Notes under the pieces: model-generated | Seen by the model: the letters and a program-made list of their open reading frames with translations, nothing else | The model's database searches: none | Told to the model about the DNA's origin: nothing | Shown: one piece after another, positions 1-64,000 of the stretch | Layout of the letters: each line of letters starts with the position of its first letter | How positions within the stretch are numbered: position 1 is the first letter of the stretch | Position numbers and translations under genes: made by a program | Source of the DNA: a virus | Length of the DNA stretch: 64,000 bases | Virus record (IMG/VR): IMGVR_UViG_3300006201_000016 | Location: 4,457 to 68,456 of that record | Direction: 5' to 3' (one strand)

Positions 1-1
1 T

Positions 2-352
2 TATATGTACCGGGATAATATCGTCGCTCGGATTTAATTTGTCTTTTGGCACACAAATCTTCATCATCTCGCCGTATTCCGTCGGATATGGACTGTTCTG
101 CATTTTTTTCTCCTCCTTTTTCGCGGGTGGCTTCTTCTCCTCTTTCTTTGGAGGCTTCTTTTCCTCTTTCGCAGAAACCTCTTTTTTTTCTTCCTCGAAT
201 GCCGTCTCTTCTTTCTCTGGCGCTTCCTCTTCAGGTGACTCTTCTTCGGGCGCAGGTACCCCCTCATCCAAAATCTCATCGCTAATAGCCGTTTCGATTT
301 CCGCTTTTTCAAGCTCCACATCGCTCATTGTTACATTTTTTGCATCACTCAT
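2..352 (-). CDS. Acidic/Lys-rich virion-associated protein downstream of the capsid gene (runs off the left edge)
   Basis: ATG at 352 with a GGAGG RBS, translating MSDAKNVTMSDVELEKAEIE...KICVPKDKLNPSDDIIPVHI. Same position and similar motif as 27817-28353. The tracked 64..321 ORF is a different frame. Confidence 0.7.
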   Translation of the reverse strand, partial: MSDAKNVTMSDVELEKAEIETAISDEILDEGVPAPEEESPEEEAPEKEETAFEEEKKEVSAKEEKKPPKKEEKKPPAKKEEKKMQNSPYPTEYGEMMKICVPKDKLNPSDDIIPVHI

Positions 353-362
353 AATTCTCCTC

Positions 363-1286
363 CTATTCTGTAGCAGCGTGCTCAATTCTTACTATCGCAT
401 TCTCGTTGAGTCTCACTGCCGTAAAAAGCGTCTTCCAACCGACAGAGGCTCTCTGATTAAGAGGATCTTCCGTTCCGGAAGAGCCATGCGGCTTCACAAT
501 TACAGACGGCTTGCTCTTTCCGTCTACATCGCATACACCGTAAGCATCCTTGCCGAAAATAATCGTACTGTGAACAACAACCGAGCTTGCATTTTCCTCC
601 CTGTACGCATTCGATGTCTCGACAAACTTTACACCGTGTATGCTTCCGACTTCACCCTCGATAATTCTCTGACCACCGTTGTACTTCGATACATCCTGCC
701 ATTCGGAATCTTCCTGCAAATCAAGCGCCGTCGCAGAATCTATTATGCCGATATAGAATTTACCCTCTGCAGGCTTTACACTCGCATCCCTCAGCTTCTT
801 TACAGCAAGCTTAATCTCTTTTGATGTAAGCTTATCTGATGTCGTCACTGCATCCGCAGTCGCTCTGCTGCTCGGTCTCAGTACATTTGTGCCCTTTCTT
901 ACCACATCTCTTGTTACAGTATCAATTGTAAGCGCTGCCTGCTCACCGTGAAGAGCACAAGTTTCCGTTATCACAGGGTCAATTCCTACCATATCGAGCT
1001 TGTCCGATACAAGTGTGTAGTCACCGTATTGCTGCACAGTGGCCGTCACTGTAGTAATACTCATCGTCTGACCCGACGGAGTATTACCCTCGGTCAGTGG
1101 AGTAGTCGCCGCACTGTAACTGTTAAACCTTCTGAAATTTATCGTATCACCCTCATTCTTCGGAATAGGCTTGTGCTGACCGTACTTTGCATAAAGCAAA
1201 TTCGGTACAAGCCTCGAAAGAAGAGTCTTCTCATAAAAAGTTTTATTTTCCGCCGTCAAACTCGCAATAGTATTTACAGTTGCCAT
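363..1286 (-). CDS. Major capsid protein, N4-gp56 family (phage A)
   Basis: Motifs IPKNEGDTINFRR, TPLTEG.TP and GSSGTEDPLNQRASVGWK; paralogous to 28362-29624. Confidence 0.92.
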   Translation of the reverse strand: MATVNTIASLTAENKTFYEKTLLSRLVPNLLYAKYGQHKPIPKNEGDTINFRRFNSYSAATTPLTEGNTPSGQTMSITTVTATVQQYGDYTLVSDKLDMVGIDPVITETCALHGEQAALTIDTVTRDVVRKGTNVLRPSSRATADAVTTSDKLTSKEIKLAVKKLRDASVKPAEGKFYIGIIDSATALDLQEDSEWQDVSKYNGGQRIIEGEVGSIHGVKFVETSNAYREENASSVVVHSTIIFGKDAYGVCDVDGKSKPSVIVKPHGSSGTEDPLNQRASVGWKTLFTAVRLNENAIVRIEHAATE

Positions 1287-1299
1287 AATTTTTTACCTC

Positions 1300-2136
1300 C
1301 TAATTCTTTCGGAGTTCTCCCCTCACAGCCTTTTCATAATACGACTCAAAGTCCTCGTTTGACATACTCTCAAAGTCAATCATAGACTTATCGTTCCCGC
1401 TTCCCGAAAGACTTCCCGGAGAAGACGCTCCGTTCTTTGCAATTTTTTTAATAGCCTCCCGCTTCGCCGCTGCAGCCGTACCTGCGGAAAGCCTCTCGTA
1501 ATTCGCAAGGATAAACGCATCCTTAAGTGAATATCCCTTTTCAACAAAAGCATTAAAATTTTCATAGTTCTGAGACTTTTCAAGATCCTCTATGCTTTTT
1601 ATCGAAGGATCTATTTTGCTTATTTCAGATATACAGTACAGAAGCGAGTCCTGCGCAAATTTTTCTTCCTGTGCCGCCTGAAGCTTTTTAATAGCTCTCA
1701 TCTCAGGAAGTTCCCCTATCACCTCAAGGAGCAAATCCTTGTCTATACCCGAAGCCTTAAGAGTTTCGTTTCTCATTTCCTTCTCCGCCTGCTCCGTATA
1801 TGCAATATAATCCGCTTCGCTTTCTATTGCTCTTTCCGTAAACGGATTCACATACCCTGAATACACCTGCCTGTAAAAGTCATCAATCTTTTTCTGATAT
1901 TTTTCATCCGCTTCTTTCTCAGCGCGAAGTCTCGACGCTTTCCAAACATCATTCGGGATATTCTCTGTTCCGTTCTGCGCTTCATTTTCCTGTACATTAT
2001 CGTCTGCCTCCTGATGTCCGTTTTCTTCCGTAACCTCATCATTTTGAAGGCCGGCTGCACCTTCCGCAGTATCATCAAAATCCGTATAATCTACTTCTCC
2101 TGTTTCAACTGCTACGCCGTCATCAAATTCATTCAT
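1300..2136 (-). CDS. Capsid scaffolding protein (phage A)
   Basis: Acidic N-terminus, coiled-coil, lies between portal and capsid genes. Confidence 0.7.
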   Translation of the reverse strand: MNEFDDGVAVETGEVDYTDFDDTAEGAAGLQNDEVTEENGHQEADDNVQENEAQNGTENIPNDVWKASRLRAEKEADEKYQKKIDDFYRQVYSGYVNPFTERAIESEADYIAYTEQAEKEMRNETLKASGIDKDLLLEVIGELPEMRAIKKLQAAQEEKFAQDSLLYCISEISKIDPSIKSIEDLEKSQNYENFNAFVEKGYSLKDAFILANYERLSAGTAAAAKREAIKKIAKNGASSPGSLSGSGNDKSMIDFESMSNEDFESYYEKAVRGELRKN

Positions 2137-2187
2137 TATTATTCCTTTCCGGGATTATACGCTTTCCCAAAGCTAAATTTATGCCAA

Positions 2188-2355
2188 TCATTTTTCATGA
2201 TCTGCAGTCTTAAATTGTGTATTTGCTGCCTCATCCGGCTTGAGATATTCAGCGCAGTTTCTGTTAACGCAAGTATAATATGTATCTGTAAGCCTACCCT
2301 CTTCATCAAATACCCGCTCCGCAAACATCTCATTTCCGCATACCTTACACTGCAT
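2188..2355 (-). CDS. Small zinc-ribbon protein
   Basis: MQCKVCGNEM...YTCVNRNC (CxxC...CxxxxC); overlaps the portal stop. Confidence 0.55.
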   Translation of the reverse strand: MQCKVCGNEMFAERVFDEEGRLTDTYYTCVNRNCAEYLKPDEAANTQFKTADHEK

Positions 2356-4057
2356 TAAAATCCACCTCCTGTACAGAGCTTTTGTCCTCATTCTCCTCAG
2401 ACACTTCTTCTGCAGAAATCATAGACTTAAGCTTTTCCTTAAAAGGCACCACATTTGCCGGTGCAAGTTCCATATACTGCTCAAGCGTAATTTCTTTTCT
2501 GTCATAAAACTTATCAAGCGTCGTCATAGTCAGCTCATCCGCATACTCTGTCGCTTCTCCGACATCTATTGACACTTTAAAATCAAAACCCGCATAGTCC
2601 GTGCCCGTAAATTCCACCTCTTCATCTTCTCCAAGTGCATTTGACATAATAAGATTTCTCGAAACGGAAAAATACGTCTTATAAAATTCAATGAGAATCC
2701 TCGCAATGCGGCGAATACTGCTCTTATATCTCCTCTGTATCTCCCTTATAGGCGTCCGCGCCTGATTCTGAAGCGCTATAATAGCCGCAGCGGCTATGTT
2801 TGAGCCTATATTTTCACCCGTAGATACATCAGTAACACCCGATATAGTTCTTGACATCGTAAATATTTCCTCCGCAATCGCAGAAGCTGCGCTCGTCGGA
2901 GACGGCGGTACAAGATGCCTTATTGCGCCCGCCTCCCTTTCAACAAGCACTTCGCCCGGTGCATTTGTAATCTCTCCCTCAAGCATACCCTTCTTAACCA
3001 CCGTCTTCGGCCAGCCTGTGTCCTGCACAGAAAGAATCTGCATCGCCTTAAGAAAGTTATATGCCCTGTTTATCGTAATAACATCCTTTGCCTCACCTAC
3101 ACCAAAAATACTCTTTTTCCGCTTCTTCCACGATATGACTTCAATCGGATAAAGACTTATTTTATATCCTGCATCTTCATCTTCCTTACGCGGAATGTCA
3201 GGACCTGACACATCATCCGCGATACTCTCCGCACCCGCATCAATCACATTTTCTTTTTCTTCGTCCGTATTATTGCTGCTCGGTGTCAAAAATCTTCCCG
3301 AAATAAGAACAACACTTTTAGTTGCTCTGTCATAGCAGACCTCGCCGCCCTTCCTGTAATACTTCGTGAGGACCGTGCAGTCATCATCATCTGACACCTG
3401 CTTGCCGCCCAAAGCATTCTCCGATTCATCCTGATCTGCAGCAATATTCCTCATTTCTTCCTCCGAAAGTCCGACTTCTTTTGCAAAAGCACGCACATTT
3501 CTCACAGTCTCTCTTGAGCGTATTATTATATACGGCTGCTTCTGAACATCCCTCACTTTCGGCCGTGCAAATCCAATATCAAGCGGATCTATCGTCTCAC
3601 CTCTTACATCACCCACATACCTCGACAGTTCACCGCCGCTTACAGAATTATCCCAAAAGAAATGAAGTATACCCGTACCGTAAGTAGCCGCATCGTCAAT
3701 AAAGTCACTCGACAAATCATCAAAATCCATATCTTCCAGAAGTTGCTTTGTGTACCCCGTTATAAGCCGTGCTCCCTCTGTCACAAACTCTTTTTCCCCG
3801 TCATTCATAAGATTTACTTCCGAAGCCTTATAATTTATATTCATAGTCTGATTCGTAACACTTGCCCTCTTGCGTGATATGAACATCTCAGTGATATTAA
3901 ATACAGGCCTCGGAAGATGCTTTGTCCTTACCGTAATTCGCGGCCACTGGTCACCCTCCTTAAACTTCGTAATCTCAGGAAAATCATCACTAAAACCCAT
4001 TGACACACTGTACTCTCTGCACTTTTCCCATTCGCTCCAAACTTTAGTTTTTTTCAT
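2345..4057 (-). CDS. Portal protein (P22/N4-like, phage A)
   Basis: About 570 aa, DAATYGTGILHFFWD and SGVTDVSTG motifs, follows terminase; RBS favours start 4057. Confidence 0.85.
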   Translation of the reverse strand: MKKTKVWSEWEKCREYSVSMGFSDDFPEITKFKEGDQWPRITVRTKHLPRPVFNITEMFISRKRASVTNQTMNINYKASEVNLMNDGEKEFVTEGARLITGYTKQLLEDMDFDDLSSDFIDDAATYGTGILHFFWDNSVSGGELSRYVGDVRGETIDPLDIGFARPKVRDVQKQPYIIIRSRETVRNVRAFAKEVGLSEEEMRNIAADQDESENALGGKQVSDDDDCTVLTKYYRKGGEVCYDRATKSVVLISGRFLTPSSNNTDEEKENVIDAGAESIADDVSGPDIPRKEDEDAGYKISLYPIEVISWKKRKKSIFGVGEAKDVITINRAYNFLKAMQILSVQDTGWPKTVVKKGMLEGEITNAPGEVLVEREAGAIRHLVPPSPTSAASAIAEEIFTMSRTISGVTDVSTGENIGSNIAAAAIIALQNQARTPIREIQRRYKSSIRRIARILIEFYKTYFSVSRNLIMSNALGEDEEVEFTGTDYAGFDFKVSIDVGEATEYADELTMTTLDKFYDRKEITLEQYMELAPANVVPFKEKLKSMISAEEVSEENEDKSSVQEVDFNAV

Positions 4058-4253
4058 TATTTGCCTCTCCATAAACCCACTCATTGAAAATCTCACGAGT
4101 TATACCTTTAAATTCACCGCTGTTTTCTGTTTCAGTATTCTGCTTTTCATATTCTCTTGCAGCCTCAGCTTTATAAGGCTGCCCACTCTCAAACTCAGAA
4201 AGCACTTCCCTCAAAGCTTCCCGCATACATTTCTTAACCCACTCCTTAATCAA
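4044..4253 (-). CDS. Hypothetical protein
   Basis: Translationally coupled between terminase and portal; ends in an IFNEWVYG motif. Confidence 0.6.
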   Translation of the reverse strand: MIKEWVKKCMREALREVLSEFESGQPYKAEAAREYEKQNTETENSGEFKGITREIFNEWVYGEANNEKN

Positions 4254-5611
4254 TATACAAACACCTCGCTTCTATCTATATCATCACCCGTAACAAGCGG
4301 TGCTGGCAGTACCCTCTTTTCAGCACGAACAGTATGTACAGGACAAGGTCTCCCGCTTATGTAATACCTGATTGCATCTGGTCCGTGTGTAAGCTCGTGC
4401 GGATCCTTTGCCACATCGCCTATATTTTTAGCATCATACTGAATCTCCTGCATACACCTGATAAGATTCGGACAAGTATCAAAAATCACAAGATTCGCCG
4501 TCTCACTCCCGTCAGGAAGCTTATACGATTTAAGCTGCTCCTTAAGCGCACCCCAGCCCATAATCCTGCTATTATCCACCTTATGCAAATAAATATCTTC
4601 GTCAGCAAATACATCTGCAAACGATTCACCCGTCTGCGAACTCTTATTCCACAAATCAGGCGGAGCGAACGTATCATAAACCTCTTCATTTGTAAGCTTA
4701 TTCATAAGCCTTGCTGCATCCCTTGCAAGCATACGCTCCTCCCAAATCTCACGGAATACATAGCTCTTTCCCCATCTGTTCACTGCTATGAAATACGCCG
4801 CATACATATCAAGCCCGTAATCAAGAGCTCTGTATACAGTCCAACTTTTAGGAATCACAAACGGTCTGCACACATGAATTGCCCTCTTAAATTCATCAAA
4901 ATACTGACCCTCAAATATATCCCAGTCACCGTACAGAAAAGCCTTTTTCTTTGCCTCCGGCAGATTTTCAAGCCTCCTTACATATGTAGGGTCGTTTTTC
5001 ATCAGTACCTTATTGTCATAAACCTTTGCCGGCACAAATTGAATGGTATTGCCCGTAACAGCGTCCACAGCTGTCTTCTGCCCGTAATTCGTAGCCTCTA
5101 TATAGCGCCTCTTCACCCAGGTATGCCCTTTATCCCCCGGATTGCACGTTGCACGGAACTTCGTCGGAAAACCCTTCGGCGAACGCAGACACGAGAGCAG
5201 CACCTGGATAGCATATTCGCTGTGCTTTGTAAGCTCATCAACTCCAATCCAGTCGATGCTTCGTCCCTGGTATCCGTCGGCATCAATATCGTTTGACATA
5301 TATCGAAAATATATCTCGCTCCCGTTTATCAGCCTCGCCATCTTCTTTTGCTCATTGAATAAGTAAAGCTCTTTATCTATATAAGTGCGGAATGTTTTAA
5401 TAATATTTGCTTCAAGATCGTCATAAGTTTCTCTGAAAAAGTATATTGTAGCACCGGGATATTCAAACCCATATGCCGCGCCTTCCATTACCAAAGCGTG
5501 TGATTTCCCGCCGCCTTTCGCTCCGCCGTATACACATTCATCTGCAGATGATTTATGAAAAATTCTTTGCCTGTCATTCGGCTCATATTTAATTACAATA
5601 CGCTTTTCCAT
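4250..5611 (-). CDS. terL: Terminase large subunit (phage A)
   Basis: Walker A GGAKGGGKS, Walker B IGVDE, coupling motif ATCNPG, nuclease ALDYG and HGPDAIRY. Confidence 0.95.
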   Translation of the reverse strand: MEKRIVIKYEPNDRQRIFHKSSADECVYGGAKGGGKSHALVMEGAAYGFEYPGATIYFFRETYDDLEANIIKTFRTYIDKELYLFNEQKKMARLINGSEIYFRYMSNDIDADGYQGRSIDWIGVDELTKHSEYAIQVLLSCLRSPKGFPTKFRATCNPGDKGHTWVKRRYIEATNYGQKTAVDAVTGNTIQFVPAKVYDNKVLMKNDPTYVRRLENLPEAKKKAFLYGDWDIFEGQYFDEFKRAIHVCRPFVIPKSWTVYRALDYGLDMYAAYFIAVNRWGKSYVFREIWEERMLARDAARLMNKLTNEEVYDTFAPPDLWNKSSQTGESFADVFADEDIYLHKVDNSRIMGWGALKEQLKSYKLPDGSETANLVIFDTCPNLIRCMQEIQYDAKNIGDVAKDPHELTHGPDAIRYYISGRPCPVHTVRAEKRVLPAPLVTGDDIDRSEVFVY

Positions 5612-6078
5612 TACTCCGGTCTTGGCATATTCTCAAAAATAACCTTGATTTCTCCATCAGCGTTGCCCGCAATCGTAAGCTTCTCATTCCAAAGCTGCGG
5701 CCTCTTATTCTTCAGGAAAAAGATTATCGAAGTCGGATTCGGCGGCACATATTCCTCTTCCTCTGCCGTCACAACTTTTTCCTCACTGCATTTCCTGCCC
5801 TTATCATCGTAATAGTCCATCTTCACCTTAAAAGCCTTTTTTACTTTTACAATGCCGCCGATTGCAGACTTAAAAAGCGAGTTTTCCACAGATTCAACCG
5901 CACTGTCATCACCAAGTGCAAAAGCTTCTTCAAGCTCCGCATATTTTTTCCTATATTCGCGAAAAGTTGAACACGCAATCTTAAGCCTCCCCGCAATTTC
6001 TTCCTGCGAAGCGCCCTGCTCCGCCCACAGCTTTATTTCTTTAAGCCGAGGTTTTACATATCTTTCGTATTTGCTCAC
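5611..6078 (-). CDS. terS: Terminase small subunit (HTH)
   Basis: HTH EEIAGRLKIACSTF, VENSLFKSA and PNPTSIIFFLKN motifs; GTG start after GGGAGG. Confidence 0.8.
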   Translation of the reverse strand: MSKYERYVKPRLKEIKLWAEQGASQEEIAGRLKIACSTFREYRKKYAELEEAFALGDDSAVESVENSLFKSAIGGIVKVKKAFKVKMDYYDDKGRKCSEEKVVTAEEEEYVPPNPTSIIFFLKNKRPQLWNEKLTIAGNADGEIKVIFENMPRPE

Positions 6079-6248
6079 CAAAATCCTCACCTCCCTTTCT
6101 TTTTTAGGTCGCCGAAAACGCCGAATTTGATTTTTAAAATGTTTATATAAATAAAAACCCAAGTATTATTTATATACTTAGGTCTGTTTTTCGTATCATC
6201 CTTCACAATACCATATTAACACATAAAATTTTCCCTGCGTTATCAACT

Positions 6249-6641
6249 TCACTCCGCCGTCCAATTCATATTTCGTGCCACCTCATATATAAAACGGCTT
6301 CTATTTCTGCTCCAAGTCGCAGCGCCCGCAAATTCGGGATACTTTTTTCCAAAAGCCACATTTTCAAAAACACCGTCTCTGTATTCGGCAGGAATAGTAA
6401 GCAGCGCCGCAGTCACCGCTTTTATGCACCTTGCACATTCATACACCTTTGCCGCTCTTGCAGGCGTCGGATCGGAAACAGCCGCACCGCTCGGCCCTTC
6501 ACTTAAAAAAGATTCTTCGAGCAAATCATCATACTCCTCCCGAAGCCTCTTGTAATCGCGAATCAAGTAAACTGTCCGCATATATAAATTCTTCGGGAGA
6601 TAATATTTATTATTTTTTACAGGCTGATATACCCTCGCCAT
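6249..6641 (-). CDS. Late transcriptional activator, RinA/ArpU-like
   Basis: SDPT motif and C-terminal RSRFIYEVA helix; last gene of the early operon before terS. Confidence 0.6.
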   Translation of the reverse strand: MARVYQPVKNNKYYLPKNLYMRTVYLIRDYKRLREEYDDLLEESFLSEGPSGAAVSDPTPARAAKVYECARCIKAVTAALLTIPAEYRDGVFENVAFGKKYPEFAGAATWSRNRSRFIYEVARNMNWTAE

Positions 6642-6679
6642 TTATTTATCCCTCCTCACGTCAAAAAGACCTCTCAAGG

Positions 6680-7513
6680 TCATAGGTCAAACTCTAAACT
6701 ATATTGAAGCGGCATATTCTCCTTAAGCCACGCCGCGCGGCTCTCATTGCGGTATGCTTTCTTTTTCTGCCCGTTCACGCGTTTGCGCACCTTATACGGA
6801 TTTATTGGCAACATTATGTACTCCATATACTCACGTTCGGTTATAGGATTCTGACCACAGTATATGCTGTCCCTGTCAATATAGTATCCCGGAAGTGGCT
6901 TCGGCTCTTCTCCAAGCTCGCTGTACGGTATACTTGTCTCAAACACCTCGGGCATTGTAAGATTGCGACTACAGGTATAACGATGTCTTCCGTACGCATC
7001 GGGGTCTCTGAATGTTCTCTGTGTTTCTTTTACAAGATATTCAGCGAGTTTACGCCAATCCCTGTCTTTACGGAGTACGCGCACGTGTACAGAGCCGTAT
7101 TCCTCCCACATTGCCTGAATATCCGATATAGATATTCCCGCATTTACCACAAGATGATGATGTATGCGCTTGTTCTTATATTCCGTCGTTTCAATCCACT
7201 TGAAAATTTCTCCGTTTGCTTTATATTTAGTGCGCATTCTCCTTTTCATACCGCGTATATTGTCCCTCGCCTCTTCCTTCGTCGGCGGCAATCCCCTATA
7301 TGTACATACCAGGTGATAATCACCCGGCATAAAATTGTGGAGAAGCTTTATAAGAAGTGTGCGGACACTGTTCCTGAAATTTAATTTTTTCACAGCTTCA
7401 GGTGTAGGATTCGCCTTCGGCATTCTCGTTTCTCCCTTGCCTCTTCTTCTCTTTTCAATTTTCCTCTGAAATATCACTCCGCCTGCAAAGATAGTTTCAA
7501 GTACCGCTCCCAT
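6680..7513 (-). CDS. HUH-endonuclease (rolling-circle Rep-like) replication protein
   Basis: Motif I HLVCTY, motif II RIHHHLVVN, motif III LAEYLVKE, plus SRNL. Confidence 0.75.
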   Translation of the reverse strand: MGAVLETIFAGGVIFQRKIEKRRRGKGETRMPKANPTPEAVKKLNFRNSVRTLLIKLLHNFMPGDYHLVCTYRGLPPTKEEARDNIRGMKRRMRTKYKANGEIFKWIETTEYKNKRIHHHLVVNAGISISDIQAMWEEYGSVHVRVLRKDRDWRKLAEYLVKETQRTFRDPDAYGRHRYTCSRNLTMPEVFETSIPYSELGEEPKPLPGYYIDRDSIYCGQNPITEREYMEYIMLPINPYKVRKRVNGQKKKAYRNESRAAWLKENMPLQYSLEFDL

Positions 7514-7605
7514 TTCCGCACTCTCCCGTTCTAAAGTTAATAACCTATACCAAGTTTTATGCTCTACACACGAGCTCGTCCACTTTCAATATATAAATGT
7601 AAACT

Positions 7606-7851
7606 TTATTTTAAATACTCGCCGAGTATACCGGCAAGACTTTTCGCCTCTTCATCAGTAAACGTAATTCCCTTGCTCATCTTACTCCTGTCGGAACTCC
7701 AGTCCCTTATATCAATCTTTGGCACCCGCTTACTCCAGGATATAAGATTCACTTCTTTGCGCCAACCCGAAGACGTATTTACCGATATAACCCCTATCTC
7801 TTTTATAATTTCATACTCCATATCCATCTTCTTATACCTTTTCTCTTTCAA
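7606..7851 (-). CDS. YdbC/PC4-family ssDNA-binding protein
   Basis: GWRKEVNLISW...DIRDW...MSKGITF signature. Confidence 0.85.
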   Translation of the reverse strand: MKEKRYKKMDMEYEIIKEIGVISVNTSSGWRKEVNLISWSKRVPKIDIRDWSSDRSKMSKGITFTDEEAKSLAGILGEYLK

Positions 7852-8170
7852 TGTTTACGTTTACCTTTACAGCCGCTGCGGCTTCACGGGCGGCATACTT
7901 GCCGTAACTTATCCCGAGAGCCCGCGCCTCTTTATTCTTGGTTACGAGGCTTTTATTTCCGTCGCCTTTTTTTCGTGGTCTCCCTCGCTCCATTTTGCTC
8001 CGAGCATTTTCTTTCATATATGATTGTCTTTCTTTGCTCGTCCTTTGATTCGTCTCTTTTACAAGCTTTGCCCGCGCTTTTTTTGAGCATTCCTCACTGC
8101 AGCATTTTGTATTCCCCTTTGCATCAAATGATCTACCGCATATTTCACAAAACTTAATCTTCATCTTCAT
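7832..8170 (-). CDS. Zinc-finger protein
   Basis: CEICG...KCCSEEC and ARALGISYGKY motifs. Confidence 0.6.
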   Translation of the reverse strand: MKMKIKFCEICGRSFDAKGNTKCCSEECSKKARAKLVKETNQRTSKERQSYMKENARSKMERGRPRKKGDGNKSLVTKNKEARALGISYGKYAAREAAAAVKVNVNIEREKV

Positions 8171-8179
8171 CTCGCCTTT

Positions 8180-8470
8180 TTAGAATTTCTTGCCGTGCTT
8201 ATACGGGCGGCTCTCGTTATATTTCATCTTTTTCTCAATGACCGCTTCGAGGTCTATGTCGCAGTATCCGCAGAGGTCGGCGATTCGTATCGCGGTGTCC
8301 GCAAGCTCCACCGCAAAGTTTTCTTTGTCGTCTTTACGCAACGCTTCGAGCGCCTCCGATAGTTCGCTATGTATAAGCGCTATTGCCGTGCCGAGCTCAG
8401 GCGGATCGTCATAAAATCCGTGCAATTGTGCATTCTCGTGTGCGCGTACTACCATTTCATTGATTGTCAT
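8180..8470 (-). CDS. MazG-like NTP pyrophosphatase
   Basis: HSELSEALE...ELAD..IR..D, KMKYNESR. Confidence 0.8.
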   Translation of the reverse strand: MTINEMVVRAHENAQLHGFYDDPPELGTAIALIHSELSEALEALRKDDKENFAVELADTAIRIADLCGYCDIDLEAVIEKKMKYNESRPYKHGKKF

Positions 8471-8742
8471 TTTGCTTCTCCTTTCAAGCTCCTTAACCGG
8501 TATGGATCCGATAATCTGTATTTCTCCGCCTTTTGCGGGCGCAAAATCAAGTGCATCATATCATTTGCCGCACAAGGCATTTCTACCAATCTACCTTGTT
8601 CTTCCAAATCCTCATATCTCGCAAGTTTTCTTATGGCTATTGTATATTTCTCCATAAGCTGCTCTCTCGCTTCTTGTTCCGTCGTTGGATTGTCGAGTTT
8701 TAATGCCGGTCCTTTTGGCGTCATCGTTGTTAATCTACCCAT
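8467..8742 (-). CDS. Hypothetical phage protein
   Basis: MGRLT...KLARYEDLEEQGRL motif typical of Clostridial phage early genes; GAGGAG RBS. Confidence 0.65.
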   Translation of the reverse strand: MGRLTTMTPKGPALKLDNPTTEQEAREQLMEKYTIAIRKLARYEDLEEQGRLVEMPCAANDMMHLILRPQKAEKYRLSDPYRLRSLKGEAK

Positions 8743-8757
8743 TGTCTCCTCCTCACG

Positions 8758-8967
8758 TCACTCCACATGTGACACTTTAGTAAAAATATTTCTGCACGGA
8801 ATTTTTTCTCCCGGCTCCCAATATGAAGACTCCCCCTCTACATACTCCGCTGCTTGAATCGGATACCATTCATCTTTTTCCGTATCAAAATCTTCGTACG
8901 CCTCTCCATAAAATTGCCCTTTTCTCTGATGCTCAACGCGCAATTTCGTTCCTTTCTTAATAATCAT
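8758..8967 (-). CDS. Hypothetical protein
   Basis: Coupled ORF in the early operon. Confidence 0.6.
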   Translation of the reverse strand: MIIKKGTKLRVEHQRKGQFYGEAYEDFDTEKDEWYPIQAAEYVEGESSYWEPGEKIPCRNIFTKVSHVE

Positions 8968-9583
8968 TTTCCTCTTCCTTGTATTCGGACAGAATCCGGT
9001 TTTTTATTTCAATTACGTTCTGCGCGTAACTGCTGACTTTTCCCTTGGCGGCCATTTTGTTGGCGTAAACAGCGCCGCCGCTGTACGCCATAAGTGCCCA
9101 CGTTTCGCCATTTCCTACCGCTATATATTCGGCGAGAATGTTAATTCCGACACTGACATTATCGTACGGGTTGAATAGATCGTTTGCTCCGAGCCTGTCC
9201 ATTCTTTCAGTGTGCCAGCGTGGCTGAATCTGCATCAGCCCGATGCTGTCTCCACCGTCACCGATTGCTGCGGCATTATATTGGCTCTCTTTTTCGATTA
9301 CAGCGAGGACGAGTGCTGGCTCGATGCCGTAATAATCCGCGGCGTTCATTATGTACCTTTGAATTTCTGTCGCAAGCGGTACATCGTAAAGCGGCGCCAG
9401 CTCGCGGTATTCTGCTACTGCTTCCGCCGCAGTCGGCTCTTCCGGCTTGTCCTCCGCAAAACGCTCCGATGGCCACGGCAGGAATGCGGTTACTATCAGC
9501 GTCGCTATTAAAAACAGCCTTATTCCTCTGTCCTCATCTCTTTTCATCTTTCGTTCCTTTCCTGTGCCCTCTGTACGCAGCAC
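8957..9583 (-). CDS. Membrane-anchored SLT lytic transglycosylase
   Basis: N-terminal TM; IEKES (catalytic Glu), GLMQI and AYS motifs. Confidence 0.85.
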   Translation of the reverse strand: MLRTEGTGKERKMKRDEDRGIRLFLIATLIVTAFLPWPSERFAEDKPEEPTAAEAVAEYRELAPLYDVPLATEIQRYIMNAADYYGIEPALVLAVIEKESQYNAAAIGDGGDSIGLMQIQPRWHTERMDRLGANDLFNPYDNVSVGINILAEYIAVGNGETWALMAYSGGAVYANKMAAKGKVSSYAQNVIEIKNRILSEYKEEENDY

Positions 9584-9717
9584 TTACTTCTCCTTTCCTC
9601 AAAGATATAAAAGCAAATTTACACCTTATCAAGAAAACGTCTCTCATATCCTTTGCGATTTCAAAGCAATAACTTATTCTTAAGTACTGCGTACGGAGAA
9701 CACATTTTTTGTTATTT

Positions 9718-9845
9718 GCGGGCACTGTCGACGGCGCGATCTCCGCCACTTTTTATATTCAATGGAGGATTCCCATCGTCGAGCAATATCAGCTAATTTT
9801 TATATTTTTCGGAGAAAAAATATGAGCGCCGCCGACAGTACCCGC
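9718..9845 (-). ncRNA. Putative structured RNA element in the early transcript (20-bp closing stem)
   Basis: 9718-9737 and 9826-9845 pair fully on the minus strand, with two G-U pairs. Confidence 0.45.
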
Positions 9846-9852
9846 AGATTAT

Positions 9853-10194
9853 TTACTTTTTTTCAATCATCCGCAGCTCAAACGTAAGTCTTGTAACTTC
9901 TTCCTCGATCTCGCGACCACGTTTCGGATTATTGTACCGATACGCCTTGCGCATTTCCCTTGTTATTATTGATATTCGCGCGTACAGCGTTTGTATTTGG
10001 TTGTTGCGGCTTATCGGCCGCTCCCTGCCCACCCAATAACAACACCACGGGCTTATATTGTCGCCCTCTTTTCTTTTGTGCCAGCAAGCATCGCAGTGTT
10101 CCGATCCGCAAATAAGTGCACCGCCCTTAAGCGGGCACGGCCGCCATTCGCGTACTTCCATATGCGTTTTACCGCATACAGCGCATACCGTCAT
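9853..10194 (-). CDS. Cys-rich hypothetical protein
   Basis: Multiple CxxC motifs; coupled ORF. Confidence 0.6.
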   Translation of the reverse strand: MTVCAVCGKTHMEVREWRPCPLKGGALICGSEHCDACWHKRKEGDNISPWCCYWVGRERPISRNNQIQTLYARISIITREMRKAYRYNNPKRGREIEEEVTRLTFELRMIEKK

Positions 10195-10559
10195 ATCTTT
10201 ACGGACCCGATCAGCTTTCGCGTGCGATTAATTACAACTTTACCGTCTGCGTTTTCCTTGATTGAGACCTTGTCGCCGCAGGCTATATCATAATTTGCCT
10301 TGCGAACATCTCCCTGCAATACCTTAAGCGCCGTATCCTCTATCAGCGCGCATTCGAGTTTCGACGCTTCGCTGAATCCGTAATCGCCCGCCCCCTTACC
10401 GAACAGCTCTTTTACCTTTTCCTTGGCATCCTTCTTGCGACGCTCAAATGTCGCTTTCTCGCAACTGCATTCTGCTGTTGCCTGCTCGTCGACTCCTTGC
10501 TGACTTTGTGCATCGAATACTTCTTTCGCTTGTCCGCAATACTTGCATATTCCTGTCAT
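10191..10559 (-). CDS. Hypothetical zinc-binding protein
   Basis: GICKYCGQ...ECSC motif. Confidence 0.65.
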   Translation of the reverse strand: MTGICKYCGQAKEVFDAQSQQGVDEQATAECSCEKATFERRKKDAKEKVKELFGKGAGDYGFSEASKLECALIEDTALKVLQGDVRKANYDIACGDKVSIKENADGKVVINRTRKLIGSVKI

Positions 10560-10562
10560 TTT

Positions 10563-10952
10563 CTAAACTCCTTCTTCTCCTATCACTGGTAGATAATTCT
10601 TGCCGAACTCAAACATAAACATCTTGCGCGCCTGCACAGCTGTCAGACCCTCACCACGCATAAGTGCTTCAAATTTCATCTGTCCCATTTCCTTGTACTG
10701 CTGTACAAGTGCAAGGTCTTCTTCTGTCCGCGGATTCGTCACTCTCTCGTGCACATCGTGTGACAAATTCACCTGTAGCCCGTATTTTATAGACTTCTGC
10801 CTGTTTGCTCCGCCGAAAATCTCGTGCCGCTCCGCATATGGCGCACCAGTCTCTGCGCAGAAGCGCATAGGCTTGTCCTTCCAGCCATTGCACAGCAGCT
10901 TGTTTTTCTTCTTTTTCGGTTTTGGTACTGCACAGCTTTCGTAATAACACAT
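10563..10952 (-). CDS. HNH/Ref-like nuclease
   Basis: ERHEIFGGANRQKS.KYGL.V.L...H and FGKNYL; paralog of 41478-41780. Confidence 0.7.
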   Translation of the reverse strand: MCYYESCAVPKPKKKKNKLLCNGWKDKPMRFCAETGAPYAERHEIFGGANRQKSIKYGLQVNLSHDVHERVTNPRTEEDLALVQQYKEMGQMKFEALMRGEGLTAVQARKMFMFEFGKNYLPVIGEEGV

Positions 10953-10959
10953 TTGCTCA

Positions 10960-11160
10960 CTACCTCGTTTCTTCTTGTTTAACTGCTTCTACTCTTTCGT
11001 AGCCTATTGCACGCATACAATTATCGGTGAATCTCTGTGCAATAACAGACTTCTCCTCATCAGGAACAAGCTCCCACGGTGTTTCTATTCTGTTTCCACT
11101 TTCATCGAATGTTACCATTATTAACCTTATCGTTATTGCCATTTCTTCACCTCCTTTCAA
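10960..11160 (-). CDS. Hypothetical protein
   Basis: Second gene of the leftward operon; start probably 11142 after AGGAGGTG. Confidence 0.55.
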   Translation of the reverse strand: MKGGEEMAITIRLIMVTFDESGNRIETPWELVPDEEKSVIAQRFTDNCMRAIGYERVEAVKQEETR

Positions 11161-11191
11161 ATCGTATGCATTCTTTAATTTGTCCTATACA

Positions 11192-11377
11192 TCATCTACT
11201 TGCAGTTCCTTTCCTATGACCCTCTTCATAGATTTCTATACCTGACCTTATGAGAAATCTTAGGATTTCAGAATACGATGATCTGCAAAACTTTTCCGAA
11301 CGTCTAAGTTCCACCACTTTGTTTTCTAAATCTGCAGGAAGCGTCAAAGACATTCTCTTTGTTATAGTTTCATTCAT
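11192..11377 (-). CDS. Ribbon-helix-helix regulator (Cro-like role)
   Basis: KRMSLTLPADL beta-strand followed by SYSEILRFLI helix. Confidence 0.65.
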   Translation of the reverse strand: MNETITKRMSLTLPADLENKVVELRRSEKFCRSSYSEILRFLIRSGIEIYEEGHRKGTASR

Positions 11378-11380
11378 AAC

Positions 11381-11504
11381 TTCACCTCATTTTTCACCAA
11401 TTCATCTTTTTCTTGATTATATTTCATCATTTCACCAATGTCAAGATGTTTTTTGATTTTTTGGTGAAATATTTATTTACACCTTTACATCTATGGTGTA
11501 TAAT
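11381..11504. promoter_or_regulatory. Divergent promoters with T(T/A)CACC operator repeats (phage A switch)
   Basis: Minus strand TTGACA(11444-11439)-17-TATAAT(11421-11416); plus strand TTTACA(11476)-17-TATAAT(11499); six T(T/A)CACC half-sites in both orientations. Confidence 0.8.
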
Positions 11505-11526
11505 CATAGAAAAGGAGGAAGTAAAG

Positions 11527-11883
11527 ATGACTACCGAAAGACAGAGATTTTCAATCACATTGGATGACGATTTATATAATAAAGTCTCAAGTTTCCGTTA
11601 TAACAATCGTATAAACACGCAAACAAAGGCTGTTGTTTCTCTTCTGCAACTTGGCCTTAAAACATTAGAAGCCGATGAAACTGCTAATGTGATTTCTGAT
11701 AATGACTTGAAAATTATCAAAAAATACCGTGCTCTCGATAAGCACGGCAAAGAAGTTATTGATTTTTTATTGGATAAAGAATACGAACGCTCTTCTTTAG
11801 AGCATAAGCAGCCCGATGAATTCGGCTTCACTTCCGAAGAAGATCTTATCGTAATACCAACTCCACATACCAAAGCAAAATAA
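11527..11883 (+). CDS. Ribbon-helix-helix regulator (repressor-like)
   Basis: QRFSITLDDDL N-terminus and KYRALDKHGKEVIDFLL C-terminal domain typical of phage repressors; AAGGAGG RBS. Confidence 0.65.
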   Translation: MTTERQRFSITLDDDLYNKVSSFRYNNRINTQTKAVVSLLQLGLKTLEADETANVISDNDLKIIKKYRALDKHGKEVIDFLLDKEYERSSLEHKQPDEFGFTSEEDLIVIPTPHTKAK

Positions 11884-11895
11884 AGGAGTATCAAA

Positions 11896-12558
11896 ATGAA
11901 AAAGAAGGAATTTAGAATTATTGCAATAATACTTATCGTTGTTTTTACCATTCCCCTCGTATCTCTTGCACATAGCGGCAGGACCGACAGCAGCGGCGGC
12001 CACAGAGATAATAAAAACGCGAGCGGACTTGGAAGTTATCATTATCATCACGGATATTCGGCTCATCTGCATCCGAATGGTGTATGCCCTTATTCATCTT
12101 CATCATCCTCTACTTCAACAAAGAGCACCTATGTATCCTCAACATCGCAGGCAAGGAATACAGCTGTAAAGACTTCATACACACGTCCTTCATATCCAAT
12201 ATGGGTAAATGGTGAAAACTTAAATAATATGCTTGGATATTATCCTATAGTTATAAACAGTGTTACATATGTTCCATTATCCTCTGATATTATAGTTGCT
12301 CTGAATTTAAGCGGTGGGTGGAGAAATGAAACCGAAGGTATGGTAATGACATCAAAAACTGATACAGTTTACGTTGAATACGAAAGCGAAGAACTCGAAT
12401 TCTACAGAAGCACAACATACATTTTGGATTATACGACTAATACATATCACACTTATTCCTGTAATTATTATGATTTACAATATTGCGATGTTTTTTCAAA
12501 AGATTTTCTTACAAAAGTTGATCCAAAACCAAGCGCTTGCCCTTATTGCATAAACTAA
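11896..12558 (+). CDS. Exported YHYH-domain protein
   Basis: Signal peptide, HSGRTDSSGGH...YHYHH, Ser/Thr linker, C-terminal Cys motifs. Confidence 0.8.
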   Translation: MKKKEFRIIAIILIVVFTIPLVSLAHSGRTDSSGGHRDNKNASGLGSYHYHHGYSAHLHPNGVCPYSSSSSSTSTKSTYVSSTSQARNTAVKTSYTRPSYPIWVNGENLNNMLGYYPIVINSVTYVPLSSDIIVALNLSGGWRNETEGMVMTSKTDTVYVEYESEELEFYRSTTYILDYTTNTYHTYSCNYYDLQYCDVFSKDFLTKVDPKPSACPYCIN

Positions 12559-13019
12559 GATATGATCAACACGGTTTATAACGAATAATTTAAGGACCCG
12601 ATTTATGCTTTGAATTAACGGAGTAGTATTATTTGTGTTATGTGATTGAAATTATTATTTATATACATTACTTTGGTACTTCTTATGACAATTGCATAGA
12701 CTCGTGGATCGTAAAATTCTATATACATTACTGCGAACATAAAACACACCTTCCTTTTCAGTTCGGGTCCCATATATTATTACTGCAATTACATAAGTTC
12801 GTTACATATAATACTATCGCAGCAATCGCTACCATATTTCAATACGACGAAAATTTTAACTAAATCGTCATCACAAATATAGTTAGTATAAAAAGTTTAG
12901 TATAAGAGTTTCAATTAAAATCAAAAAAATAGTTATATTTATAAATAACCTGCGTGAAAACGAATGCCAAAAGGCTATAATGATACAACCCTGCTAAAAG
13001 TAAATTTAAGGAGCATTAT

Positions 13020-14447
13020 ATGAAAACCGGAGCAGCATACATACGAGTCAGCACCGATGATCAGCTTGAATACTCACCTGACTCTCAAATTGAAAAAATT
13101 AAAGAATATGCCCTGCGTAACAACATAAAGATAGACCCTCAATTTATCTTTATGGACGAGGGTATCTCCGGACGAACAGCAAAAAAGCGCAATGCTTTTA
13201 ATGAAATGATAGGTCTTGCCAAGACTATACCCCGCCCTTTTGATGTCATTCTTATATGGAAGTTCTCACGATTTGCAAGAAATCAAGAAGAAGCCATACT
13301 CTACAAAAATATGCTTCGTAAAAAACTCGATATAGATGTAATAAGCGTCTCCGAGCCACTCATCGAAGGTCCGTTTGGACAGCTCATCGAACGCATCATC
13401 GAATGGAGTGACGAATACTACTCAATCAACCTCGGTGAAGAAGTTAAACGTGGAATGACCGAAAAAGCAAAACGCGGCGAAACCCAAACGTCCCCTGCTT
13501 ATGGCTACATCAAAAAGCCCGGAGAAGAACTGCAAATATATGAAGATGAAGCGAAAAATGTTCGCTATATTTTTGATGCCTATCTTACCGGTAGCACTCC
13601 ATTTGCAATAGCAAGGCGCCTAAATGATATAGGTGCAAGAACAAAACGCGGCAACAGATTTGATAACAGACAAATTGAATACATATTAAATAATCCTATA
13701 TATAAAGGATATGTACGCTGGACACCGCAGAAAACAGTATCAAGACGCATTTACGATGACCCCAACACAATAATCGTAAAATCCACACACGAGCAGATAG
13801 TAAGTGAAGATATATGGAATAAAGTACACGAAAAATATATATCCGAAAAAGCATACAAAACTCGTAAATCACGTCCTGCAGATACAAAAAAACATTATCT
13901 TTCTGGTATACTTAAATGCGGAAGCTGCGGATCCACCCTTGTGTACTCTGCGGCTACTCGCGGTTTTCAATGCTATAAGTACTCTCACGGCCAATGTGAA
14001 GTCTCACATTACATAAGCGAACAAAAAATAGAAAATGCCTTGCTTTCAGCACTCATGCAGCTTTCAATGCCCGGAGTATATATATCAACCATATCGACTT
14101 CAAAAAGAGAGCAAATAGAACGCACTTTAAAGGAAAAAGAAATCGAGCGTTATGAAGCTATGCTCGTAAGGGCCAAAGAGGCCTATTTGAGCGGCTTTGA
14201 CAATCTTGATGAATATAATACTACAAAGACAAGAATACTCGCTGAAATCAAACGTATACAATCTGAAATGCCGGTAGAACAACCGAAAGCAACACAGGAA
14301 GAAATCAAAAATAGAATAACCGGCATTATAGACATTATTAAAAGCAACACAAGTATTGCAGAAAAAAATACTTTTCTTTCAAACAGCATAGAAAAAATCG
14401 TATTCTCACGCCCCGAAGAAAGCATCAGCATATTTTTTTATGGATAA
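13020..14447 (+). CDS. Large serine recombinase (integrase, phage A)
   Basis: YIRVST catalytic Ser, SRFAR, recombinase domain, zinc ribbon CGSCG. Confidence 0.95.
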   Translation: MKTGAAYIRVSTDDQLEYSPDSQIEKIKEYALRNNIKIDPQFIFMDEGISGRTAKKRNAFNEMIGLAKTIPRPFDVILIWKFSRFARNQEEAILYKNMLRKKLDIDVISVSEPLIEGPFGQLIERIIEWSDEYYSINLGEEVKRGMTEKAKRGETQTSPAYGYIKKPGEELQIYEDEAKNVRYIFDAYLTGSTPFAIARRLNDIGARTKRGNRFDNRQIEYILNNPIYKGYVRWTPQKTVSRRIYDDPNTIIVKSTHEQIVSEDIWNKVHEKYISEKAYKTRKSRPADTKKHYLSGILKCGSCGSTLVYSAATRGFQCYKYSHGQCEVSHYISEQKIENALLSALMQLSMPGVYISTISTSKREQIERTLKEKEIERYEAMLVRAKEAYLSGFDNLDEYNTTKTRILAEIKRIQSEMPVEQPKATQEEIKNRITGIIDIIKSNTSIAEKNTFLSNSIEKIVFSRPEESISIFFYG

Positions 14448-14449
14448 TT

Positions 14450-14491
14450 ATATGTTATTACCATCCGGACCACCGAACGTCAATAACATAT
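14450..14491. mobile_element. Putative intact attP of the serine integrase
   Basis: 10-bp inverted repeat ATATGTTATT/AATAACATAT around a 22-bp core, immediately after the integrase stop. Confidence 0.7.
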
Positions 14492-14492
14492 T

Positions 14493-14522
14493 ATAAAGCC
14501 GAGCATTTTTGCTCGGCTTTAT
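14493..14522. terminator. Bidirectional intrinsic terminator
   Basis: ATAAAGCCGAGCA-tttt-TGCTCGGCTTTAT between convergent genes. Confidence 0.85.
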
Positions 14523-14524
14523 TT

Positions 14525-14644
14525 CTAATTTGGTGTAGATCTTCTATGACCCGACACTTTTGTTCCATCTGCCCTTTTATATGGTTTTACCGGAACAATT
14601 TTTTTCTTCTGTACTCCTCGAGTACTCGTTTTGGTTTTAGCCAT
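14525..14644 (-). CDS. 39-aa basic microprotein (V.V.PY.R.DGT.V.GH.RS.P motif), not in ORF track
   Basis: MAKTKTSTRGVQKKKIVPVKPYKRADGTKVSGHRRSTPN with AGGAGG RBS. Confidence 0.7.
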   Translation of the reverse strand: MAKTKTSTRGVQKKKIVPVKPYKRADGTKVSGHRRSTPN

Positions 14645-14655
14645 TAAGGTTCCTC

Positions 14656-14793
14656 CTACTTGTAAATTGGGATAATGAATGCTTTCTTTCCATAGTCTTT
14701 AGCGTATATTCTTACACCATTTGACATTTTAGATGCTCTGAAAATGTACCTTATTGGCTTTTCTCCAAGCAATCTTGTTTTTTTATTATTCAT
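14656..14793 (-). CDS. 45-aa basic microprotein (YIFR...YAKDYGKKAF.IP motif), not in ORF track
   Basis: MNNKKTRLLGEKPIRYIFRASKMSNGVRIYAKDYGKKAFIIPIYK; its stop overlaps the RBS of the next microgene. Confidence 0.7.
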   Translation of the reverse strand: MNNKKTRLLGEKPIRYIFRASKMSNGVRIYAKDYGKKAFIIPIYK

Positions 14794-14956
14794 TTCAAAC
14801 TCTTACCTTTCCGGCTCGAAACAAAACTCTTGCAAAATAGCTTACAATGTGTTAAGCTACTATTATGTACTTAGAATTCGGACCGTGCGAGCCATGTGTC
14901 CAGAATGTTGATTGCGCCAACAATCAACTGCTATTTATTAAAAAATAAGTGGGATT

Positions 14957-15478
14957 TTATATCCTTCTTATTTTTTTATGTTGATAATTTGCTGCCTTTC
15001 GTGAAACCCCGCATTTCACTGATATATACTCAGGATTTTCATTATAGATTAATTTACGCAGCATAAGGAATTCTCCTGCAAATACATCCGCTTGCCATTC
15101 AGGATTTTCATACACCTTAACTTCTTCTGACCCCCTTGCAAAACAAATAGAAACATCATTATGCAGAATGTAATGAGCCAGCTCGTGTGCTAAGGTAAAT
15201 CTGTCTCTTCCATTTCCTTTAACAGCACCATTATACACACTTTCTTTTATTATCATTATGTCTTCATCCGGATATGTAACTGCCATAGCACTCATATTTT
15301 CATCCGGAATCACTATAATATCGAATTGGGGAATCAATTTTTTAAGCGTTATTTCCACAACCTTCATAATATTGACATAGTAAACATCATCATCTATTCC
15401 TAAAAGTTTTCTTACCATATGAGCAATATTAGCAATTTGTTCTCTTGATAAAGGCGCCGCCTTATATATTTCTCCCAA
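14957..15478 (-). CDS. ImmA/IrrE-family Zn metallopeptidase (CapP-like)
   Basis: RDRFTLAHELAH (HExxH) and EWQADVFAGEFL. Confidence 0.9.
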   Translation of the reverse strand: MGEIYKAAPLSREQIANIAHMVRKLLGIDDDVYYVNIMKVVEITLKKLIPQFDIIVIPDENMSAMAVTYPDEDIMIIKESVYNGAVKGNGRDRFTLAHELAHYILHNDVSICFARGSEEVKVYENPEWQADVFAGEFLMLRKLIYNENPEYISVKCGVSRKAANYQHKKIRRI

Positions 15479-15496
15479 ACATATCCCTTCCCTTCT

Positions 15497-15850
15497 TTAT
15501 TCTTCATTTAAAATACTACAAATAATTCTCTTGCTTTCCGAATTCAATTGTTCAAACTTACGAGCAAATGACAATACCAACTTTCTGTCATCACTCTGTA
15601 AACTCTCTAATTGAATCTTGATTTGTCGCTGTGAATCTTCAATTGCCTTTTGCAATTCCGATGCAGCTACTTCAGACAGTTCGTATACATTAACTATTTT
15701 TTCATACCAACCATCCGGAACATTCTTACGTCCATTTTCAACCGCGGACAGGAACGAAGCAGCTACCCCCAACTTTTGAGACATATTTGCAAGAATCTCA
15801 TCATTATCAATTCTTAGTTTCCTGCATACCTTTCCGAAATCCGTCAACAT
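15497..15850 (-). CDS. XRE-family HTH regulator (CapH-like)
   Basis: MLTDFGK..RKLRI...LSAVENGR HTH and C-terminal FARKF; TTGACA-16-TATAAT upstream at 15922-15895. Confidence 0.85.
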   Translation of the reverse strand: MLTDFGKVCRKLRIDNDEILANMSQKLGVAASFLSAVENGRKNVPDGWYEKIVNVYELSEVAASELQKAIEDSQRQIKIQLESLQSDDRKLVLSFARKFEQLNSESKRIICSILNEE

Positions 15851-16031
15851 TTCATTTCTCCTCCTAAACCATATAAAAAATATATGATAATTTTATTATA
15901 TCCATTTTTAACCTTTTGTCAATCTATTTTTCTGCTATTTTTTAGAAAAATATCAACCTATTTAAGGTTAATAAATTTTCAACTTCATATAACTAAAGGC
16001 AAGGTATCTCCAAACACCCCGCCTTTCACTC

Positions 16032-19000
16032 CTACCTATACGGATTGTTCTTCGCATTTGGACACGCTATCTCAAACATCAGTGCCTTCTTCGTCTCAGA
16101 AAGTCCTGAATCATCAAGCACCGCCCTAACCTCTTTCTGCGAAATACTGTGATTTCCGTCCGCATCAAAGCTGTTAAGCAAACTCTTATACTCCGAAGCA
16201 CTCATACCGAGCGGCCTAAGCTTCTTCCTGTAAAACTCCTGCTTTTCTTCACTCATATCGGAAATTTCAGGAATATACTCAGCCTTATATCCGGCATACG
16301 CCCTATCGGATCCTGCAAGCGCCTCTTCTGCAATGGCATTTATCTGTTTACGCAGCTCCCGCTGCGCTTCACTCTTTTCCTTGCTGTTCGGCAGTGTCGC
16401 AAGCTCGCGCTCCCTCTTCCTCAGATCTGACATTTCTTTCGAGGCCTCAAGATAATAGCTGTACATCTTATCTTCAGGCGTCCGCTGCCACGACTCCGCG
16501 CTGCCGCTCATATCAATATGATTTCTCTCCTTGTTTATGCTGTCCATAGCACTGTAAAAATCATTCTGAATGTTATTGCTATACACATTATCAGCAACAA
16601 ACGGACCCGTAACAACCTTTTCAAACACATTGCCGCCCTCCGTCGTCGCCGGAATAAGCACATCACCTATTATACCCGTATAACTATCAATAATATAGTC
16701 AATCTGCTTCGGAGAAAGCCCCTCGCCGTTATTTATACCAAGCTCCGCCGCCGCGCTGCCAAGCCACTTTGCTACCTCAGAAGTTTTCTCATCATACTGT
16801 TCATACGCATACAAATCCTTTAGCCTGTCCGGCACAATCGTACGCCCCGCAAAATCCTTGTTCTGCGGCAGATAATAAACCGCAGGCGCAAGAATATTAT
16901 TCTCGACAGGACTCTGCGGCGCAAAATTCGTCGCCACCGTATTTCCAAACCCGCGGAAAGCCTCATCGTCGCCGCCCATATACCTCAGCATTCTCTCCGG
17001 CAGCACTGAAAACAGTACCCCTGCTTCTCTGCTCTTCGGAATCCTCACAAACTTTCCGTCACTGTTTGGAATATAAAAGCAGTAATATGTATCCTTCGTG
17101 CGGTCATCAAGTCTGTTATACGCCTCCTTATGGTATGCCTGATTATAAAGATGAAGCGATACCGTCGGTATCGAAAGCACCATAGCCGCCTTCGCCGCAG
17201 TCGCAGGACTTGAACCCATAGAGCGGAAAAATTTATCAATACCCTGCACCGCAGGATTCAAATACGGCACAAATTTATCAACCGTCTTTGCGATATCTCC
17301 GGATCTTCCGAAGTTTACAGTCACTTCACCCGAATTATAAAGAGCCCTTTGAATATCATCGTACGAAGCATTCTTAAGTCCGCCCTCTGACCTCTTCAAA
17401 GTACCAAGATATTCTCCGTACCTCGGTGCCGCTTCCGTCAATTCATTTATTGCTGTAACAAGCTCAACAGGTTTGGAAAGCTTCTTCCGTAGTCCCTTCG
17501 GCGCACCGAGTCCGCCTTCCACATTAAAGTATCCGCCCTGCTTGCCTCCAAGCGCCACATACTCCTGAAACATCGGATCGTTTTTGACAATGCCTTTTGT
17601 GGCGTCAAACATATTCTTCATAAACTTAAATATATTGTTCTCCGTACCCTGTATATAAGCTGTCGGAACATCCCTTATCGCATTTCTTACGGCAAAAAAC
17701 GGATTAAGCCCTGTTATGAGCGCCTTAAAAGGTCCCGACCAATACTTATTTACAATATTAAGCATTTTAGTCGCAGTCTCATCCGACGGATTCCTCTGCA
17801 GCGTATTAAGCGCATTGTATATCTCCTCATTCACATTCATACGCACAGGCTTTCCGGTTTCCATAGCTACAACATAATAGTTTCCCTTGATATCTTTGCC
17901 CATAAGATTATCAAGCACATTGTCCATTGCGTCAAGCCCTTCTTCATTTAGAAGCTCGCTGCTGTTTTTTATTATCGTATTTTCATACTTCGCTATATTC
18001 CCGTCGGCAAGCTTTATCGCACCTTCAAACTGATCAGGATTCTTCCTTACCATATCAAGAATCGCCAGATTAAGCTCATTCATTCTCGCCGCCCTCACAG
18101 CCTTTTCCGTATGAATAGCAAGCGCAACATTCGGCGCAATTATAGACTTATTGCCGCCCTTTGCCTCTTTTACCATTTGCGCCGCGCTTATAACTTTCTT
18201 ATTGAATCCCTCTGTATTAGTTACACCGTCTCTCATCACAGGCACATAGTTACGGTACATCTTCTTAAGCTTTTCGCCGAGTTCTTTTGATATAAGCCCC
18301 GATTTCACATACCATTCATCAATCAGAACATCGTTATTCGCATATACAAAATCGCTGAGCGTCTTAAACTGAGGATACATTTTTTCAAAACTCTTTACAG
18401 CACTTCTACTTTCAGCAGCACTCACATTATCGAGTATCCCTTTACCCATCGGTCCTCTTTCTATATTTACCTTATGTAAAAGATACTCATTAAAAGCGTT
18501 CTTATCGGCCACCGAAGCAAAAACATCATCAAGCGCCATAACAACACCGTCAATCGAAGGAGCTATATTCCTGCCTGCCATATCCACCATACCGTTATGC
18601 AGTATACTGTCCGCCGTTCCTTTCGATTTACGCATATTTGAGGAAAGTATCTTCACTTTTTCATCGAGCCTCGCCAAAGGATAGAGATTGTCCACTGTCC
18701 CTGTATACAACTTGCGTGAAAAATCAAAAAGCCTTTTTTTTACACTTTCCGCAGCAGGTTTACTTTTTACGCTCATCTGATCTGCCACCATATTTTCTAT
18801 AAGAGGAACATCTTTCTTGACATTCTCAATTTCTTCTGATAACATAGCATTAAAAGTATTCCCTGTATTAGCATACGAGTATGACTCAGGAAGCTTTTGC
18901 TGTAATGAGGCTCGTAGCGTGCGGGGGTGCTTTTTTTTATACCTTTCATTATATTTGGCAGTGCTGATACCCCACATATTTTTAAATTTTATGGATTTCT

Positions 19001-22000
19001 TCGAATCCGAAACCATTTCTGTTATTACTGAATACCCATTTATCTTCTTTCCCAACTGTATTCGTATACCGTTCTTTGTGTTTACAACTTCTAAAACATC
19101 ATCGTAACTATCTATATAGTCAGCGACTTTAAGATAATCATCACGACTCAAAAAAATATCGCCCACCTCTTTCGGCTTTATATGATTATTATATGAATGT
19201 TTTAAATCATTTGCGCTGAGTTCAAGATAATACCCAGAAAGATCAACATCATCGCCTGTAATCCGTTTTACTTCTTCGATAAACCTGCCACCGGTTTTTC
19301 CATAAGCTTTTTCTACATCCTTAACCTTTCCTTCTACTGCATCAGTAATAAAACTTCTTATTTCCTTATCATTTGATAAAATCAGTCTTTCTCCGTTATC
19401 AAAAAGTTTTCTTTTTTTATATTTTACTTTTTCAGTTCCAACTTTAAGATATTCTGATAAATCATTCTGCATTAATCGTCTATTCTCAACAGTAACATTA
19501 TGAGGAATATCTTTCTTGACATTTCCCCGTACAGTTGGTAGTATACTATTAGTAGCAGAAGTAGATGCGGCAAACGCTTCGGGCGTAGGGTGCGGGGAGT
19601 TATCCATGTTCACCAGCAGCGGTGCTTCTGTTTTATTTTCGGATATATACGCGCTTATTACCTGCATCTTCTTTGCTTTACTATCAGGCACAGCTTCCAC
19701 AACATAATATGTACCATCAATCGCCTTTTCATATCTAACTCCAATCGATGGCGTTTGATCTGAATTTGCAAAAGCCTTAAATAATTTCTCGTCTTTCTTG
19801 TCAACGTTCAACAAATCTACATTGTCATAATTATTAAGTACATACTTAATACGGGCAACATCCTCACTGTTGCGCATTGTACTGTCAGCAGCTCCGCTTA
19901 TTCCGTGTCTTTCTTCTATGTGATTTATTGCACTTCCGTTTATATTGTGTGTATATCCTGCCACATCAACCCCAGTAAGCGCTCGCACATCTTTTTTTGC
20001 TTTGCCGCTTACATCACCTAAATTGTAATTCAATTTGCTTGCTACATTTTTATCGCTGAGATTTTTCACCTTTTCCACAAAGCCAAAGAGCCCGTTGTCG
20101 ATTGAATTTTTATAATCCTGTATCGTTTTTCTCTGCTCTAAAGTATGGCTTTCCTTAACGCCTATAACACTGCGTTCCTGTACCGGTGGATTAAGTTTAG
20201 TTGTTTGCAATTCCCCCGGCGCTACCGTTCTCGGCAGCTCCCTGTTTGCGCGCTCGCTGTCTATCGTATAAGGCCTTTCGACATTCTCATCTACATAGCT
20301 CTTGAGAATGCGTGGTCTTCCTTGCCCTATGGTATCCATATTGCGGCTCATTATCTCGTCAAGCTCCGGACTGTTAAATTCGCCGTAAAGTTTTCTTTTT
20401 TTATATTTTACTTTTTCAGTTCCAACTTTAAGATATTCTGATAAATCATTCTGCATTAATCGTCTATTCTCAACAGTAACATTATGAGGAATATCTTTCT
20501 TGACATTTCCCCGTACAGTTGGTAGTATACTATTAGTAGCAGTAGCACTGTTCAGTGCAATGCTGGTTGGCGTTTCGGACGTTTGGTGTTGGGCTTTGGT
20601 CATTCTACCGTCCAGTCTGCTTGCCGATACATCTGTATCGGCTTTTTTAATGTATGCAGATACTACATCTATTGTTTTATTTGCATTATCAGGAACTGCA
20701 CTCACAACATAATAGTGCCCGTCTACTCGTTTCTCATACCGAATGAGCGGTGCCGGAGAATTGTCAGAATTCAAAAAAGCCGTTGTCGTATCAGGCTCAC
20801 CTTTATTGTTTCTTACTATGTCAATATTGTCAGCGTTTCGCATTACATAGTCAATACGCGCAATATCATTAATATCAGCCATGCTGTTATCAGCCTTTCC
20901 TTTAATTCCGTGGCGTTGATTTATATGCTCTACAGTGTTTGAATGTAATCTGTGATGATATCCACTAACATCTTTACCTATTAAATCGCGTATTCTTAAA
21001 CTCTCCGGAATTGTGACTTCTGACATTTTTTTACTCGCCTTTTTGCTGACACTACTATTTCTCACTTTCTCTACAAATTTTTTTATTTCCTTATCTGTTG
21101 ATAAAATGTATTCGTTATAGACTTTTCTATGTTTTAAGTCCACAGTATCAGCATTTATGTACGATGTGCCTTTATACAACAAATCACCCGGTGTTACAGT
21201 TTTCGGCATTTCTCTACCTACACGCTCACTGTCTATTGTGTACGATTTTTTTATAATCTCGTTTTTTGGCGGCAAAAGGCCGCGCTGATTCGCAAAAGTA
21301 TCAGCGTCCCACGCCTCCAGCACGCCGTTATCAATCTGATTTTTACCCTTTCTCGCATTGCTCTCATCGGCAAGCCTTTTTAGCCTTTCGGCGTACGATT
21401 CAACCTCTGCCCTTTCACTCACGCTCAAATTAAGCAAGTCAGCGCTACTTGTAAGGTTTTTCCCACGCAGCTTCTTGAACGCCGCACCGATAAACTCCAT
21501 ACCTACTCCAAGCCCAAAATCAAACGCTTCCTGCTTTGCAAATTCATTTACCGCTTCCTCACCGCGCAGCCCCTGTTTATTAAGCACATAGTTTACATTG
21601 AGCGGTGCACCAAGTACAGCGTCAGCTGCCACACTCTTTAATGCGCCCTGCCCGAATTTTCCGAGCTTTGCCGCTCCCGGAAGCTTCATTGCCGCTTTTC
21701 CAACGGCTCCGCCAAACTTACCGTACGCCATTAAATACGGCAGCGCCTCGCCTACCATATTACCTGCAGCACCCGATGTAGTGTTATTGACAAGATCCGA
21801 TACCATTTTTTCTGCAGGTGTTTCCTCCTGCCAGCTAAAACGCGTAGTCGGCCCAAGCGCAAGACCGCGTCCGAGGCCCTGCATAAATCTCTCCACAGGT
21901 GAATTTGCCGCAGCAATTAAATCCTTTGCCGCCTGCACTTCTCTTTCCTCTTCAGTTGCATTCGCTTTAATTCCCGTCTGAATAGCCCTGTTTCTCGCTA

Positions 22001-22412
22001 CTGGATCACCTCCAAGAATAAGACCCGATTTGGGTAATTCTTTTTTCAAATAGCTTTTTCCCTTGGCTTTATTCTGAATTTCTTTTGACGCCGCTATCTT
22101 TTTATACTTCTCTGCAGTCTCTTTGCTTGCATTTCCATATGACTTCATAGCATTATAAGTCTTTACTCCTGCAATCGCATTATTCCTTGCCACCGCATTA
22201 CCGGAAAACTGCATAGCAATCATATTCGAAAGTGGCTTTGCAGTATTCTTTTGACCTGTCACCTCATACAGCCTTTTAGAGGTTCCTTTTATTGCCGTTC
22301 CATCAGATCTTTTTATCGGATTACTAACAAGGCTGCTTCCGTTGGAAACAGCCTTGTTCACATCATTTTTATTATCCTTTTTCTTTTTTATAGTATTAAG
22401 TTCTATTGCCAT
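16032..22412 (-). CDS. Large polyvalent virion/ejection protein (2126 aa) with three PBECR-like RNase domains and a C-terminal LPD38-like region
   Basis: Domains with HINQRHG/HIEERHG/HSYNNH and KRVDGHYYVV/KAIDGTYYVV/KKINGYSVI motifs; RIPK...QIDYIIDSYTG region; EF-hand-like DADGNHSISQKE. Confidence 0.8.
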   Translation of the reverse strand: MAIELNTIKKKKDNKNDVNKAVSNGSSLVSNPIKRSDGTAIKGTSKRLYEVTGQKNTAKPLSNMIAMQFSGNAVARNNAIAGVKTYNAMKSYGNASKETAEKYKKIAASKEIQNKAKGKSYLKKELPKSGLILGGDPVARNRAIQTGIKANATEEEREVQAAKDLIAAANSPVERFMQGLGRGLALGPTTRFSWQEETPAEKMVSDLVNNTTSGAAGNMVGEALPYLMAYGKFGGAVGKAAMKLPGAAKLGKFGQGALKSVAADAVLGAPLNVNYVLNKQGLRGEEAVNEFAKQEAFDFGLGVGMEFIGAAFKKLRGKNLTSSADLLNLSVSERAEVESYAERLKRLADESNARKGKNQIDNGVLEAWDADTFANQRGLLPPKNEIIKKSYTIDSERVGREMPKTVTPGDLLYKGTSYINADTVDLKHRKVYNEYILSTDKEIKKFVEKVRNSSVSKKASKKMSEVTIPESLRIRDLIGKDVSGYHHRLHSNTVEHINQRHGIKGKADNSMADINDIARIDYVMRNADNIDIVRNNKGEPDTTTAFLNSDNSPAPLIRYEKRVDGHYYVVSAVPDNANKTIDVVSAYIKKADTDVSASRLDGRMTKAQHQTSETPTSIALNSATATNSILPTVRGNVKKDIPHNVTVENRRLMQNDLSEYLKVGTEKVKYKKRKLYGEFNSPELDEIMSRNMDTIGQGRPRILKSYVDENVERPYTIDSERANRELPRTVAPGELQTTKLNPPVQERSVIGVKESHTLEQRKTIQDYKNSIDNGLFGFVEKVKNLSDKNVASKLNYNLGDVSGKAKKDVRALTGVDVAGYTHNINGSAINHIEERHGISGAADSTMRNSEDVARIKYVLNNYDNVDLLNVDKKDEKLFKAFANSDQTPSIGVRYEKAIDGTYYVVEAVPDSKAKKMQVISAYISENKTEAPLLVNMDNSPHPTPEAFAASTSATNSILPTVRGNVKKDIPHNVTVENRRLMQNDLSEYLKVGTEKVKYKKRKLFDNGERLILSNDKEIRSFITDAVEGKVKDVEKAYGKTGGRFIEEVKRITGDDVDLSGYYLELSANDLKHSYNNHIKPKEVGDIFLSRDDYLKVADYIDSYDDVLEVVNTKNGIRIQLGKKINGYSVITEMVSDSKKSIKFKNMWGISTAKYNERYKKKHPRTLRASLQQKLPESYSYANTGNTFNAMLSEEIENVKKDVPLIENMVADQMSVKSKPAAESVKKRLFDFSRKLYTGTVDNLYPLARLDEKVKILSSNMRKSKGTADSILHNGMVDMAGRNIAPSIDGVVMALDDVFASVADKNAFNEYLLHKVNIERGPMGKGILDNVSAAESRSAVKSFEKMYPQFKTLSDFVYANNDVLIDEWYVKSGLISKELGEKLKKMYRNYVPVMRDGVTNTEGFNKKVISAAQMVKEAKGGNKSIIAPNVALAIHTEKAVRAARMNELNLAILDMVRKNPDQFEGAIKLADGNIAKYENTIIKNSSELLNEEGLDAMDNVLDNLMGKDIKGNYYVVAMETGKPVRMNVNEEIYNALNTLQRNPSDETATKMLNIVNKYWSGPFKALITGLNPFFAVRNAIRDVPTAYIQGTENNIFKFMKNMFDATKGIVKNDPMFQEYVALGGKQGGYFNVEGGLGAPKGLRKKLSKPVELVTAINELTEAAPRYGEYLGTLKRSEGGLKNASYDDIQRALYNSGEVTVNFGRSGDIAKTVDKFVPYLNPAVQGIDKFFRSMGSSPATAAKAAMVLSIPTVSLHLYNQAYHKEAYNRLDDRTKDTYYCFYIPNSDGKFVRIPKSREAGVLFSVLPERMLRYMGGDDEAFRGFGNTVATNFAPQSPVENNILAPAVYYLPQNKDFAGRTIVPDRLKDLYAYEQYDEKTSEVAKWLGSAAAELGINNGEGLSPKQIDYIIDSYTGIIGDVLIPATTEGGNVFEKVVTGPFVADNVYSNNIQNDFYSAMDSINKERNHIDMSGSAESWQRTPEDKMYSYYLEASKEMSDLRKRERELATLPNSKEKSEAQRELRKQINAIAEEALAGSDRAYAGYKAEYIPEISDMSEEKQEFYRKKLRPLGMSASEYKSLLNSFDADGNHSISQKEVRAVLDDSGLSETKKALMFEIACPNAKNNPYR
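18817..18938 (+). ncRNA. Intragenic antisense promoter and structured sRNA after RNase domain 3
   Basis: TTGACA-17-TAACAT with TGn; RNA about 18852-18938 whose 5' and 3' ends pair, ending in T8. Confidence 0.65.
19403..19558. repeat. 156-bp exact direct repeat, copy 1 (copy 2 at 20387-20542)
   Basis: Identical sequence 984 bp apart (in frame). Confidence 0.95.
19516..19640 (+). ncRNA. Intragenic antisense promoter and structured sRNA after RNase domain 2
   Basis: TTGACA-17-TAGTAT with TGn; AGCAGAAGUA pairs with UGCUUCUGUU; internal CGC-UUCGG-GCG hairpin; U-rich end. Confidence 0.65.
20387..20542. repeat. 156-bp exact direct repeat, copy 2
   Basis: Identical to 19403-19558. Confidence 0.95.
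20500..20648 (+). ncRNA. Intragenic antisense promoter and structured sRNA after RNase domain 1
   Basis: TTGACA-17-TAGTAT; CGU-UUCGG-ACG hairpin; terminator GCCGATACA-tc-TGTATCGGC-T6. Confidence 0.7.
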
Positions 22413-22424
22413 ATTACCCTCCTC

Positions 22425-23741
22425 TTAAAGACCGAGAGCCTTTATAAGCTTATCCTTGTCGTCATCTGACATCCAGATATCACTGTTAATAACTGTTTTT
22501 GCTCCATTATCAGTTGCTGTCGGAGAATCATAGTACCTGCCAAGAGCCGCAAGTACACGCTGATAGTCTGTACCACTCACATCAAGCCCATTTACAGTGC
22601 GATCATTTCCAGACGCCTTGTTACTCCACGCCGATGAATTTGAAAATGATTTTGATTGCTTAGCCTTTGTTTGCGTAATAAGGCTCTTAAGCGCCATTAC
22701 GCGCGGATCCGTTTCCGATACTCCCTGTGCCAAAAGCCTATTTATTTCCGCCTGTGGATTATCTGCATAGGCATCAATATAAGTCAGATAATATTGAAGC
22801 TGCCTTTCCTCGTCGTCTTTCGCTTCAGATGTAAGCTCCCTTTCAAGCGCAAGCCTGTTTGTTGCAAGAGATAAATACGATTCCGCCGCCTGCTGCGCAA
22901 TATTTACCGCCTGCTGAGCTTTTTCTATGTCTCCTGTCAAGCGGACATCGGTTATAGCATTATCAATATCCGTGAGCTGCGATATCCTTTTCGTATTTAT
23001 GTCCTTAATATTATTTGCATAAGTATTGTCAAGGTTTATAAGCCCCGATTCCGTGATACCACCACTCATTCCCGCTGCAGCATACTGCTCAGGAAGCTCT
23101 TTTTTAGATTTCATAAGACTAATCCACGCCTCACGCGCTGCGTTGTCCATAGCATCATTTATTCCCGTTTTCTGTTTTTCAAGCGCATTTACACTCTGCC
23201 TTATACCTGCATCCGTTGCTGCTTTCTGCTGTGCAAGTATATTATCGTAAGCTTCCTGCTGCTTTCGTTCAAGATCATCATATGTCTTTGCGTAATCAGA
23301 TTGTCCGGATCTCTCAACATCAACACCATCACTCTGATTTCCGACCTCTACACCCTTACCATCTTTTATTGTCCAGTAACGTCCGCTCTTATCAACACTC
23401 GTATATCCTTCACCTATACGCGTACCATCCGAGAGATAAGTCTTACCGTCTTGAATGTATCCTGAAACAGCGCTGCCTTCAGGAGTATATACTGTAGTAT
23501 TATATCTACTGCTTGATGACTTACCCGATGATGAAGATTTTGAACTGCTTTTCGAGTTTCCTGAAGCGTTTTGATTAAGCGGAATATTTTTAGATCCGTC
23601 CGCTCCTCCCGAATATCCGGCCTTCGCTCTTTCAGCCTCTGCCGCTGCGTGTGCGGATGCCATACCTGCCTTATCACCTTTTGCGTACGCCGCCGCATAA
23701 TCTTTTTTTGCTTGATCTATAACTTTCTGATTTACCGCCAT
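22425..23741 (-). CDS. Internal virion/ejection protein (phage A)
   Basis: Coiled-coil with AAGMSGG motif, directly upstream of the giant protein; shares an N-terminal beta domain with 58828-60333. Confidence 0.65.
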   Translation of the reverse strand: MAVNQKVIDQAKKDYAAAYAKGDKAGMASAHAAAEAERAKAGYSGGADGSKNIPLNQNASGNSKSSSKSSSSGKSSSSRYNTTVYTPEGSAVSGYIQDGKTYLSDGTRIGEGYTSVDKSGRYWTIKDGKGVEVGNQSDGVDVERSGQSDYAKTYDDLERKQQEAYDNILAQQKAATDAGIRQSVNALEKQKTGINDAMDNAAREAWISLMKSKKELPEQYAAAGMSGGITESGLINLDNTYANNIKDINTKRISQLTDIDNAITDVRLTGDIEKAQQAVNIAQQAAESYLSLATNRLALERELTSEAKDDEERQLQYYLTYIDAYADNPQAEINRLLAQGVSETDPRVMALKSLITQTKAKQSKSFSNSSAWSNKASGNDRTVNGLDVSGTDYQRVLAALGRYYDSPTATDNGAKTVINSDIWMSDDDKDKLIKALGL

Positions 23742-23758
23742 CTTAATACCTCCTTGCT

Positions 23759-24025
23759 CTATAAAATATTTTTCTTTACATCTGGATCCTTCACCACATC
23801 CACTATCGTATTCGCAGAATCAACAATCTTTTTTACACTCGCCGCATCTATCATACCCTCCGACAACATATATCCGATAGCGCCGCCCGCGGCAACAATC
23901 GCGCCCGCAATAACTTCAGCAGAGCTCTCCGCATACCCGAACATCATCATAACGCCCGATATAATAGTAGACAGTGCTACCCAAAATTTACGGCTCTGCA
24001 ACTTTCTAAATATCTTCTCTTTCAT
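23759..24025 (-). CDS. Holin
   Basis: KLQSRKFWVA motif and two TM segments. Confidence 0.75.
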   Translation of the reverse strand: MKEKIFRKLQSRKFWVALSTIISGVMMMFGYAESSAEVIAGAIVAAGGAIGYMLSEGMIDAASVKKIVDSANTIVDVVKDPDVKKNIL

Positions 24026-24341
24026 CTTCTTCCTCCGCCCTGTCCGTTCTCAAGCGATATACCTTCTCCATTCTCGCGTCCATATCGCCGTTCCACCCGT
24101 TCGCTTTGTATGCATCAAATAATATATTCAGCGTATGACGCTCATCTGGTGTCGCAAAACCCTTTGTTAAGAGCCTCTCTATTTCATTTGAAATTGTTCC
24201 ATATGTAACGGCTGCAAGGGTCTTACGAAGCAACGCCTGCCCCTCGCTATCTTTACTTTTCTTATTCAACTTATACTGCACAAGGCAGGTAAACGCATTA
24301 CTCCCCAGCACAGTCAGTATAAACGCCATTATAGTATCCAT
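24006..24341 (-). CDS. Lysis-module membrane protein (holin-associated)
   Basis: N-terminal TM; YKANGWNG motif. Confidence 0.6.
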   Translation of the reverse strand: MDTIMAFILTVLGSNAFTCLVQYKLNKKSKDSEGQALLRKTLAAVTYGTISNEIERLLTKGFATPDERHTLNILFDAYKANGWNGDMDARMEKVYRLRTDRAEEEDEREDI

Positions 24342-24352
24342 AATAACCCCTC

Positions 24353-24802
24353 CTATCTGTTGTCTTTATATCTAAACGCTTTACAACCGAATTTATCCGA
24401 ATGGCTGTCGAAGTGCATTCCCCACTTGTACACTTCAACCCCTCCGATTTTATCGTGCATCGTGCATATGGCTTGCCACCAGTACGTAAATCTCTTTACA
24501 GCCTCATTGTCTTTCGTGTCTATGTTGTTTATATCAGTCGCACGCCCGTCAAGATGAGCGGAGTTTAAAGCTCCGCCGCATTTCTTATTAAAGGCCTTAG
24601 TCCTATACCAGCTCGACACATTGAGCGGCTTGCCGTAGCAATCTCGCAGCTCTTGCATCATCTCAGCGTGCTCGACTACCTCAGGAGTAAGCGCAAGCTT
24701 TATATTATCCGCCGCCTGCTTATTCGTCATCTCGGCCAGTGTAAAATTCTTAACGAGCCTGCCATCCATTATATATGGCATACTGTTTTCCTCCTCAACC
24801 AT
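24353..24802 (-). CDS. Peptidase M15 (Zn D-Ala-D-Ala type) endolysin
   Basis: NFTLAEM, SSWYR, SAHLDGRATD, MHFD; near-identical to 63250-63678. Confidence 0.85.
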   Translation of the reverse strand: MVEEENSMPYIMDGRLVKNFTLAEMTNKQAADNIKLALTPEVVEHAEMMQELRDCYGKPLNVSSWYRTKAFNKKCGGALNSAHLDGRATDINNIDTKDNEAVKRFTYWWQAICTMHDKIGGVEVYKWGMHFDSHSDKFGCKAFRYKDNR

Positions 24803-24854
24803 AAAAAATCCTTAACTGTTCATTTCCCAACTACCGAGAAATTCTCGGTAGTTC

Positions 24855-25589
24855 TTATATAAATTGCAGTCCGTATCCCTGCATCTGCGACGTATTTATC
24901 CTCGCGAATTTTTCTGTTCCATTAATCGCCGCTATGTGTCCGCCATCAAGCATAATCGCAAGTTCAAATTGCATCTTGTCTCGGCAGTGTACGTTTATCT
25001 GCGCCGCCGTCATATTCTTGTAGTATACTCCGTAAACTTTACTGTTCTTGACCGCAAGGACAGTATGATTAGTTTTTCTAAGTACATCGCTGTATGCACC
25101 GCTGAAGCCTTCGCCCGCAGGATCGTACGCACTGAGTAAACCCATTCCACCGACAGCCCAACGAACGCCTTTTGGCAATTCTGCCGTACTCTTACATTTC
25201 TTGAGACCGAACGTGCCGCTATTGAGCCTGTAAAGCACACTTTCAGGCTTTCCGATATGAGCGTGACACGCTGCCGAATACACAGCTTGTCCCTTATTCA
25301 TAAGTATCGAGCAGGGAGTCTTCCCGCTCTGATATGTAAAGCTGCCTGATAGCGAATTATTGTAGTTTTTAAGTCCGCCATTCGGGTCAAATGCGAGAAG
25401 GTCATTTCCGATAATGACCGGATAACCGTACATTTGAAGTGTTACGGGAAAACAATCAGCGCCGACTTTTGCCGCGATATCGCTCATCGTCTGCGTACCG
25501 ATAATCCCATTGTCATAAGCACCGATTGCACGCTGCACGGCCTGGAACATTTTCTTTTCGCTGTTTGTACTGTATGTAATGTCTTTCAT
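24855..25589 (-). CDS. Phosphodiester glycosidase (NAGPA-like) protein with N-terminal peptidoglycan-binding-like segment
   Basis: QRAIGAYDNGIIG.QT, AVGG and AIMLDGG motifs. Confidence 0.7.
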   Translation of the reverse strand: MKDITYSTNSEKKMFQAVQRAIGAYDNGIIGTQTMSDIAAKVGADCFPVTLQMYGYPVIIGNDLLAFDPNGGLKNYNNSLSGSFTYQSGKTPCSILMNKGQAVYSAACHAHIGKPESVLYRLNSGTFGLKKCKSTAELPKGVRWAVGGMGLLSAYDPAGEGFSGAYSDVLRKTNHTVLAVKNSKVYGVYYKNMTAAQINVHCRDKMQFELAIMLDGGHIAAINGTEKFARINTSQMQGYGLQFI

Positions 25590-25605
25590 ACAAAATCTCC
25601 TTTCT

Positions 25606-26589
25606 CTACTGTTCTCTCAAAATATACACACAGTCTGCTGGCGCAAGTGCCGTCAAATTCGGTGTATTATTATTCCCGTCGCAAAGTGTAAAACCTTCGG
25701 GAATCGGTATTGTTTGTCCAGACATATCCTTTGTATAAAAAAGAATTATACTGCCACCAGGGAATCTGCTGTCAACATACTCTTTATTAGTCGCATCGAA
25801 TTTTGTCTTTGGCTCTGTTAATCCTGTTACGTATCGTCTTATACCTGTGGCCCTTATGTTTAGACTTGGAGATACTCCGTTGGCTGTAAGAGAAATATTT
25901 GCAGTTTTTCCTTCAACAGTTATTCTTCCATCATCGCTTGCTTCTACCTCTATTACGGAATTACCACTTTTTTCAGCACCTATAATTGCTTGAGTTGAAT
26001 TTGCCCATACAGTTATATAACTACTACCGCTTGGCTCTTGCAACATTAATGTTGCTTCTTCGTTTTCAATTTTTGTCATACCGGTGATTGTTCCACCTGA
26101 CTTTGGAAATGCTGCATCAGCGATATCCTTAACTGCTTGAATTGCTCTATTGACACCTAACGGGGTTGCGGCAACCCCCTCACCGCTGCCCACCGAATTA
26201 CTCGGCAAATCCGAAAGAGCCACAATACCTTTAGTCTGATTTCCGCCCAAAGGAGTATTCTCAATTATCCAAACGTTGGTACCGGAAAGGCCGAAAGCAT
26301 CTTCAACATAAGTTAAATTCCAGTATGTTCCGCTTTTAATTACATTTGTGAAAGGTACCGTACCATTAGACGTAATGATTGTAAAAGCTCCCGTTTCGTT
26401 GACATCCAAAGTTGCTTCAACATTACTCGAAAAAGCATTTTCAAAATATATTCGTACTCTTACACCATTTTTTAATATAAATCCTTCACCAACATCAACT
26501 TTCTTAGCCGCAAGTGCAGTTTGCGTAGAACAAATGCCTTGCCATACTTTTTCCAGCCTATTCACACCGCCTACATTCGTTATACCCAT
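25606..26589 (-). CDS. Tail fibre protein
   Basis: TLDVNETGA, KGIVALS...AATP, PKSGGTITG, DATNKEYVD and C-terminal collar-like PEGFTLCDG.N.TPNL. Confidence 0.8.
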   Translation of the reverse strand: MGITNVGGVNRLEKVWQGICSTQTALAAKKVDVGEGFILKNGVRVRIYFENAFSSNVEATLDVNETGAFTIITSNGTVPFTNVIKSGTYWNLTYVEDAFGLSGTNVWIIENTPLGGNQTKGIVALSDLPSNSVGSGEGVAATPLGVNRAIQAVKDIADAAFPKSGGTITGMTKIENEEATLMLQEPSGSSYITVWANSTQAIIGAEKSGNSVIEVEASDDGRITVEGKTANISLTANGVSPSLNIRATGIRRYVTGLTEPKTKFDATNKEYVDSRFPGGSIILFYTKDMSGQTIPIPEGFTLCDGNNNTPNLTALAPADCVYILREQ

Positions 26590-26984
26590 TACTTACTCAC
26601 CACCTTTAATTTTACCGGAATGTCTATTGATGGTACTATGCCCAGCGCCTTAATTCTGTTCGCACTATTGCTGCCCAAAATAATGGCATTGCCGTACGCC
26701 TCAAGCTGCTCCTTTGTGCAAGTACCCGAAGGCGACATCTCGATGTCATATTCCGTGCTTGAATATGACCGCTCAAAATCGTATACACCATTCACCCAGC
26801 TCGATGCCAAAAGCGAAGTAACAACAAGCTCCGACGTCGCGCCGCCTACAAGCTGATTACCATCTCCGCCCGCCTTACCTATGTACAGCTTATTTTCATC
26901 ATTCACAAAGCCAAATTCACCCTCAGAAAGCTGAGGCAAATCCGCCTTATTTCCCCGTCTTATCTGTAATTTCCTATATGCCAT
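26589..26984 (-). CDS. Tail-spike/fibre N-terminal-type protein
   Basis: LQIRRG....LP.L.EGE.G...D...LYIG motif. Confidence 0.7.
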   Translation of the reverse strand: MAYRKLQIRRGNKADLPQLSEGEFGFVNDENKLYIGKAGGDGNQLVGGATSELVVTSLLASSWVNGVYDFERSYSSTEYDIEMSPSGTCTKEQLEAYGNAIILGSNSANRIKALGIVPSIDIPVKLKVVSK

Positions 26985-27765
26985 ATCCTGCCTCCTTAAA
27001 ATTTCCCGCTTGATGCGTTATAAGGTCAGGTTCAAAGTCACCACAATCAATATTCATAAAGTCTGTAATGATGGCATCTATCTTACTTAATGCTTCTTCT
27101 GCTTTCAATGCACTATCACTTGCCAACCTCACACAATCTTCTACCGTTGTTTTGACGCTCTCGTACTCATCCCTTGCCTCAAGAACGACTTGGCAGGCAT
27201 AAATCAAATTCGTAAGGACAGGATAGTGTGGATCAAGTGTAAAATCATACCCTGTGCCAAGGTCGGATACTACGCTGAAACAAACTCTTGCTGTTGATAT
27301 TCTGCGTTTCTGCTTATCAAACAATTCAAGCGTAGCAAAGCATTCTCCTGCCTCGGAAATAGCACTCGATGTCGGAATTATAATAACCGTAGATGTTTCT
27401 TTATCAATCGCAATATTCCCTTCTTGCACCCCTACTGTGTCCGATCCTATCGGTGCATTAGGTGCTCCTGGAAGCGGTGGTGCAATCGGTGCATTAGGAT
27501 CGACAGGAACTGCTCCCGTTCCGGCATCACCGCTGCCGCTGACATCAAAAGCGGTCGAATCAACCTCTATATTTCCGTCTGGACGCAAAACTGTAAAGGT
27601 TACGCTTTCTACATCGCTCATATCGAACGGCTTTCCGTGGCGATTAAGAAGTGTTATTATAAACTTGTTTGCTCCCGTATCATTTTGCACAACAGAGCCT
27701 ATATGCTTATGCTCCTCTCCGTTTCCGAAAACAGGAAGCTGCGTATTAAATATTTTCTCACTCAT
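26974..27765 (-). CDS. BppU-family baseplate upper-like protein
   Basis: VQND.G, RPDG and G.C.A.LEL motifs; Pro-rich PNAPI repeat insert. Confidence 0.65.
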   Translation of the reverse strand: MSEKIFNTQLPVFGNGEEHKHIGSVVQNDTGANKFIITLLNRHGKPFDMSDVESVTFTVLRPDGNIEVDSTAFDVSGSGDAGTGAVPVDPNAPIAPPLPGAPNAPIGSDTVGVQEGNIAIDKETSTVIIIPTSSAISEAGECFATLELFDKQKRRISTARVCFSVVSDLGTGYDFTLDPHYPVLTNLIYACQVVLEARDEYESVKTTVEDCVRLASDSALKAEEALSKIDAIITDFMNIDCGDFEPDLITHQAGNFKEAGYGI

Positions 27766-27784
27766 AAAAGCCTCCTATAAATAA

Positions 27785-27804
27785 AGCGGGAGAAATCTCC
27801 CGCC
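27785..27804 (-). terminator. Hairpin/terminator after the head operon
   Basis: GCGGGAGA-aa-TCTCCCGC followed by a T-rich run on the minus strand. Confidence 0.6.
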
Positions 27805-27816
27805 TTCCGAGACGGC

Positions 27817-28353
27817 TTATTCTATATCGTACCGTCTGCTTTTAGTCTCATACTCTCTTGCGTAGAGTTCTTTCATATCTGCGGCGTAATTGTCCTGCGC
27901 CTCGCTCTGATTGAGTGCAAGAGCGTGCTTACGTTTCACAAGCACCGTTTTTCCTCGTTTTATGACGCAGTTTTCGCCGTTTACTGAAACGAAGACATCC
28001 TGTGAATACTTATCATTGTCCTTAAAGAGTTTTACGGAAACTCTCTCTTCGAGATAATCGTCGGTATCCACAGTTTCAGGCTGCTCGCCGCTTGTCTGTG
28101 ACTGTTCCTTTGCCCCACCTATGATTTTTTCTGCTTCTGCCTTCGCGTTTTCGATTATTTCATTTGCGGTCTTTGCTGCCTCTTCTGTCTGCTTATTTAT
28201 TTTTTCTTCGGCTTCGGCTAATTTCTTCGCAAAATACTCTTCAAAGTCATAAGCCTGTTCTGCTCCGTTTGCGGTCTGTGTTGCCGCAGCATTATTTTTT
28301 GTATCACCCATAATAAACCTCCTGTTATGGTGAGTGGGATTTGCGTTTTGCAA
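27817..28353 (-). CDS. Virion-associated protein downstream of the capsid gene (phage B)
   Basis: VKLFKD...DVFVSVNG...IKRG motif; start probably 28311. Confidence 0.7.
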   Translation of the reverse strand: MQNANPTHHNRRFIMGDTKNNAAATQTANGAEQAYDFEEYFAKKLAEAEEKINKQTEEAAKTANEIIENAKAEAEKIIGGAKEQSQTSGEQPETVDTDDYLEERVSVKLFKDNDKYSQDVFVSVNGENCVIKRGKTVLVKRKHALALNQSEAQDNYAADMKELYAREYETKSRRYDIE

Positions 28354-28361
28354 ACCTTACA

Positions 28362-29624
28362 CTAATTTGCTCCGCTCTCGAATGTCGAAGCGGTTTCAAT
28401 TCTCAGAATAAACTGCTCAACAAGTCTTTCAGCAGTCTTCGTAGCCTTCCAGCCTACTGTTGCTCTCTGATTGAGCGGGTCTGCTGTTCCCGATGATCCA
28501 AGCTGCTTTACGATATGCTGTAATCCGCCGCCCTGAATCTCTGTAACGCCGTAAGCGTTATCGCCAATCATAAGCGTCGAATATACATCTCTGCCTTCCG
28601 CTCCTGCTTCACCTGGATAGATTATCGTTCCCGCAGTCGTAATAGTCGGTGCCTCCGTAAGCGTTATCTTTGCGCTTCCTGCGGCACCTGCTGCTGCACT
28701 TTCGATTTCGTTCGGAACACCACTGATTATTACGGTTCTTCCTGTCATCTTCGCAGCCTGTCCATCCGATATAGCCTCTGCTACTGTAACGACCTTGCCG
28801 CTCACCGATCCGATCTTGAGATTTCTCACAGCAGATGCGTTCTCTGTCTGCGGAAGAAGGTCATCAGCGTGCCATATCTTCGCTTCGGTCGTCTCTACAA
28901 ATCTGCAGCCGCCAAGTCTTCCGACTTCGCCCTCAAAAATCTGCTCGGAACCTGCATATTCCGCAGCTGAGATCCAGCGCTTGTCTTCCATAAGGTCGAA
29001 CAGCGTGTCAGGATGCGCTATTACTATGTAGTAGCCGTCAATCTTCTCAGCCTTCTGCACCTTGAGCGCTCTCACGCCTGTATTGATAGCCTTAACGGTG
29101 AGATAATTGCTGTTATCAACACCACCGACGAGCTTGTATCTCGCAGCCACATTACCCTCTCCGTATTGTACATTAGTACCGCCGTTGAGGACCTCTCTCG
29201 TAATCGTGTCAAGCGTTTCTCCCGCCTGATTTCCGAGCAGCTTCGTTGCCTGCACGAGATTGTTGTCTATAGCTGTAAGAATAAGCATATCCGAAACCTC
29301 GATGTAATCGCCGTACTGCTCTACGGTCGCCGTGAGTGCAGTTACATTGAGCTTCTTGCCTTCCGGAGTAACACCTTCTGTCAGCGGCGTGAGCGCCTTT
29401 ACAAGTGGAGTATATCTCCTAAACTCCACCGTCTTGCCTCTGCCCTTCGGAATCGGCACCTTCTGCCCGAACTGGTCGTGCACAAGTTTCGGCACGGCGT
29501 TGTCGATGAGGAAATCCGCATAAAAGGTTTTCATTTCCGGCGACAGTTCATTATCTGTTGTCACATTTGTGTTGTTGAACATCTGGAGGTTCAACATTAT
29601 TAAATCTTTGTTCATTTTCTTCAC
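28362..29624 (-). CDS. Major capsid protein, N4-gp56 family (phage B)
   Basis: IPKGRGKTVEFRR, PLTEGVTP, GSSGTADPLNQRATVGWK; N-terminal LNLQMF motif. Confidence 0.92.
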   Translation of the reverse strand: MKKMNKDLIMLNLQMFNNTNVTTDNELSPEMKTFYADFLIDNAVPKLVHDQFGQKVPIPKGRGKTVEFRRYTPLVKALTPLTEGVTPEGKKLNVTALTATVEQYGDYIEVSDMLILTAIDNNLVQATKLLGNQAGETLDTITREVLNGGTNVQYGEGNVAARYKLVGGVDNSNYLTVKAINTGVRALKVQKAEKIDGYYIVIAHPDTLFDLMEDKRWISAAEYAGSEQIFEGEVGRLGGCRFVETTEAKIWHADDLLPQTENASAVRNLKIGSVSGKVVTVAEAISDGQAAKMTGRTVIISGVPNEIESAAAGAAGSAKITLTEAPTITTAGTIIYPGEAGAEGRDVYSTLMIGDNAYGVTEIQGGGLQHIVKQLGSSGTADPLNQRATVGWKATKTAERLVEQFILRIETASTFESGAN

Positions 29625-29644
29625 CTCTCCGCTATTGCAAAGGG

Positions 29645-30604
29645 TTAGAATACAATCTGTTCTCCCCTTGCAACTCTTATTGCAATTTCTCTTCTATCGG
29701 CAGGAGTGAGTTTTGAGACATCGCTCTTTACATTTATTGCTGACTGAGAGCCGAGACCATTTTCTGCCGGGCGTGACTGCCCTGCTCTTATAGAATCGGC
29801 AACCTTCTTTTCGGCTGCTGCGGCTGCTTTCTTCTGCTCGTCGTCGAAATGAACAACCTTGTATGCTGACTCCATCTCGACGCCTCGCGATATGAGGTCG
29901 ACAAAATCTTTATTCTTGCACTCTTCCGCAAGGTCAAATCCTTCGATTTTTCCCTTGAGTACTTCTGCTTCTCTTGTCCAGCCGTCATAGATCTGTCTTA
30001 TAGCGTTATCTCTCTGCTGTGCTTCTGCCTGCGCGCGGAATGTGGCATTCTCAAGCTCCATTCTGCGCATCTGCTTTGCCTGTTCTATGGTAAGTCCCTG
30101 TTCATCGGCTACACGCTGCCAATAATCATTGTCATTGTCCATTGCTTCAAGCAGCTTCTGATAATTTCCGTCGGTAATTCCGTATCTCTGCATTACTTCA
30201 TTCAGTAATGCGTCTCTCTCCTTGGATTTTCTTTCCGCCGCCTTATTTTCCTTAAAGCGCTCGTTAATGATGCCTTGAACTCTTTTGCCAAACAGGTCTT
30301 TGAATCTGCCGTTTATAATCTCTTCGAACTCTTCTGCTGTCGGAGGTGTTTCAACATTCCCCTCTTCTGCGCTATCAGACTGCTGACCTGCCCCTTCTGG
30401 CTGTTTTCCATACAGGACTTTTTCTGTCCCCTTGCCGTTTGAGGACTGTGTTTGAGATGCGGCACTTGCTCCCTCGCCTCCTGCTGCCTGAGCCGCAGCA
30501 CCACCGCCTGCACCTGCTCCGTCGAACAACATAAGGTTTATCTCTGGGATATTTCTTAAACTATTCATTTTTTCTCTCCTCTCATCGTCTTTCCGAAGTG
30601 TCAT
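29645..30604 (-). CDS. Capsid scaffolding protein (phage B)
   Basis: INLMLFD N-terminal motif, RPAENG, coiled-coil; start probably 30568. Confidence 0.75.
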   Translation of the reverse strand: MTLRKDDERREKMNSLRNIPEINLMLFDGAGAGGGAAAQAAGGEGASAASQTQSSNGKGTEKVLYGKQPEGAGQQSDSAEEGNVETPPTAEEFEEIINGRFKDLFGKRVQGIINERFKENKAAERKSKERDALLNEVMQRYGITDGNYQKLLEAMDNDNDYWQRVADEQGLTIEQAKQMRRMELENATFRAQAEAQQRDNAIRQIYDGWTREAEVLKGKIEGFDLAEECKNKDFVDLISRGVEMESAYKVVHFDDEQKKAAAAAEKKVADSIRAGQSRPAENGLGSQSAINVKSDVSKLTPADRREIAIRVARGEQIVF

Positions 30605-30632
30605 CTATTTTCTTTATATCAAAGTTTGAAGA

Positions 30633-30646
30633 AAAAGTAGACGAAA
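30633..30646 (-). promoter_or_regulatory. Late-promoter motif TTTCGTCTACTTTT
   Basis: Same 14-mer at 34927 and 62759, each upstream of a structural gene and a -10-like hexamer. Confidence 0.65.
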
Positions 30647-30661
30647 ATTATAAAAAATTTT

Positions 30662-30979
30662 TTACGCTATGATTGAAAGGTTCTCAGGGTACTTTTCAGC
30701 AATGCGGCTCAAGGTATTCACTGCCGCATTGTATATAGCTCCGCAGATAATCTCTCCCCTTTCGTGCTTTGATACAGCTTTTATTCTCGCTTTGCCGTTG
30801 TCAAACTCCCACTCAAAATCTATATAGTCACTTTCTGCGGCAAGTCCGTCAACGATAAGGTTTGCTACTGTGCTTATGGCAGAACATACTATATCCTTTC
30901 CTGTTTCGGCATAATTAGCGTGCCCGTCAAATTCTATATCAAAATTACGCTCATCTTGCTTATATGTTACCTTCGTCAT
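30662..30979 (-). CDS. prp: Ribosomal-processing cysteine protease Prp family (phage-encoded)
   Basis: GHANY...GKDIVCSAIS catalytic His/Cys; YPEN C-terminus. Confidence 0.9.
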   Translation of the reverse strand: MTKVTYKQDERNFDIEFDGHANYAETGKDIVCSAISTVANLIVDGLAAESDYIDFEWEFDNGKARIKAVSKHERGEIICGAIYNAAVNTLSRIAEKYPENLSIIA

Positions 30980-32960
30980 TCACGCTCACCCTCGCCCTTT
31001 CCTGTAATCTTGCTCCGTACGGTGTTGTCGCGTTTTGAAGTGCTCCGTCCATTCCTGCAGTCAAATCGGATCCGAGAACTCTCCCTGTGCTCGGTGTCGT
31101 TCCCGCTTGCGGCGCGTTCATCTGCTGTATCATTGCCATTTGCTCTGACGACGGCATACTTCCCATAGCGCCGTCTGTAACCTGATGCAGTTGCATATTC
31201 ACAATAGCAAGCTGTACAGTAAGCTGCTTTACCGTTTCGAGCAGCGTCCTGTTTTTGCTGATTTTCTCTACGAGCGCATCTTTGCCCTCAAAGTCCATCA
31301 TTGAAAGCAGAATAAGCGCCTGATCTGCATTGTCAGGTACAAAAACGCCCATATGATAGAGCTCTTTTGCTGTCTCATTCTGTGCCATTCTACTAAATGG
31401 ATTGCTTCTCTGCGGCTTTACCTTAATATCAAACACAGGCATCCTGAATGTCGGCGTGCCACTTGCTTGTAATCCGGTCTGCTGCATAGCAATGTTTTTA
31501 TTCGAATAGCTCACATAGTCAAACGCTTCGCCTTCACCGATTATTCTGAACGTTCTCTCCACATCATAGAACTGCCTTATCATCTCTATTGCGAAGTAGT
31601 TAATCTCTGTGTATGCATCATATGATAACGCAAGCATATCTCTTGACAGCTTATTTCCTGCCTCTTGCAGAGCCGATATCGCCGCTGCAGCCGTAACTCC
31701 ACTCGCAGCAGAGCCTTGATTGACATCACGGTTACCCGAAGTTTCCTTGAGCTCGTCAACCTTAAACGACATAAAGTTGAATGCCATACCGTCAAGAGGC
31801 TTGTCCTCTATCAGCTTAAAGTTTCCGTCCAGTGTCCCCGTTGCGTCCACGAGGTCGTTTGAAAGGTCTCTGAACTGCTCCTTATTAACACCGCTGTTTT
31901 CCTTGTACAGATACCTTGCGCGTGATGTCCTCGCCACATTCTCGGCGATAATCTGATTGAGCTTGTCTATGTATGTCTGCGAGTCCTTGCAGAGGTCTAC
32001 ATATCCAAATCCGAACGGCGTACCTTCTTCCGGGAAGAGCACATCGAATACGACAGGGTATTTTCCGTGGTCGTACCAGCCTCGTTCTGCATAATCAGGG
32101 TCGTTTTCCGATGCGTAAAGTATAGTCTCGCCCACATACTGCACTCTGTGGAGTATTGTTCGCCCGCCTACCTTACGCTTGTAGTACCAGTCCACAACAA
32201 CGCTTTTATCTGTCGTGTCAATAGTATCGTCGAATTTGTATTCTGCAACATCTATTGTTTTTACGCCTGTCTTGAGATCTTTGACATCAGGATATTCGGA
32301 CTTGATAGCATCATTGTCCTTGAGTGCCACAATAAAAAGGTTTTGTGAGTCTTGGATATCACGCACGCCTGGTTCCCAAAATATATTGAGCAGATCTATC
32401 TGCTTGACCGAAATATCGCCGAGACCATTTTCAAACCCGTTATCCCAAAAGATACCGTACACCGCGGTCCCGTGCTTTAGCTTATACCACCACGCATCTG
32501 AATACACGCGCTTGAACTTGTTGCGCTCGAAGATTACCGGAAGTATCGCTGATAATGTATTTGCTTCCTGCTCGTCGTTACGCTCCCTCGGAAGCACATT
32601 CGGCTCAGGGTAATTATCCATAGCGTCAGCGTGTTTATTAAAAATAGAGTTGAACATCCACCCTGATGCAGGCTCTATTCTCTCACTTGCATTCTTGCCG
32701 GAGTTATATTTATTCCTCACAAACTCCCAGTGCCGCATCTTATACCACTGCTCGTTCTCAACGATGCGCTTTTCGAGTGACTCTTTGCCCTCTTTGTACT
32801 TCTTCATTGTCGCTGTCGCATCGGCTATTTCTTTTTTCGTTATCTTGTCTACTCCTGTCTCAGTTTCAGCAGGTGCGCTTCCTTCGGGAGGTATTAAGCT
32901 TTCTTGCGGATTTACCACCGGCGCCATTTTTCTCAGCTCTTCATTGTTTATCACTGCCAC
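30960..32960 (-). CDS. Portal protein (phage B)
   Basis: 666 aa; KHGTAVYGIFWD and GVTAAAAISALQEAG motifs; follows terL. Confidence 0.85.
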   Translation of the reverse strand: MAVINNEELRKMAPVVNPQESLIPPEGSAPAETETGVDKITKKEIADATATMKKYKEGKESLEKRIVENEQWYKMRHWEFVRNKYNSGKNASERIEPASGWMFNSIFNKHADAMDNYPEPNVLPRERNDEQEANTLSAILPVIFERNKFKRVYSDAWWYKLKHGTAVYGIFWDNGFENGLGDISVKQIDLLNIFWEPGVRDIQDSQNLFIVALKDNDAIKSEYPDVKDLKTGVKTIDVAEYKFDDTIDTTDKSVVVDWYYKRKVGGRTILHRVQYVGETILYASENDPDYAERGWYDHGKYPVVFDVLFPEEGTPFGFGYVDLCKDSQTYIDKLNQIIAENVARTSRARYLYKENSGVNKEQFRDLSNDLVDATGTLDGNFKLIEDKPLDGMAFNFMSFKVDELKETSGNRDVNQGSAASGVTAAAAISALQEAGNKLSRDMLALSYDAYTEINYFAIEMIRQFYDVERTFRIIGEGEAFDYVSYSNKNIAMQQTGLQASGTPTFRMPVFDIKVKPQRSNPFSRMAQNETAKELYHMGVFVPDNADQALILLSMMDFEGKDALVEKISKNRTLLETVKQLTVQLAIVNMQLHQVTDGAMGSMPSSEQMAMIQQMNAPQAGTTPSTGRVLGSDLTAGMDGALQNATTPYGARLQERARVSVNDEGNI

Positions 32961-32976
32961 TTGTCCGTTCTCCTTT

Positions 32977-34422
32977 CTATCTGTTCAAATAATCAAATTT
33001 GTTATATACATACGAGCTCTTGTGCAGATCAAGAGGATCATCGAGGACTATCTCTCGCTGTTTCTCCATTCTCGGAGCAATCGGATTTTCCATACACACA
33101 TATCGCCACTCGTCATATATATGGTCTTCCATCTTCGTGTCCACATCTTCGGGATTGTGCTCGGAATATTTTAAAAGCGGGATTGTCCTTATAAAATTCT
33201 TGCAGGTTGAGAAGACATAAAACATCGGTATACCGTTATCGTCAAACGCAAGCCTGTAATGACACTGCATCTTCCCTGCCATTCGTGTATTGTCCGCAGG
33301 CTCAAAGTAAACACGGTATCGTTCCATCATTGCCGCCACACTCTCACCCCTGCTTTCATCGAATATTGATGGATCGGCGATACCTATGATTCGTCTGCTG
33401 TGCAAGTTATCGTCCTCGTCCTCTATTCGCGCTATCTCTTCTGCTATTCTATTCGGTGACCACTTAAGACCCTCGTCAGGCTCTCCTGTACAGCCGTAGA
33501 GCTCTCTTATGCGATACAGTCTGCCGTCGTGATCTGCAGCATACCAGCCGACGGAAAAAGGCTTGCTGTATCCAAAATCGAAGCCCCTATATATAAGCCA
33601 CTCTTTCGGTATCCTGAACGGTGCAATTACATTGCTGCCTATTCTGTCATCGTAATGCTCGACATCGTCTATAAACTCCTCGAACACCTGCCCGCCGTCA
33701 ATTCCCCAGTTGCCGAGCCCTGCCACAAGATAACGCTTCGGATTTTCAATCTTCATCGTTTCAAACATCTTGCGGTCGGCGTCATCAAGCCATTCGTTAC
33801 ACATATAATTCGTCGTCATTGCGAGGATATCAGGCGTTTCGGGTGCGTCGAAAAACCTTTTCTTGCCCCAGAAGCTCTCGCTCCACGGATTAAATGTGAG
33901 AGTAAGCTGTTTGAATAGTCCTGTTTCATCAGGAATTTCGCCTCTGATTGATTCGTCAATCATATTGAAATCGGATTCTTTCTCAATCTCATATGCTTCT
34001 TCAATCCACGCCCAGCAAAGATATCCTTTTTCTACTGTTACCGACGCGATTCTGAGTGGATCGTCAAGCCCTCGAAATAAAATCTTTTGCCCTGTCGGCA
34101 TATATGTAGCCTCAAGCGGAGAGACTGTAAACTTCCACTTGTCAGCAACTCGCAAACGATTTGCCGCCCACTTGAGGTCTGTCCAGCAGCTATCCTTGAG
34201 AGTATTAAACACGCGCCTCACAACGAGCAGATTTGCGTCCGGATATTTCATCATATGGACGATGAACCATAGTGCTGTCGTCTTTGACTTCTTGCTTGCT
34301 CTGCTGCCTTTTATGACCCTGTATCGACCTCTGAAACGCCAAAACTTCCCATAGCCTTTACCGACAACATCAGGCAGTCTCACGCGTATCTCGTTAGTCT
34401 TCAATATCGTCAACCCCTTCAA
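32977..34422 (-). CDS. terL: Terminase large subunit, PBSX-like (phage B)
   Basis: KGSRASKKS, WIEEA, TFNPW, GFDFG, DHIYDEWRY. Confidence 0.95.
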   Translation of the reverse strand: MKGLTILKTNEIRVRLPDVVGKGYGKFWRFRGRYRVIKGSRASKKSKTTALWFIVHMMKYPDANLLVVRRVFNTLKDSCWTDLKWAANRLRVADKWKFTVSPLEATYMPTGQKILFRGLDDPLRIASVTVEKGYLCWAWIEEAYEIEKESDFNMIDESIRGEIPDETGLFKQLTLTFNPWSESFWGKKRFFDAPETPDILAMTTNYMCNEWLDDADRKMFETMKIENPKRYLVAGLGNWGIDGGQVFEEFIDDVEHYDDRIGSNVIAPFRIPKEWLIYRGFDFGYSKPFSVGWYAADHDGRLYRIRELYGCTGEPDEGLKWSPNRIAEEIARIEDEDDNLHSRRIIGIADPSIFDESRGESVAAMMERYRVYFEPADNTRMAGKMQCHYRLAFDDNGIPMFYVFSTCKNFIRTIPLLKYSEHNPEDVDTKMEDHIYDEWRYVCMENPIAPRMEKQREIVLDDPLDLHKSSYVYNKFDYLNR

Positions 34423-34885
34423 ACACGACTGTCCTTATGCCCTCGACATCGAGCTTATCTGTGAACAGGCTGTATCTCTTTCCGAGAAGCTCAGCAGCCT
34501 TGTTCGCGTCCGAAAGCTTGGCGGGTATCTCAACGATTTCCGCAGTCTCTTCTTTTACCGTCTGTTTGCGCATCGTTCCGTTTTCGTCCGGAACATATGC
34601 AGAATGCTCTTTTGTCATAGTAACAACGATGCTCTCTTTGTATTCTCTGCGCATCACTGCTGTCAGGTATCTCATCACTTCTTCGGCGTTCGCAATGCTT
34701 GCACTGCTCATTTTGGCGAGTTTTTCGTCTATATATTCCCGAATCAGAGGTTTTGAGAGGTTTTCTGATCCAATCCTCTGCGCCGTCTTCTCGCTGTATC
34801 CTGCCCGAATTGCCGCCTGCGTTGCGTTGCAGTCAATCAAATACTCTTCTGCAAATCGTCTCTGCTTGTCCGTCAATTTATCCAT
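34394..34885 (-). CDS. terS: Terminase small subunit
   Basis: LTDKQRRFAEEY..D.NATQAAIRAGYS. Confidence 0.95.
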   Translation of the reverse strand: MDKLTDKQRRFAEEYLIDCNATQAAIRAGYSEKTAQRIGSENLSKPLIREYIDEKLAKMSSASIANAEEVMRYLTAVMRREYKESIVVTMTKEHSAYVPDENGTMRKQTVKEETAEIVEIPAKLSDANKAAELLGKRYSLFTDKLDVEGIRTVVFEGVDDIED

Positions 34886-34926
34886 ACCGTCTACCTCCTT
34901 TATTTCACGCTATCATATTTTTTCAG

Positions 34927-34970
34927 AAAAGTAGACGAAAGACCGTGCCTATATTGACACGGTCTTTTTC
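34927..34970 (-). promoter_or_regulatory. Early-operon terminator overlapping the late-promoter motif
   Basis: AAAGACCGTG...CACGGTCTTT hairpin; TTTCGTCTACTTTT followed by TATGAT upstream of terS. Confidence 0.65.
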
Positions 34971-34983
34971 AACTATTATTTTT

Positions 34984-35190
34984 CTACCCCGCTATGTACT
35001 GTATGATATTTGCAGCCGACTGAACAGCAAGGCAGGCGCAGGTTAATTTGATAACCCCTATAATAATCCCTGCTATTATAATCGTCCCGATCCCAGCTTC
35101 GGGATCTCTTTCTATTTTCACATTACTGAATGCAACAAAGCTGCACACCACAAGTTTAATTATATCCGCTGTCATATTTCCATCCTGCAA
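34984..35190 (-). CDS. Small membrane protein
   Basis: Hydrophobic ORF at the end of the early operon. Confidence 0.5.
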   Translation of the reverse strand: MQDGNMTADIIKLVVCSFVAFSNVKIERDPEAGIGTIIIAGIIIGVIKLTCACLAVQSAANIIQYIAG

Positions 35191-35192
35191 AG

Positions 35193-35498
35193 TTAAAATC
35201 CTATAAGGTCAATTCCTGTCTTTTCTTTTATGTTGTCACGCATCGCATTTATAGAAATTAGATGATCGTCAAGGTATCCGGCATACCGCTCCACTCTGAC
35301 GGCAATGTTTGCGACTGCATCCGCATCTATCCTCAGCTCGTCAGCGGTTGCCGCCAGCGTGAGAAGGATCGCCTTTGCCGTTGTCTCTGCCGCAATCTTT
35401 TCTTTCACCTTGTCAAGCTGCTTGTCCGATAAACAATACTTTGCGCTTCTGTTACGCTTGCTCATGCTCATTCTCCTTCCACTTCCTGCATGAGCCAT
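35193..35498 (-). CDS. Hypothetical phage protein
   Basis: IKEKTGI C-terminus; coupled ORF. Confidence 0.6.
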   Translation of the reverse strand: MAHAGSGRRMSMSKRNRSAKYCLSDKQLDKVKEKIAAETTAKAILLTLAATADELRIDADAVANIAVRVERYAGYLDDHLISINAMRDNIKEKTGIDLIGF

Positions 35499-35833
35499 TG
35501 TTTTATACCGCCACTACAATCAACTCCGCCACAATCTTCTAATGAGTAACAACATGTGATACAATCACTTGACCAGTTTACATCACCTATCCATTCTGCC
35601 ATTTCCTCAACGCTCATCTGCTTTATCCTCTCAAAACGGGTCATCTTCTTCTGTGCAAAATCTGCGCAATTCTTGTAATCTCCCGTCGTTGACAGCGGCT
35701 TTGTGCAGCTGTTGCGCTTTGCGCATTCTTTACAATTCGTCATAATCCACCTCAAATATCTCTCCGCAATCGCTCGGCACAAACTCATATATACTATCAA
35801 ACTCTTTGCGGCTGTTTGCACCGCATCCGTCAC
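35468..35833 (-). CDS. Cys-rich hypothetical protein
   Basis: MTRFERIKQMSVEEMAEW...IKQWL motif; start probably 35743. Confidence 0.6.
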   Translation of the reverse strand: MTDAVQTAAKSLIVYMSLCRAIAERYLRWIMTNCKECAKRNSCTKPLSTTGDYKNCADFAQKKMTRFERIKQMSVEEMAEWIGDVNWSSDCITCCYSLEDCGGVDCSGGIKQWLMQEVEGE

Positions 35834-36197
35834 CAGTTTGAAGATTCATATAATGAACTGTACCGTCTTCACTTACCCATAAACTGTCATGCTTGTCCAT
35901 TCCAATTTTATGTACTTTGTTGTCTATCTTATCATGTACATATATGTCGCAAATTGTTCTGTGTTTCATCTCAATGGTCTGCGCTTCCTGCTCAAAGACT
36001 TTCGCTCTTATATTGTATAGTTTAGCCTTTCTTTTAAGTGCTTTAATTCTTTTTGCACTTTCATAAATCCCAAGCCCCATTCGGATCATCGCTACTATAC
36101 AGGCAACAATTATTGTCATAAGCACAACAGCATATAAAATGTCTATTATAATTGTCATTGTTTCGTTATTCATTTTCTTCCTCCTGTATCTTTGCAA
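35730..36197 (-). CDS. Hypothetical membrane-anchored protein
   Basis: N-terminal TM; HDSL...YMNLQTGDG domain. Confidence 0.6.
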   Translation of the reverse strand: MQRYRRKKMNNETMTIIIDILYAVVLMTIIVACIVAMIRMGLGIYESAKRIKALKRKAKLYNIRAKVFEQEAQTIEMKHRTICDIYVHDKIDNKVHKIGMDKHDSLWVSEDGTVHYMNLQTGDGCGANSRKEFDSIYEFVPSDCGEIFEVDYDEL

Positions 36198-36658
36198 CTC
36201 GTTCTTCGCTCATAGCGATGTATGCGGCATTGATATCGATACCTATACATTTTCGCCCGTTTTTAATTGCTACTGCGGCCGTAGTACCACTACCATTAAA
36301 CGGGTCAAGTACCGTTCCACCCTTCGGACACCCTGCAAGTATACACGGCTCTATCAACTTTTCGGGGAATGTAGCAAAATGCGCTCCCTTGTATCCTTTT
36401 GTCGAAACGATCCATACATCGCGTTTGTTTCTCAGTCCTGTTGCGTTCTCTATATTGCCGTGACTCTCACGCTCTGCAGATGCTGAATTATTGAACGCCG
36501 TATTGTTCGTATACGCGCCGCCACCTCTGAATGTTCGTGCGTTTCCTTTCCTGCGCCCTGCATTCATCTGCCCAATTACCCCCTCGCTACCTCTTGGAGA
36601 AGTCTTGTCAAATCCTACTGCCGACTCTTTGATTGCTTCGTAGTCGAAGTAATATTTG
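36166..36658 (-). pseudogene. N4/N6 DNA methyltransferase, C-terminal remnant
   Basis: YYFDYEAIKE, RNKRDVW, AHFATFP, VLDPF.GSGTT retained; N-terminal catalytic motif and start codon missing. Confidence 0.8.
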
Positions 36659-36675
36659 TTCCTCCTAAAACATTC

Positions 36676-36933
36676 TCATCTATATTCTTTCTCCTTGTAA
36701 ACATAGCTTCTTCCTTTGCCATAAACAACAATTGACCCCTTACTTTCATAATCTCTTATAATGCTTTTTGGATCTTTCTTAATTTCAATAGCATATTGCC
36801 GCACTGCCTTAATCGGGGATTTAGCATAAATATATATGTCATCCGCAAAAACCCCTTTATTAAGATCTGATATGCGATATTTGGTATCCACCGTTTTGGC
36901 TCCTGTCGAATATTTATTTAACTCATATTTCAT
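36676..36933 (-). CDS. Hypothetical protein
   Basis: AT-rich ORF between the two methyltransferase remnants. Confidence 0.55.
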   Translation of the reverse strand: MKYELNKYSTGAKTVDTKYRISDLNKGVFADDIYIYAKSPIKAVRQYAIEIKKDPKSIIRDYESKGSIVVYGKGRSYVYKEKEYR

Positions 36934-37217
36934 TGTCTTTCTCCAGTCTTCTGCCTATTTCATAAATGACATCTACTGTCACACCGTTTCCAGCCTGTTT
37001 ATATAATTGACTATCTGAATTGACCGCTTGTGCGCAATCAAAATATTTATCTTCCCAGCCCTGCAAGCGAAAACACTGTTACCGTGTGCATCATACGGTA
37101 GCTTGCGCTTGCGAATTTATCTATCTCGCAGTAGCCAACACATTTATGCCCTGCCGTTTCAAGGCCTTTTCTAAATCCTCCAATGCCTGCAAAGAAATCT
37201 ATGAATGTTAAACTCAT
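36923..37217 (-). pseudogene. dcm: C5 cytosine methyltransferase with internal deletion
   Basis: Motif I DFFAGIGG joined out of frame to CFRLQG...YKQAGNGV (motifs IX-X); catalytic PC motif absent. Confidence 0.85.
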
Positions 37218-37271
37218 CTCTTCCTCGCTTTCTTTATCCGCGCGGCCGTTATGACCGCGCGGTATAGTCAA

Positions 37272-37991
37272 TTAAGCTAAAACTGTGATTTCTGTGTCAT
37301 TAAACTGCTCTTCGAGATACGCCTTTATGTTCTGCATTGCCTCGATTTCCCACGCACCGCCGTCAGCTTCAAAGAGTGCGCATTTTACACCTGTGCCGTC
37401 GTCACGCATTCTGAATATAAACGCCGATTCCGGCTGTTCTACTTCAAGGAATGTCCTGTAAGGCTTCAAAGTCACAGGGCTCGGAATGAGCGCGTCGCTC
37501 TTCGATGCGATGCCTGTCTTTATTGTTGCTTTCTGTGTTACGCCGTTGTCTCCGTATTCTGCAACCGTTCCCGATTCCACCGTACCTGCGAACTGCAAAA
37601 TTATAGCTCTGTCAGCAGTCGGAATGAACTTTGCTTGTACATTTATGCAGAACTCTTCCTGCCCGACAAAATGCTCAAAAATAAAATCCGGTACTTTAGC
37701 CTCTACAAGCACAGCGTTCTCTCTGTCTCTGTTATCATCAAGCTGTGAATACACCGTTATGTGCGTTGGACTGTCTACCACGATAAATAATCTGTTGTGC
37801 TTATCCGCCTTGTTTTTGAGATAAGTCGTAAGGCTTGTAAGCGTGTGCAGTGTTATAGGTTTTGCTTTTGGGATATATTTGTCAATTCTGTGCTGTTCCT
37901 TATCTGAATATGTGCCTCCGTTTATTTCCGTAATCGTCGGCGCACTCATACCAACTATGTACTGTAATGCTTCTTTGATCATCTTTTTCAC
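37272..37991 (-). CDS. Conserved phage protein
   Basis: DNGVTQ, LKPYRTFLEVEQPES.FIFR and LFEADGGAW motifs. Confidence 0.75.
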   Translation of the reverse strand: MKKMIKEALQYIVGMSAPTITEINGGTYSDKEQHRIDKYIPKAKPITLHTLTSLTTYLKNKADKHNRLFIVVDSPTHITVYSQLDDNRDRENAVLVEAKVPDFIFEHFVGQEEFCINVQAKFIPTADRAIILQFAGTVESGTVAEYGDNGVTQKATIKTGIASKSDALIPSPVTLKPYRTFLEVEQPESAFIFRMRDDGTGVKCALFEADGGAWEIEAMQNIKAYLEEQFNDTEITVLA

Positions 37992-37993
37992 CC

Positions 37994-38359
37994 TTATTTA
38001 ACCTTTCTAAAATCAATAACCGAATCATTATCTTCCTGTGCATCGTCGCCTATCTTCATCTGCCCGCGGAGCTGCTTGCCGTATTCCTCAGCAACAACTT
38101 TTCCTGTTTTGAGGTCTTTACCGACAGCAAACTGCGTTACAACCTCTCCCGCCGACGCAAGCTTCTCCGACACTTTTACCGAAGAAACTACATTGTCGCG
38201 GGCTTCGTTCTGCTCAAAACTTATCTTGATTGTTATCTCGCGCTTGTCCTTGTATGGAGTATTCATATCCTGCATATTCTCCATAACTCTTTCAAATGCG
38301 TGCTCGAACTTCTCTTGCAGTGCTCCGCCTGCAATGTCTTCTAACCTAATCTTGGCCAT
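37994..38359 (-). CDS. Conserved phage protein paired with the preceding gene
   Basis: AGGALQEKF...NMQD.NT...KREITIK motif. Confidence 0.7.
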   Translation of the reverse strand: MAKIRLEDIAGGALQEKFEHAFERVMENMQDMNTPYKDKREITIKISFEQNEARDNVVSSVKVSEKLASAGEVVTQFAVGKDLKTGKVVAEEYGKQLRGQMKIGDDAQEDNDSVIDFRKVK

Positions 38360-38507
38360 TTTCCATTATTCCTCCTGTATTTGTAATTCTTTATCCGTGT
38401 ATCGAGGTCTCTTCGATACGCAATAGCTTCTCTTTCCGCCGCCCGCGCCTCTCTTATCCTACGCAGCTTTTGTCGCTCAAGGATACGCCGGCGGAACTCT
38501 TCTTTGC

Positions 38508-38825
38508 TCATTCCCATTTGATTGACCTCTCAATTTCGACCGCAAGCCGTTTTTCCGTCCGCAATAGCTTCTCTTTCATCGTCATCTCTATTTCGTAGCC
38601 GTTGCCGTACATCTCTGTAAGCTGCCTTAGCATTATGTTGACATCAGCCATTTCCTCGGTGATATTGTCCATTACAGGCGGCGTTATGTAGCCGTGCTTC
38701 TCTATATCACGCCAGCCCTTAATTATTGCCTGTGTCAGCTCCGCCATTTCTTCTATGGCTATTCCCTGCTGTGTCGTATCTCCGTATTTCCTGCGCAGCT
38801 CCTTGTATAATTCCCGCTCTGTCAT
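38508..38825 (-). CDS. MazG-like NTP pyrophosphatase
   Basis: IEEMAELTQAI...EEMADV.IM. Confidence 0.8.
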   Translation of the reverse strand: MTERELYKELRRKYGDTTQQGIAIEEMAELTQAIIKGWRDIEKHGYITPPVMDNITEEMADVNIMLRQLTEMYGNGYEIEMTMKEKLLRTEKRLAVEIERSIKWE

Positions 38826-39181
38826 TTTGCCGCTCCTTTCTCAACGCCGATCGTAAAGCCCTCTTCGCTCGGCTTGATATAGACTTTTGTCTTTGCGGCT
38901 GCTTTGATGTCCTTGTGGCTGATAAAAACGCTGTCCTCGCCGAGCCTGCCGAGCAGTACCGTTATGTGCATTCCCGCAGCTTCAAGTCCAGCGCGTGCCT
39001 CCGCCTTTATCTGCTTAACCTCTTCTTTGCGCGCATTCAGCTCGCGCTGTTTCGCCTCGGCAAGATATTTGTATCTCTTCACATCACGCTCAAGATCTGA
39101 TATCTTGTCCTTGTTTGATTTCTTCGCTCCCACCTTTTTAATCCTCCTCGTACTTTTTGTTCGTCTTGCGCGCAAGCACAC
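38822..39181 (-). CDS. Hypothetical coiled-coil protein
   Basis: Coupled ORF; start probably GTG near 39133. Confidence 0.55.
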   Translation of the reverse strand: MCLRARRTKSTRRIKKVGAKKSNKDKISDLERDVKRYKYLAEAKQRELNARKEEVKQIKAEARAGLEAAGMHITVLLGRLGEDSVFISHKDIKAAAKTKVYIKPSEEGFTIGVEKGAAK

Positions 39182-39338
39182 AATTTTTGTATCCTTTAAT
39201 GTTTCCGCAACGCTCTTTGAGGTATCGCCGAAGTTGCTTTCTGTCTGCGAATGTCAATGTCATATCTTCACACGCTATCTTGTTTTCTCGGTCGTACTTG
39301 TAAAACGGACAGGCGACATACTTTGACATATCCGTCAC
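39138..39338 (-). CDS. Small Cys-containing protein
   Basis: CPFY...I.CE...C.....C motif. Confidence 0.6.
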   Translation of the reverse strand: MTDMSKYVACPFYKYDRENKIACEDMTLTFADRKQLRRYLKERCGNIKGYKNCVLARKTNKKYEED

Positions 39339-40051
39339 CCCCTAAGCGCTTCGGGCGGCACTTCACCCGTTGCCCAGCTGCGCGCGACCGTTTCCCAATC
39401 CTCGAAACCTATAACTTCTTCGCAGTGCTTGTAAAATGCCCGCGGAATAACAAGTCCTATTCTTCGGCAATATGCCTCTACCTCGGCAAATGACGGCACG
39501 TCGCTTTCGCCTTCTTCGCGTGCGCGCGTGCGCGCATTATCATTCTTAATATTCTTATCATTCTTGACATTATTAACATTCTTATCTTTCTTTACATTCT
39601 TAAGATGTTGTTGCTCGTTTGTTGATTGTTTGTTATTCGTTTGTTGCTCGTTTGTTGATTGTTTGTTGATTGATTGTTGTTCGTTTGTTAATGGATTGTT
39701 ATCCGTTTGTTGCTCGTTTGTTGGTAATCCGTCCTGCAATTGATAAAACTCCCAATTTACAACGGTCGCAACGGTAAATCTGTTTGTTGATTTTAAAGAT
39801 ATTTCTTTTGTGCTTTCGAGTTTTTTTAATGCAGTTCTCACTTGCTGAACAGAAAAGCCGAGTTCATCTGCAAGCCTCTTTACTCCGATAATCGCATCAC
39901 CCGGATTAAGTTTTTGCCCTTGATAATAGCCTTCCTTAAATGTTGCGATCATCAGAATATGTATAAAAACATCTTTCACAACACTGTTTGAGTACCAGCC
40001 CCACTCAATCAACTTTCGATGTATTTTTATAAAACCATTAAGTCCGCCCAT
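39335..40051 (-). CDS. Replication initiator (replisome organizer)
   Basis: GFIKIHRK..EW.WY, wHTH, internal QSTNEQQ repeats. Confidence 0.85.
   Translation of the reverse strand: MGGLNGFIKIHRKLIEWGWYSNSVVKDVFIHILMIATFKEGYYQGQKLNPGDAIIGVKRLADELGFSVQQVRTALKKLESTKEISLKSTNRFTVATVVNWEFYQLQDGLPTNEQQTDNNPLTNEQQSINKQSTNEQQTNNKQSTNEQQHLKNVKKDKNVNNVKNDKNIKNDNARTRAREEGESDVPSFAEVEAYCRRIGLVIPRAFYKHCEEVIGFEDWETVARSWATGEVPPEALRG
39598..39725. repeat. Iteron-like repeats (probable replication origin)
   Basis: Repeated TTGTTGCTCGTTTGTTG(A/G) units inside the initiator gene next to an AT-rich tract. Confidence 0.7.
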
Positions 40052-40059
40052 ACTCCGCC

Positions 40060-40389
40060 TTACACCTCTCTTATTCGTATGCCGTGCACATATAGCATCA
40101 GCTTTCGCTTGATTATGTAATCCTTTGTCCTTACGCCCTTGGTGTCCTCAACAACTATCTTTCCGTTTTCATTGTAAGCGAAATCAGCCACATAATTTAC
40201 AGCCCTCTCTGCTATCATTTTGCCGTCCTCGGCATATTGATGCGGAATAAGCTCAAACTTTACCTGCCGCCGGAGGTCATTTATCTCGTGAGCCCGTTCG
40301 AGAAGTTTAAGTTCCTGCCACCGCGCAGCCTCTTTCTTGCTGTCAAACTTTATACCGTCGATCTCAGTTTTCACATTCCTATACTTCAT
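40060..40389 (-). CDS. DUF1064 endonuclease
   Basis: DGIKFDSKKEA...YVADF.Y...VEDTKG. Confidence 0.9.
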   Translation of the reverse strand: MKYRNVKTEIDGIKFDSKKEAARWQELKLLERAHEINDLRRQVKFELIPHQYAEDGKMIAERAVNYVADFAYNENGKIVVEDTKGVRTKDYIIKRKLMLYVHGIRIREV

Positions 40390-40398
40390 ATAACCCTC

Positions 40399-40833
40399 CT
40401 AAAACGGCATATCGTCATCTTCGAGCGCCGAGAAGCCTTCCGGTATTCCCGTATCCTGCGGATTGTAGCTGTTCTGCTGCGGCGGTGCTTCCTTATTGCC
40501 GCCACCGCCGCTCTTACTCTCGACAAACTCTACATGGTCTACAGCTACCTTATAGCTGTACTGTTTATTTCCGTTCTTGTCAGTATAGTTGTTGTTCTGT
40601 ATGTGCCCTTGTACGCCAATCGGCTTACCCTTCGTGAAAAATCTTTCAATAAACTCAGCCGTTTTGCCGAAAGCTACACAGTCTATATAATCAGCTGTAG
40701 GCTGATTGCTGTTCTCGTCTTTCGCTTTATGTCTGTCTACAGCAACATTAAACTGCGTAACAGCCATTTGAGACTGCGTATATCTTGTTGCAGGATCGCG
40801 TGTAAGGCGACCTATAAGTATTACATTATTCAT
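40399..40833 (-). CDS. ssb: Single-stranded DNA-binding protein
   Basis: MNNVILIGRLTRDP...DDDMPF. Confidence 0.95.
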   Translation of the reverse strand: MNNVILIGRLTRDPATRYTQSQMAVTQFNVAVDRHKAKDENSNQPTADYIDCVAFGKTAEFIERFFTKGKPIGVQGHIQNNNYTDKNGNKQYSYKVAVDHVEFVESKSGGGGNKEAPPQQNSYNPQDTGIPEGFSALEDDDMPF

Positions 40834-40924
40834 CTTTCCTCTCCTTGTTTTAACCCTGTTTTCGCCCCGTAGCGAAAAGAAATTTGCTTTGCCGATAAAT
40901 TACTCAACATTACCTTTTTTACCG

Positions 40925-41473
40925 TCAGCGGTTATCCCACGCCGCTTTTAACTTCGCAAGTTCATTCGGTGTCATCGTCTCAATTCCCGCCGCTTTACAT
41001 TCCTGTACAGTAAGGTCTATAAGGCGTGACATCTGCTCCGTGTCATATTCGGATGAGCCACAATAAAGTTTAATATTACTACAACCATCTAATTTTGATG
41101 GGAAAACTTCTGTCTGCCAACCTTCACCCTTTAGCGCCCACCACCGGCAAAGGGTTTCCACTGTCTCATTCTGTGCGCACACAACATCATAATTTCCGCC
41201 GATATCCCGTATAAGTTCCCTGTATGTATCGGTCTTGTTCACTCCATTGCGCGCAGCGAGCTTACCGCACAGTACCCAAAAGTACGCATTTGCGTCAAGT
41301 GACCTCTTCTTACGCTTCGGGGATATTTTAAGTTCGATATCCTTGCCTATATCAATGTCATCTATATTCGGGAATATGTCTGACACATAGACCGCTGCGC
41401 CTCGTTCGAGCGGTATCACAAGATTAACTCCCGCATAAAGAGGATCTAATCTCGGTTTATCTCTCAGTTTCAT
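40925..41473 (-). CDS. NinB-like recombination protein
   Basis: KRSLDANAYFW...GSS.YDT.QMSRLID. Confidence 0.8.
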   Translation of the reverse strand: MKLRDKPRLDPLYAGVNLVIPLERGAAVYVSDIFPNIDDIDIGKDIELKISPKRKKRSLDANAYFWVLCGKLAARNGVNKTDTYRELIRDIGGNYDVVCAQNETVETLCRWWALKGEGWQTEVFPSKLDGCSNIKLYCGSSEYDTEQMSRLIDLTVQECKAAGIETMTPNELAKLKAAWDNR

Positions 41474-41477
41474 ATCA

Positions 41478-41780
41478 TCAGTCCTTTATGTAGTTCTTAC
41501 CAAATATCTTCATGAAGTCCGCGCGGCTTCCATGCACCTTTTCAAATGCTTTCTGCCCTATACGGTGAAGATAATTCGCCGTAACTTCATTATGATGTGC
41601 GCCCTTCGGCGGCTCGTTATGGCAGTTATGACACAGAGTCACTTTCAGCCCGTACTCCTCGCTGTTTCTTCTGTTCGCGCCGCCGAATATATGATGTTCC
41701 TCGAAACAAGCGCCGAAGTCCGTACGCCCGCATAAAAAGCATTTCTTTTCTTCTGTCTGCTCCTGTATTATTGATTTCAT
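41478..41780 (-). CDS. HNH/Ref-like nuclease
   Basis: CFLCG...HHIFGG..R..SE.YGL.V.LC..CH. Confidence 0.8.
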   Translation of the reverse strand: MKSIIQEQTEEKKCFLCGRTDFGACFEEHHIFGGANRRNSEEYGLKVTLCHNCHNEPPKGAHHNEVTANYLHRIGQKAFEKVHGSRADFMKIFGKNYIKD

Positions 41781-42322
41781 TTCGGCATTTCTCCTCTCTC
41801 AAGATATCCGCAAAGCTCACGCAGCTTTGGCAGATACTCATTTGTTATAAAATCTTCGTTGTACTCAATCTTGTTATAGCAAATACGCTCTTTTTCTATC
41901 GGCGTAAAATAGTTACGGTATTCCTGTTCGGTCAGCGCATAGGATACGACATAAAGCTCTCTCGTTCCCATAGCGAACATTTCTACTTGCGCCTGTCTAA
42001 AGTATCCAGCCGTTACCTTAAAAGGCTTATCCGCCTTATGTGTCTTCACTTCATATATAACGCCATCTCTGTCACCGTCGTAATTGACGCGCAAGCGAAG
42101 CTCCGGTATAAGTATCTGATGATCCTTCCTACAGCCTATGCAGTCAAGTATCTTGTGCTCAAATGCGTTACCGCACTTCATCGCCTTTGTATTAAGGTCA
42201 TTTGTCGTAAGTCCGAGCTTCACGAGCCACCACTTTTTGAATGATGCAGTATTTCTGTTACCGATAACATACGATGTATCGCTTGCACCGAACCAACCCG
42301 AACGGTCTTTGCTCGTAATCAT
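41777..42322 (-). CDS. YqaJ/lambda-exonuclease-like protein
   Basis: GASD, G.AFE, NYDG, YEVKT, QAQVEM. Confidence 0.75.
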   Translation of the reverse strand: MITSKDRSGWFGASDTSYVIGNRNTASFKKWWLVKLGLTTNDLNTKAMKCGNAFEHKILDCIGCRKDHQILIPELRLRVNYDGDRDGVIYEVKTHKADKPFKVTAGYFRQAQVEMFAMGTRELYVVSYALTEQEYRNYFTPIEKERICYNKIEYNEDFITNEYLPKLRELCGYLERGEMPK

Positions 42323-43002
42323 AATGTCCTGAGGAAGCCTTCAAAGTTATACAGCTTCGTGTAATATTTCAGAAGCATTCTCACATCTTCCGCATCGCCG
42401 ACACCCGTCTTCTTTCCTATCTCTTCAAGCGTCATATCGCCGTCAAGCTTAACTGTTATAAGCCTCTCAACACGCTCTTTAATTTTGAGTATGTCATGGA
42501 AGTACAGATTTTCGCTGTCATCTTTCGGCTGTGTTGTTTCGTCGTCTGAAACCCAAAGTCCAAATCCAAGCCCCGTTCTGATTGCAACACCCTTTACGAA
42601 TGCTCTCGCTTGTGCATTCGATACACGGAGTTGATTTATCGTATCTTCGCGCACCACATACACACCGTTCAAAAGCGGGTAGTTCTGCACAAATTCAAGA
42701 TCGTCAATCACAATCTTTACCCTTACTTCAAAGCACCTGTTTCTGTTCCCTTTACCATCAACAAATGTGTCGTTTGTCATAAACACAGTAGAGCCTGTTC
42801 TCTCATCTATCAGTGGCTCATAATACACAACATTTGCCCCATGTTCATGAAGCAAGTCCTTACACTTCGCCCAATTAAGATATGGCACCTCTATCTTTTT
42901 TCCTTCCTCATCTGCTGTTTTGCGCTTCTCGCAAAACGGGAGCACGTCTATTTTTCTGAGTTCGCTGTACGGTTTTAACATATTGCACCTCCTACCATTC
43001 AC
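42319..43002 (-). CDS. Sak3/DUF1071-like single-strand annealing protein
   Basis: YLNWA, N.Q.RAFVK..A..GLG..LW. Confidence 0.75.
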   Translation of the reverse strand: MNGRRCNMLKPYSELRKIDVLPFCEKRKTADEEGKKIEVPYLNWAKCKDLLHEHGANVVYYEPLIDERTGSTVFMTNDTFVDGKGNRNRCFEVRVKIVIDDLEFVQNYPLLNGVYVVREDTINQLRVSNAQARAFVKGVAIRTGLGFGLWVSDDETTQPKDDSENLYFHDILKIKERVERLITVKLDGDMTLEEIGKKTGVGDAEDVRMLLKYYTKLYNFEGFLRTL

Positions 43003-43249
43003 TTACTCTGTCGCAGAGTATGTCTTTCGCTTTTTCCCTATCAACTTCAAGCATATGCTGGATATTATCAAGCGCCATTGAAAGAGCCGCGTCGATAATG
43101 CTTGCGCACACATCGCAGTTGTCACCGTAGTGCTCTACGGGCTCGCCGCATATAGGACACTTCGGCAGCTCCTCTTCCGCCATATGCGATTCACAGTAGT
43201 TGTAATAGTTTTCTGCGTCCCTTACACGGTCGTTACTCATAAACATCAT
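42992..43249 (-). CDS. Zinc-finger hypothetical protein
   Basis: CPICG...CDVC. Confidence 0.6.
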   Translation of the reverse strand: MMFMSNDRVRDAENYYNYCESHMAEEELPKCPICGEPVEHYGDNCDVCASIIDAALSMALDNIQHMLEVDREKAKDILCDRVSEW

Positions 43250-43416
43250 TTTGCTATCTCCTTAAAAAAATCATCTAATACTTTCTCAAACACAGGGTTC
43301 ACTTGCATACCTTTCTCTTTTGTGATACAATCACATTGATGTTTTTCATTAGGGGCGCACGCGACTTCCTCTTTAATGCTGTGCGCTCTTTTAATTTTGA
43401 TTTCTATTACTATCAT

Positions 43417-43680
43417 TTATCCTATCCTCCTGTATACCGCTACCCGCCGATTTGTAGTGTTATCATATGCCTTTTCCATTACTTCGACCTTGCCTGCCCT
43501 TACAAGCTCTGTCAGCCTCGGCTTCACAGCATTTAAATCTGAAAATCCGAGCTTATATGCTATCTGCCTTGCCGTCATCGGCTGTGTCAATACTGACAGT
43601 ATCAGCTTGTAACGCTTTTGTCTCGGTGTTGTTATATAACTTTCAAACCTTGTCTGCTTTGTTATCTCGTTCACTTTCAA
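43417..43680 (-). CDS. Winged-helix DNA-binding protein
   Basis: MTARQIA..LG...N.VKPRLTEL...G. Confidence 0.75.
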   Translation of the reverse strand: MKVNEITKQTRFESYITTPRQKRYKLILSVLTQPMTARQIAYKLGFSDLNAVKPRLTELVRAGKVEVMEKAYDNTTNRRVAVYRRIG

Positions 43681-44251
43681 TTCTCTCCTTTATTTCAAGT
43701 ACATCTTTTGCATACTCACTCACCTCACCTTTATAGCTGCCGCGATTATATGCAGTCAGTGCTGCACCGATGTCACCGTCGTACCGTTCTATACACTCCG
43801 CCAAGATATCAACCCCGACCGAGATATTTTCATACGGATTAAGCAAATCTGTCACGCCCAGCCTGTCTATTCTCGCTATATGCCAGCGCGGCTGCACCTG
43901 CATAATCCCTATGCTGTCCCCACCATCGCCGATTGCTGTTTCGTTGTAGCTGCTTTCCTTTTCGATGATTGCGATTATCAGCGCTGGCTCAATGCCATAA
44001 TAATCGCTGACATTAAATATGTAGCGCTGTACTTCGGCGCTTAGAGGCACATCATACAGCGGACGCTGCTCTCGGTACTCCGCCACCACTTCAGCCGCAG
44101 GCGGCTCTTCGGGCTTGTCCGTAAGGCGCTCGATTGGCGACGGCATAAGTACCGCGGCGATGAGCCCTGCCGCTATGATTGTCTTTGTTCCTCGGTCACA
44201 CTTCAATGTTTTCATCTTCTTCGCTCCCTGTAAAGCGGTGTGATTTTCCAA
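43643..44251 (-). CDS. Membrane-anchored SLT lytic transglycosylase
   Basis: IEKES, GIMQV, AYNRG; clear paralog of 8957-9583. Confidence 0.85.
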   Translation of the reverse strand: MENHTALQGAKKMKTLKCDRGTKTIIAAGLIAAVLMPSPIERLTDKPEEPPAAEVVAEYREQRPLYDVPLSAEVQRYIFNVSDYYGIEPALIIAIIEKESSYNETAIGDGGDSIGIMQVQPRWHIARIDRLGVTDLLNPYENISVGVDILAECIERYDGDIGAALTAYNRGSYKGEVSEYAKDVLEIKERIESERDNKADKV

Positions 44252-44543
44252 TATCGCTCAGTGCATCAGCAGCAATCCTCAATGTCCTATATTCGTCCAA
44301 ATTGAGAAACACGCCTACAACTTTTCCTGTAAGCTCGTTACCGCCCGTAAATTTCTTCACATCTTTCTCGCTTATCATCATTCCGCCTGACATACAGGTC
44401 ATCTTTTGCAGACCGAGGCAATTCTTTACCAAAATTTTTGTCCCCGCCTCGAACGCTTCCGCTTCATATATACTTGGCAGCTCAAAAGCATACTCTTTTG
44501 GTGTGTTGTCGTGCCTTGCCATCACAATTCCTACTCTTTTCAT
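44196..44543 (-). CDS. Hypothetical protein
   Basis: AAAGGAGA RBS before ATG at 44543. Confidence 0.6.
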   Translation of the reverse strand: MKRVGIVMARHDNTPKEYAFELPSIYEAEAFEAGTKILVKNCLGLQKMTCMSGGMMISEKDVKKFTGGNELTGKVVGVFLNLDEYRTLRIAADALSDIGKSHRFTGSEEDENIEV

Positions 44544-44571
44544 TTTATTTTCTCCTTTCATCTTCCCCGAC

Positions 44572-44697
44572 ACGGCCACGCCTCGCGGCACCCTTGATTA
44601 AGCCTTACCAACTGAGCTATGTCATTCCGAAAAACACAAATTCCATCAAAACTTTCTTATATCTTAAAAAGGAGTGGATGCCGCGGGGTGCAGCCGT
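44572..44697 (-). ncRNA. Putative structured RNA element in the early transcript
   Basis: 22-nt GC-rich arms at 44572-44593 and 44676-44697 pair, with G-U pairs on the minus strand. Confidence 0.4.
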
Positions 44698-44712
44698 ATC
44701 GTATTCATTAAC

Positions 44713-44892
44713 TTATCTTCTTTGTGCTTTCAGCCATTCGTCAAATTCGCTTTTGACTACCTTGTACGGCTGACCTTTTTTTCTCGGAAGCACAGGACAG
44801 CCTCTTGTGTTTAGGTAGCGCACAGCTTCACGCTGACTGAATCCATAGATTTCGCGAATCTCGCTGAAAGTGATTATGTCGTCTTTTCCCAT
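44713..44892 (-). CDS. Excisionase-like HTH protein (not in ORF track)
   Basis: MGKDDIITFSEIREIYGFS...CPVL...YKVVKSEFDEWL with AAAGGAG RBS, downstream of cro. Confidence 0.7.
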   Translation of the reverse strand: MGKDDIITFSEIREIYGFSQREAVRYLNTRGCPVLPRKKGQPYKVVKSEFDEWLKAQRR

Positions 44893-44920
44893 TCTGTTGC
44901 TCCTTTCTTAAACTTAAAGT

Positions 44921-45127
44921 TTAATTGCTTGGCAAAAAAATATTATCTTCACTTATCCCAACTATGTCACAATACACTCTCAGCTGCGCCGATTTTGGAA
45001 TCACTCTCCCTTTTTCCCAATTAACAATAGTCTGTTTATTGAGTTTCATTTCACGCGCAACATCTTCCTGTGTAAGTCCCGCGTTAACTCTGGCTGCTGC
45101 CAATGAAATTTGAAATTTCTCTTTCAT
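44921..45127 (-). CDS. cro: Cro-like HTH repressor
   Basis: ISLAAARVNAGLTQEDVA...TIVNWEKG. Confidence 0.85.
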   Translation of the reverse strand: MKEKFQISLAAARVNAGLTQEDVAREMKLNKQTIVNWEKGRVIPKSAQLRVYCDIVGISEDNIFLPSN

Positions 45128-45157
45128 TTCTCTGCCTCCTTTCTTTGAGATGATTTT

Positions 45158-45246
45158 ATTATAGTTCAACTTTAAGTTTATGTCAACACTAAAAGTTTAT
45201 TTTTTTATATTTTTGTATTGATTTTTTTCAACTTATAATTTAAAAT
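45158..45246. promoter_or_regulatory. Divergent CI/Cro promoters and AACTTnAAGTT operators
   Basis: Minus strand TTGACA-17-TATAAT (45186-45158); plus strand TTGATT-17-TAAAAT (45218-45246); operator-like palindromes at 45168 and 44911, degenerate at 45230. Confidence 0.75.
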
Positions 45247-45277
45247 GATATTACACACTTGAAAGCGAGATTTTAAT

Positions 45278-45922
45278 ATGAACGAAAAGGATTTTAACAA
45301 AGTTTTTTCAGAAAATCTAAATCACTACCTGCAAAAAAACAATATGAGCCAAAGTGAACTTGCAAAGAAATTAAGTGTAAGTGATACGTCAGTAATGTAT
45401 TGGTGCAAGGGAATAAAAACGCCTCGTATGGATAAGGTTGATAAAATGTGTAGTATTTTTCATATCAACCGATCCGACTTAATGAATGAGAAAAACGATT
45501 CTTCCAAAAGCAAACCGCATATAAAAGGCGTCCGCATCCCTGTTTTAGGTTACGTCCGCGCAGGCATACCTATCGACGCCGTTGAGGAAATCCTTGACTA
45601 TGAAGAAATACACCCTGATATGGCTGCCTCCGGTGATTATTTCGCACTCAAAGTAAAGGGAGACTCAATGGAACCGCGAATCACTGCGGGCGATGTTGTA
45701 ATCGTCCGCGAGCAGCCTGATGTCGAATCGGGAGAAGTCGCCATCGTCCTTGTAAACGGTGACGAGGGCACAGTAAAAAAGCTGATGAAATACGAAAACG
45801 GCAGTATTGCTCTCGTAGCTTTTAACCCCGCCTATCAACCTATGGTCTTTACGCCCGAAGAAGTTGAGAATCTGCCTGTTCGTGTAATTGGTAAAGTTGT
45901 AGAGTTAAGAGGAAAGTTTTAA
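45278..45922 (+). CDS. cI: CI-like repressor (HTH + S24 peptidase)
   Basis: HTH, VRAG cleavage site, GDSMEP catalytic Ser, TVKK catalytic Lys. Confidence 0.92.
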   Translation: MNEKDFNKVFSENLNHYLQKNNMSQSELAKKLSVSDTSVMYWCKGIKTPRMDKVDKMCSIFHINRSDLMNEKNDSSKSKPHIKGVRIPVLGYVRAGIPIDAVEEILDYEEIHPDMAASGDYFALKVKGDSMEPRITAGDVVIVREQPDVESGEVAIVLVNGDEGTVKKLMKYENGSIALVAFNPAYQPMVFTPEEVENLPVRVIGKVVELRGKF

Positions 45923-45954
45923 TTTGAATTTAACATTGAAAGAAAGGTTCAAAA

Positions 45955-46596
45955 ATGAGTAATTCGATTAAAAAGAGTAAGAGATTTTATATTTTATTAT
46001 CGCTCTATTTATTACTTTTTGTCTTGGCTTGTCTTGTTCCCCCAATGCAGATATATGTTTCTGAAAATCTTTCATCTGAGCAATTTAAGCTCGGCACAAT
46101 ATATACATTCATCTGGAACACAGGAACACATCGCGGCGGATACGATCAGCATACTGGCAAAGAGGTAGATCTTGCTCCTGAAGATGCAAAACCCGTAACA
46201 GTCTCGCACGATGTCACAGACACTCGCACAATTTCAGAAATACTTGATGATCGAGAGGCTGAATTGATTCTTGAAGCAGAAACATACAATGTATATACCG
46301 AAGAAGAAATCGAAGAAAAGCAGTATGACGAAGCATTAGAATATTTTGAGAATGGTACGATGCCGATGTATATAACAAATTATGAAAGTCGACAAATTGA
46401 ACACGGAGCTACACTCAGCGAAATGATGCAGAGAAGAATTGACAATTACATAGTTGCGCACACACCCGAATCAAGCGTCATAAATGTGTTTTATGAATAT
46501 AAACTCAATTTAATGATTTTATCTATCGAATTATTAGCACTTACGGTGTTTTTTGGTGGATTGATATATATGAGTAAGCGCATTTGCATTAAATAA
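45955..46596 (+). CDS. Two-TM membrane protein (lysogenic accessory)
   Basis: N- and C-terminal TM segments around an acidic loop. Confidence 0.65.
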   Translation: MSNSIKKSKRFYILLSLYLLLFVLACLVPPMQIYVSENLSSEQFKLGTIYTFIWNTGTHRGGYDQHTGKEVDLAPEDAKPVTVSHDVTDTRTISEILDDREAELILEAETYNVYTEEEIEEKQYDEALEYFENGTMPMYITNYESRQIEHGATLSEMMQRRIDNYIVAHTPESSVINVFYEYKLNLMILSIELLALTVFFGGLIYMSKRICIK

Positions 46597-46631
46597 AAAA
46601 CAAACGCCCCTGTTGGCGCAGGAGCGAATGT
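46597..46631. repeat. Hairpin element flanking darTG, left copy
   Basis: AAAACAAACGCCCCTG-TTGGCG-CAGGAGCGAATGT. Confidence 0.8.
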
Positions 46632-46669
46632 CTAAATGTGTAATGTGTTTTTTAGAAAGGAGGGATTTT

Positions 46670-47290
46670 TTGAGCTTTGCAGAAGAATTTAAAAAAATTT
46701 CTAAACAACCATACTTTCATAATATTATGCCTATAGACAATATTCCATCGGTAATTGCTCACGGTATATTATCACATAATAATGCTATAAAGTTCCAGCA
46801 TACATCAATCGCCATGCAAGATGTGCAAGAAAAACGTGATTGCACCATTGTACCAAACGGGCTCCCTTTGCACGATTATGCTAATGTATATTTTGATGCA
46901 CGCAATCCAATGATGTATAAACGCAGACAATATGCAAAAGATTTATGTGTACTCTGTATTTCACCAGACATACTGGATCTTGATGGCGTTGTTGTATCTG
47001 ATATGAATGCCGCTGCACTTGCAGTCCGTTTTCTTTCACCAGCAGAGATGACAAACAACCTTGATTTTGATATAATATATATAAAAGATTGGAATGATCC
47101 TAATATATACATAAAGCATGAATATAGTAAGAAAAAATGCGCTGAAGTTTTAGTTCCGAATGGTATATCGTTTGATTATGTATTTGGTGCATATGTTTCA
47201 AACAAAAATAATGCAAACCGTTTGACAGAACTCGGATTCAATAAAGAAATTCGCTATTATCCCGATATATTTTTTAATTACGGAGGTTAG
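46670..47290 (+). CDS. darT: DarT ssDNA ADP-ribosyltransferase toxin (DUF4433)
   Basis: N.PS...GILS, LHDYA.VYF.ARNPMMY, SD.NAA, KCAEVLV (catalytic Glu); TTG start after AGGAGG. Confidence 0.9.
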   Translation: MSFAEEFKKISKQPYFHNIMPIDNIPSVIAHGILSHNNAIKFQHTSIAMQDVQEKRDCTIVPNGLPLHDYANVYFDARNPMMYKRRQYAKDLCVLCISPDILDLDGVVVSDMNAAALAVRFLSPAEMTNNLDFDIIYIKDWNDPNIYIKHEYSKKKCAEVLVPNGISFDYVFGAYVSNKNNANRLTELGFNKEIRYYPDIFFNYGG

Positions 47291-47294
47291 AATT

Positions 47295-48404
47295 ATGTTA
47301 ATCAAAATAGGAAATATTTTTGAAAGTACTGCTTCTACCAAAGTTAATACAGTAAATTGTGTTGGTGTTATGGGAAAAGGAATCGCCCTTGATTTCAAGC
47401 GTCAATACCCTGACATGTATAAACAATATGTTCAATTATGTAAGGCTGGTAAAGTACATCCAGGCGAACCATATTATTATCAAGATTTGTTAGGTAATTC
47501 AATAATAAACTTTCCAACAAAGCAGCATTGGCGTTCTCCTTCAAAATTGTCTTACATCGTAAAAGGATTAAAATGGTTTCGTGATAACTATGAAGCGATT
47601 GGAATTACATCCGTAGCATTTCCCCCACTCGGATGTGGTAATGGTGGCTTAAACTGGGAGTTAGTAGGTCCCATAATGTATCGATATTTAAAAGATCTTC
47701 CTATTGATATAGAAATTTATGCACCTTACGGAACAAAAAGTGAACAACTCGCACTTTCTTATTTAGAAGAAAATTTAATTCATTCTCCTAAAGAAGTTTT
47801 AGGTGCGCAATCAATCAAATTTAATAGAAATTGGTTACTAATTCTTAAAGCGATAAACCAAATAAATGAAGGAACGCATGTACTTCATGTTGGCAGAACT
47901 ATAATGCAAAAACTCTGTTATATTTTAACCCTTTGTGGCGTTAAAACCGGCTTTGTTTTTGATAAAGGTATGTACGGTCCTTATTGCAAAGATGTTGAAA
48001 ACGCTATCACGGCTTTTGCAAACGCCAATCTAATTACCGAAGCAAATACTGGCAGAATGATTGAAATGAAAGTTACTGGAAATTTTAATTTTAACCCTTT
48101 AGAATTTTCATCATCAGATTTATGTGCTGTTGATAAAACCGTGGATCTCTTTGCACGCATACGCAATACAGATCAGGCTGAACTTTTTTCAACAATAATT
48201 TTCACATACAATACACTTGCAAGTAATTCAAATTCTGTTACAGAGCTCGATATTTTAGACTATATTCAAAATTGGAAGCCTAAATGGAAAACCGATAAAG
48301 TAATAGAATTACCCGATGCTATACGCACATTAGCTATATTACAATGGATTTTTCCTCTTTATAGTGAAGATTTAATGGTGTCTGAAGAATTATTATTATC
48401 GTAG
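47295..48404 (+). CDS. darG: DarG macrodomain antitoxin
   Basis: VNTVNCVGVMGKGIA, INFPTK.HW, PPLGCGNGGL, C-terminal QKL.Y...YGPY domain. Confidence 0.92.
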   Translation: MLIKIGNIFESTASTKVNTVNCVGVMGKGIALDFKRQYPDMYKQYVQLCKAGKVHPGEPYYYQDLLGNSIINFPTKQHWRSPSKLSYIVKGLKWFRDNYEAIGITSVAFPPLGCGNGGLNWELVGPIMYRYLKDLPIDIEIYAPYGTKSEQLALSYLEENLIHSPKEVLGAQSIKFNRNWLLILKAINQINEGTHVLHVGRTIMQKLCYILTLCGVKTGFVFDKGMYGPYCKDVENAITAFANANLITEANTGRMIEMKVTGNFNFNPLEFSSSDLCAVDKTVDLFARIRNTDQAELFSTIIFTYNTLASNSNSVTELDILDYIQNWKPKWKTDKVIELPDAIRTLAILQWIFPLYSEDLMVSEELLLS

Positions 48405-48441
48405 AAAACAAACGCCCCCTGCGCCAACAGGGAGCGAATGT
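48405..48441. repeat. Hairpin element flanking darTG, right copy
   Basis: AAAACAAACGCCCCCTG-CGCCAA-CAGGGAGCGAATGT. Confidence 0.8.
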
Positions 48442-48550
48442 AAAGGCTGTAATGCTACAACCAAAGAAACAAATATATTGTACCATTACAGCCCGAAAAT
48501 GTCAATATTCGGGCATTTTTATGCCTTTTTTTCAGAAAGGAGTAGGTACA

Positions 48551-49627
48551 ATGGCAAAAGCAAAGAAACTTCCGTCCGGTGCTTGGCGCGTCCAAGTGTA
48601 TTCGCATACGGAAATTATAAACGGAAAAGAGAAACGAATATACAAGTCTTTTACATCAAACTTAAAAGAATCCGCAGAGCTTATGGCGGCCGAATTTTTA
48701 TTAAAAAAGAAAACAAGCCACAATCCTTTGCATAAGGATAATATATTGCTCCGCAGCGCTATTGACAATTACATAACAGCAAATATCGGCATACTGTCCC
48801 CTACTACTATTAACTCATACAAGAAAATCAAAGAATTTGCATTTCAGGAACTCCTTGATTGCAATATATACGATATAACAAAGAATGATCTTCAGCTTGC
48901 AGTATCGAAGGAATCGCAGAGAAAAGCGCTACGTACAGGTAAGGTATTATCTCCAAAAACGGTAAAGAATGAATACGGTTTGATATCCGCCGTACTCAAA
49001 TACTATGACATATATTTTAATATCAACCTTCCAAAATCACCTGCAAAGTTTATCGAGCTTCCACCTGCTGAGACTGTACTCAATACTATACACAACACTT
49101 GGATTGAACTTCCCGCTATTCTCGCCTGTTGGCTCTCGCTCTCTATGTCTGAAATCCGCGGTATAAAATGCTCATCAATACGAAACGGAACACTTTATAT
49201 TGAAAATGTGCTCATTGATGCCGAGACTAAAAATATAAGCAAAGCAACAGGAAAAGCCGAGGCGCGCATTCGCAAACATAGAATACCGCCGTACATAATG
49301 GACCTTATCAAGCAGGAAGAAAGCTATAAGCAGTATAAATTAAAAGGAAAGGACGATTACCTTATACAACTTACATATGCGCAGATTTATAGCAGGTTCA
49401 AAAGAATAATGAAACAAGCGGGATATGATATGTCATTTCATCAGCTCCGGCACCTGAACGCTTCTGTAATGCTGCTTCTGAATGTACCTGAAAAATATGC
49501 AATGGAGCGCGGCGGCTGGAAAACACCTCACACAATGAAGCGTGTATATCAGCATACATTCAGCGATGAACGCGAAAGAGTTGACGATGTAATAGATAAC
49601 TTCTTTGAGACAATAATATCAGAATAA
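48551..49627 (+). CDS. int: Tyrosine integrase (phage B)
   Basis: Arm-binding KLPSGAWRVQVY, HQLRH, GGW, catalytic Tyr in RVYQH. Confidence 0.9.
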   Translation: MAKAKKLPSGAWRVQVYSHTEIINGKEKRIYKSFTSNLKESAELMAAEFLLKKKTSHNPLHKDNILLRSAIDNYITANIGILSPTTINSYKKIKEFAFQELLDCNIYDITKNDLQLAVSKESQRKALRTGKVLSPKTVKNEYGLISAVLKYYDIYFNINLPKSPAKFIELPPAETVLNTIHNTWIELPAILACWLSLSMSEIRGIKCSSIRNGTLYIENVLIDAETKNISKATGKAEARIRKHRIPPYIMDLIKQEESYKQYKLKGKDDYLIQLTYAQIYSRFKRIMKQAGYDMSFHQLRHLNASVMLLLNVPEKYAMERGGWKTPHTMKRVYQHTFSDERERVDDVIDNFFETIISE

Positions 49628-49868
49628 ATGCAACACAAAATACAACACGGAATTTATAATCATTGAAATTTCAACGATTATAAGCTAAGCGTATATGTTC
49701 GAATCCCACCAACTCCGCCAACGAAAACCCGTTCAAATGAGCGGGTTTTTTCATTATCCGTTGAAACTTCAACGATTTCGCCTTGTTCGTTTTCTTTCAT
49801 ATTTTTACATCTATTGCCGCTATTTATCGTATTTTTACAAAAATGCAACACGAAATGCAACACGAAAT
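49628..49868. mobile_element. Intact attP of the tyrosine integrase with a tRNA(Ser-type) 3'-end core
   Basis: Core GTTCGAATCCCACCAACTCCGCCA (49697-49720); ATRCAACAC arm-type pairs on both sides (49628/49640 and 49843/49855); TTGAAAYTTCAACGATT twice; terminator at 49724-49751. Confidence 0.8.
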
Positions 49869-49965
49869 CAGGAGTTTTTTACAAATATTCATTCAAATAG
49901 GACTATCGCACAAAAGCCTTTTTTGATATAATAAAGAAAAACTATCAAGTAAAAGGAGAAAACAA

Positions 49966-50592
49966 ATGAAGAGAATTTTATGTATTACACTTATTCTTAT
50001 TTTGGCGTGTAGCTCGTTCGCGCTTGGTGCTGTTACAATGACGAGCATAAACGTATCGCCGAACACTGCGAGAGTTTGCGTAAATGGCAAATTAGTTACA
50101 ACTGATAACTTTAATTATAATGGTACATTGTATGTTCCTCTCCGATCTGGCTTTGAAACAGCTGGCGCTACTGTAACTTGGGATAATGTACATAAGCAGG
50201 CTGGTATAAAAGTGCCGACCACTGATTATCTGTTTATGCGATTCATAAGAGTTGAGCGTTGCTCTAAATTCGCCCTCGACTACTTATACAAAGACTTTGC
50301 AACATATAAAGATGCCTATTTATCACTTGTCAAAGAGGAAGCTGATGTACTCTCAAAAGATATGGTATATATTGGAACGGTAGACGAATATGATATTGAC
50401 AAAAGAATATCAGACTGTATGACGACCTCTATGAATATATCATCAAAATATATGAAAGGTGAAATATCAGCGACAGAAGCTGGACGATTAGAACTTGCAA
50501 ATTACACCGAATTACAAAAAATAAAGACCGAGCTTGATAATAGGGTTCTCCAGCGGTATTTACGAGATCCTAATGCTCAGTATTATTGGTAA
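49966..50592 (+). CDS. Exported protein with copper-amine-oxidase-like N-terminal domain
   Basis: Signal peptide; VNG...NYNGTLYVPLR..ETAGATVTWD. Confidence 0.75.
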   Translation: MKRILCITLILILACSSFALGAVTMTSINVSPNTARVCVNGKLVTTDNFNYNGTLYVPLRSGFETAGATVTWDNVHKQAGIKVPTTDYLFMRFIRVERCSKFALDYLYKDFATYKDAYLSLVKEEADVLSKDMVYIGTVDEYDIDKRISDCMTTSMNISSKYMKGEISATEAGRLELANYTELQKIKTELDNRVLQRYLRDPNAQYYW

Positions 50593-50605
50593 AAAGTATA
50601 GAAAT

Positions 50606-50640
50606 AGAAAAGGTCTCGTTAAATCGCGAGGCCTTTTCTT
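50606..50640. terminator. Bidirectional terminator
   Basis: GAAAAGGTCTCG...CGAGGCCTTTTC between convergent genes. Confidence 0.75.
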
Positions 50641-50652
50641 ATCTTCATTCTG

Positions 50653-53600
50653 CTACTCCTCCATCGCCGCAAACGCCGCCAATATATCCTCATCGTCATA
50701 TCCTGCGTCGAGTAGCGGATAATACCATTCGAGAAACGCTTCCTTGTTTGCGCTTGTCGGATTCGCCGTATACTCACTGTATGCCTTGTACGCCTTTCCC
50801 ATAAGATATTTGCCCGACTTGTTCGAGCTGCAGTTTTTCTTTTTGAGCGCCTTATTTATATCAGTAGTGCTGTATCCCATAGCCTCAACTTCGGCAAACC
50901 TTTCGTCAAGCCTGCTCTGATACTCACGCTTACGTTCCGCCGTCCTCTCTTCTTCGGGCAGCCCGTTCCACTCAGCTATAAGCCCGCGCATATCCTCCAC
51001 TTCATTTGAAAGCGCCTCCCTCATCATAGACTTTTTTTTGCCGTCTATATACGTCTTCGAGATACCATTCGCAAGCATATCGTTGTATATCATCGTAGCT
51101 GCTTCTGTATCATCGTCCGACACTGCCTGAAAATATATCTTCATAAACTTGCTTCTGTTCTCAGAAAGACCGATATTGTTAAGCATCTTCGCTTTCGCAT
51201 ACTGCCCCTCGTACCAATCGGTCATATTGAATGTGGTATCGAGGAACGCTTCAAAATCTCGAAGCAGCGTCGCGGTCGGGATTCCCGTACACTTACCCGC
51301 CGAAGCGACGATGTCCTTATTTATCTTCGCCCAGGTAAACGGTTCTTCTTCTCCCTTAGAGAACGCCCAAAGATTCTTACCAAACCGCTGCAGTGCCGCA
51401 AAGAAATCCGCAACACCCGCAAGCTCCATTCTGTCTGTACCTTGCCCGCCCCAAACTTGAACGATAGTATTACTGAGAGGTTCTATCGCAATGGTATTCT
51501 CAATGAAGCGCCCCTTAAAAGTCTCTGCGAAAAGCTCAAGCCAGCCCTTATCATCATCTCTCATCTTGTTACGCAGCGTAGCAACAAGCGACGCCATAAA
51601 AGCCGCCGTCAGATTCGACATCACAAATCCTGTTACCGCGCGCGCAGCCTGCACTCTCGCCTCGTGTGTTCCCTCTTCTATCGCAGTACGGATCGAACTT
51701 CTCACAAGATTGTAATTCTTAAGAGGCTCACTCATAAAGGAAGTATACACTTTGGCGAATCTGTCGTTTGACCTCATCATATTTGAGCGATGCAGGGTGC
51801 TATCGACAACCTGCGTTCTGTCTATGATTTCCTCGAAACGCTCGGAGCAAGCCGCATAAAATTCCTCGCTGCCACGCGCAAGTTCGGGTCTTTTGTCGGC
51901 TATTTCAAACTCAACAGCATTCCAAAGCTTCCCCCAAGCGATATTATCCATAGCGCCGATAGGTTCAAAAAATTTATCGGTTAGACTTGACTTGTTAAGA
52001 CAAAGTGACTTAAGCTCGCGCCCTGTATTATTCGTAAAGAAGCCCCAATCTTTCCATTTTGCAATAGAACTGTACCTCTTCACTTTTTCATAGTCGCCTT
52101 TTTTCGCAGCACCTTTGGCGATATACTTTGCATCAATCATCGCATATGCTCTCGTAATCGCTGTTGGCTGTTGGAACATAACGGAAAGATTCCAGCCTAT
52201 CATCGCAGCTTTATAGTTGCGTAGCAATCTATCCACTATCGGTGTCGCGCTTTCGCCGCTCATTCCTCCATTAAGGTCTACCATAAGTTTATTTATATAC
52301 GCATTGGCACTCGTTCCAAATTTCTGCGTTATGAGCTGTTTTACAACCCCGTTTTCACTTTTATAGTTAAATATTCTCTGCACATCAGAGAATACGCCAA
52401 GATACGCATTGTATGTCGTCGCATTATCCATCGTTTTTGTAAAGACATCGAATATGTCGCTGAGCAATATAGGATTGTTTGCGCCCTTTACGGTTGCCTT
52501 AAACTGCCCCTTATTCTTAATGCTCGGTTCACCCGGCACAGCGCCGATCGCAGACGATACGAAATCATTGTCAGATTCAATCGGGAAATAATGCTTTTCC
52601 CTTGCCTTCATATATCCGAACACCTGCATAGAAGCCTCGTTTATTAAGTCTGTGCTGTCTGTGTTAAGAATGCGGCTTATACCGTCAGCAACTTTCTTCT
52701 GTTCTTCCGAAAGAGACGCAATTATATTCGCCACATCGCCGACCGTCACATTCACAGGCGCATTTGACGTATTACGCACCCTTATACCGCCCTCGTATAT
52801 ATGAGCCTGTGCCTGCTCTCTCTTATCGAGAAGATAGAGCGACATTACCTGCGTATCCGTGAGTTCTATCCTGTGCCCGCCGCCCGTTTTAAACACTTTC
52901 TTATTTTCTCCCCACTTCACGGCTTCCGTACCTTCCGTGAGCTTCTGCATTTTTTCTATACAGACTGCAAGCGCCTCAGTTTTTTTATTCTGTGCACGCC
53001 GCAGATCCTTGAAAATCTGTTTGCCCGTTTCGCCGAGCTCGTCGAAGAAATCAAGCGGATTTACGATGTTCATATTAAAGTGCCTGTCGATTTCAGATGT
53101 AACAGCATTACGTGCATCTTTTTTGTCTTTCTTCGCTTTGAGGTCCGATATCAGCGCTTCTCCCGTATCCGCGACACTCTGTGCCCTTCCCTCTGCGAAC
53201 CTCTTGTTTGCCGTAGATACGATAAATTTCACAGCTCTGCACGCCTGGTAAAGGTCTTCAACCTCGCTGTCCGTCATATCCGCTATCGCCTTATCGCCTG
53301 CTCTGTCAATAATTGATTGCAGCATACCGTCAAGATCGGCATCAATATTAACGAAAAACTCCGATTTGCCCTTTTCTATGTCGTTTGCTATACGCAGAAG
53401 TTTTCCCTGCAATCCTTCAAGTGCCTCTCTTGTGTGCGCGCCCTGCCTGTCCGTTCTAAAATCGAGCGCCGCGAAAAACTCTGCCACAGGGCTGCGCAAA
53501 GCCTCAGGTATATGCTTATTGTCTGTTGGATTTTGCAGCTTCCTTACCATATCCCGCGTAATCGCTTTTATCTGATTTATACGCACGCGCCTGTCAGCTT

Positions 53601-56600
53601 TGCTTTTGCGTTCTTTGTTCATATTGATATAGTAATCCTTCGCCTCGCGGACTTTTTTGTCACGATCCGCGCGCACCTTGCTGAGCGCTTCTTTCTTTCT
53701 CTGTGCGCTTTCTGCCTTTATCTTTGCAATCTGCTCATCTTTTCGCTCACGCAGCTCCTGCATTTTATTTGCATCTTTGATTTTCTGCCTTTCGAGTTTA
53801 TCTGCTGCATTATCAGCAAATGTCTTTTTCGCCTGCGGCACATCGAAGAATTTTTCGAGGATATCAAGCGAGAGCATTTCAACCGCCTCATCATAAAAAT
53901 CGCCATATGGATTCTCGTATACAGGAGCAAGTCTTTCGAGCACATCCCTTATGGCTATAAGCTGCTCGGCAGGATTGGCGATACCCGCATCAAATAGCTC
54001 CGGATATTCTTCACAAAGTCCCGCATAAAATTCGTCAACCGAAAGGTTTGCATCGTTCACCAGCTTTATACTACCGAAGTTTGCTTTTCTGAAATCGTTA
54101 TAGCTGCCTTCATAGTATGCAAGCTCTTTTCTGTCAGCTTCAGCAAGCGTTATCGGCGTATTCCTGACACTGTTTATAAGGTCTGCGTAGCTATCCTGCA
54201 TTTCCGTGTTAAGCACCTCAGAAGCCGAGACAATATCCTCCGCAAGGAATGTCGCTCTCGCCTTGATATTACTATAATCAGTATCACTTCCGCCCATATT
54301 TTTATATATGGAAAGGAGCTCATCTGTTACATACGAGCTTTCGATACCCGAATTGTACTCACGCACAAGCTCTTTCGCATACTGTTCTGTGACCTTTCTG
54401 TCTACTTCCGTTCTGTCCGAACGCTTAACCTCACGACGCGCCCTTTCAAGTTGCTCACGCAGTATGTTATTCTCGCGCGCAAGACGCTTGTATGACTTCT
54501 CCTCATCGCTTTTTTTGCGAAGCGAAAAACGAATATCAGCATCATTTGTCGGCTTCTTGTTATCCACATTCTTTATTTGATTTGCATTAAATGCAATTAT
54601 GTGTACGGTATCCTCGTCAATGTTCATTTTGTTTATCCTGTTTGATTTTGACCCCCACTTTTCCGCCACAGTCTTGTCAATTATACCGTCGTAACCTAAA
54701 GCCTCTACAACAATTCGTGCAACTCCGTTGCCAACAGCGTTCCCATCTTCGTCCTCTATGTACAATTCATTGATGCGCGTTTTCAATTCTTCATACGTTA
54801 TACCGCCGTCATAATACGCTTCCGCGAGAATCCCCGTAACGTCAGATGTATCTTGAATAATCGCCTCTAAGGCATACGATACATTTTCAATATCGTCTTC
54901 CAGCACAGCTTCCACATCTCCGTAATAGTCATCTTCGTTTTCATAATCATCTATATCGTATAGCTCTGCATACTCCTCTCCCGACAGCAAGACAGTCCCG
55001 TTATTTTTGTCGACAATTACAGGATTTTTGATATTGAGATACACTTCATATCGCCCGAAAGTCTTTATATACTTTTCCTTTGATATTTCAAGCGCCTCGT
55101 CATAGTCAATATCTTCATTGTTGCTTAGTCTTTCAGCATATAACTCTATTTTGGCTTGCAGATCAGCGCTTTCTTCGCTTGCATAATTGTCATCTGCATC
55201 ATATATCATATTTGTAAAATAGAATCCAGCTCCATTATCACCCTCTGGATTCGCATAACTCCTGTCAAACACAGTAAAGCCATCGTTTGGCGTGCCGTGA
55301 TACATTACAAGCAAATTACCGTTTTCATCGCGCGCTTTACTATCCTTGAAATATTCTGCCTGCTCTTCCGTGAGGTTTCTACCGTTACTATCTCTTAGTG
55401 AAAATTTCTTGTTGCTTTTTGCGTCTTCGTTGGATATACTATCAGTAGAAGAGTTTTTCTCTCTGCTACCGTTCTGCGGTATTTCAGAAGAAAGGCTCTT
55501 TTTTTCAATTTGTATAGGCTGCAGTTTTATAATATCGTATACTTTCATTCCGCCGTTATTCTTACCGCCAACAAGCACTTTTGCAGTATAATCATTTTCT
55601 CCAACTGTAATCCTGACATTCGCTGTTGCAAAATCAATAATTGCATCCTTTCTCTCGTGACCTATATCTTCATTGATCCAGTCAGAAGCCGCCGCTATTA
55701 TCTCATCGATATTGTTCGTCGCACGCATTTTGTCAGCATATCTTTCGTTTTGTCTTCTCCTTATACGCTTTGTATATTCCGAGCTTGTCATCTCCCTTCT
55801 GCTTTGCCCGTCAATGTCAAGGTGCTGACCTTTTACATCTATGCCATTTGGATACTTTTCTTTAAGATTATCTCGGACAGTTCTTATCCAATCACTTCTA
55901 TCTACACCATCCAAAATATCCTCTTCAATCTCAACGAATGGCTTGTTGTCGGCATCGTATCGTATGGACTGCTTCGTGTCGTCGTTTGCCTTCTTCATAC
56001 TCTGCGTATTATCAAGCATTTCAAGCCACATCTTCTGTGCGTCTGTAAGCACGGAAATATCCGCGGCAGATACTATGCCGCGCACCTTGGCAATAAAATC
56101 TTTGAGTAAGTCGAGCAGCTTCTGCGCAAGTGTTCTGTCTGCTCCAACAAGGCGTGCAAATTCAGCCTCGTCTGTAAAGAGGTTTTCCGCATACTCAGCA
56201 ACGATTTCCTCTATGGCAACCTCATCTGAAATCTCGACACCGCTTTCTCTGTATGTCGCTTTTTTCCCCTCGATAGTATTACTTATATCTTCCTGCGTCA
56301 TCTCACCCATTACATACCGTTCAAAGGCATCGTAAAGCTCTGGCGATATCTCTTTAAGATTATGCGTAATCTCGTGTCTCGCAACCACCAGAAGCGGATC
56401 TGTTGCGTCTGCCGCGATATGGATTTCTCCGTTTTCATAAAAGCCGTTTGCTTCGAGCGTGCTTTCTATGACAATCTTCGTTCCTGTCTTCTCTGCGAGC
56501 TTTTCAAGCGTTGATTTTGTCTCTCTCGAAACTTTATTTCCGTATGACATATCAACGACGCGACCCTCATTCGTCTTTTCGTCCGCCAGATTGCGCTTTC

Positions 56601-58815
56601 TTGTTTCGAGCGATGCTGCTCTGTCGTTTTCTCCTGAGAGAAATGCTTTTGCCGCCGCGTCGTCCGCTATATAGGCATCATACACTCTGTTTGTCTCACG
56701 CACTCTGTCAAACGGAAGTCCCGCAAGTCCCGCTTTGTAATAGCTCGAAAAAGCCTTTGCCCAGCGCGGAAAATTGCTCGACTGAATATTACCTGTAAAT
56801 GTTCCGCCTCGGTTCGCTGCTGTGAACGCGCTTGAAAATGCCTTAGCCCCGTTGTCGCCGTAATTTCTTATCTCAGTTCTCACTGCTTCCGTTATCGGCG
56901 CTTCCTGATATATCGCCGGGGCATCACGGTATATCTGCGGCGATGTTTCACGCTCAATCATCTCGTTTGTAGCGTACTCGTCTACAAGCCCCTGCGCTTC
57001 GTCTGAAACGATTTTGGCAACTACTTGGCTTTCTGTATTTCTTGCTCCTGTGGCAAAATTAGAGCGTGATTTTGCATATCCCTTTATGGCGTTACGCTTC
57101 TCGGACATCGTGCCGTCGGGGACACCTCGAAGAGACATCTCTCTGAATATGTTTGCCGCCTGCGGTGTATTTATAATCGTCTCCGCCGCTCTGTTCGATA
57201 TCTCTCTACCCTCAAACACATCGCTTAATGCCTGCGCCGCTGCCCTTGCTATATCTGTGTCCACTTGTGCCCCTGTGAGCCTTTCTGTTAATGTAGAAAC
57301 AGAAAAATCGCGCGGAGATACATTTACCTTCTCGCCCTTTATGTCCTCTGATACGGCTTTATAGAGCTTTCCGAGCTGATAGTTTGTTACATTGCCGCCG
57401 TTTCCGTAAACATCGCCGACTTCATTTGCAAGGCGCGCCGTCGCTTCATTGCTCGAATTTCTGCCGTTATGCACAAGCTCTTCAATTACAGTATTGCTGC
57501 TTGAGAGATTATTTATCGACCTGCCGCCCCTGTATGTATTGATTTCACCTACGCCGCCGAACATTCCGCCGATAAGACCGCCGACAAGTCCCTCGTAGAG
57601 CACCTCTTTAAGGTCGAGATTCGCATATCCTTCACGCGTCGCGTCAAAATAGCCTTGTACTCCCGAACGCTCATCTATTGCAGGTATTACACCTTTGAGT
57701 GCAGGATTCACAAGCCCCGCGATAATTTCTTCCGCTCCTTCCGATGTTGCCGAAAGGCCCGTGCGTACAAGTGCCTGCGCAAGATCGCGCCCCTCTTTTG
57801 ATTTTATGAAGTCAAAGGAAGCCTTTCTCGCAACCCTCTCAATAGCCTCATCGCCAAGACCTTTTCCCGCCGCCTTTTTGAGCGGTGCCGCTATTGAGAA
57901 GAGCTTTTCTGTTCCGACTTCAACAGCAGCGGAAAGTCCTCCGTATGCCGCGGCAGCTTCAAGCGAAGCGCCGTTCTGCAGCGCCTCGTGTGTGCCGCCG
58001 CCGAAACTTCTCTCTGCCATAGGAAAGAGCATATTGCCGCCCGTAAGCACGCCTGCGGCAATATCAAGTCCCATCTGCTCTGCGCCAACACCGACATCAA
58101 TCGCAAGCTTGCCGAGGGCGCCAAGTCCCTGCTTGGCGGAAAGTACATCTCGGCTTCCCGAATCCGAAAGACTGCCGCCTTTATCTATGAGCTGTATGCC
58201 GCCGCCTTCCATAGAACCACGCTCTCTGAATTTCTTTATATCCTGTGCAAGCTGTGCTTTACGAAGTCCCGTAGCCGACTTATATTCTTCTTCAAGCTCC
58301 GCCGCAATGTCATTTGAGCTGCGCATTCCTGCGTCTTGTCTCCACTTGTCTTCAAGTGCGGGAATTACGCCTATTCCTGCACCATAAGAACCTACGGACT
58401 GCTTCGCAGCACCTATCGCCGCAAGTTTCACTCTGTCAAGCCCGCCGTCAACAGGTTTAAGTCCTGCATCACTTACCGCCCGTGCACTTGCTGGAATCCC
58501 TCTCTGCAAAAGGTCGTTTTGATATTCGGGAAGAGATACTGCAGGTTTGGGCTGCAATGATGTTTTCTGTGTCGATGCCGAAGCTCTGTTTGCCGTTGCT
58601 CTGCCTGCCTTTGCAAATTCACTCATATTCCTTTTTTCTGTTCTCTTCGGCTGTTCTGTCTTTGCCACTGTCTTTTTCGGCACCGCAGCAGCCGCACTGC
58701 TTGCCGCAAGTCCTAATGCGCTTGTGTTACTACCCGACTGTTTTTGTTTCGTCGGTGTAGTGTTTTTTCTTGCCTTGCCCACTTTTGCAAGCTCTGTCAT
58801 CGTTTTCTTTGCCAT
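50653..58815 (-). CDS. Large polyvalent virion/ejection protein (2720 aa): zincin-like peptidase, LPD3/BECR-like RNase, polyvalent ADP-ribosyltransferase-like domain
   Basis: ANGFY...RHEITH; DKMRA..NIDEI...HERKD...VYDI; RDENGNLLVMYHGT...GAGFYFT...GYDGI. Confidence 0.8.
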   Translation of the reverse strand: MAKKTMTELAKVGKARKNTTPTKQKQSGSNTSALGLAASSAAAAVPKKTVAKTEQPKRTEKRNMSEFAKAGRATANRASASTQKTSLQPKPAVSLPEYQNDLLQRGIPASARAVSDAGLKPVDGGLDRVKLAAIGAAKQSVGSYGAGIGVIPALEDKWRQDAGMRSSNDIAAELEEEYKSATGLRKAQLAQDIKKFRERGSMEGGGIQLIDKGGSLSDSGSRDVLSAKQGLGALGKLAIDVGVGAEQMGLDIAAGVLTGGNMLFPMAERSFGGGTHEALQNGASLEAAAAYGGLSAAVEVGTEKLFSIAAPLKKAAGKGLGDEAIERVARKASFDFIKSKEGRDLAQALVRTGLSATSEGAEEIIAGLVNPALKGVIPAIDERSGVQGYFDATREGYANLDLKEVLYEGLVGGLIGGMFGGVGEINTYRGGRSINNLSSSNTVIEELVHNGRNSSNEATARLANEVGDVYGNGGNVTNYQLGKLYKAVSEDIKGEKVNVSPRDFSVSTLTERLTGAQVDTDIARAAAQALSDVFEGREISNRAAETIINTPQAANIFREMSLRGVPDGTMSEKRNAIKGYAKSRSNFATGARNTESQVVAKIVSDEAQGLVDEYATNEMIERETSPQIYRDAPAIYQEAPITEAVRTEIRNYGDNGAKAFSSAFTAANRGGTFTGNIQSSNFPRWAKAFSSYYKAGLAGLPFDRVRETNRVYDAYIADDAAAKAFLSGENDRAASLETRKRNLADEKTNEGRVVDMSYGNKVSRETKSTLEKLAEKTGTKIVIESTLEANGFYENGEIHIAADATDPLLVVARHEITHNLKEISPELYDAFERYVMGEMTQEDISNTIEGKKATYRESGVEISDEVAIEEIVAEYAENLFTDEAEFARLVGADRTLAQKLLDLLKDFIAKVRGIVSAADISVLTDAQKMWLEMLDNTQSMKKANDDTKQSIRYDADNKPFVEIEEDILDGVDRSDWIRTVRDNLKEKYPNGIDVKGQHLDIDGQSRREMTSSEYTKRIRRRQNERYADKMRATNNIDEIIAAASDWINEDIGHERKDAIIDFATANVRITVGENDYTAKVLVGGKNNGGMKVYDIIKLQPIQIEKKSLSSEIPQNGSREKNSSTDSISNEDAKSNKKFSLRDSNGRNLTEEQAEYFKDSKARDENGNLLVMYHGTPNDGFTVFDRSYANPEGDNGAGFYFTNMIYDADDNYASEESADLQAKIELYAERLSNNEDIDYDEALEISKEKYIKTFGRYEVYLNIKNPVIVDKNNGTVLLSGEEYAELYDIDDYENEDDYYGDVEAVLEDDIENVSYALEAIIQDTSDVTGILAEAYYDGGITYEELKTRINELYIEDEDGNAVGNGVARIVVEALGYDGIIDKTVAEKWGSKSNRINKMNIDEDTVHIIAFNANQIKNVDNKKPTNDADIRFSLRKKSDEEKSYKRLARENNILREQLERARREVKRSDRTEVDRKVTEQYAKELVREYNSGIESSYVTDELLSIYKNMGGSDTDYSNIKARATFLAEDIVSASEVLNTEMQDSYADLINSVRNTPITLAEADRKELAYYEGSYNDFRKANFGSIKLVNDANLSVDEFYAGLCEEYPELFDAGIANPAEQLIAIRDVLERLAPVYENPYGDFYDEAVEMLSLDILEKFFDVPQAKKTFADNAADKLERQKIKDANKMQELRERKDEQIAKIKAESAQRKKEALSKVRADRDKKVREAKDYYINMNKERKSKADRRVRINQIKAITRDMVRKLQNPTDNKHIPEALRSPVAEFFAALDFRTDRQGAHTREALEGLQGKLLRIANDIEKGKSEFFVNIDADLDGMLQSIIDRAGDKAIADMTDSEVEDLYQACRAVKFIVSTANKRFAEGRAQSVADTGEALISDLKAKKDKKDARNAVTSEIDRHFNMNIVNPLDFFDELGETGKQIFKDLRRAQNKKTEALAVCIEKMQKLTEGTEAVKWGENKKVFKTGGGHRIELTDTQVMSLYLLDKREQAQAHIYEGGIRVRNTSNAPVNVTVGDVANIIASLSEEQKKVADGISRILNTDSTDLINEASMQVFGYMKAREKHYFPIESDNDFVSSAIGAVPGEPSIKNKGQFKATVKGANNPILLSDIFDVFTKTMDNATTYNAYLGVFSDVQRIFNYKSENGVVKQLITQKFGTSANAYINKLMVDLNGGMSGESATPIVDRLLRNYKAAMIGWNLSVMFQQPTAITRAYAMIDAKYIAKGAAKKGDYEKVKRYSSIAKWKDWGFFTNNTGRELKSLCLNKSSLTDKFFEPIGAMDNIAWGKLWNAVEFEIADKRPELARGSEEFYAACSERFEEIIDRTQVVDSTLHRSNMMRSNDRFAKVYTSFMSEPLKNYNLVRSSIRTAIEEGTHEARVQAARAVTGFVMSNLTAAFMASLVATLRNKMRDDDKGWLELFAETFKGRFIENTIAIEPLSNTIVQVWGGQGTDRMELAGVADFFAALQRFGKNLWAFSKGEEEPFTWAKINKDIVASAGKCTGIPTATLLRDFEAFLDTTFNMTDWYEGQYAKAKMLNNIGLSENRSKFMKIYFQAVSDDDTEAATMIYNDMLANGISKTYIDGKKKSMMREALSNEVEDMRGLIAEWNGLPEEERTAERKREYQSRLDERFAEVEAMGYSTTDINKALKKKNCSSNKSGKYLMGKAYKAYSEYTANPTSANKEAFLEWYYPLLDAGYDDEDILAAFAAMEE
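55412..55505 (+). ncRNA. Intragenic antisense promoter and hairpin sRNA after the LPD3/BECR-like domain
   Basis: TTGCTT-17-TATACT; RNA about 55447-55505 with a 14-bp closing stem (3 G-U), inner stems and a T7 end. Confidence 0.65.
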
Positions 58816-58827
58816 TTTATCCCCCGA

Positions 58828-60333
58828 TTACAACAAAAGCCCTTCTTCGTCATCATTCACATATTTCATAAAGTCCTTGAATTGACTATCGGTAAAAAGA
58901 TATCCGTACTTCTTAACCCACGCATTCCCTGTCAAACCCACTTCTTCGCCCGTTTCAGGATCAAGACCATTCACCATACAATGATATCCGTAGGACACAG
59001 CGTCTGAATCGTTCTGTTGCTGATTGAATTTCTGCTGTGAAAGCGCAAGATTACCTCTTGAAACAGATTCGCTTGCTTGATTATGTCTCATCGTTTCATC
59101 AAGTTTGGCTTGCGCAAGTGCATTTTCTATCGCATTTTGTTCGGCTGATGCCTTACCGGCCACGATATTATCATACCTGTTTGTTGCGAGTTCACTCAAA
59201 TACTGACTTATAGAAAGTCCGTCACTCATTCTTTTGCTGAACCTGTTATAATCTCCGACATCAAGGTCTGACAGCGCCGAAAGAAGCTGATAACTGCTGT
59301 TAAAATCGTTTTGATACCTGTTGTACGCTGCCTCCTGCAATGTGGGAATTATATTTTGTAATTCTTGATCGTATCGGCTTTTGGCCTGCTGTGCAGCCGA
59401 CATAGCATAAGAAGATGGCATACCGCCTGTCATCGCCGCATACTCTGCAAGTGTGTCGTTCATTGCCGCATCGCCAAGTCGCCCGTACTCTCCCGCATAG
59501 ATATTATAAAGATCGTCTTCAAGAGGATTGTACGAAAACGCTTCCCTATTTCGTAGTGACGACAAAACCTCTTGAATATCGTCATCATACTGACTTTTAT
59601 AGTTCTCCATATCCTCCATATATTTTGTATATGCCTCCAGCTCCTGGGCGTTTGCTATATACTTCTCATATTTTGCCCTTCTTTCCGAATCATCGTATTT
59701 AGTGTACGGTGATTCATAAGTTTTATTGAGGTAGCCTTGATAAAGATTTCTCATCTGATCTGAGCCCATTCCAGACGCAAAGCTATAGTCCAAAGCCGTG
59801 CCATAATCGAGATCGGGATCATAACCAAGTTGTGAGTTCAGTGCCGCTTCCGCTGCTTTCATAACAGCATCTATGCCCTCACCCGAATATTGATACTTTC
59901 CCTTATTCGTTATACGGCTACTACCTGAGCCGCCTGGCACAAGCACACCCTGCCCGTTCTGCATAGTCCATTTTCTGCCCTGTGCATCTATCGAAGAATA
60001 TCCGTCAGGAAGTCTTGCTCCATTATTGAGAAATGTAAGACCGTTTTCAATATATCCACCTTGAGCATTCCCCGCTTTGTCATAAACGGTTGTGCTGTAT
60101 CGGTTTGAAGATGAGCTCTTGCTGCCAGAGCTTTTCTTTACGTTCGTTGATGTATTTTTACTTTGGCTCTGATACGCATTTGCTGTGAATCCTCCGTTTT
60201 TAGTCGTAACAGAAACCGAACCGTCAGAATTTTTCTTCCAAGTGCTTCCGTCACTCGCCTTATATGTACTTCCTGCTTTCATATTGTTTGCAATATCTTG
60301 ACCTTTTTTTGAACCTATTTTATAGCCTGCCAT
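58828..60333 (-). CDS. Internal virion/ejection protein (phage B)
   Basis: FSYNP..D.LY, AMTGG..SSYA..AAQQ motifs; directly upstream of the giant protein. Confidence 0.7.
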   Translation of the reverse strand: MAGYKIGSKKGQDIANNMKAGSTYKASDGSTWKKNSDGSVSVTTKNGGFTANAYQSQSKNTSTNVKKSSGSKSSSSNRYSTTVYDKAGNAQGGYIENGLTFLNNGARLPDGYSSIDAQGRKWTMQNGQGVLVPGGSGSSRITNKGKYQYSGEGIDAVMKAAEAALNSQLGYDPDLDYGTALDYSFASGMGSDQMRNLYQGYLNKTYESPYTKYDDSERRAKYEKYIANAQELEAYTKYMEDMENYKSQYDDDIQEVLSSLRNREAFSYNPLEDDLYNIYAGEYGRLGDAAMNDTLAEYAAMTGGMPSSYAMSAAQQAKSRYDQELQNIIPTLQEAAYNRYQNDFNSSYQLLSALSDLDVGDYNRFSKRMSDGLSISQYLSELATNRYDNIVAGKASAEQNAIENALAQAKLDETMRHNQASESVSRGNLALSQQKFNQQQNDSDAVSYGYHCMVNGLDPETGEEVGLTGNAWVKKYGYLFTDSQFKDFMKYVNDDEEGLLL

Positions 60334-60352
60334 CTTTCTTTTCTCCTTCCAT

Positions 60353-60781
60353 CTAAACCGTTTTCCACGCAGTGTCATAATCTGCGTCTGATAATTTGAC
60401 AAGTATCTGCCCTGCACTTCCCCCTGCGGGCACACCTGCACCGTCGTTTCCTTTTTCGCCCTTTGCTCCCTTAATATTTCTCACTTCTGGGGTAACACCG
60501 CCCATATCCGTAAGCGTCCACGAAATATTGCCCGCAGCATCAATATCCGGAAGCCATATTCGCCCGGGCGCACCCTGCGCACCTGTTTCGCCTTTCAGCG
60601 CACCTTGCTTGAGAAGTACCTCAAGTGAAACGCCGAACTCGCTCACAACATCGGACATATCCACGTTTTGAAGCGCAAGCTGTACATTCTGCTGGAGCGT
60701 GTTTATCGCTTCAACGATCTCTTCTATGAGCTGTTCCGTGCTCTTCCCTGCCGTCTTTATATTTACACTATTAAGTATCAA
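60353..60781 (-). CDS. Virion protein with short collagen-like repeats
   Basis: G-X-Y runs; GVPAGG.AGQ.L.K.SD.DYD..W. Confidence 0.65.
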   Translation of the reverse strand: MILNSVNIKTAGKSTEQLIEEIVEAINTLQQNVQLALQNVDMSDVVSEFGVSLEVLLKQGALKGETGAQGAPGRIWLPDIDAAGNISWTLTDMGGVTPEVRNIKGAKGEKGNDGAGVPAGGSAGQILVKLSDADYDTAWKTV

Positions 60782-62334
60782 TTTTCATCACTCCCAACAA
60801 GAACCGATTTTGACAGTGAAAATATCTTCGCCTGTCCCCTGCCGACAATTCTAATGTTCAAAAAGTCACACCTCGTCGGCACTATCGGTATGCTCACCGT
60901 TTTTCTCTCACTGAACGCCGCTCTGTATACCTCTTTCCAGCCCTTTCGATCCTCGTTGATGTATACTGCAATCGACGCTTTCGGCTCAAGAAGCTCAAAC
61001 TGCAAATTAAACTTCGTGTGTATCTTCTTTTCGTCGGCACCCTCAGTCATTTCCCCAAACTCTGCGTACCAATCAACGATCTCATCTACAACATTTTCAC
61101 TCGAAAGCGCGTATATCTTCTTATCAGAAGAGAGCATATAGAGCACGCCCTCATCATAAGAAAAGTCTAAAACGTGCGTATCGTCCTCTTTAAGCCAAAT
61201 ACCTTTCCCAAAGTCATACACAAACAGTTCCCATTTGTCGCCCGATTTAAGCGACACGTAATATTTGCTGCCGTCCGTGCCACCTACAGCCTGCGAAAAG
61301 CGTCGTGTACCGAAATTCTGCGAAAATATGTCGGGAGTGCCGCCCGTATAATCCATAATCCCCGAAAGCGAAAGATAGATAATATTATCACTCACATTAA
61401 CTATCGACTTATGCGCCCCCGCTCTTACTCCCTGCGACTGTATATCAGCAAACTGAAAATTTGACGGCTTGCTGCCATACAGACGGTGAACACAATGCTC
61501 CTTAAAGAATGCTATGTGCGTTCCAAATCCTATACAGCCTGTGAACACGCCGCTGCTTCCGACTTCTACGCTATACGAATCCGATGCGAGTCCGCTAAAA
61601 ATATTAAAGTTTTCAGGTTTTCCGAGTGCTGACGCGTATATAGTATTTCCCGCAACACCCCAAAGACGATTGTTGTACTCACAAACATATTCGAGGTCGG
61701 GAATTTCTCTCTTTATCGTCACTTTCGTAACCTTGGTGTCCGATTTAGTCTCCGTGAATGTATTATCAGCGAATTTAAGCTCATAATCACTCGCGCTCTT
61801 AACAACAAATGTTCCGTTGTTCATCGCGATATCGCTTCCGCTTATCGTAACAGCATCGCCGGACTTAAAGGGGAACTTCTCTCCGGGTGCAGTTTCGCTG
61901 TTTGCCTGCTTTATAGAATTTTTAGTAAATGTAAAGGTTGTCGATTCTATGCTCTTGTCAAGCGTATCGAAGTTATCATCAGAAATGTCATAGATGCACT
62001 TGTCGGGGAAGATGATTATACGGTCTCCCATCGAAACAAATTGCTTTTCCCCTGCCGCAACAACACCCTTCTGCTTGCCGTCATAATAGAATTTTTCACC
62101 GTCTATGTAGGCCGTTTTACCGTTTCGCACATACATAGCCGTAGGTGATTCGAGGTCGCTCTTGATTATTTTTCGCGGCAGTCTCGGTGCAAGCACGGGG
62201 TATTTGTCCGACGTGAGATTCTTGCAGTCCGACATTTCACCGTCGACTATCACGGGATTGGCATTATACCCTTTAAATTCAATAACCTGCATTTTTGTAC
62301 GCGGAAGGTTGTATCTCATTTGCGGTAATCTCAT
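60778..62334 (-). CDS. Tail nozzle/DNA stabilization protein (P22 gp10-like)
   Basis: F.GYN...GE.SDC.NL.S..YP.L.PR, NRLWG, IYAS.LG, FFKE, beta-propeller character. Confidence 0.75.
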   Translation of the reverse strand: MRLPQMRYNLPRTKMQVIEFKGYNANPVIVDGEMSDCKNLTSDKYPVLAPRLPRKIIKSDLESPTAMYVRNGKTAYIDGEKFYYDGKQKGVVAAGEKQFVSMGDRIIIFPDKCIYDISDDNFDTLDKSIESTTFTFTKNSIKQANSETAPGEKFPFKSGDAVTISGSDIAMNNGTFVVKSASDYELKFADNTFTETKSDTKVTKVTIKREIPDLEYVCEYNNRLWGVAGNTIYASALGKPENFNIFSGLASDSYSVEVGSSGVFTGCIGFGTHIAFFKEHCVHRLYGSKPSNFQFADIQSQGVRAGAHKSIVNVSDNIIYLSLSGIMDYTGGTPDIFSQNFGTRRFSQAVGGTDGSKYYVSLKSGDKWELFVYDFGKGIWLKEDDTHVLDFSYDEGVLYMLSSDKKIYALSSENVVDEIVDWYAEFGEMTEGADEKKIHTKFNLQFELLEPKASIAVYINEDRKGWKEVYRAAFSERKTVSIPIVPTRCDFLNIRIVGRGQAKIFSLSKSVLVGSDEN

Positions 62335-62343
62335 ATCTTCCTC

Positions 62344-62712
62344 CTACCAATAATTTATAAACTGATTGCTGCCCGGATTGTTCTTTTTCCAATACGCCTC
62401 ATACTGCGAATAAGCTTCATTGAACAGCGACATATTGTTGTTGTAGCTCTCGATTTCCCTGTTCTCGTAGTCAATCATCGCGTAAAGATAATAAATATAG
62501 ATATCCGCGTACGGGTACGGCACAATCAATTCTGTTTCCTTATCATCGTCCCAAATATACCTTATAACATCGTCTAAATCTTTCTTCTGTAATTCAACCT
62601 GTATTATTCCTTCGAGCTTGTTTGTCCATTCTGTTTTTTGGTCTTCCGAATACGCATTCGCCTTATTCTTATCCACACTTGCCATAAGCTTTGACAAAGT
62701 CATCCTCTCCAT
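62344..62712 (-). CDS. Head-tail adaptor protein
   Basis: ELIVP.PY.DIY.YYL.A.ID..N.E...YNN. Confidence 0.65.
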   Translation of the reverse strand: MERMTLSKLMASVDKNKANAYSEDQKTEWTNKLEGIIQVELQKKDLDDVIRYIWDDDKETELIVPYPYADIYIYYLYAMIDYENREIESYNNNMSLFNEAYSQYEAYWKKNNPGSNQFINYW

Positions 62713-62758
62713 ATATACGCCCTCCTTATCCTGCTTTTACAGTATCAAAAAACAAGAA

Positions 62759-62772
62759 AAAAGTAGACGAAA
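62759..62772 (-). promoter_or_regulatory. Late-promoter motif TTTCGTCTACTTTT
   Basis: Third copy, followed by TGATACT, upstream of the adaptor gene. Confidence 0.65.
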
Positions 62773-62802
62773 CCCGTCCACTTTTCATCGACTTTTAAAT
62801 CT

Positions 62803-62994
62803 TCATTCTTTTACTTCCGGCAGCCCCGCTATGCTTGTAAGCAAACTGAGTACGCCCGCGAGTATGCTCGCACTGCCCACAAGCAGCCAGTCCACCTGTC
62901 CCATAGCTGCCGCCGTGCCTATCGTAGCTACAGCTGTTTGTGCTACGGTCTTAACGGCGCGCACCGCCGCTGCCTTAATCCATTTCTTTGTCAT
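62803..62994 (-). CDS. Holin (r1t-like)
   Basis: W.KAA.VRAVKT.AQT...SLLTSIAGLPE. Confidence 0.9.
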   Translation of the reverse strand: MTKKWIKAAAVRAVKTVAQTAVATIGTAAAMGQVDWLLVGSASILAGVLSLLTSIAGLPEVKE

Positions 62995-63236
62995 CTCGTT
63001 TTCCCCTCCAAGTCTTCTATTCTGTGATTTGCAACCTTTATACGCTCGTCTGTCACATCCGCACGATCCTCAAGTTTATATGTACGTTCTATCACATTAT
63101 TATGTAAATCCACCTTCTTTTCGAGCTGCGACAGTCTATACTCAACGAGCGAAGTAGATTTTTTGATCCCATACGCCGAACCAACCGCCGTACCTATACA
63201 CGATATAAGCGCAACAATTATAGTCGTCCAATCCAT
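62991..63236 (-). CDS. Lysis-module membrane protein
   Basis: N-terminal TM; YRL.QLE.KV..HNNVIERTY.LE...KVANHRI.DLE. Confidence 0.75.
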   Translation of the reverse strand: MDWTTIIVALISCIGTAVGSAYGIKKSTSLVEYRLSQLEKKVDLHNNVIERTYKLEDRADVTDERIKVANHRIEDLEGKTR

Positions 63237-63249
63237 AAGCCTAATCCTC

Positions 63250-63678
63250 CTACCTGTTATCCTTGTATCTAAAAGCCTTATAGCCAAACTTATCCGAATA
63301 GCTGTCGAAGTGCATTCCCCATCTGTACACCTCTACTCCTCCGATTTTATCGTGTACAGTGCATATGGCTTGCCACCAGTGTGTAAAGCGCTTTACGGTT
63401 TCGTTGTCCTTGGTGTTGATATTGTTTATGTCGGTCGCGCGGCCATCAAGGTGGGCGGAGTTTGATGCTCCGCCGCATTTTCTGTTGAACTCTTTCGTCC
63501 TGTACCAACTTGACACATTAAGCGGCTTGCCATAGCAGTCACGGAGCTCTTGCATCATCTGTGCGTGTGCAACGACTTCTGGTGTTAGGACGAGTCTTAC
63601 AGTGTCAGAAGCCTGCTTGTTTGTCATTTCGGCAAGTGTGAAATTCTTTGTTATTCGTCCGTCTGTTATGTATGGCAT
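63250..63678 (-). CDS. Peptidase M15 endolysin (second copy)
   Basis: Near-identical to 24353-24802. Confidence 0.85.
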   Translation of the reverse strand: MPYITDGRITKNFTLAEMTNKQASDTVRLVLTPEVVAHAQMMQELRDCYGKPLNVSSWYRTKEFNRKCGGASNSAHLDGRATDINNINTKDNETVKRFTHWWQAICTVHDKIGGVEVYRWGMHFDSYSDKFGYKAFRYKDNR

Positions 63679-63784
63679 ATTGTTTTTCTCCTTAACTATT
63701 AAAAATCCTTAGTTGTTAGTTTTTTGGTCATTCAAATTTTGGACTGGTTTATTTTAATAACTATCTAAAAATTCTCGGTAGTTT

Positions 63785-64000
63785 CTATACAAACTGAATG
63801 CCATACCCCTGTATTTGCGATGTATTTATTTTTGCAAATTTCTCCGCACCGTTGATAGCCGCAATGTGTCCGCCGTCAAGCATAATCGCAAGCTCAAACT
63901 GCATCTTGTCTCGGCAGTGCGCATTTATCTGCGCCGCCGTCATATTCTTGTAGTATACTCCGTAAACTTTACTGTTCTTGACCGCAAGGACAGTATGATT
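63785..64000 (-). CDS. Phosphodiester glycosidase-like protein, 3' part (second copy)
   Basis: Aligns to 24855-25070 at an offset of 38930; the last 77 nt are identical. Confidence 0.85.
   Translation of the reverse strand, partial: NHTVLAVKNSKVYGVYYKNMTAAQINAHCRDKMQFELAIMLDGGHIAAINGAEKFAKINTSQIQGYGIQFV

Follow-up and report, generated by a model that had tools for sequence, protein, structure and literature searches.

A predicted antisense RNA unit within a giant polyvalent-protein gene

We analysed a 64,000-nt stretch of viral DNA (positions 4,457 to 68,456 of IMG/VR record IMGVR_UViG_3300006201_000016), referred to below as the window. One of its genes encodes the 2720-aa protein P0001, a polyvalent protein of the kind described by Iyer, Burroughs, Anand, de Souza and Aravind 2017 (PMC5512222; LPD3, ART-PolyVal, PBECR3 and LPD38 domains). 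Between the LPD3-type and the ART-PolyVal domain of this protein, the linker codons are overprinted on the opposite strand by a promoter-like sequence, a predicted hairpin and a U-tract. Similar units lie behind the PBECR3 domains of a 2126-aa protein in the same window (Table 1).

Table 1. Positions of the predicted antisense units and of the coding features around them (window coordinates).
Feature	Position	Strand	Remarks
2720-aa polyvalent-protein ORF hosting the unit (P0001)	50653..58815	-	
ART-PolyVal domain	54547..55329	-	residues 1163-1423; lies after the linker and is not itself followed by a unit
Linker codons that the unit overprints	55404..55506	-	P0001 residues 1104-1137, EKKSLSSEIPQNGSREKNSSTDSISNEDAKSNKK
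-35-like hexamer TTGCTT	55412..55417	+	3/6 to TTGACA; sense codons AAA AGC AAC (K S N)
-10 hexamer TATACT	55435..55440	+	5/6; 17 nt after the -35; reverse complement of sense AGT ATA
Predicted ~59-nt antisense RNA	55447..55505	+	start ~7 nt past the -10; both ends inferred
LPD3-type domain coding region	55507..55965	-	residues ~951-1103, directly before the unit; Pfam LPD3, AlphaFold model, BFVD
Unit behind PBECR3 domain 3	18817..18940	+	TTGACA-17-TAACAT; 87-nt closed hairpin, -36.1; U-tract
Unit behind PBECR3 domain 2	19516..19638	+	TTGACA-17-TAGTAT; 86-nt closed hairpin, -28.6
Unit behind PBECR3 domain 1	20500..20649	+	TTGACA-17-TAGTAT; 113-nt RNA, body plus separate terminator hairpin (-37.1)

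The promoter-like sequence TTGCTT-17-TATACT at 55412-55440 lies on the + strand, antisense to the 2720-aa ORF. It is followed by a closed hairpin of 24 pairs, 4 of them G-U (55448-55501), whose first paired base is found 7 nt past the -10 element, and by a U7 run at 55499-55505 that forms the 3′ end of the predicted RNA. For 55447-55506 (+), RNAfold gives -25.4 kcal/mol (z -5.10; 0 of 200 shuffles equal) and the structure.(((((((((((((.((((.((((((...))))))...))))))))))))))))). with an outer stem of AGAAGAGUUUUUCU/AGAAAGGCUCUUU and the inner stems UCUG/CAGA and UACCGU/GCGGUA. The promoter, these pairings and the U7 end had all been named in the original prediction, and all are present by reading and by RNAfold. 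The mRNA strand of the same linker site folds worse than the antisense strand (-17.6 kcal/mol, z -3.31). On the protein side, the hairpin overlies P0001 residues 1104-1123; the last strand of the domain model ends at model residue 161 (P0001 residue 1100), and the terminator end of the unit lies within ~40 nt of it. The TTGACA and TRTG motifs of the family described below are absent from this copy, and its promoter matches the consensus at 8/12 positions. Since the -35 element TTGCTT is degenerate, expression of this copy may be lower than in the relatives, even though the -10, the hairpin and the terminator are intact. The Ser-Ile of the linker motif DSIS is the sense reading (AGT ATA) of the TATACT box.

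A 60-nt sliding fold scan of the whole window on both strands returned 32 of 42628 windows that reach -25.4 kcal/mol, among which the site at 55447-55506 has the lowest G+C content (0.40). Scans for single elements miss the unit: a promoter scan with a threshold of 9/12 omits the 55412-55440 promoter (8/12), and a terminator scan omits the 55448-55501 hairpin because its long stem is interrupted. The promoter alone is not above chance in the 2720-aa ORF, since 11 promoter-like sites were found where 12.6 are expected. A combined detector demanding promoter, closed hairpin and U-tract, in contrast, found exactly one + strand unit inside this ORF, and none of 100 dinucleotide shuffles of the ORF yielded an equal unit (≤ -25 kcal/mol, RNA ≤ 70 nt). 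Equal reverse units scattered through the ORF, which had been named beforehand as counting against the prediction, are thus not seen. The same promoter-hairpin-U-tract scans bear out the earlier remark that no unit follows the peptidase or ART domains. None of the Rfam 15 covariance models matched the region 50000-59500 at E ≤ 1. Four RNA runs with the same species label gave 0 reads over the whole ORF, and so speak neither for nor against transcription of the unit. An antisense ORF of 199 aa (55510-56109), which starts right after the U-tract and would have the hairpin as its leader, was considered and rejected: in 28 homologous loci, the equivalent frame stays open across the domain only once and contains 2.6 stops on average.

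The LPD3-type domain and the sister units of the window

The module in front of the unit is a soluble alpha/beta domain of ~155 aa within the 2720-aa ORF. Pfam LPD3 (PF18798) matches residues 940-1111 alone with 31.0 bits (E 3.1e-7; gathering cutoff 27) and the whole of P0001 with 23.8 bits, which is under the 27-bit cutoff. A protein atlas lists LPD3 clusters for it at 0.92, and the BFVD matches of the domain are LPD3-type polyvalent proteins (E 2e-14). The AlphaFold model has a pLDDT of 89.3. In VIA-align, the top match of this model is CdiA-CT 6cp9_A (Z 4.6, rmsd 3.7, 99 aligned), followed by 7m5f_C (4.6), BrnT 3u97 (4.5), 7vd7 (4.5), RelE 1wmi (4.2) and ParE 8c26 (4.1); all BECR matches stay below Z 5 and are interleaved with NTF2-like folds. 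Foldseek of the model against pdb gave no match at E ≤ 0.001, and a profile search of PDB sequences with the domain gave 0 matches. Of the original claim of a BECR nuclease, LPD3 membership therefore stood (31.0 bits), and the BECR fold is seen weakly at best (Z 4.6; Foldseek empty at E ≤ 0.001). With this weak BECR resemblance of the model (Z 4.6), an RNase identity of the LPD3-type domain is plausible. LPD domains are listed as of elusive function in the text of Iyer et al. 2017 (PMC5512222). The polar residues that are invariant in our domain alignment A1 (E69, S73, D89, K90, R92, E99, H114, R116, D118, Y137, Y154 and D155) are the only hint toward ribonuclease activity.

GenBank phages yielded one distant match to the 2720-aa gene (32.5%). 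A single-sequence scan of viral contigs found no close relatives of the gene, and a scan of genome contigs retrieved two loci that match the ART start alone.

In the 2126-aa protein, each of the three units terminates no more than ~25 nt from the end of its PBECR3 domain. Two of them sit in a near-exact 159-nt direct repeat, with the copies 984 nt apart, and the unit at 20500-20649 fails a stricter test that demands a single closed hairpin. The statement that all four domains carry a unit holds for this window, with three PBECR3 domains and one LPD3 domain (4/4).

Conservation of the units behind LPD3-type domains

Domain alignment A1 retrieved 45 viral loci related to the LPD3-type domain, of which 44 were long enough to test; domain identity across these ranges from 33 to 54% at the amino acid level. 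In 34 of the 44 loci (~3.4 kb each), no 60-nt stretch folds better than the antisense zone just behind the domain, and in 39 this zone falls within the top 1% of locus folds. At the hairpin zone, the antisense fold is stronger than the sense fold in all 44 loci; the antisense strand is the more stable one because G-U pairs turn into A-C on the opposite strand. A full unit consisting of promoter, closed hairpin and U-tract was found in 26 of 33 non-redundant loci, mostly with the promoter TTGACA-17-TAnAnT, and the remaining seven still keep the hairpin. The promoters of the 26 full units match the consensus at 9-12 of 12 positions with a spacer of mostly 17 nt. Homologous loci show TTGACA or TTGACT at the place that aligns with TTGCTT of the window, and the first paired base follows the -10 element by 5-8 nt throughout the family.

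The outer stem shows compensatory double changes at 10 of its 11 pairs. Its cells pair in 90.3% of cases, a level that none of 500 shuffles reached (71.3 ± 1.4) and that fell to 33-52% when the partner was slid, and double-change cells number 68 against 20.9 ± 5.4 in shuffles. Codon usage at the promoter boxes is biased, too: at the -10 box, Ile is encoded by ATA in 14 of 14 cases (background 14%) and Val by GTA in 9 of 9 (background 17%), and at the -35 box Val is GTC in 21 of 21. From these sequence comparisons, the linker peptide motif 'S-I ... V-N' reads as the translation of the predicted -10 and -35 boxes, and the covarying stems, the G-U asymmetry and the codons imposed by the boxes indicate that selection acts on the DNA or RNA rather than on the peptide.

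The predicted hairpins of the family comprise 20-28 pairs in two or three helices. Their apical loops are often GNRA or UUCG tetraloops (GNRA in 14 of 29), and about 20 of 29 RNAs have a recurrent pyrimidine-rich internal loop of 4-7 nt, which the window copy lacks. Conservation is highest at the promoter boxes, stem base and U-tract, whereas the inner RNA sequence drifts freely. Overall, the primary sequence of the RNA is no more conserved than the domain and diverges as fast, so that no sequence motif can define the family.

The units follow LPD3, PBECR3 and some MuF_C domains, and do not follow ART, PBECR5 or LPD23 domains. In 12 long loci (140 kb), we found one unit each, always behind the LPD3-type domain and none on the sense strand; the rest of these giant ORFs, which span ~1600 to 4000 aa, is free of units. 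The upstream domain keeps its unit whatever comes next, be it an ART domain, a coiled-coil-like stretch or a stop codon. At one locus (L035), the ORF ends directly behind the domain, which leaves the unit just beyond the stop codon and outside any coding frame; another (L022) has six units within 3.5 kb. PBECR5 is a named BECR nuclease family, and the unit is absent from all three cases (3/3). Recurrence, covariation and the consensus promoters of the relatives therefore uphold the domain tie of the proposed 'general, domain-specific system', whereas its extension to all RNase domains is too broad, because units are absent behind PBECR5 (3/3), ART and LPD23.

Taken together, the 55412-55505 site is, as judged from sequence, a member of a conserved class of predicted compact antisense transcription units overprinted on phage polyvalent-protein genes. 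Such a unit consists of a sigma-70-type promoter, for which a spacer of 16-18 nt is accepted, a predicted RNA of ~60-85 nt that starts at the base of a long closed hairpin, and a U-tract end; its place is directly 3′ of the stretch that encodes an LPD3-type domain, with predicted sisters after PBECR3 and some MuF_C domains. The site is very probably a real small RNA gene, a putative regulator or antidote tied to the LPD3-type domain.

Possible functions of the predicted antisense RNA

The reading that we regard as best, to which we give about an even chance, is that the RNA serves as a safeguard, with the mRNA directly after a toxic domain as its target. The small RNA would be made by host RNA polymerase from the prophage or the incoming genome and would base-pair with the polyvalent mRNA directly 3′ of the neighbouring nuclease-like module, which is probably toxic. 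The duplex could then be cut by an RNase III type of activity, and the upstream mRNA fragment, now devoid of a stop codon and of its protective 3′ end, would be degraded, which would limit leaky or premature production of the nuclease-like domain. Such a cis-antisense safeguard would work like lambda OOP on cII and like the 3′-overlapping type I antitoxin RNAs of Bacillus prophages. Several observations speak against this safeguard. Since the duplex would form after the codons of the domain, it could not block their translation directly. The promoter in the 2720-aa ORF is only 8/12, and the GNRA and UUCG tetraloops are poorly suited for the loop-loop kissing that is typical of fast antisense RNAs. 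Moreover, a regulator of the whole gene needs one unit per gene, but L022 has six and the 2126-aa protein three; units that come one per domain and not per gene fit better with a partner at the domain level.

This count per domain is the starting point for the main alternative, which we hold to be rather doubtful and which has a type III-like logic, in which the hairpin RNA would bind the nuclease-like domain as an inhibitor or pseudo-substrate. It might do so in the producing cell, or as a timer, expressed from the genome on its entry, that shuts the injected domain down, and an antidote placed beside its domain would keep toxin and antidote linked during domain shuffling. Besides the six units of L022 and the three of the 2126-aa protein, the restriction of units to certain domain families, with none behind ART, LPD23 or peptidase domains, agrees with this possibility, as does the fact that the unit stays with the upstream domain irrespective of what comes next. 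The compact, very stable, tetraloop-capped hairpins and the pyrimidine-rich internal loop (~20/29) resemble protein-bound RNA hairpins, the near-consensus promoters are probably strong, and the best structural neighbours of the domain (CdiA-CT, BrnT, RelE and ParE) are BECR toxins that depend on an immunity partner. On the other hand, PBECR5 nuclease domains have no unit (3/3), the type III hallmarks of tandem RNA repeats and co-transcription with the toxin are absent, and there is no conserved recognition sequence: the RNA diverges as fast as the domain, and the window copy is without the internal loop. Nor is the linkage independent evidence for an antidote, because adjacency alone yields co-divergence of RNA and domain. 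Along these lines, giant injected phage effectors could possibly be self-contained toxin-antidote cassettes, with a domain-silencing RNA gene written backwards in the C-terminal linker of LPD3, PBECR3 and some MuF_C domains; we hold this extension to be rather doubtful as well.

That the act of transcription matters, and not its product, seems unlikely to us. The strong convergent promoter and the terminator close behind it would then serve as a transcriptional-interference or insulator device in the late operon, or the hairpin would chiefly terminate antisense or convergent transcripts. This would agree with the conservation of promoter boxes, stem base and U-tract next to a drifting inner RNA, with an RNA that is little beyond a terminator hairpin, and with the L035 hairpin, which is placed where the gene's own terminator would be. 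However, hairpins of 20-28 pairs whose architecture is kept by compensatory change far exceed the needs of termination, and interference leaves the domain preference and the recurrence once per domain unexplained. Far less probable still is a signal at the DNA level, in which the inverted repeat would tag the borders of modules and favour recombination or template switching, and with it the shuffling of domains. The units do lie at module boundaries, and two of those in the 2126-aa protein are part of the 159-nt direct repeat, but the greater stability of the antisense strand, seen in all 44 loci, speaks for an RNA, or a single strand, that is read in one direction, and neither a one-sided U-tract nor a promoter with constant spacing and distance has a role in recombination. 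That the unit arose by chance, or as a side effect of selection for the linker peptide, is already disfavoured and the least probable reading of all: the promoter of the 2720-aa ORF is by itself at chance level, and the linkers are of low complexity with a partly conserved peptide motif, but no shuffle out of 100 gave an equal unit, the position is conserved in 34-39 of 44 loci and the stems covary. In addition, the boxes keep their promoter letters, through otherwise rare codons, under changing amino acids (S/N/T/I, then I/V/M), the L035 unit persists outside the coding frame, and domain identities of 33-54% contradict near-identical copies of a single lineage.

The safeguard reading can be compared with known antisense RNAs. 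As described in PMC5869508, lambda OOP is transcribed convergently from its own promoter pO to the terminator tO. This short RNA overlaps cII by 52 nt at the 3′ end of the gene, suppresses CII toxicity and is tied to RNase III-dependent cleavage of the target mRNA. The LPD3-linked unit likewise has a predicted promoter and intrinsic terminator of its own and is antisense to the 3′ part of a coding sequence; this likeness is one of design alone, and the unit has no sequence or Rfam relation to OOP. Unlike OOP, it is placed inside a giant ORF on an inter-domain linker, can be repeated once per domain and is essentially one closed hairpin. The Bacillus prophage RNAs RatA (txpA) and SR4 (bsrG) are described as overlapping the 3′ ends of their toxin mRNAs and causing RNase III-dependent decay, in which RNase III cuts the duplex and exonucleases finish (PMC4152353). 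In these Firmicute prophage loci, the convergent antisense RNA lies over the 3′ end of the toxin gene, as in the L035 unit. However, the toxin of a type I system is a small hydrophobic peptide translated from an mRNA of its own, while the presumed toxin is here one domain of a 2720-aa protein, and the predicted RNAs are 60-115 nt long and overlap the linker only, compared with 180-220 nt for the Bacillus type I antitoxins.

In type III systems (ToxIN, CptIN and TenpIN), an RNA is described as neutralising a genetically linked endoribonuclease, and they would be an analogue if the LPD3-linked RNA binds its domain. The fold of ToxN differs from that of the LPD3/BECR-like domain. Type III antitoxins are tandem repeats that are co-transcribed upstream of the toxin and processed by it, whereas we find a single antisense hairpin with its own predicted promoter. 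An abstract-level search of the openly accessible literature turned up no paper that describes antisense RNA genes within polyvalent or MuF genes, and the main text of Iyer et al. 2017 (PMC5512222) contains 0 occurrences of 'antisense', 'promoter' or 'linker'.

If the RNAs are made, they would constitute a layer of small-RNA genes hidden within the coding sequence of the largest phage genes, to which protein-centred annotation is blind, and the 'conserved linker motif' of polyvalent proteins would be a promoter read backwards. The units would also offer a handle on how a single late phage gene can hold several toxic enzymatic domains with no harm to the lysogen or the phage, and on why the domain modules of polyvalent proteins shuffle as units. 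Should the cassette reading be true, the RNA could shield both the lysogen and the producing cell and, expressed at once from the incoming genome, could also be a timer that turns the injected nuclease off; it would be an RNA inhibitor of BECR-type nucleases, with an antitoxin gene overprinted on the reading frame of its own toxin.

Further units can be sought by a simple signature on the antisense strand: TTGACA-17-TAnAnT, then a closed hairpin and a U-tract, placed at the end of a domain. The covariance model of the LPD3-linked RNAs (R1), in contrast, is low in information (0.549 bits per position) and scores the window's own site at 17.6 bits, so it is not a useful detector. It matches 19546-19639 with 21.1 bits (E 0.025), through the generic stem base and U-tail alone, and this unit is its only match at E ≤ 1 across the full 68-kb record; the original remark that the LPD3-linked RNA has no sequence similarity to those of the 2126-aa protein is thus roughly right. 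Rfam left the units of 18 homologous loci unmatched and elsewhere in these loci returned tRNAs and chance-level matches alone. A 22-nt RNA motif, which covers one RNA sub-family in one collection of viral contigs, revealed no stand-alone copies outside polyvalent genes: all 22 of its 22 exact matches adjoin an LPD3-type domain.

The antisense unit of the 2720-aa protein

The unit on the + strand sits opposite residues 1104-1137 of the 2720-aa protein, the linker EKKSLSSEIPQNGSREKNSSTDSISNEDAKSNKK that joins its LPD3 and ART-PolyVal domains. The LPD3 domain scores 31.0 bits when scanned by itself (cutoff 27). Reading and folding the sequence recovered all parts of the original prediction: the two promoter boxes at their spacing, the hairpin and the run of seven U residues. 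The hairpin folds with -25.4 kcal/mol (z -5.1) on the + strand, an energy equaled by none of 200 shuffles, whereas the mRNA strand at the same site reaches -17.6 (z -3.3) because four G-U pairs turn into A-C.

Features of the window and of the 2720-aa protein
Feature	Position	Strand	Remark
2720-aa ORF	50653-58815	-
LPD3 domain	residues 980-1089 of 2720-aa protein		Pfam; N-terminal to ART-PolyVal
ART-PolyVal domain	residues 1163-1423 of 2720-aa protein		Pfam
-35-like box TTGCTT	55412-55417	+	sequence reading
-10 box TATACT	55435-55440	+	17 nt beyond TTGCTT
Hairpin, 24 pairs	starts ~55447	+	closing strands AGAAGAGUUUUUCU/AGAAAGGCUCUUU
U run, n=7	55499-55505	+
Serine integrase	13020-14447
Tyrosine integrase	48452-49627
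Portal-like genes	2345-4096 and 30960-32960
Terminase (one)	32977-34422

Taken by itself, the promoter does not exceed chance. With agreement to the consensus at 8 of 12 positions, it stays under the 9/12 threshold of the promoter scan and is not listed there; that scan found 11 promoter-like sites in the 2720-aa ORF against 12.6 expected and hence no excess. The hairpin is an outlier in fold energy: only 32 of 42628 sliding 60-nt windows across the whole window match or surpass it, and its site has the lowest G+C of these. We then defined the unit as the combination of a promoter, a closed hairpin beginning at the expected transcription start and a U-tract. Such a unit occurs just once on the + strand of the ORF, and its equal appeared in none of 100 dinucleotide shuffles; equal units are therefore not scattered through the ORF, and this test does not refute the prediction. 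Scanning the + strand of the ORF also revealed no unit behind the ART domain or the putative peptidase, as had been claimed.

The strongest 60-nt fold of the window (57940-58011, - strand; -34.8 kcal/mol, G+C 0.70) belongs to the sense strand of the N-terminal part of the same ORF. A 199-codon antisense ORF (55510-56109, + strand) runs across the LPD3 domain from a start directly behind the U-tract. It was dismissed as a by-product because its frame, the codon-opposite one, is interrupted in all but 1 of 28 homologues.

Conservation and distribution of the unit

A conserved, strand-specific promoter-hairpin-terminator unit is tied to the 3′ end of the domain module. A search for close relatives of the 2720-aa gene found none, and a protein search with residues 940-1170 returned 86 large proteins of 35-49% identity. 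We aligned 17 sequences of the domain (A1), used the alignment to fetch 45 viral contigs with DNA and folded all 60-nt windows of each ~3.4-kb locus in both orientations (n=44, one locus being too short). The antisense window a few bases past the domain-end codon is the most stable of the entire locus in 34 of 44 cases and ranks in the top 1% of locus folds in 39; behind the domain, antisense is more stable than sense in all 44. In most relatives the promoter reads TTGACA, 17 nt and TAnAnT exactly or nearly so, often with a TGTG motif ahead of the -10 box; a long closed hairpin follows 5-8 nt past that box, and then a U-tract. Of 33 non-redundant loci, 26 have every part of the unit where the domain ends, as judged by a strict detector; in the remaining seven the hairpin is present and the promoter or U-tract narrowly misses the detector's criteria. 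Applied to 12 longer loci of related phages (140 kb in total), the detector found exactly one unit per locus, each behind the LPD3-type domain; the sense strand gave no unit, and neither did the rest of the ORFs, which measure ~1600 to 4000 aa. The relatives' DNA comes from IMG/VR contigs only, many of them from one sample set and mutually related, so that the 44 (or 33 non-redundant) loci are not 44 independent events; judging from distinct RNA sequences, without computation, they perhaps represent 15-20 separate lineages.

Typical members begin with an outer stem of 11-16 pairs, followed on the 5′ side by an internal loop in which most of the 4-7 bases are pyrimidines (such as GCUUCU, UUUCU or CUUUCU; seen in about 20 of 29). 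One or two helices lie further in, and a tetraloop forms the apex: 14 of 29 have GNRA, others UUCG, UUCA or a U-rich loop. The window's hairpin is a more completely paired form of this type, with single-base bulges only. Its promoter lacks both the consensus -35 and the TGTG motif, and the unit may therefore be weaker than those of its relatives.

The original prediction of a general system of RNase domains holds in that units are tied to certain domain families. Among Pfam-annotated loci, strict units follow LPD3 (8/11), MuF_C (1/3) and PBECR3 (1/1); PBECR5 (0/3), ART-PolyVal (0/2), ADPrib_exo_Tox (0/1) and LPD23 (0/2) have none. The unit is therefore specific to certain families and not to every predicted RNase domain, as PBECR5 illustrates. 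In the window, consensus units stand behind all three PBECR3 domains of the 2126-aa protein (16032-22412), their terminators ending no more than about 25 nt from where the domains end. The viral locus L022 (98-3338) contains six strong consensus units in 3.5 kb, spaced about 600 nt (TTGACA or TTGACT, 17 nt, TATACT). Six domains in a row are each followed by one unit: two MuF_C domains, an LPD3-like domain without a name, LPD3, PBECR3 and a domain truncated where the locus ends.

Several further observations were made. The 2126-aa ORF contains a 159-nt direct repeat (19403-19561 and 20387-20545; 99% identity, 984 nt apart), and each copy includes the antisense promoter of one unit linked to PBECR3; domain and unit were therefore recently duplicated together, as one block. 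Two hairpins without a promoter accepted by the detector may be divergent or decayed units: one behind MuF_C (L014:2646-2720; -32.2, rank 0.0017, strands equal), the other behind ADPrib_exo_Tox (L029:2690-2770; -29.0 antisense vs -21.1 sense). A G+C-rich relative with two tRNA genes directly upstream of its polyvalent ORF (L043:452-677, - strand) has a hairpin without promoter at the usual distance and a TGTGATATACT motif ~45 nt further up. In a 5.2-kb viral contig (L047:1465-2215), the gene is reduced to an ORF of 143 codons, which encodes the C-terminal half of the domain, next to two intact consensus units (TTGACA-17-TATCAT and TTGACA-17-TATAAT); units may thus outlive the gene. The IMG/VR record itself (68456 nt) is rated as a 100% complete single virus; with two giant polyvalent genes and the integrase, portal-like and terminase genes tabulated, it resembles a fusion of two or three elements.

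Selection on the nucleic acid and possible function

Three results point to selection on the nucleic acid. In a MAFFT alignment made without fitting to a structure, 10 of 11 outer-stem pairs show changes on both sides. Pairing is possible in 90.3% of outer-stem cells, compared with 71.3 ± 1.4 with partners shuffled (0/500 as high) and 33-52% with the partner slid, and double changes occupy 68 cells vs 20.9 ± 5.4. The second result concerns the peptide, where the linker motif, S-I and V-N separated by five to seven residues, is what the -10 and -35 boxes spell when read in reverse: AGT ATA is TATACT and GTC AA is TTGAC on the opposite strand. Residues at the boxes vary (S/N/T/I, then I/V/M), and the -10 codons are ATA for 14 of 14 isoleucines and GTA for 9 of 9 valines (same-ORF backgrounds 14% and 17%); the -35 valine codon is GTC in 21 of 21, a figure partly forced by the detector. 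Finally, in L035 (1530-1660) the polyvalent ORF stops at 1556, directly after an LPD3-like domain. A full unit of TTGACG-17-TATCCT, hairpin and U-tract (1657-1558) follows the stop codon closely; it lies in no reading frame and could double there as the gene's own terminator. The primary sequence of the RNA is conserved among close relatives only, and in sequence the window's RNA is unlike that of any other unit.

By design, the unit is a cis-encoded antisense RNA, a kind already known. Rfam has no family for it or its homologues, we found no description of such antisense units in the literature, and the words antisense, promoter and linker are absent from the main text of the founding polyvalent-protein paper (PMC5512222). 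Three features are new: overprinting on the linkers between domains of giant effectors, a rule of one unit per domain, and a peptide that bears the imprint of the promoter.

We infer that the unit gives rise to an abundant small RNA. With middling confidence, we prefer an RNA safeguard acting on the polyvalent message: the small RNA would be fully complementary to the mRNA directly behind the domain module, and cutting of the duplex would leave an upstream mRNA fragment without stop codon or 3′ hairpin. Lambda OOP acting on cII (as outlined in PMC5869508) and RatA/txpA and SR4/bsrG of Bacillus prophages (as outlined in PMC4152353) follow the same logic. Against such a safeguard, units come one per domain and not one per gene, the tetraloops are poorly suited to kissing, and the RNA-mRNA pairing falls downstream of the domain's codons. 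All three observations favor instead an RNA antidote that binds the domain, as originally proposed; we give this rival lower confidence, and the PBECR5 exception and the lack of a conserved recognition sequence weaken it in turn. Compared with these two readings, a device based on transcription alone fits less well and appears improbable; a recombination signal is a far poorer candidate, and chance ranks marginally below it.

The LPD3-type domain

LPD domains have no assigned function in the main text of Iyer et al. 2017 (PMC5512222). An AlphaFold model of the LPD3-type domain is confident (pLDDT 89.3), and its matches among viral polyvalent proteins are LPD3-type regions (E 2e-14). The predicted BECR fold received a mixed answer: Foldseek found no significant match of the model among solved structures, and an exhaustive structural aligner placed BECR-fold toxins on top at Z 4.1-4.6 only, with NTF2-like folds mixed in. 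These toxins were CdiA-CT (6cp9 and 7m5f), BrnT, Salmonella toxin 7vd7, RelE and ParE. The low-Z ranking, together with the invariant residues, makes a BECR-like nuclease plausible but unproven. These residues (His, Arg, Lys, Asp, Glu and Tyr in alignment A1) suggest that the domain is an enzyme.
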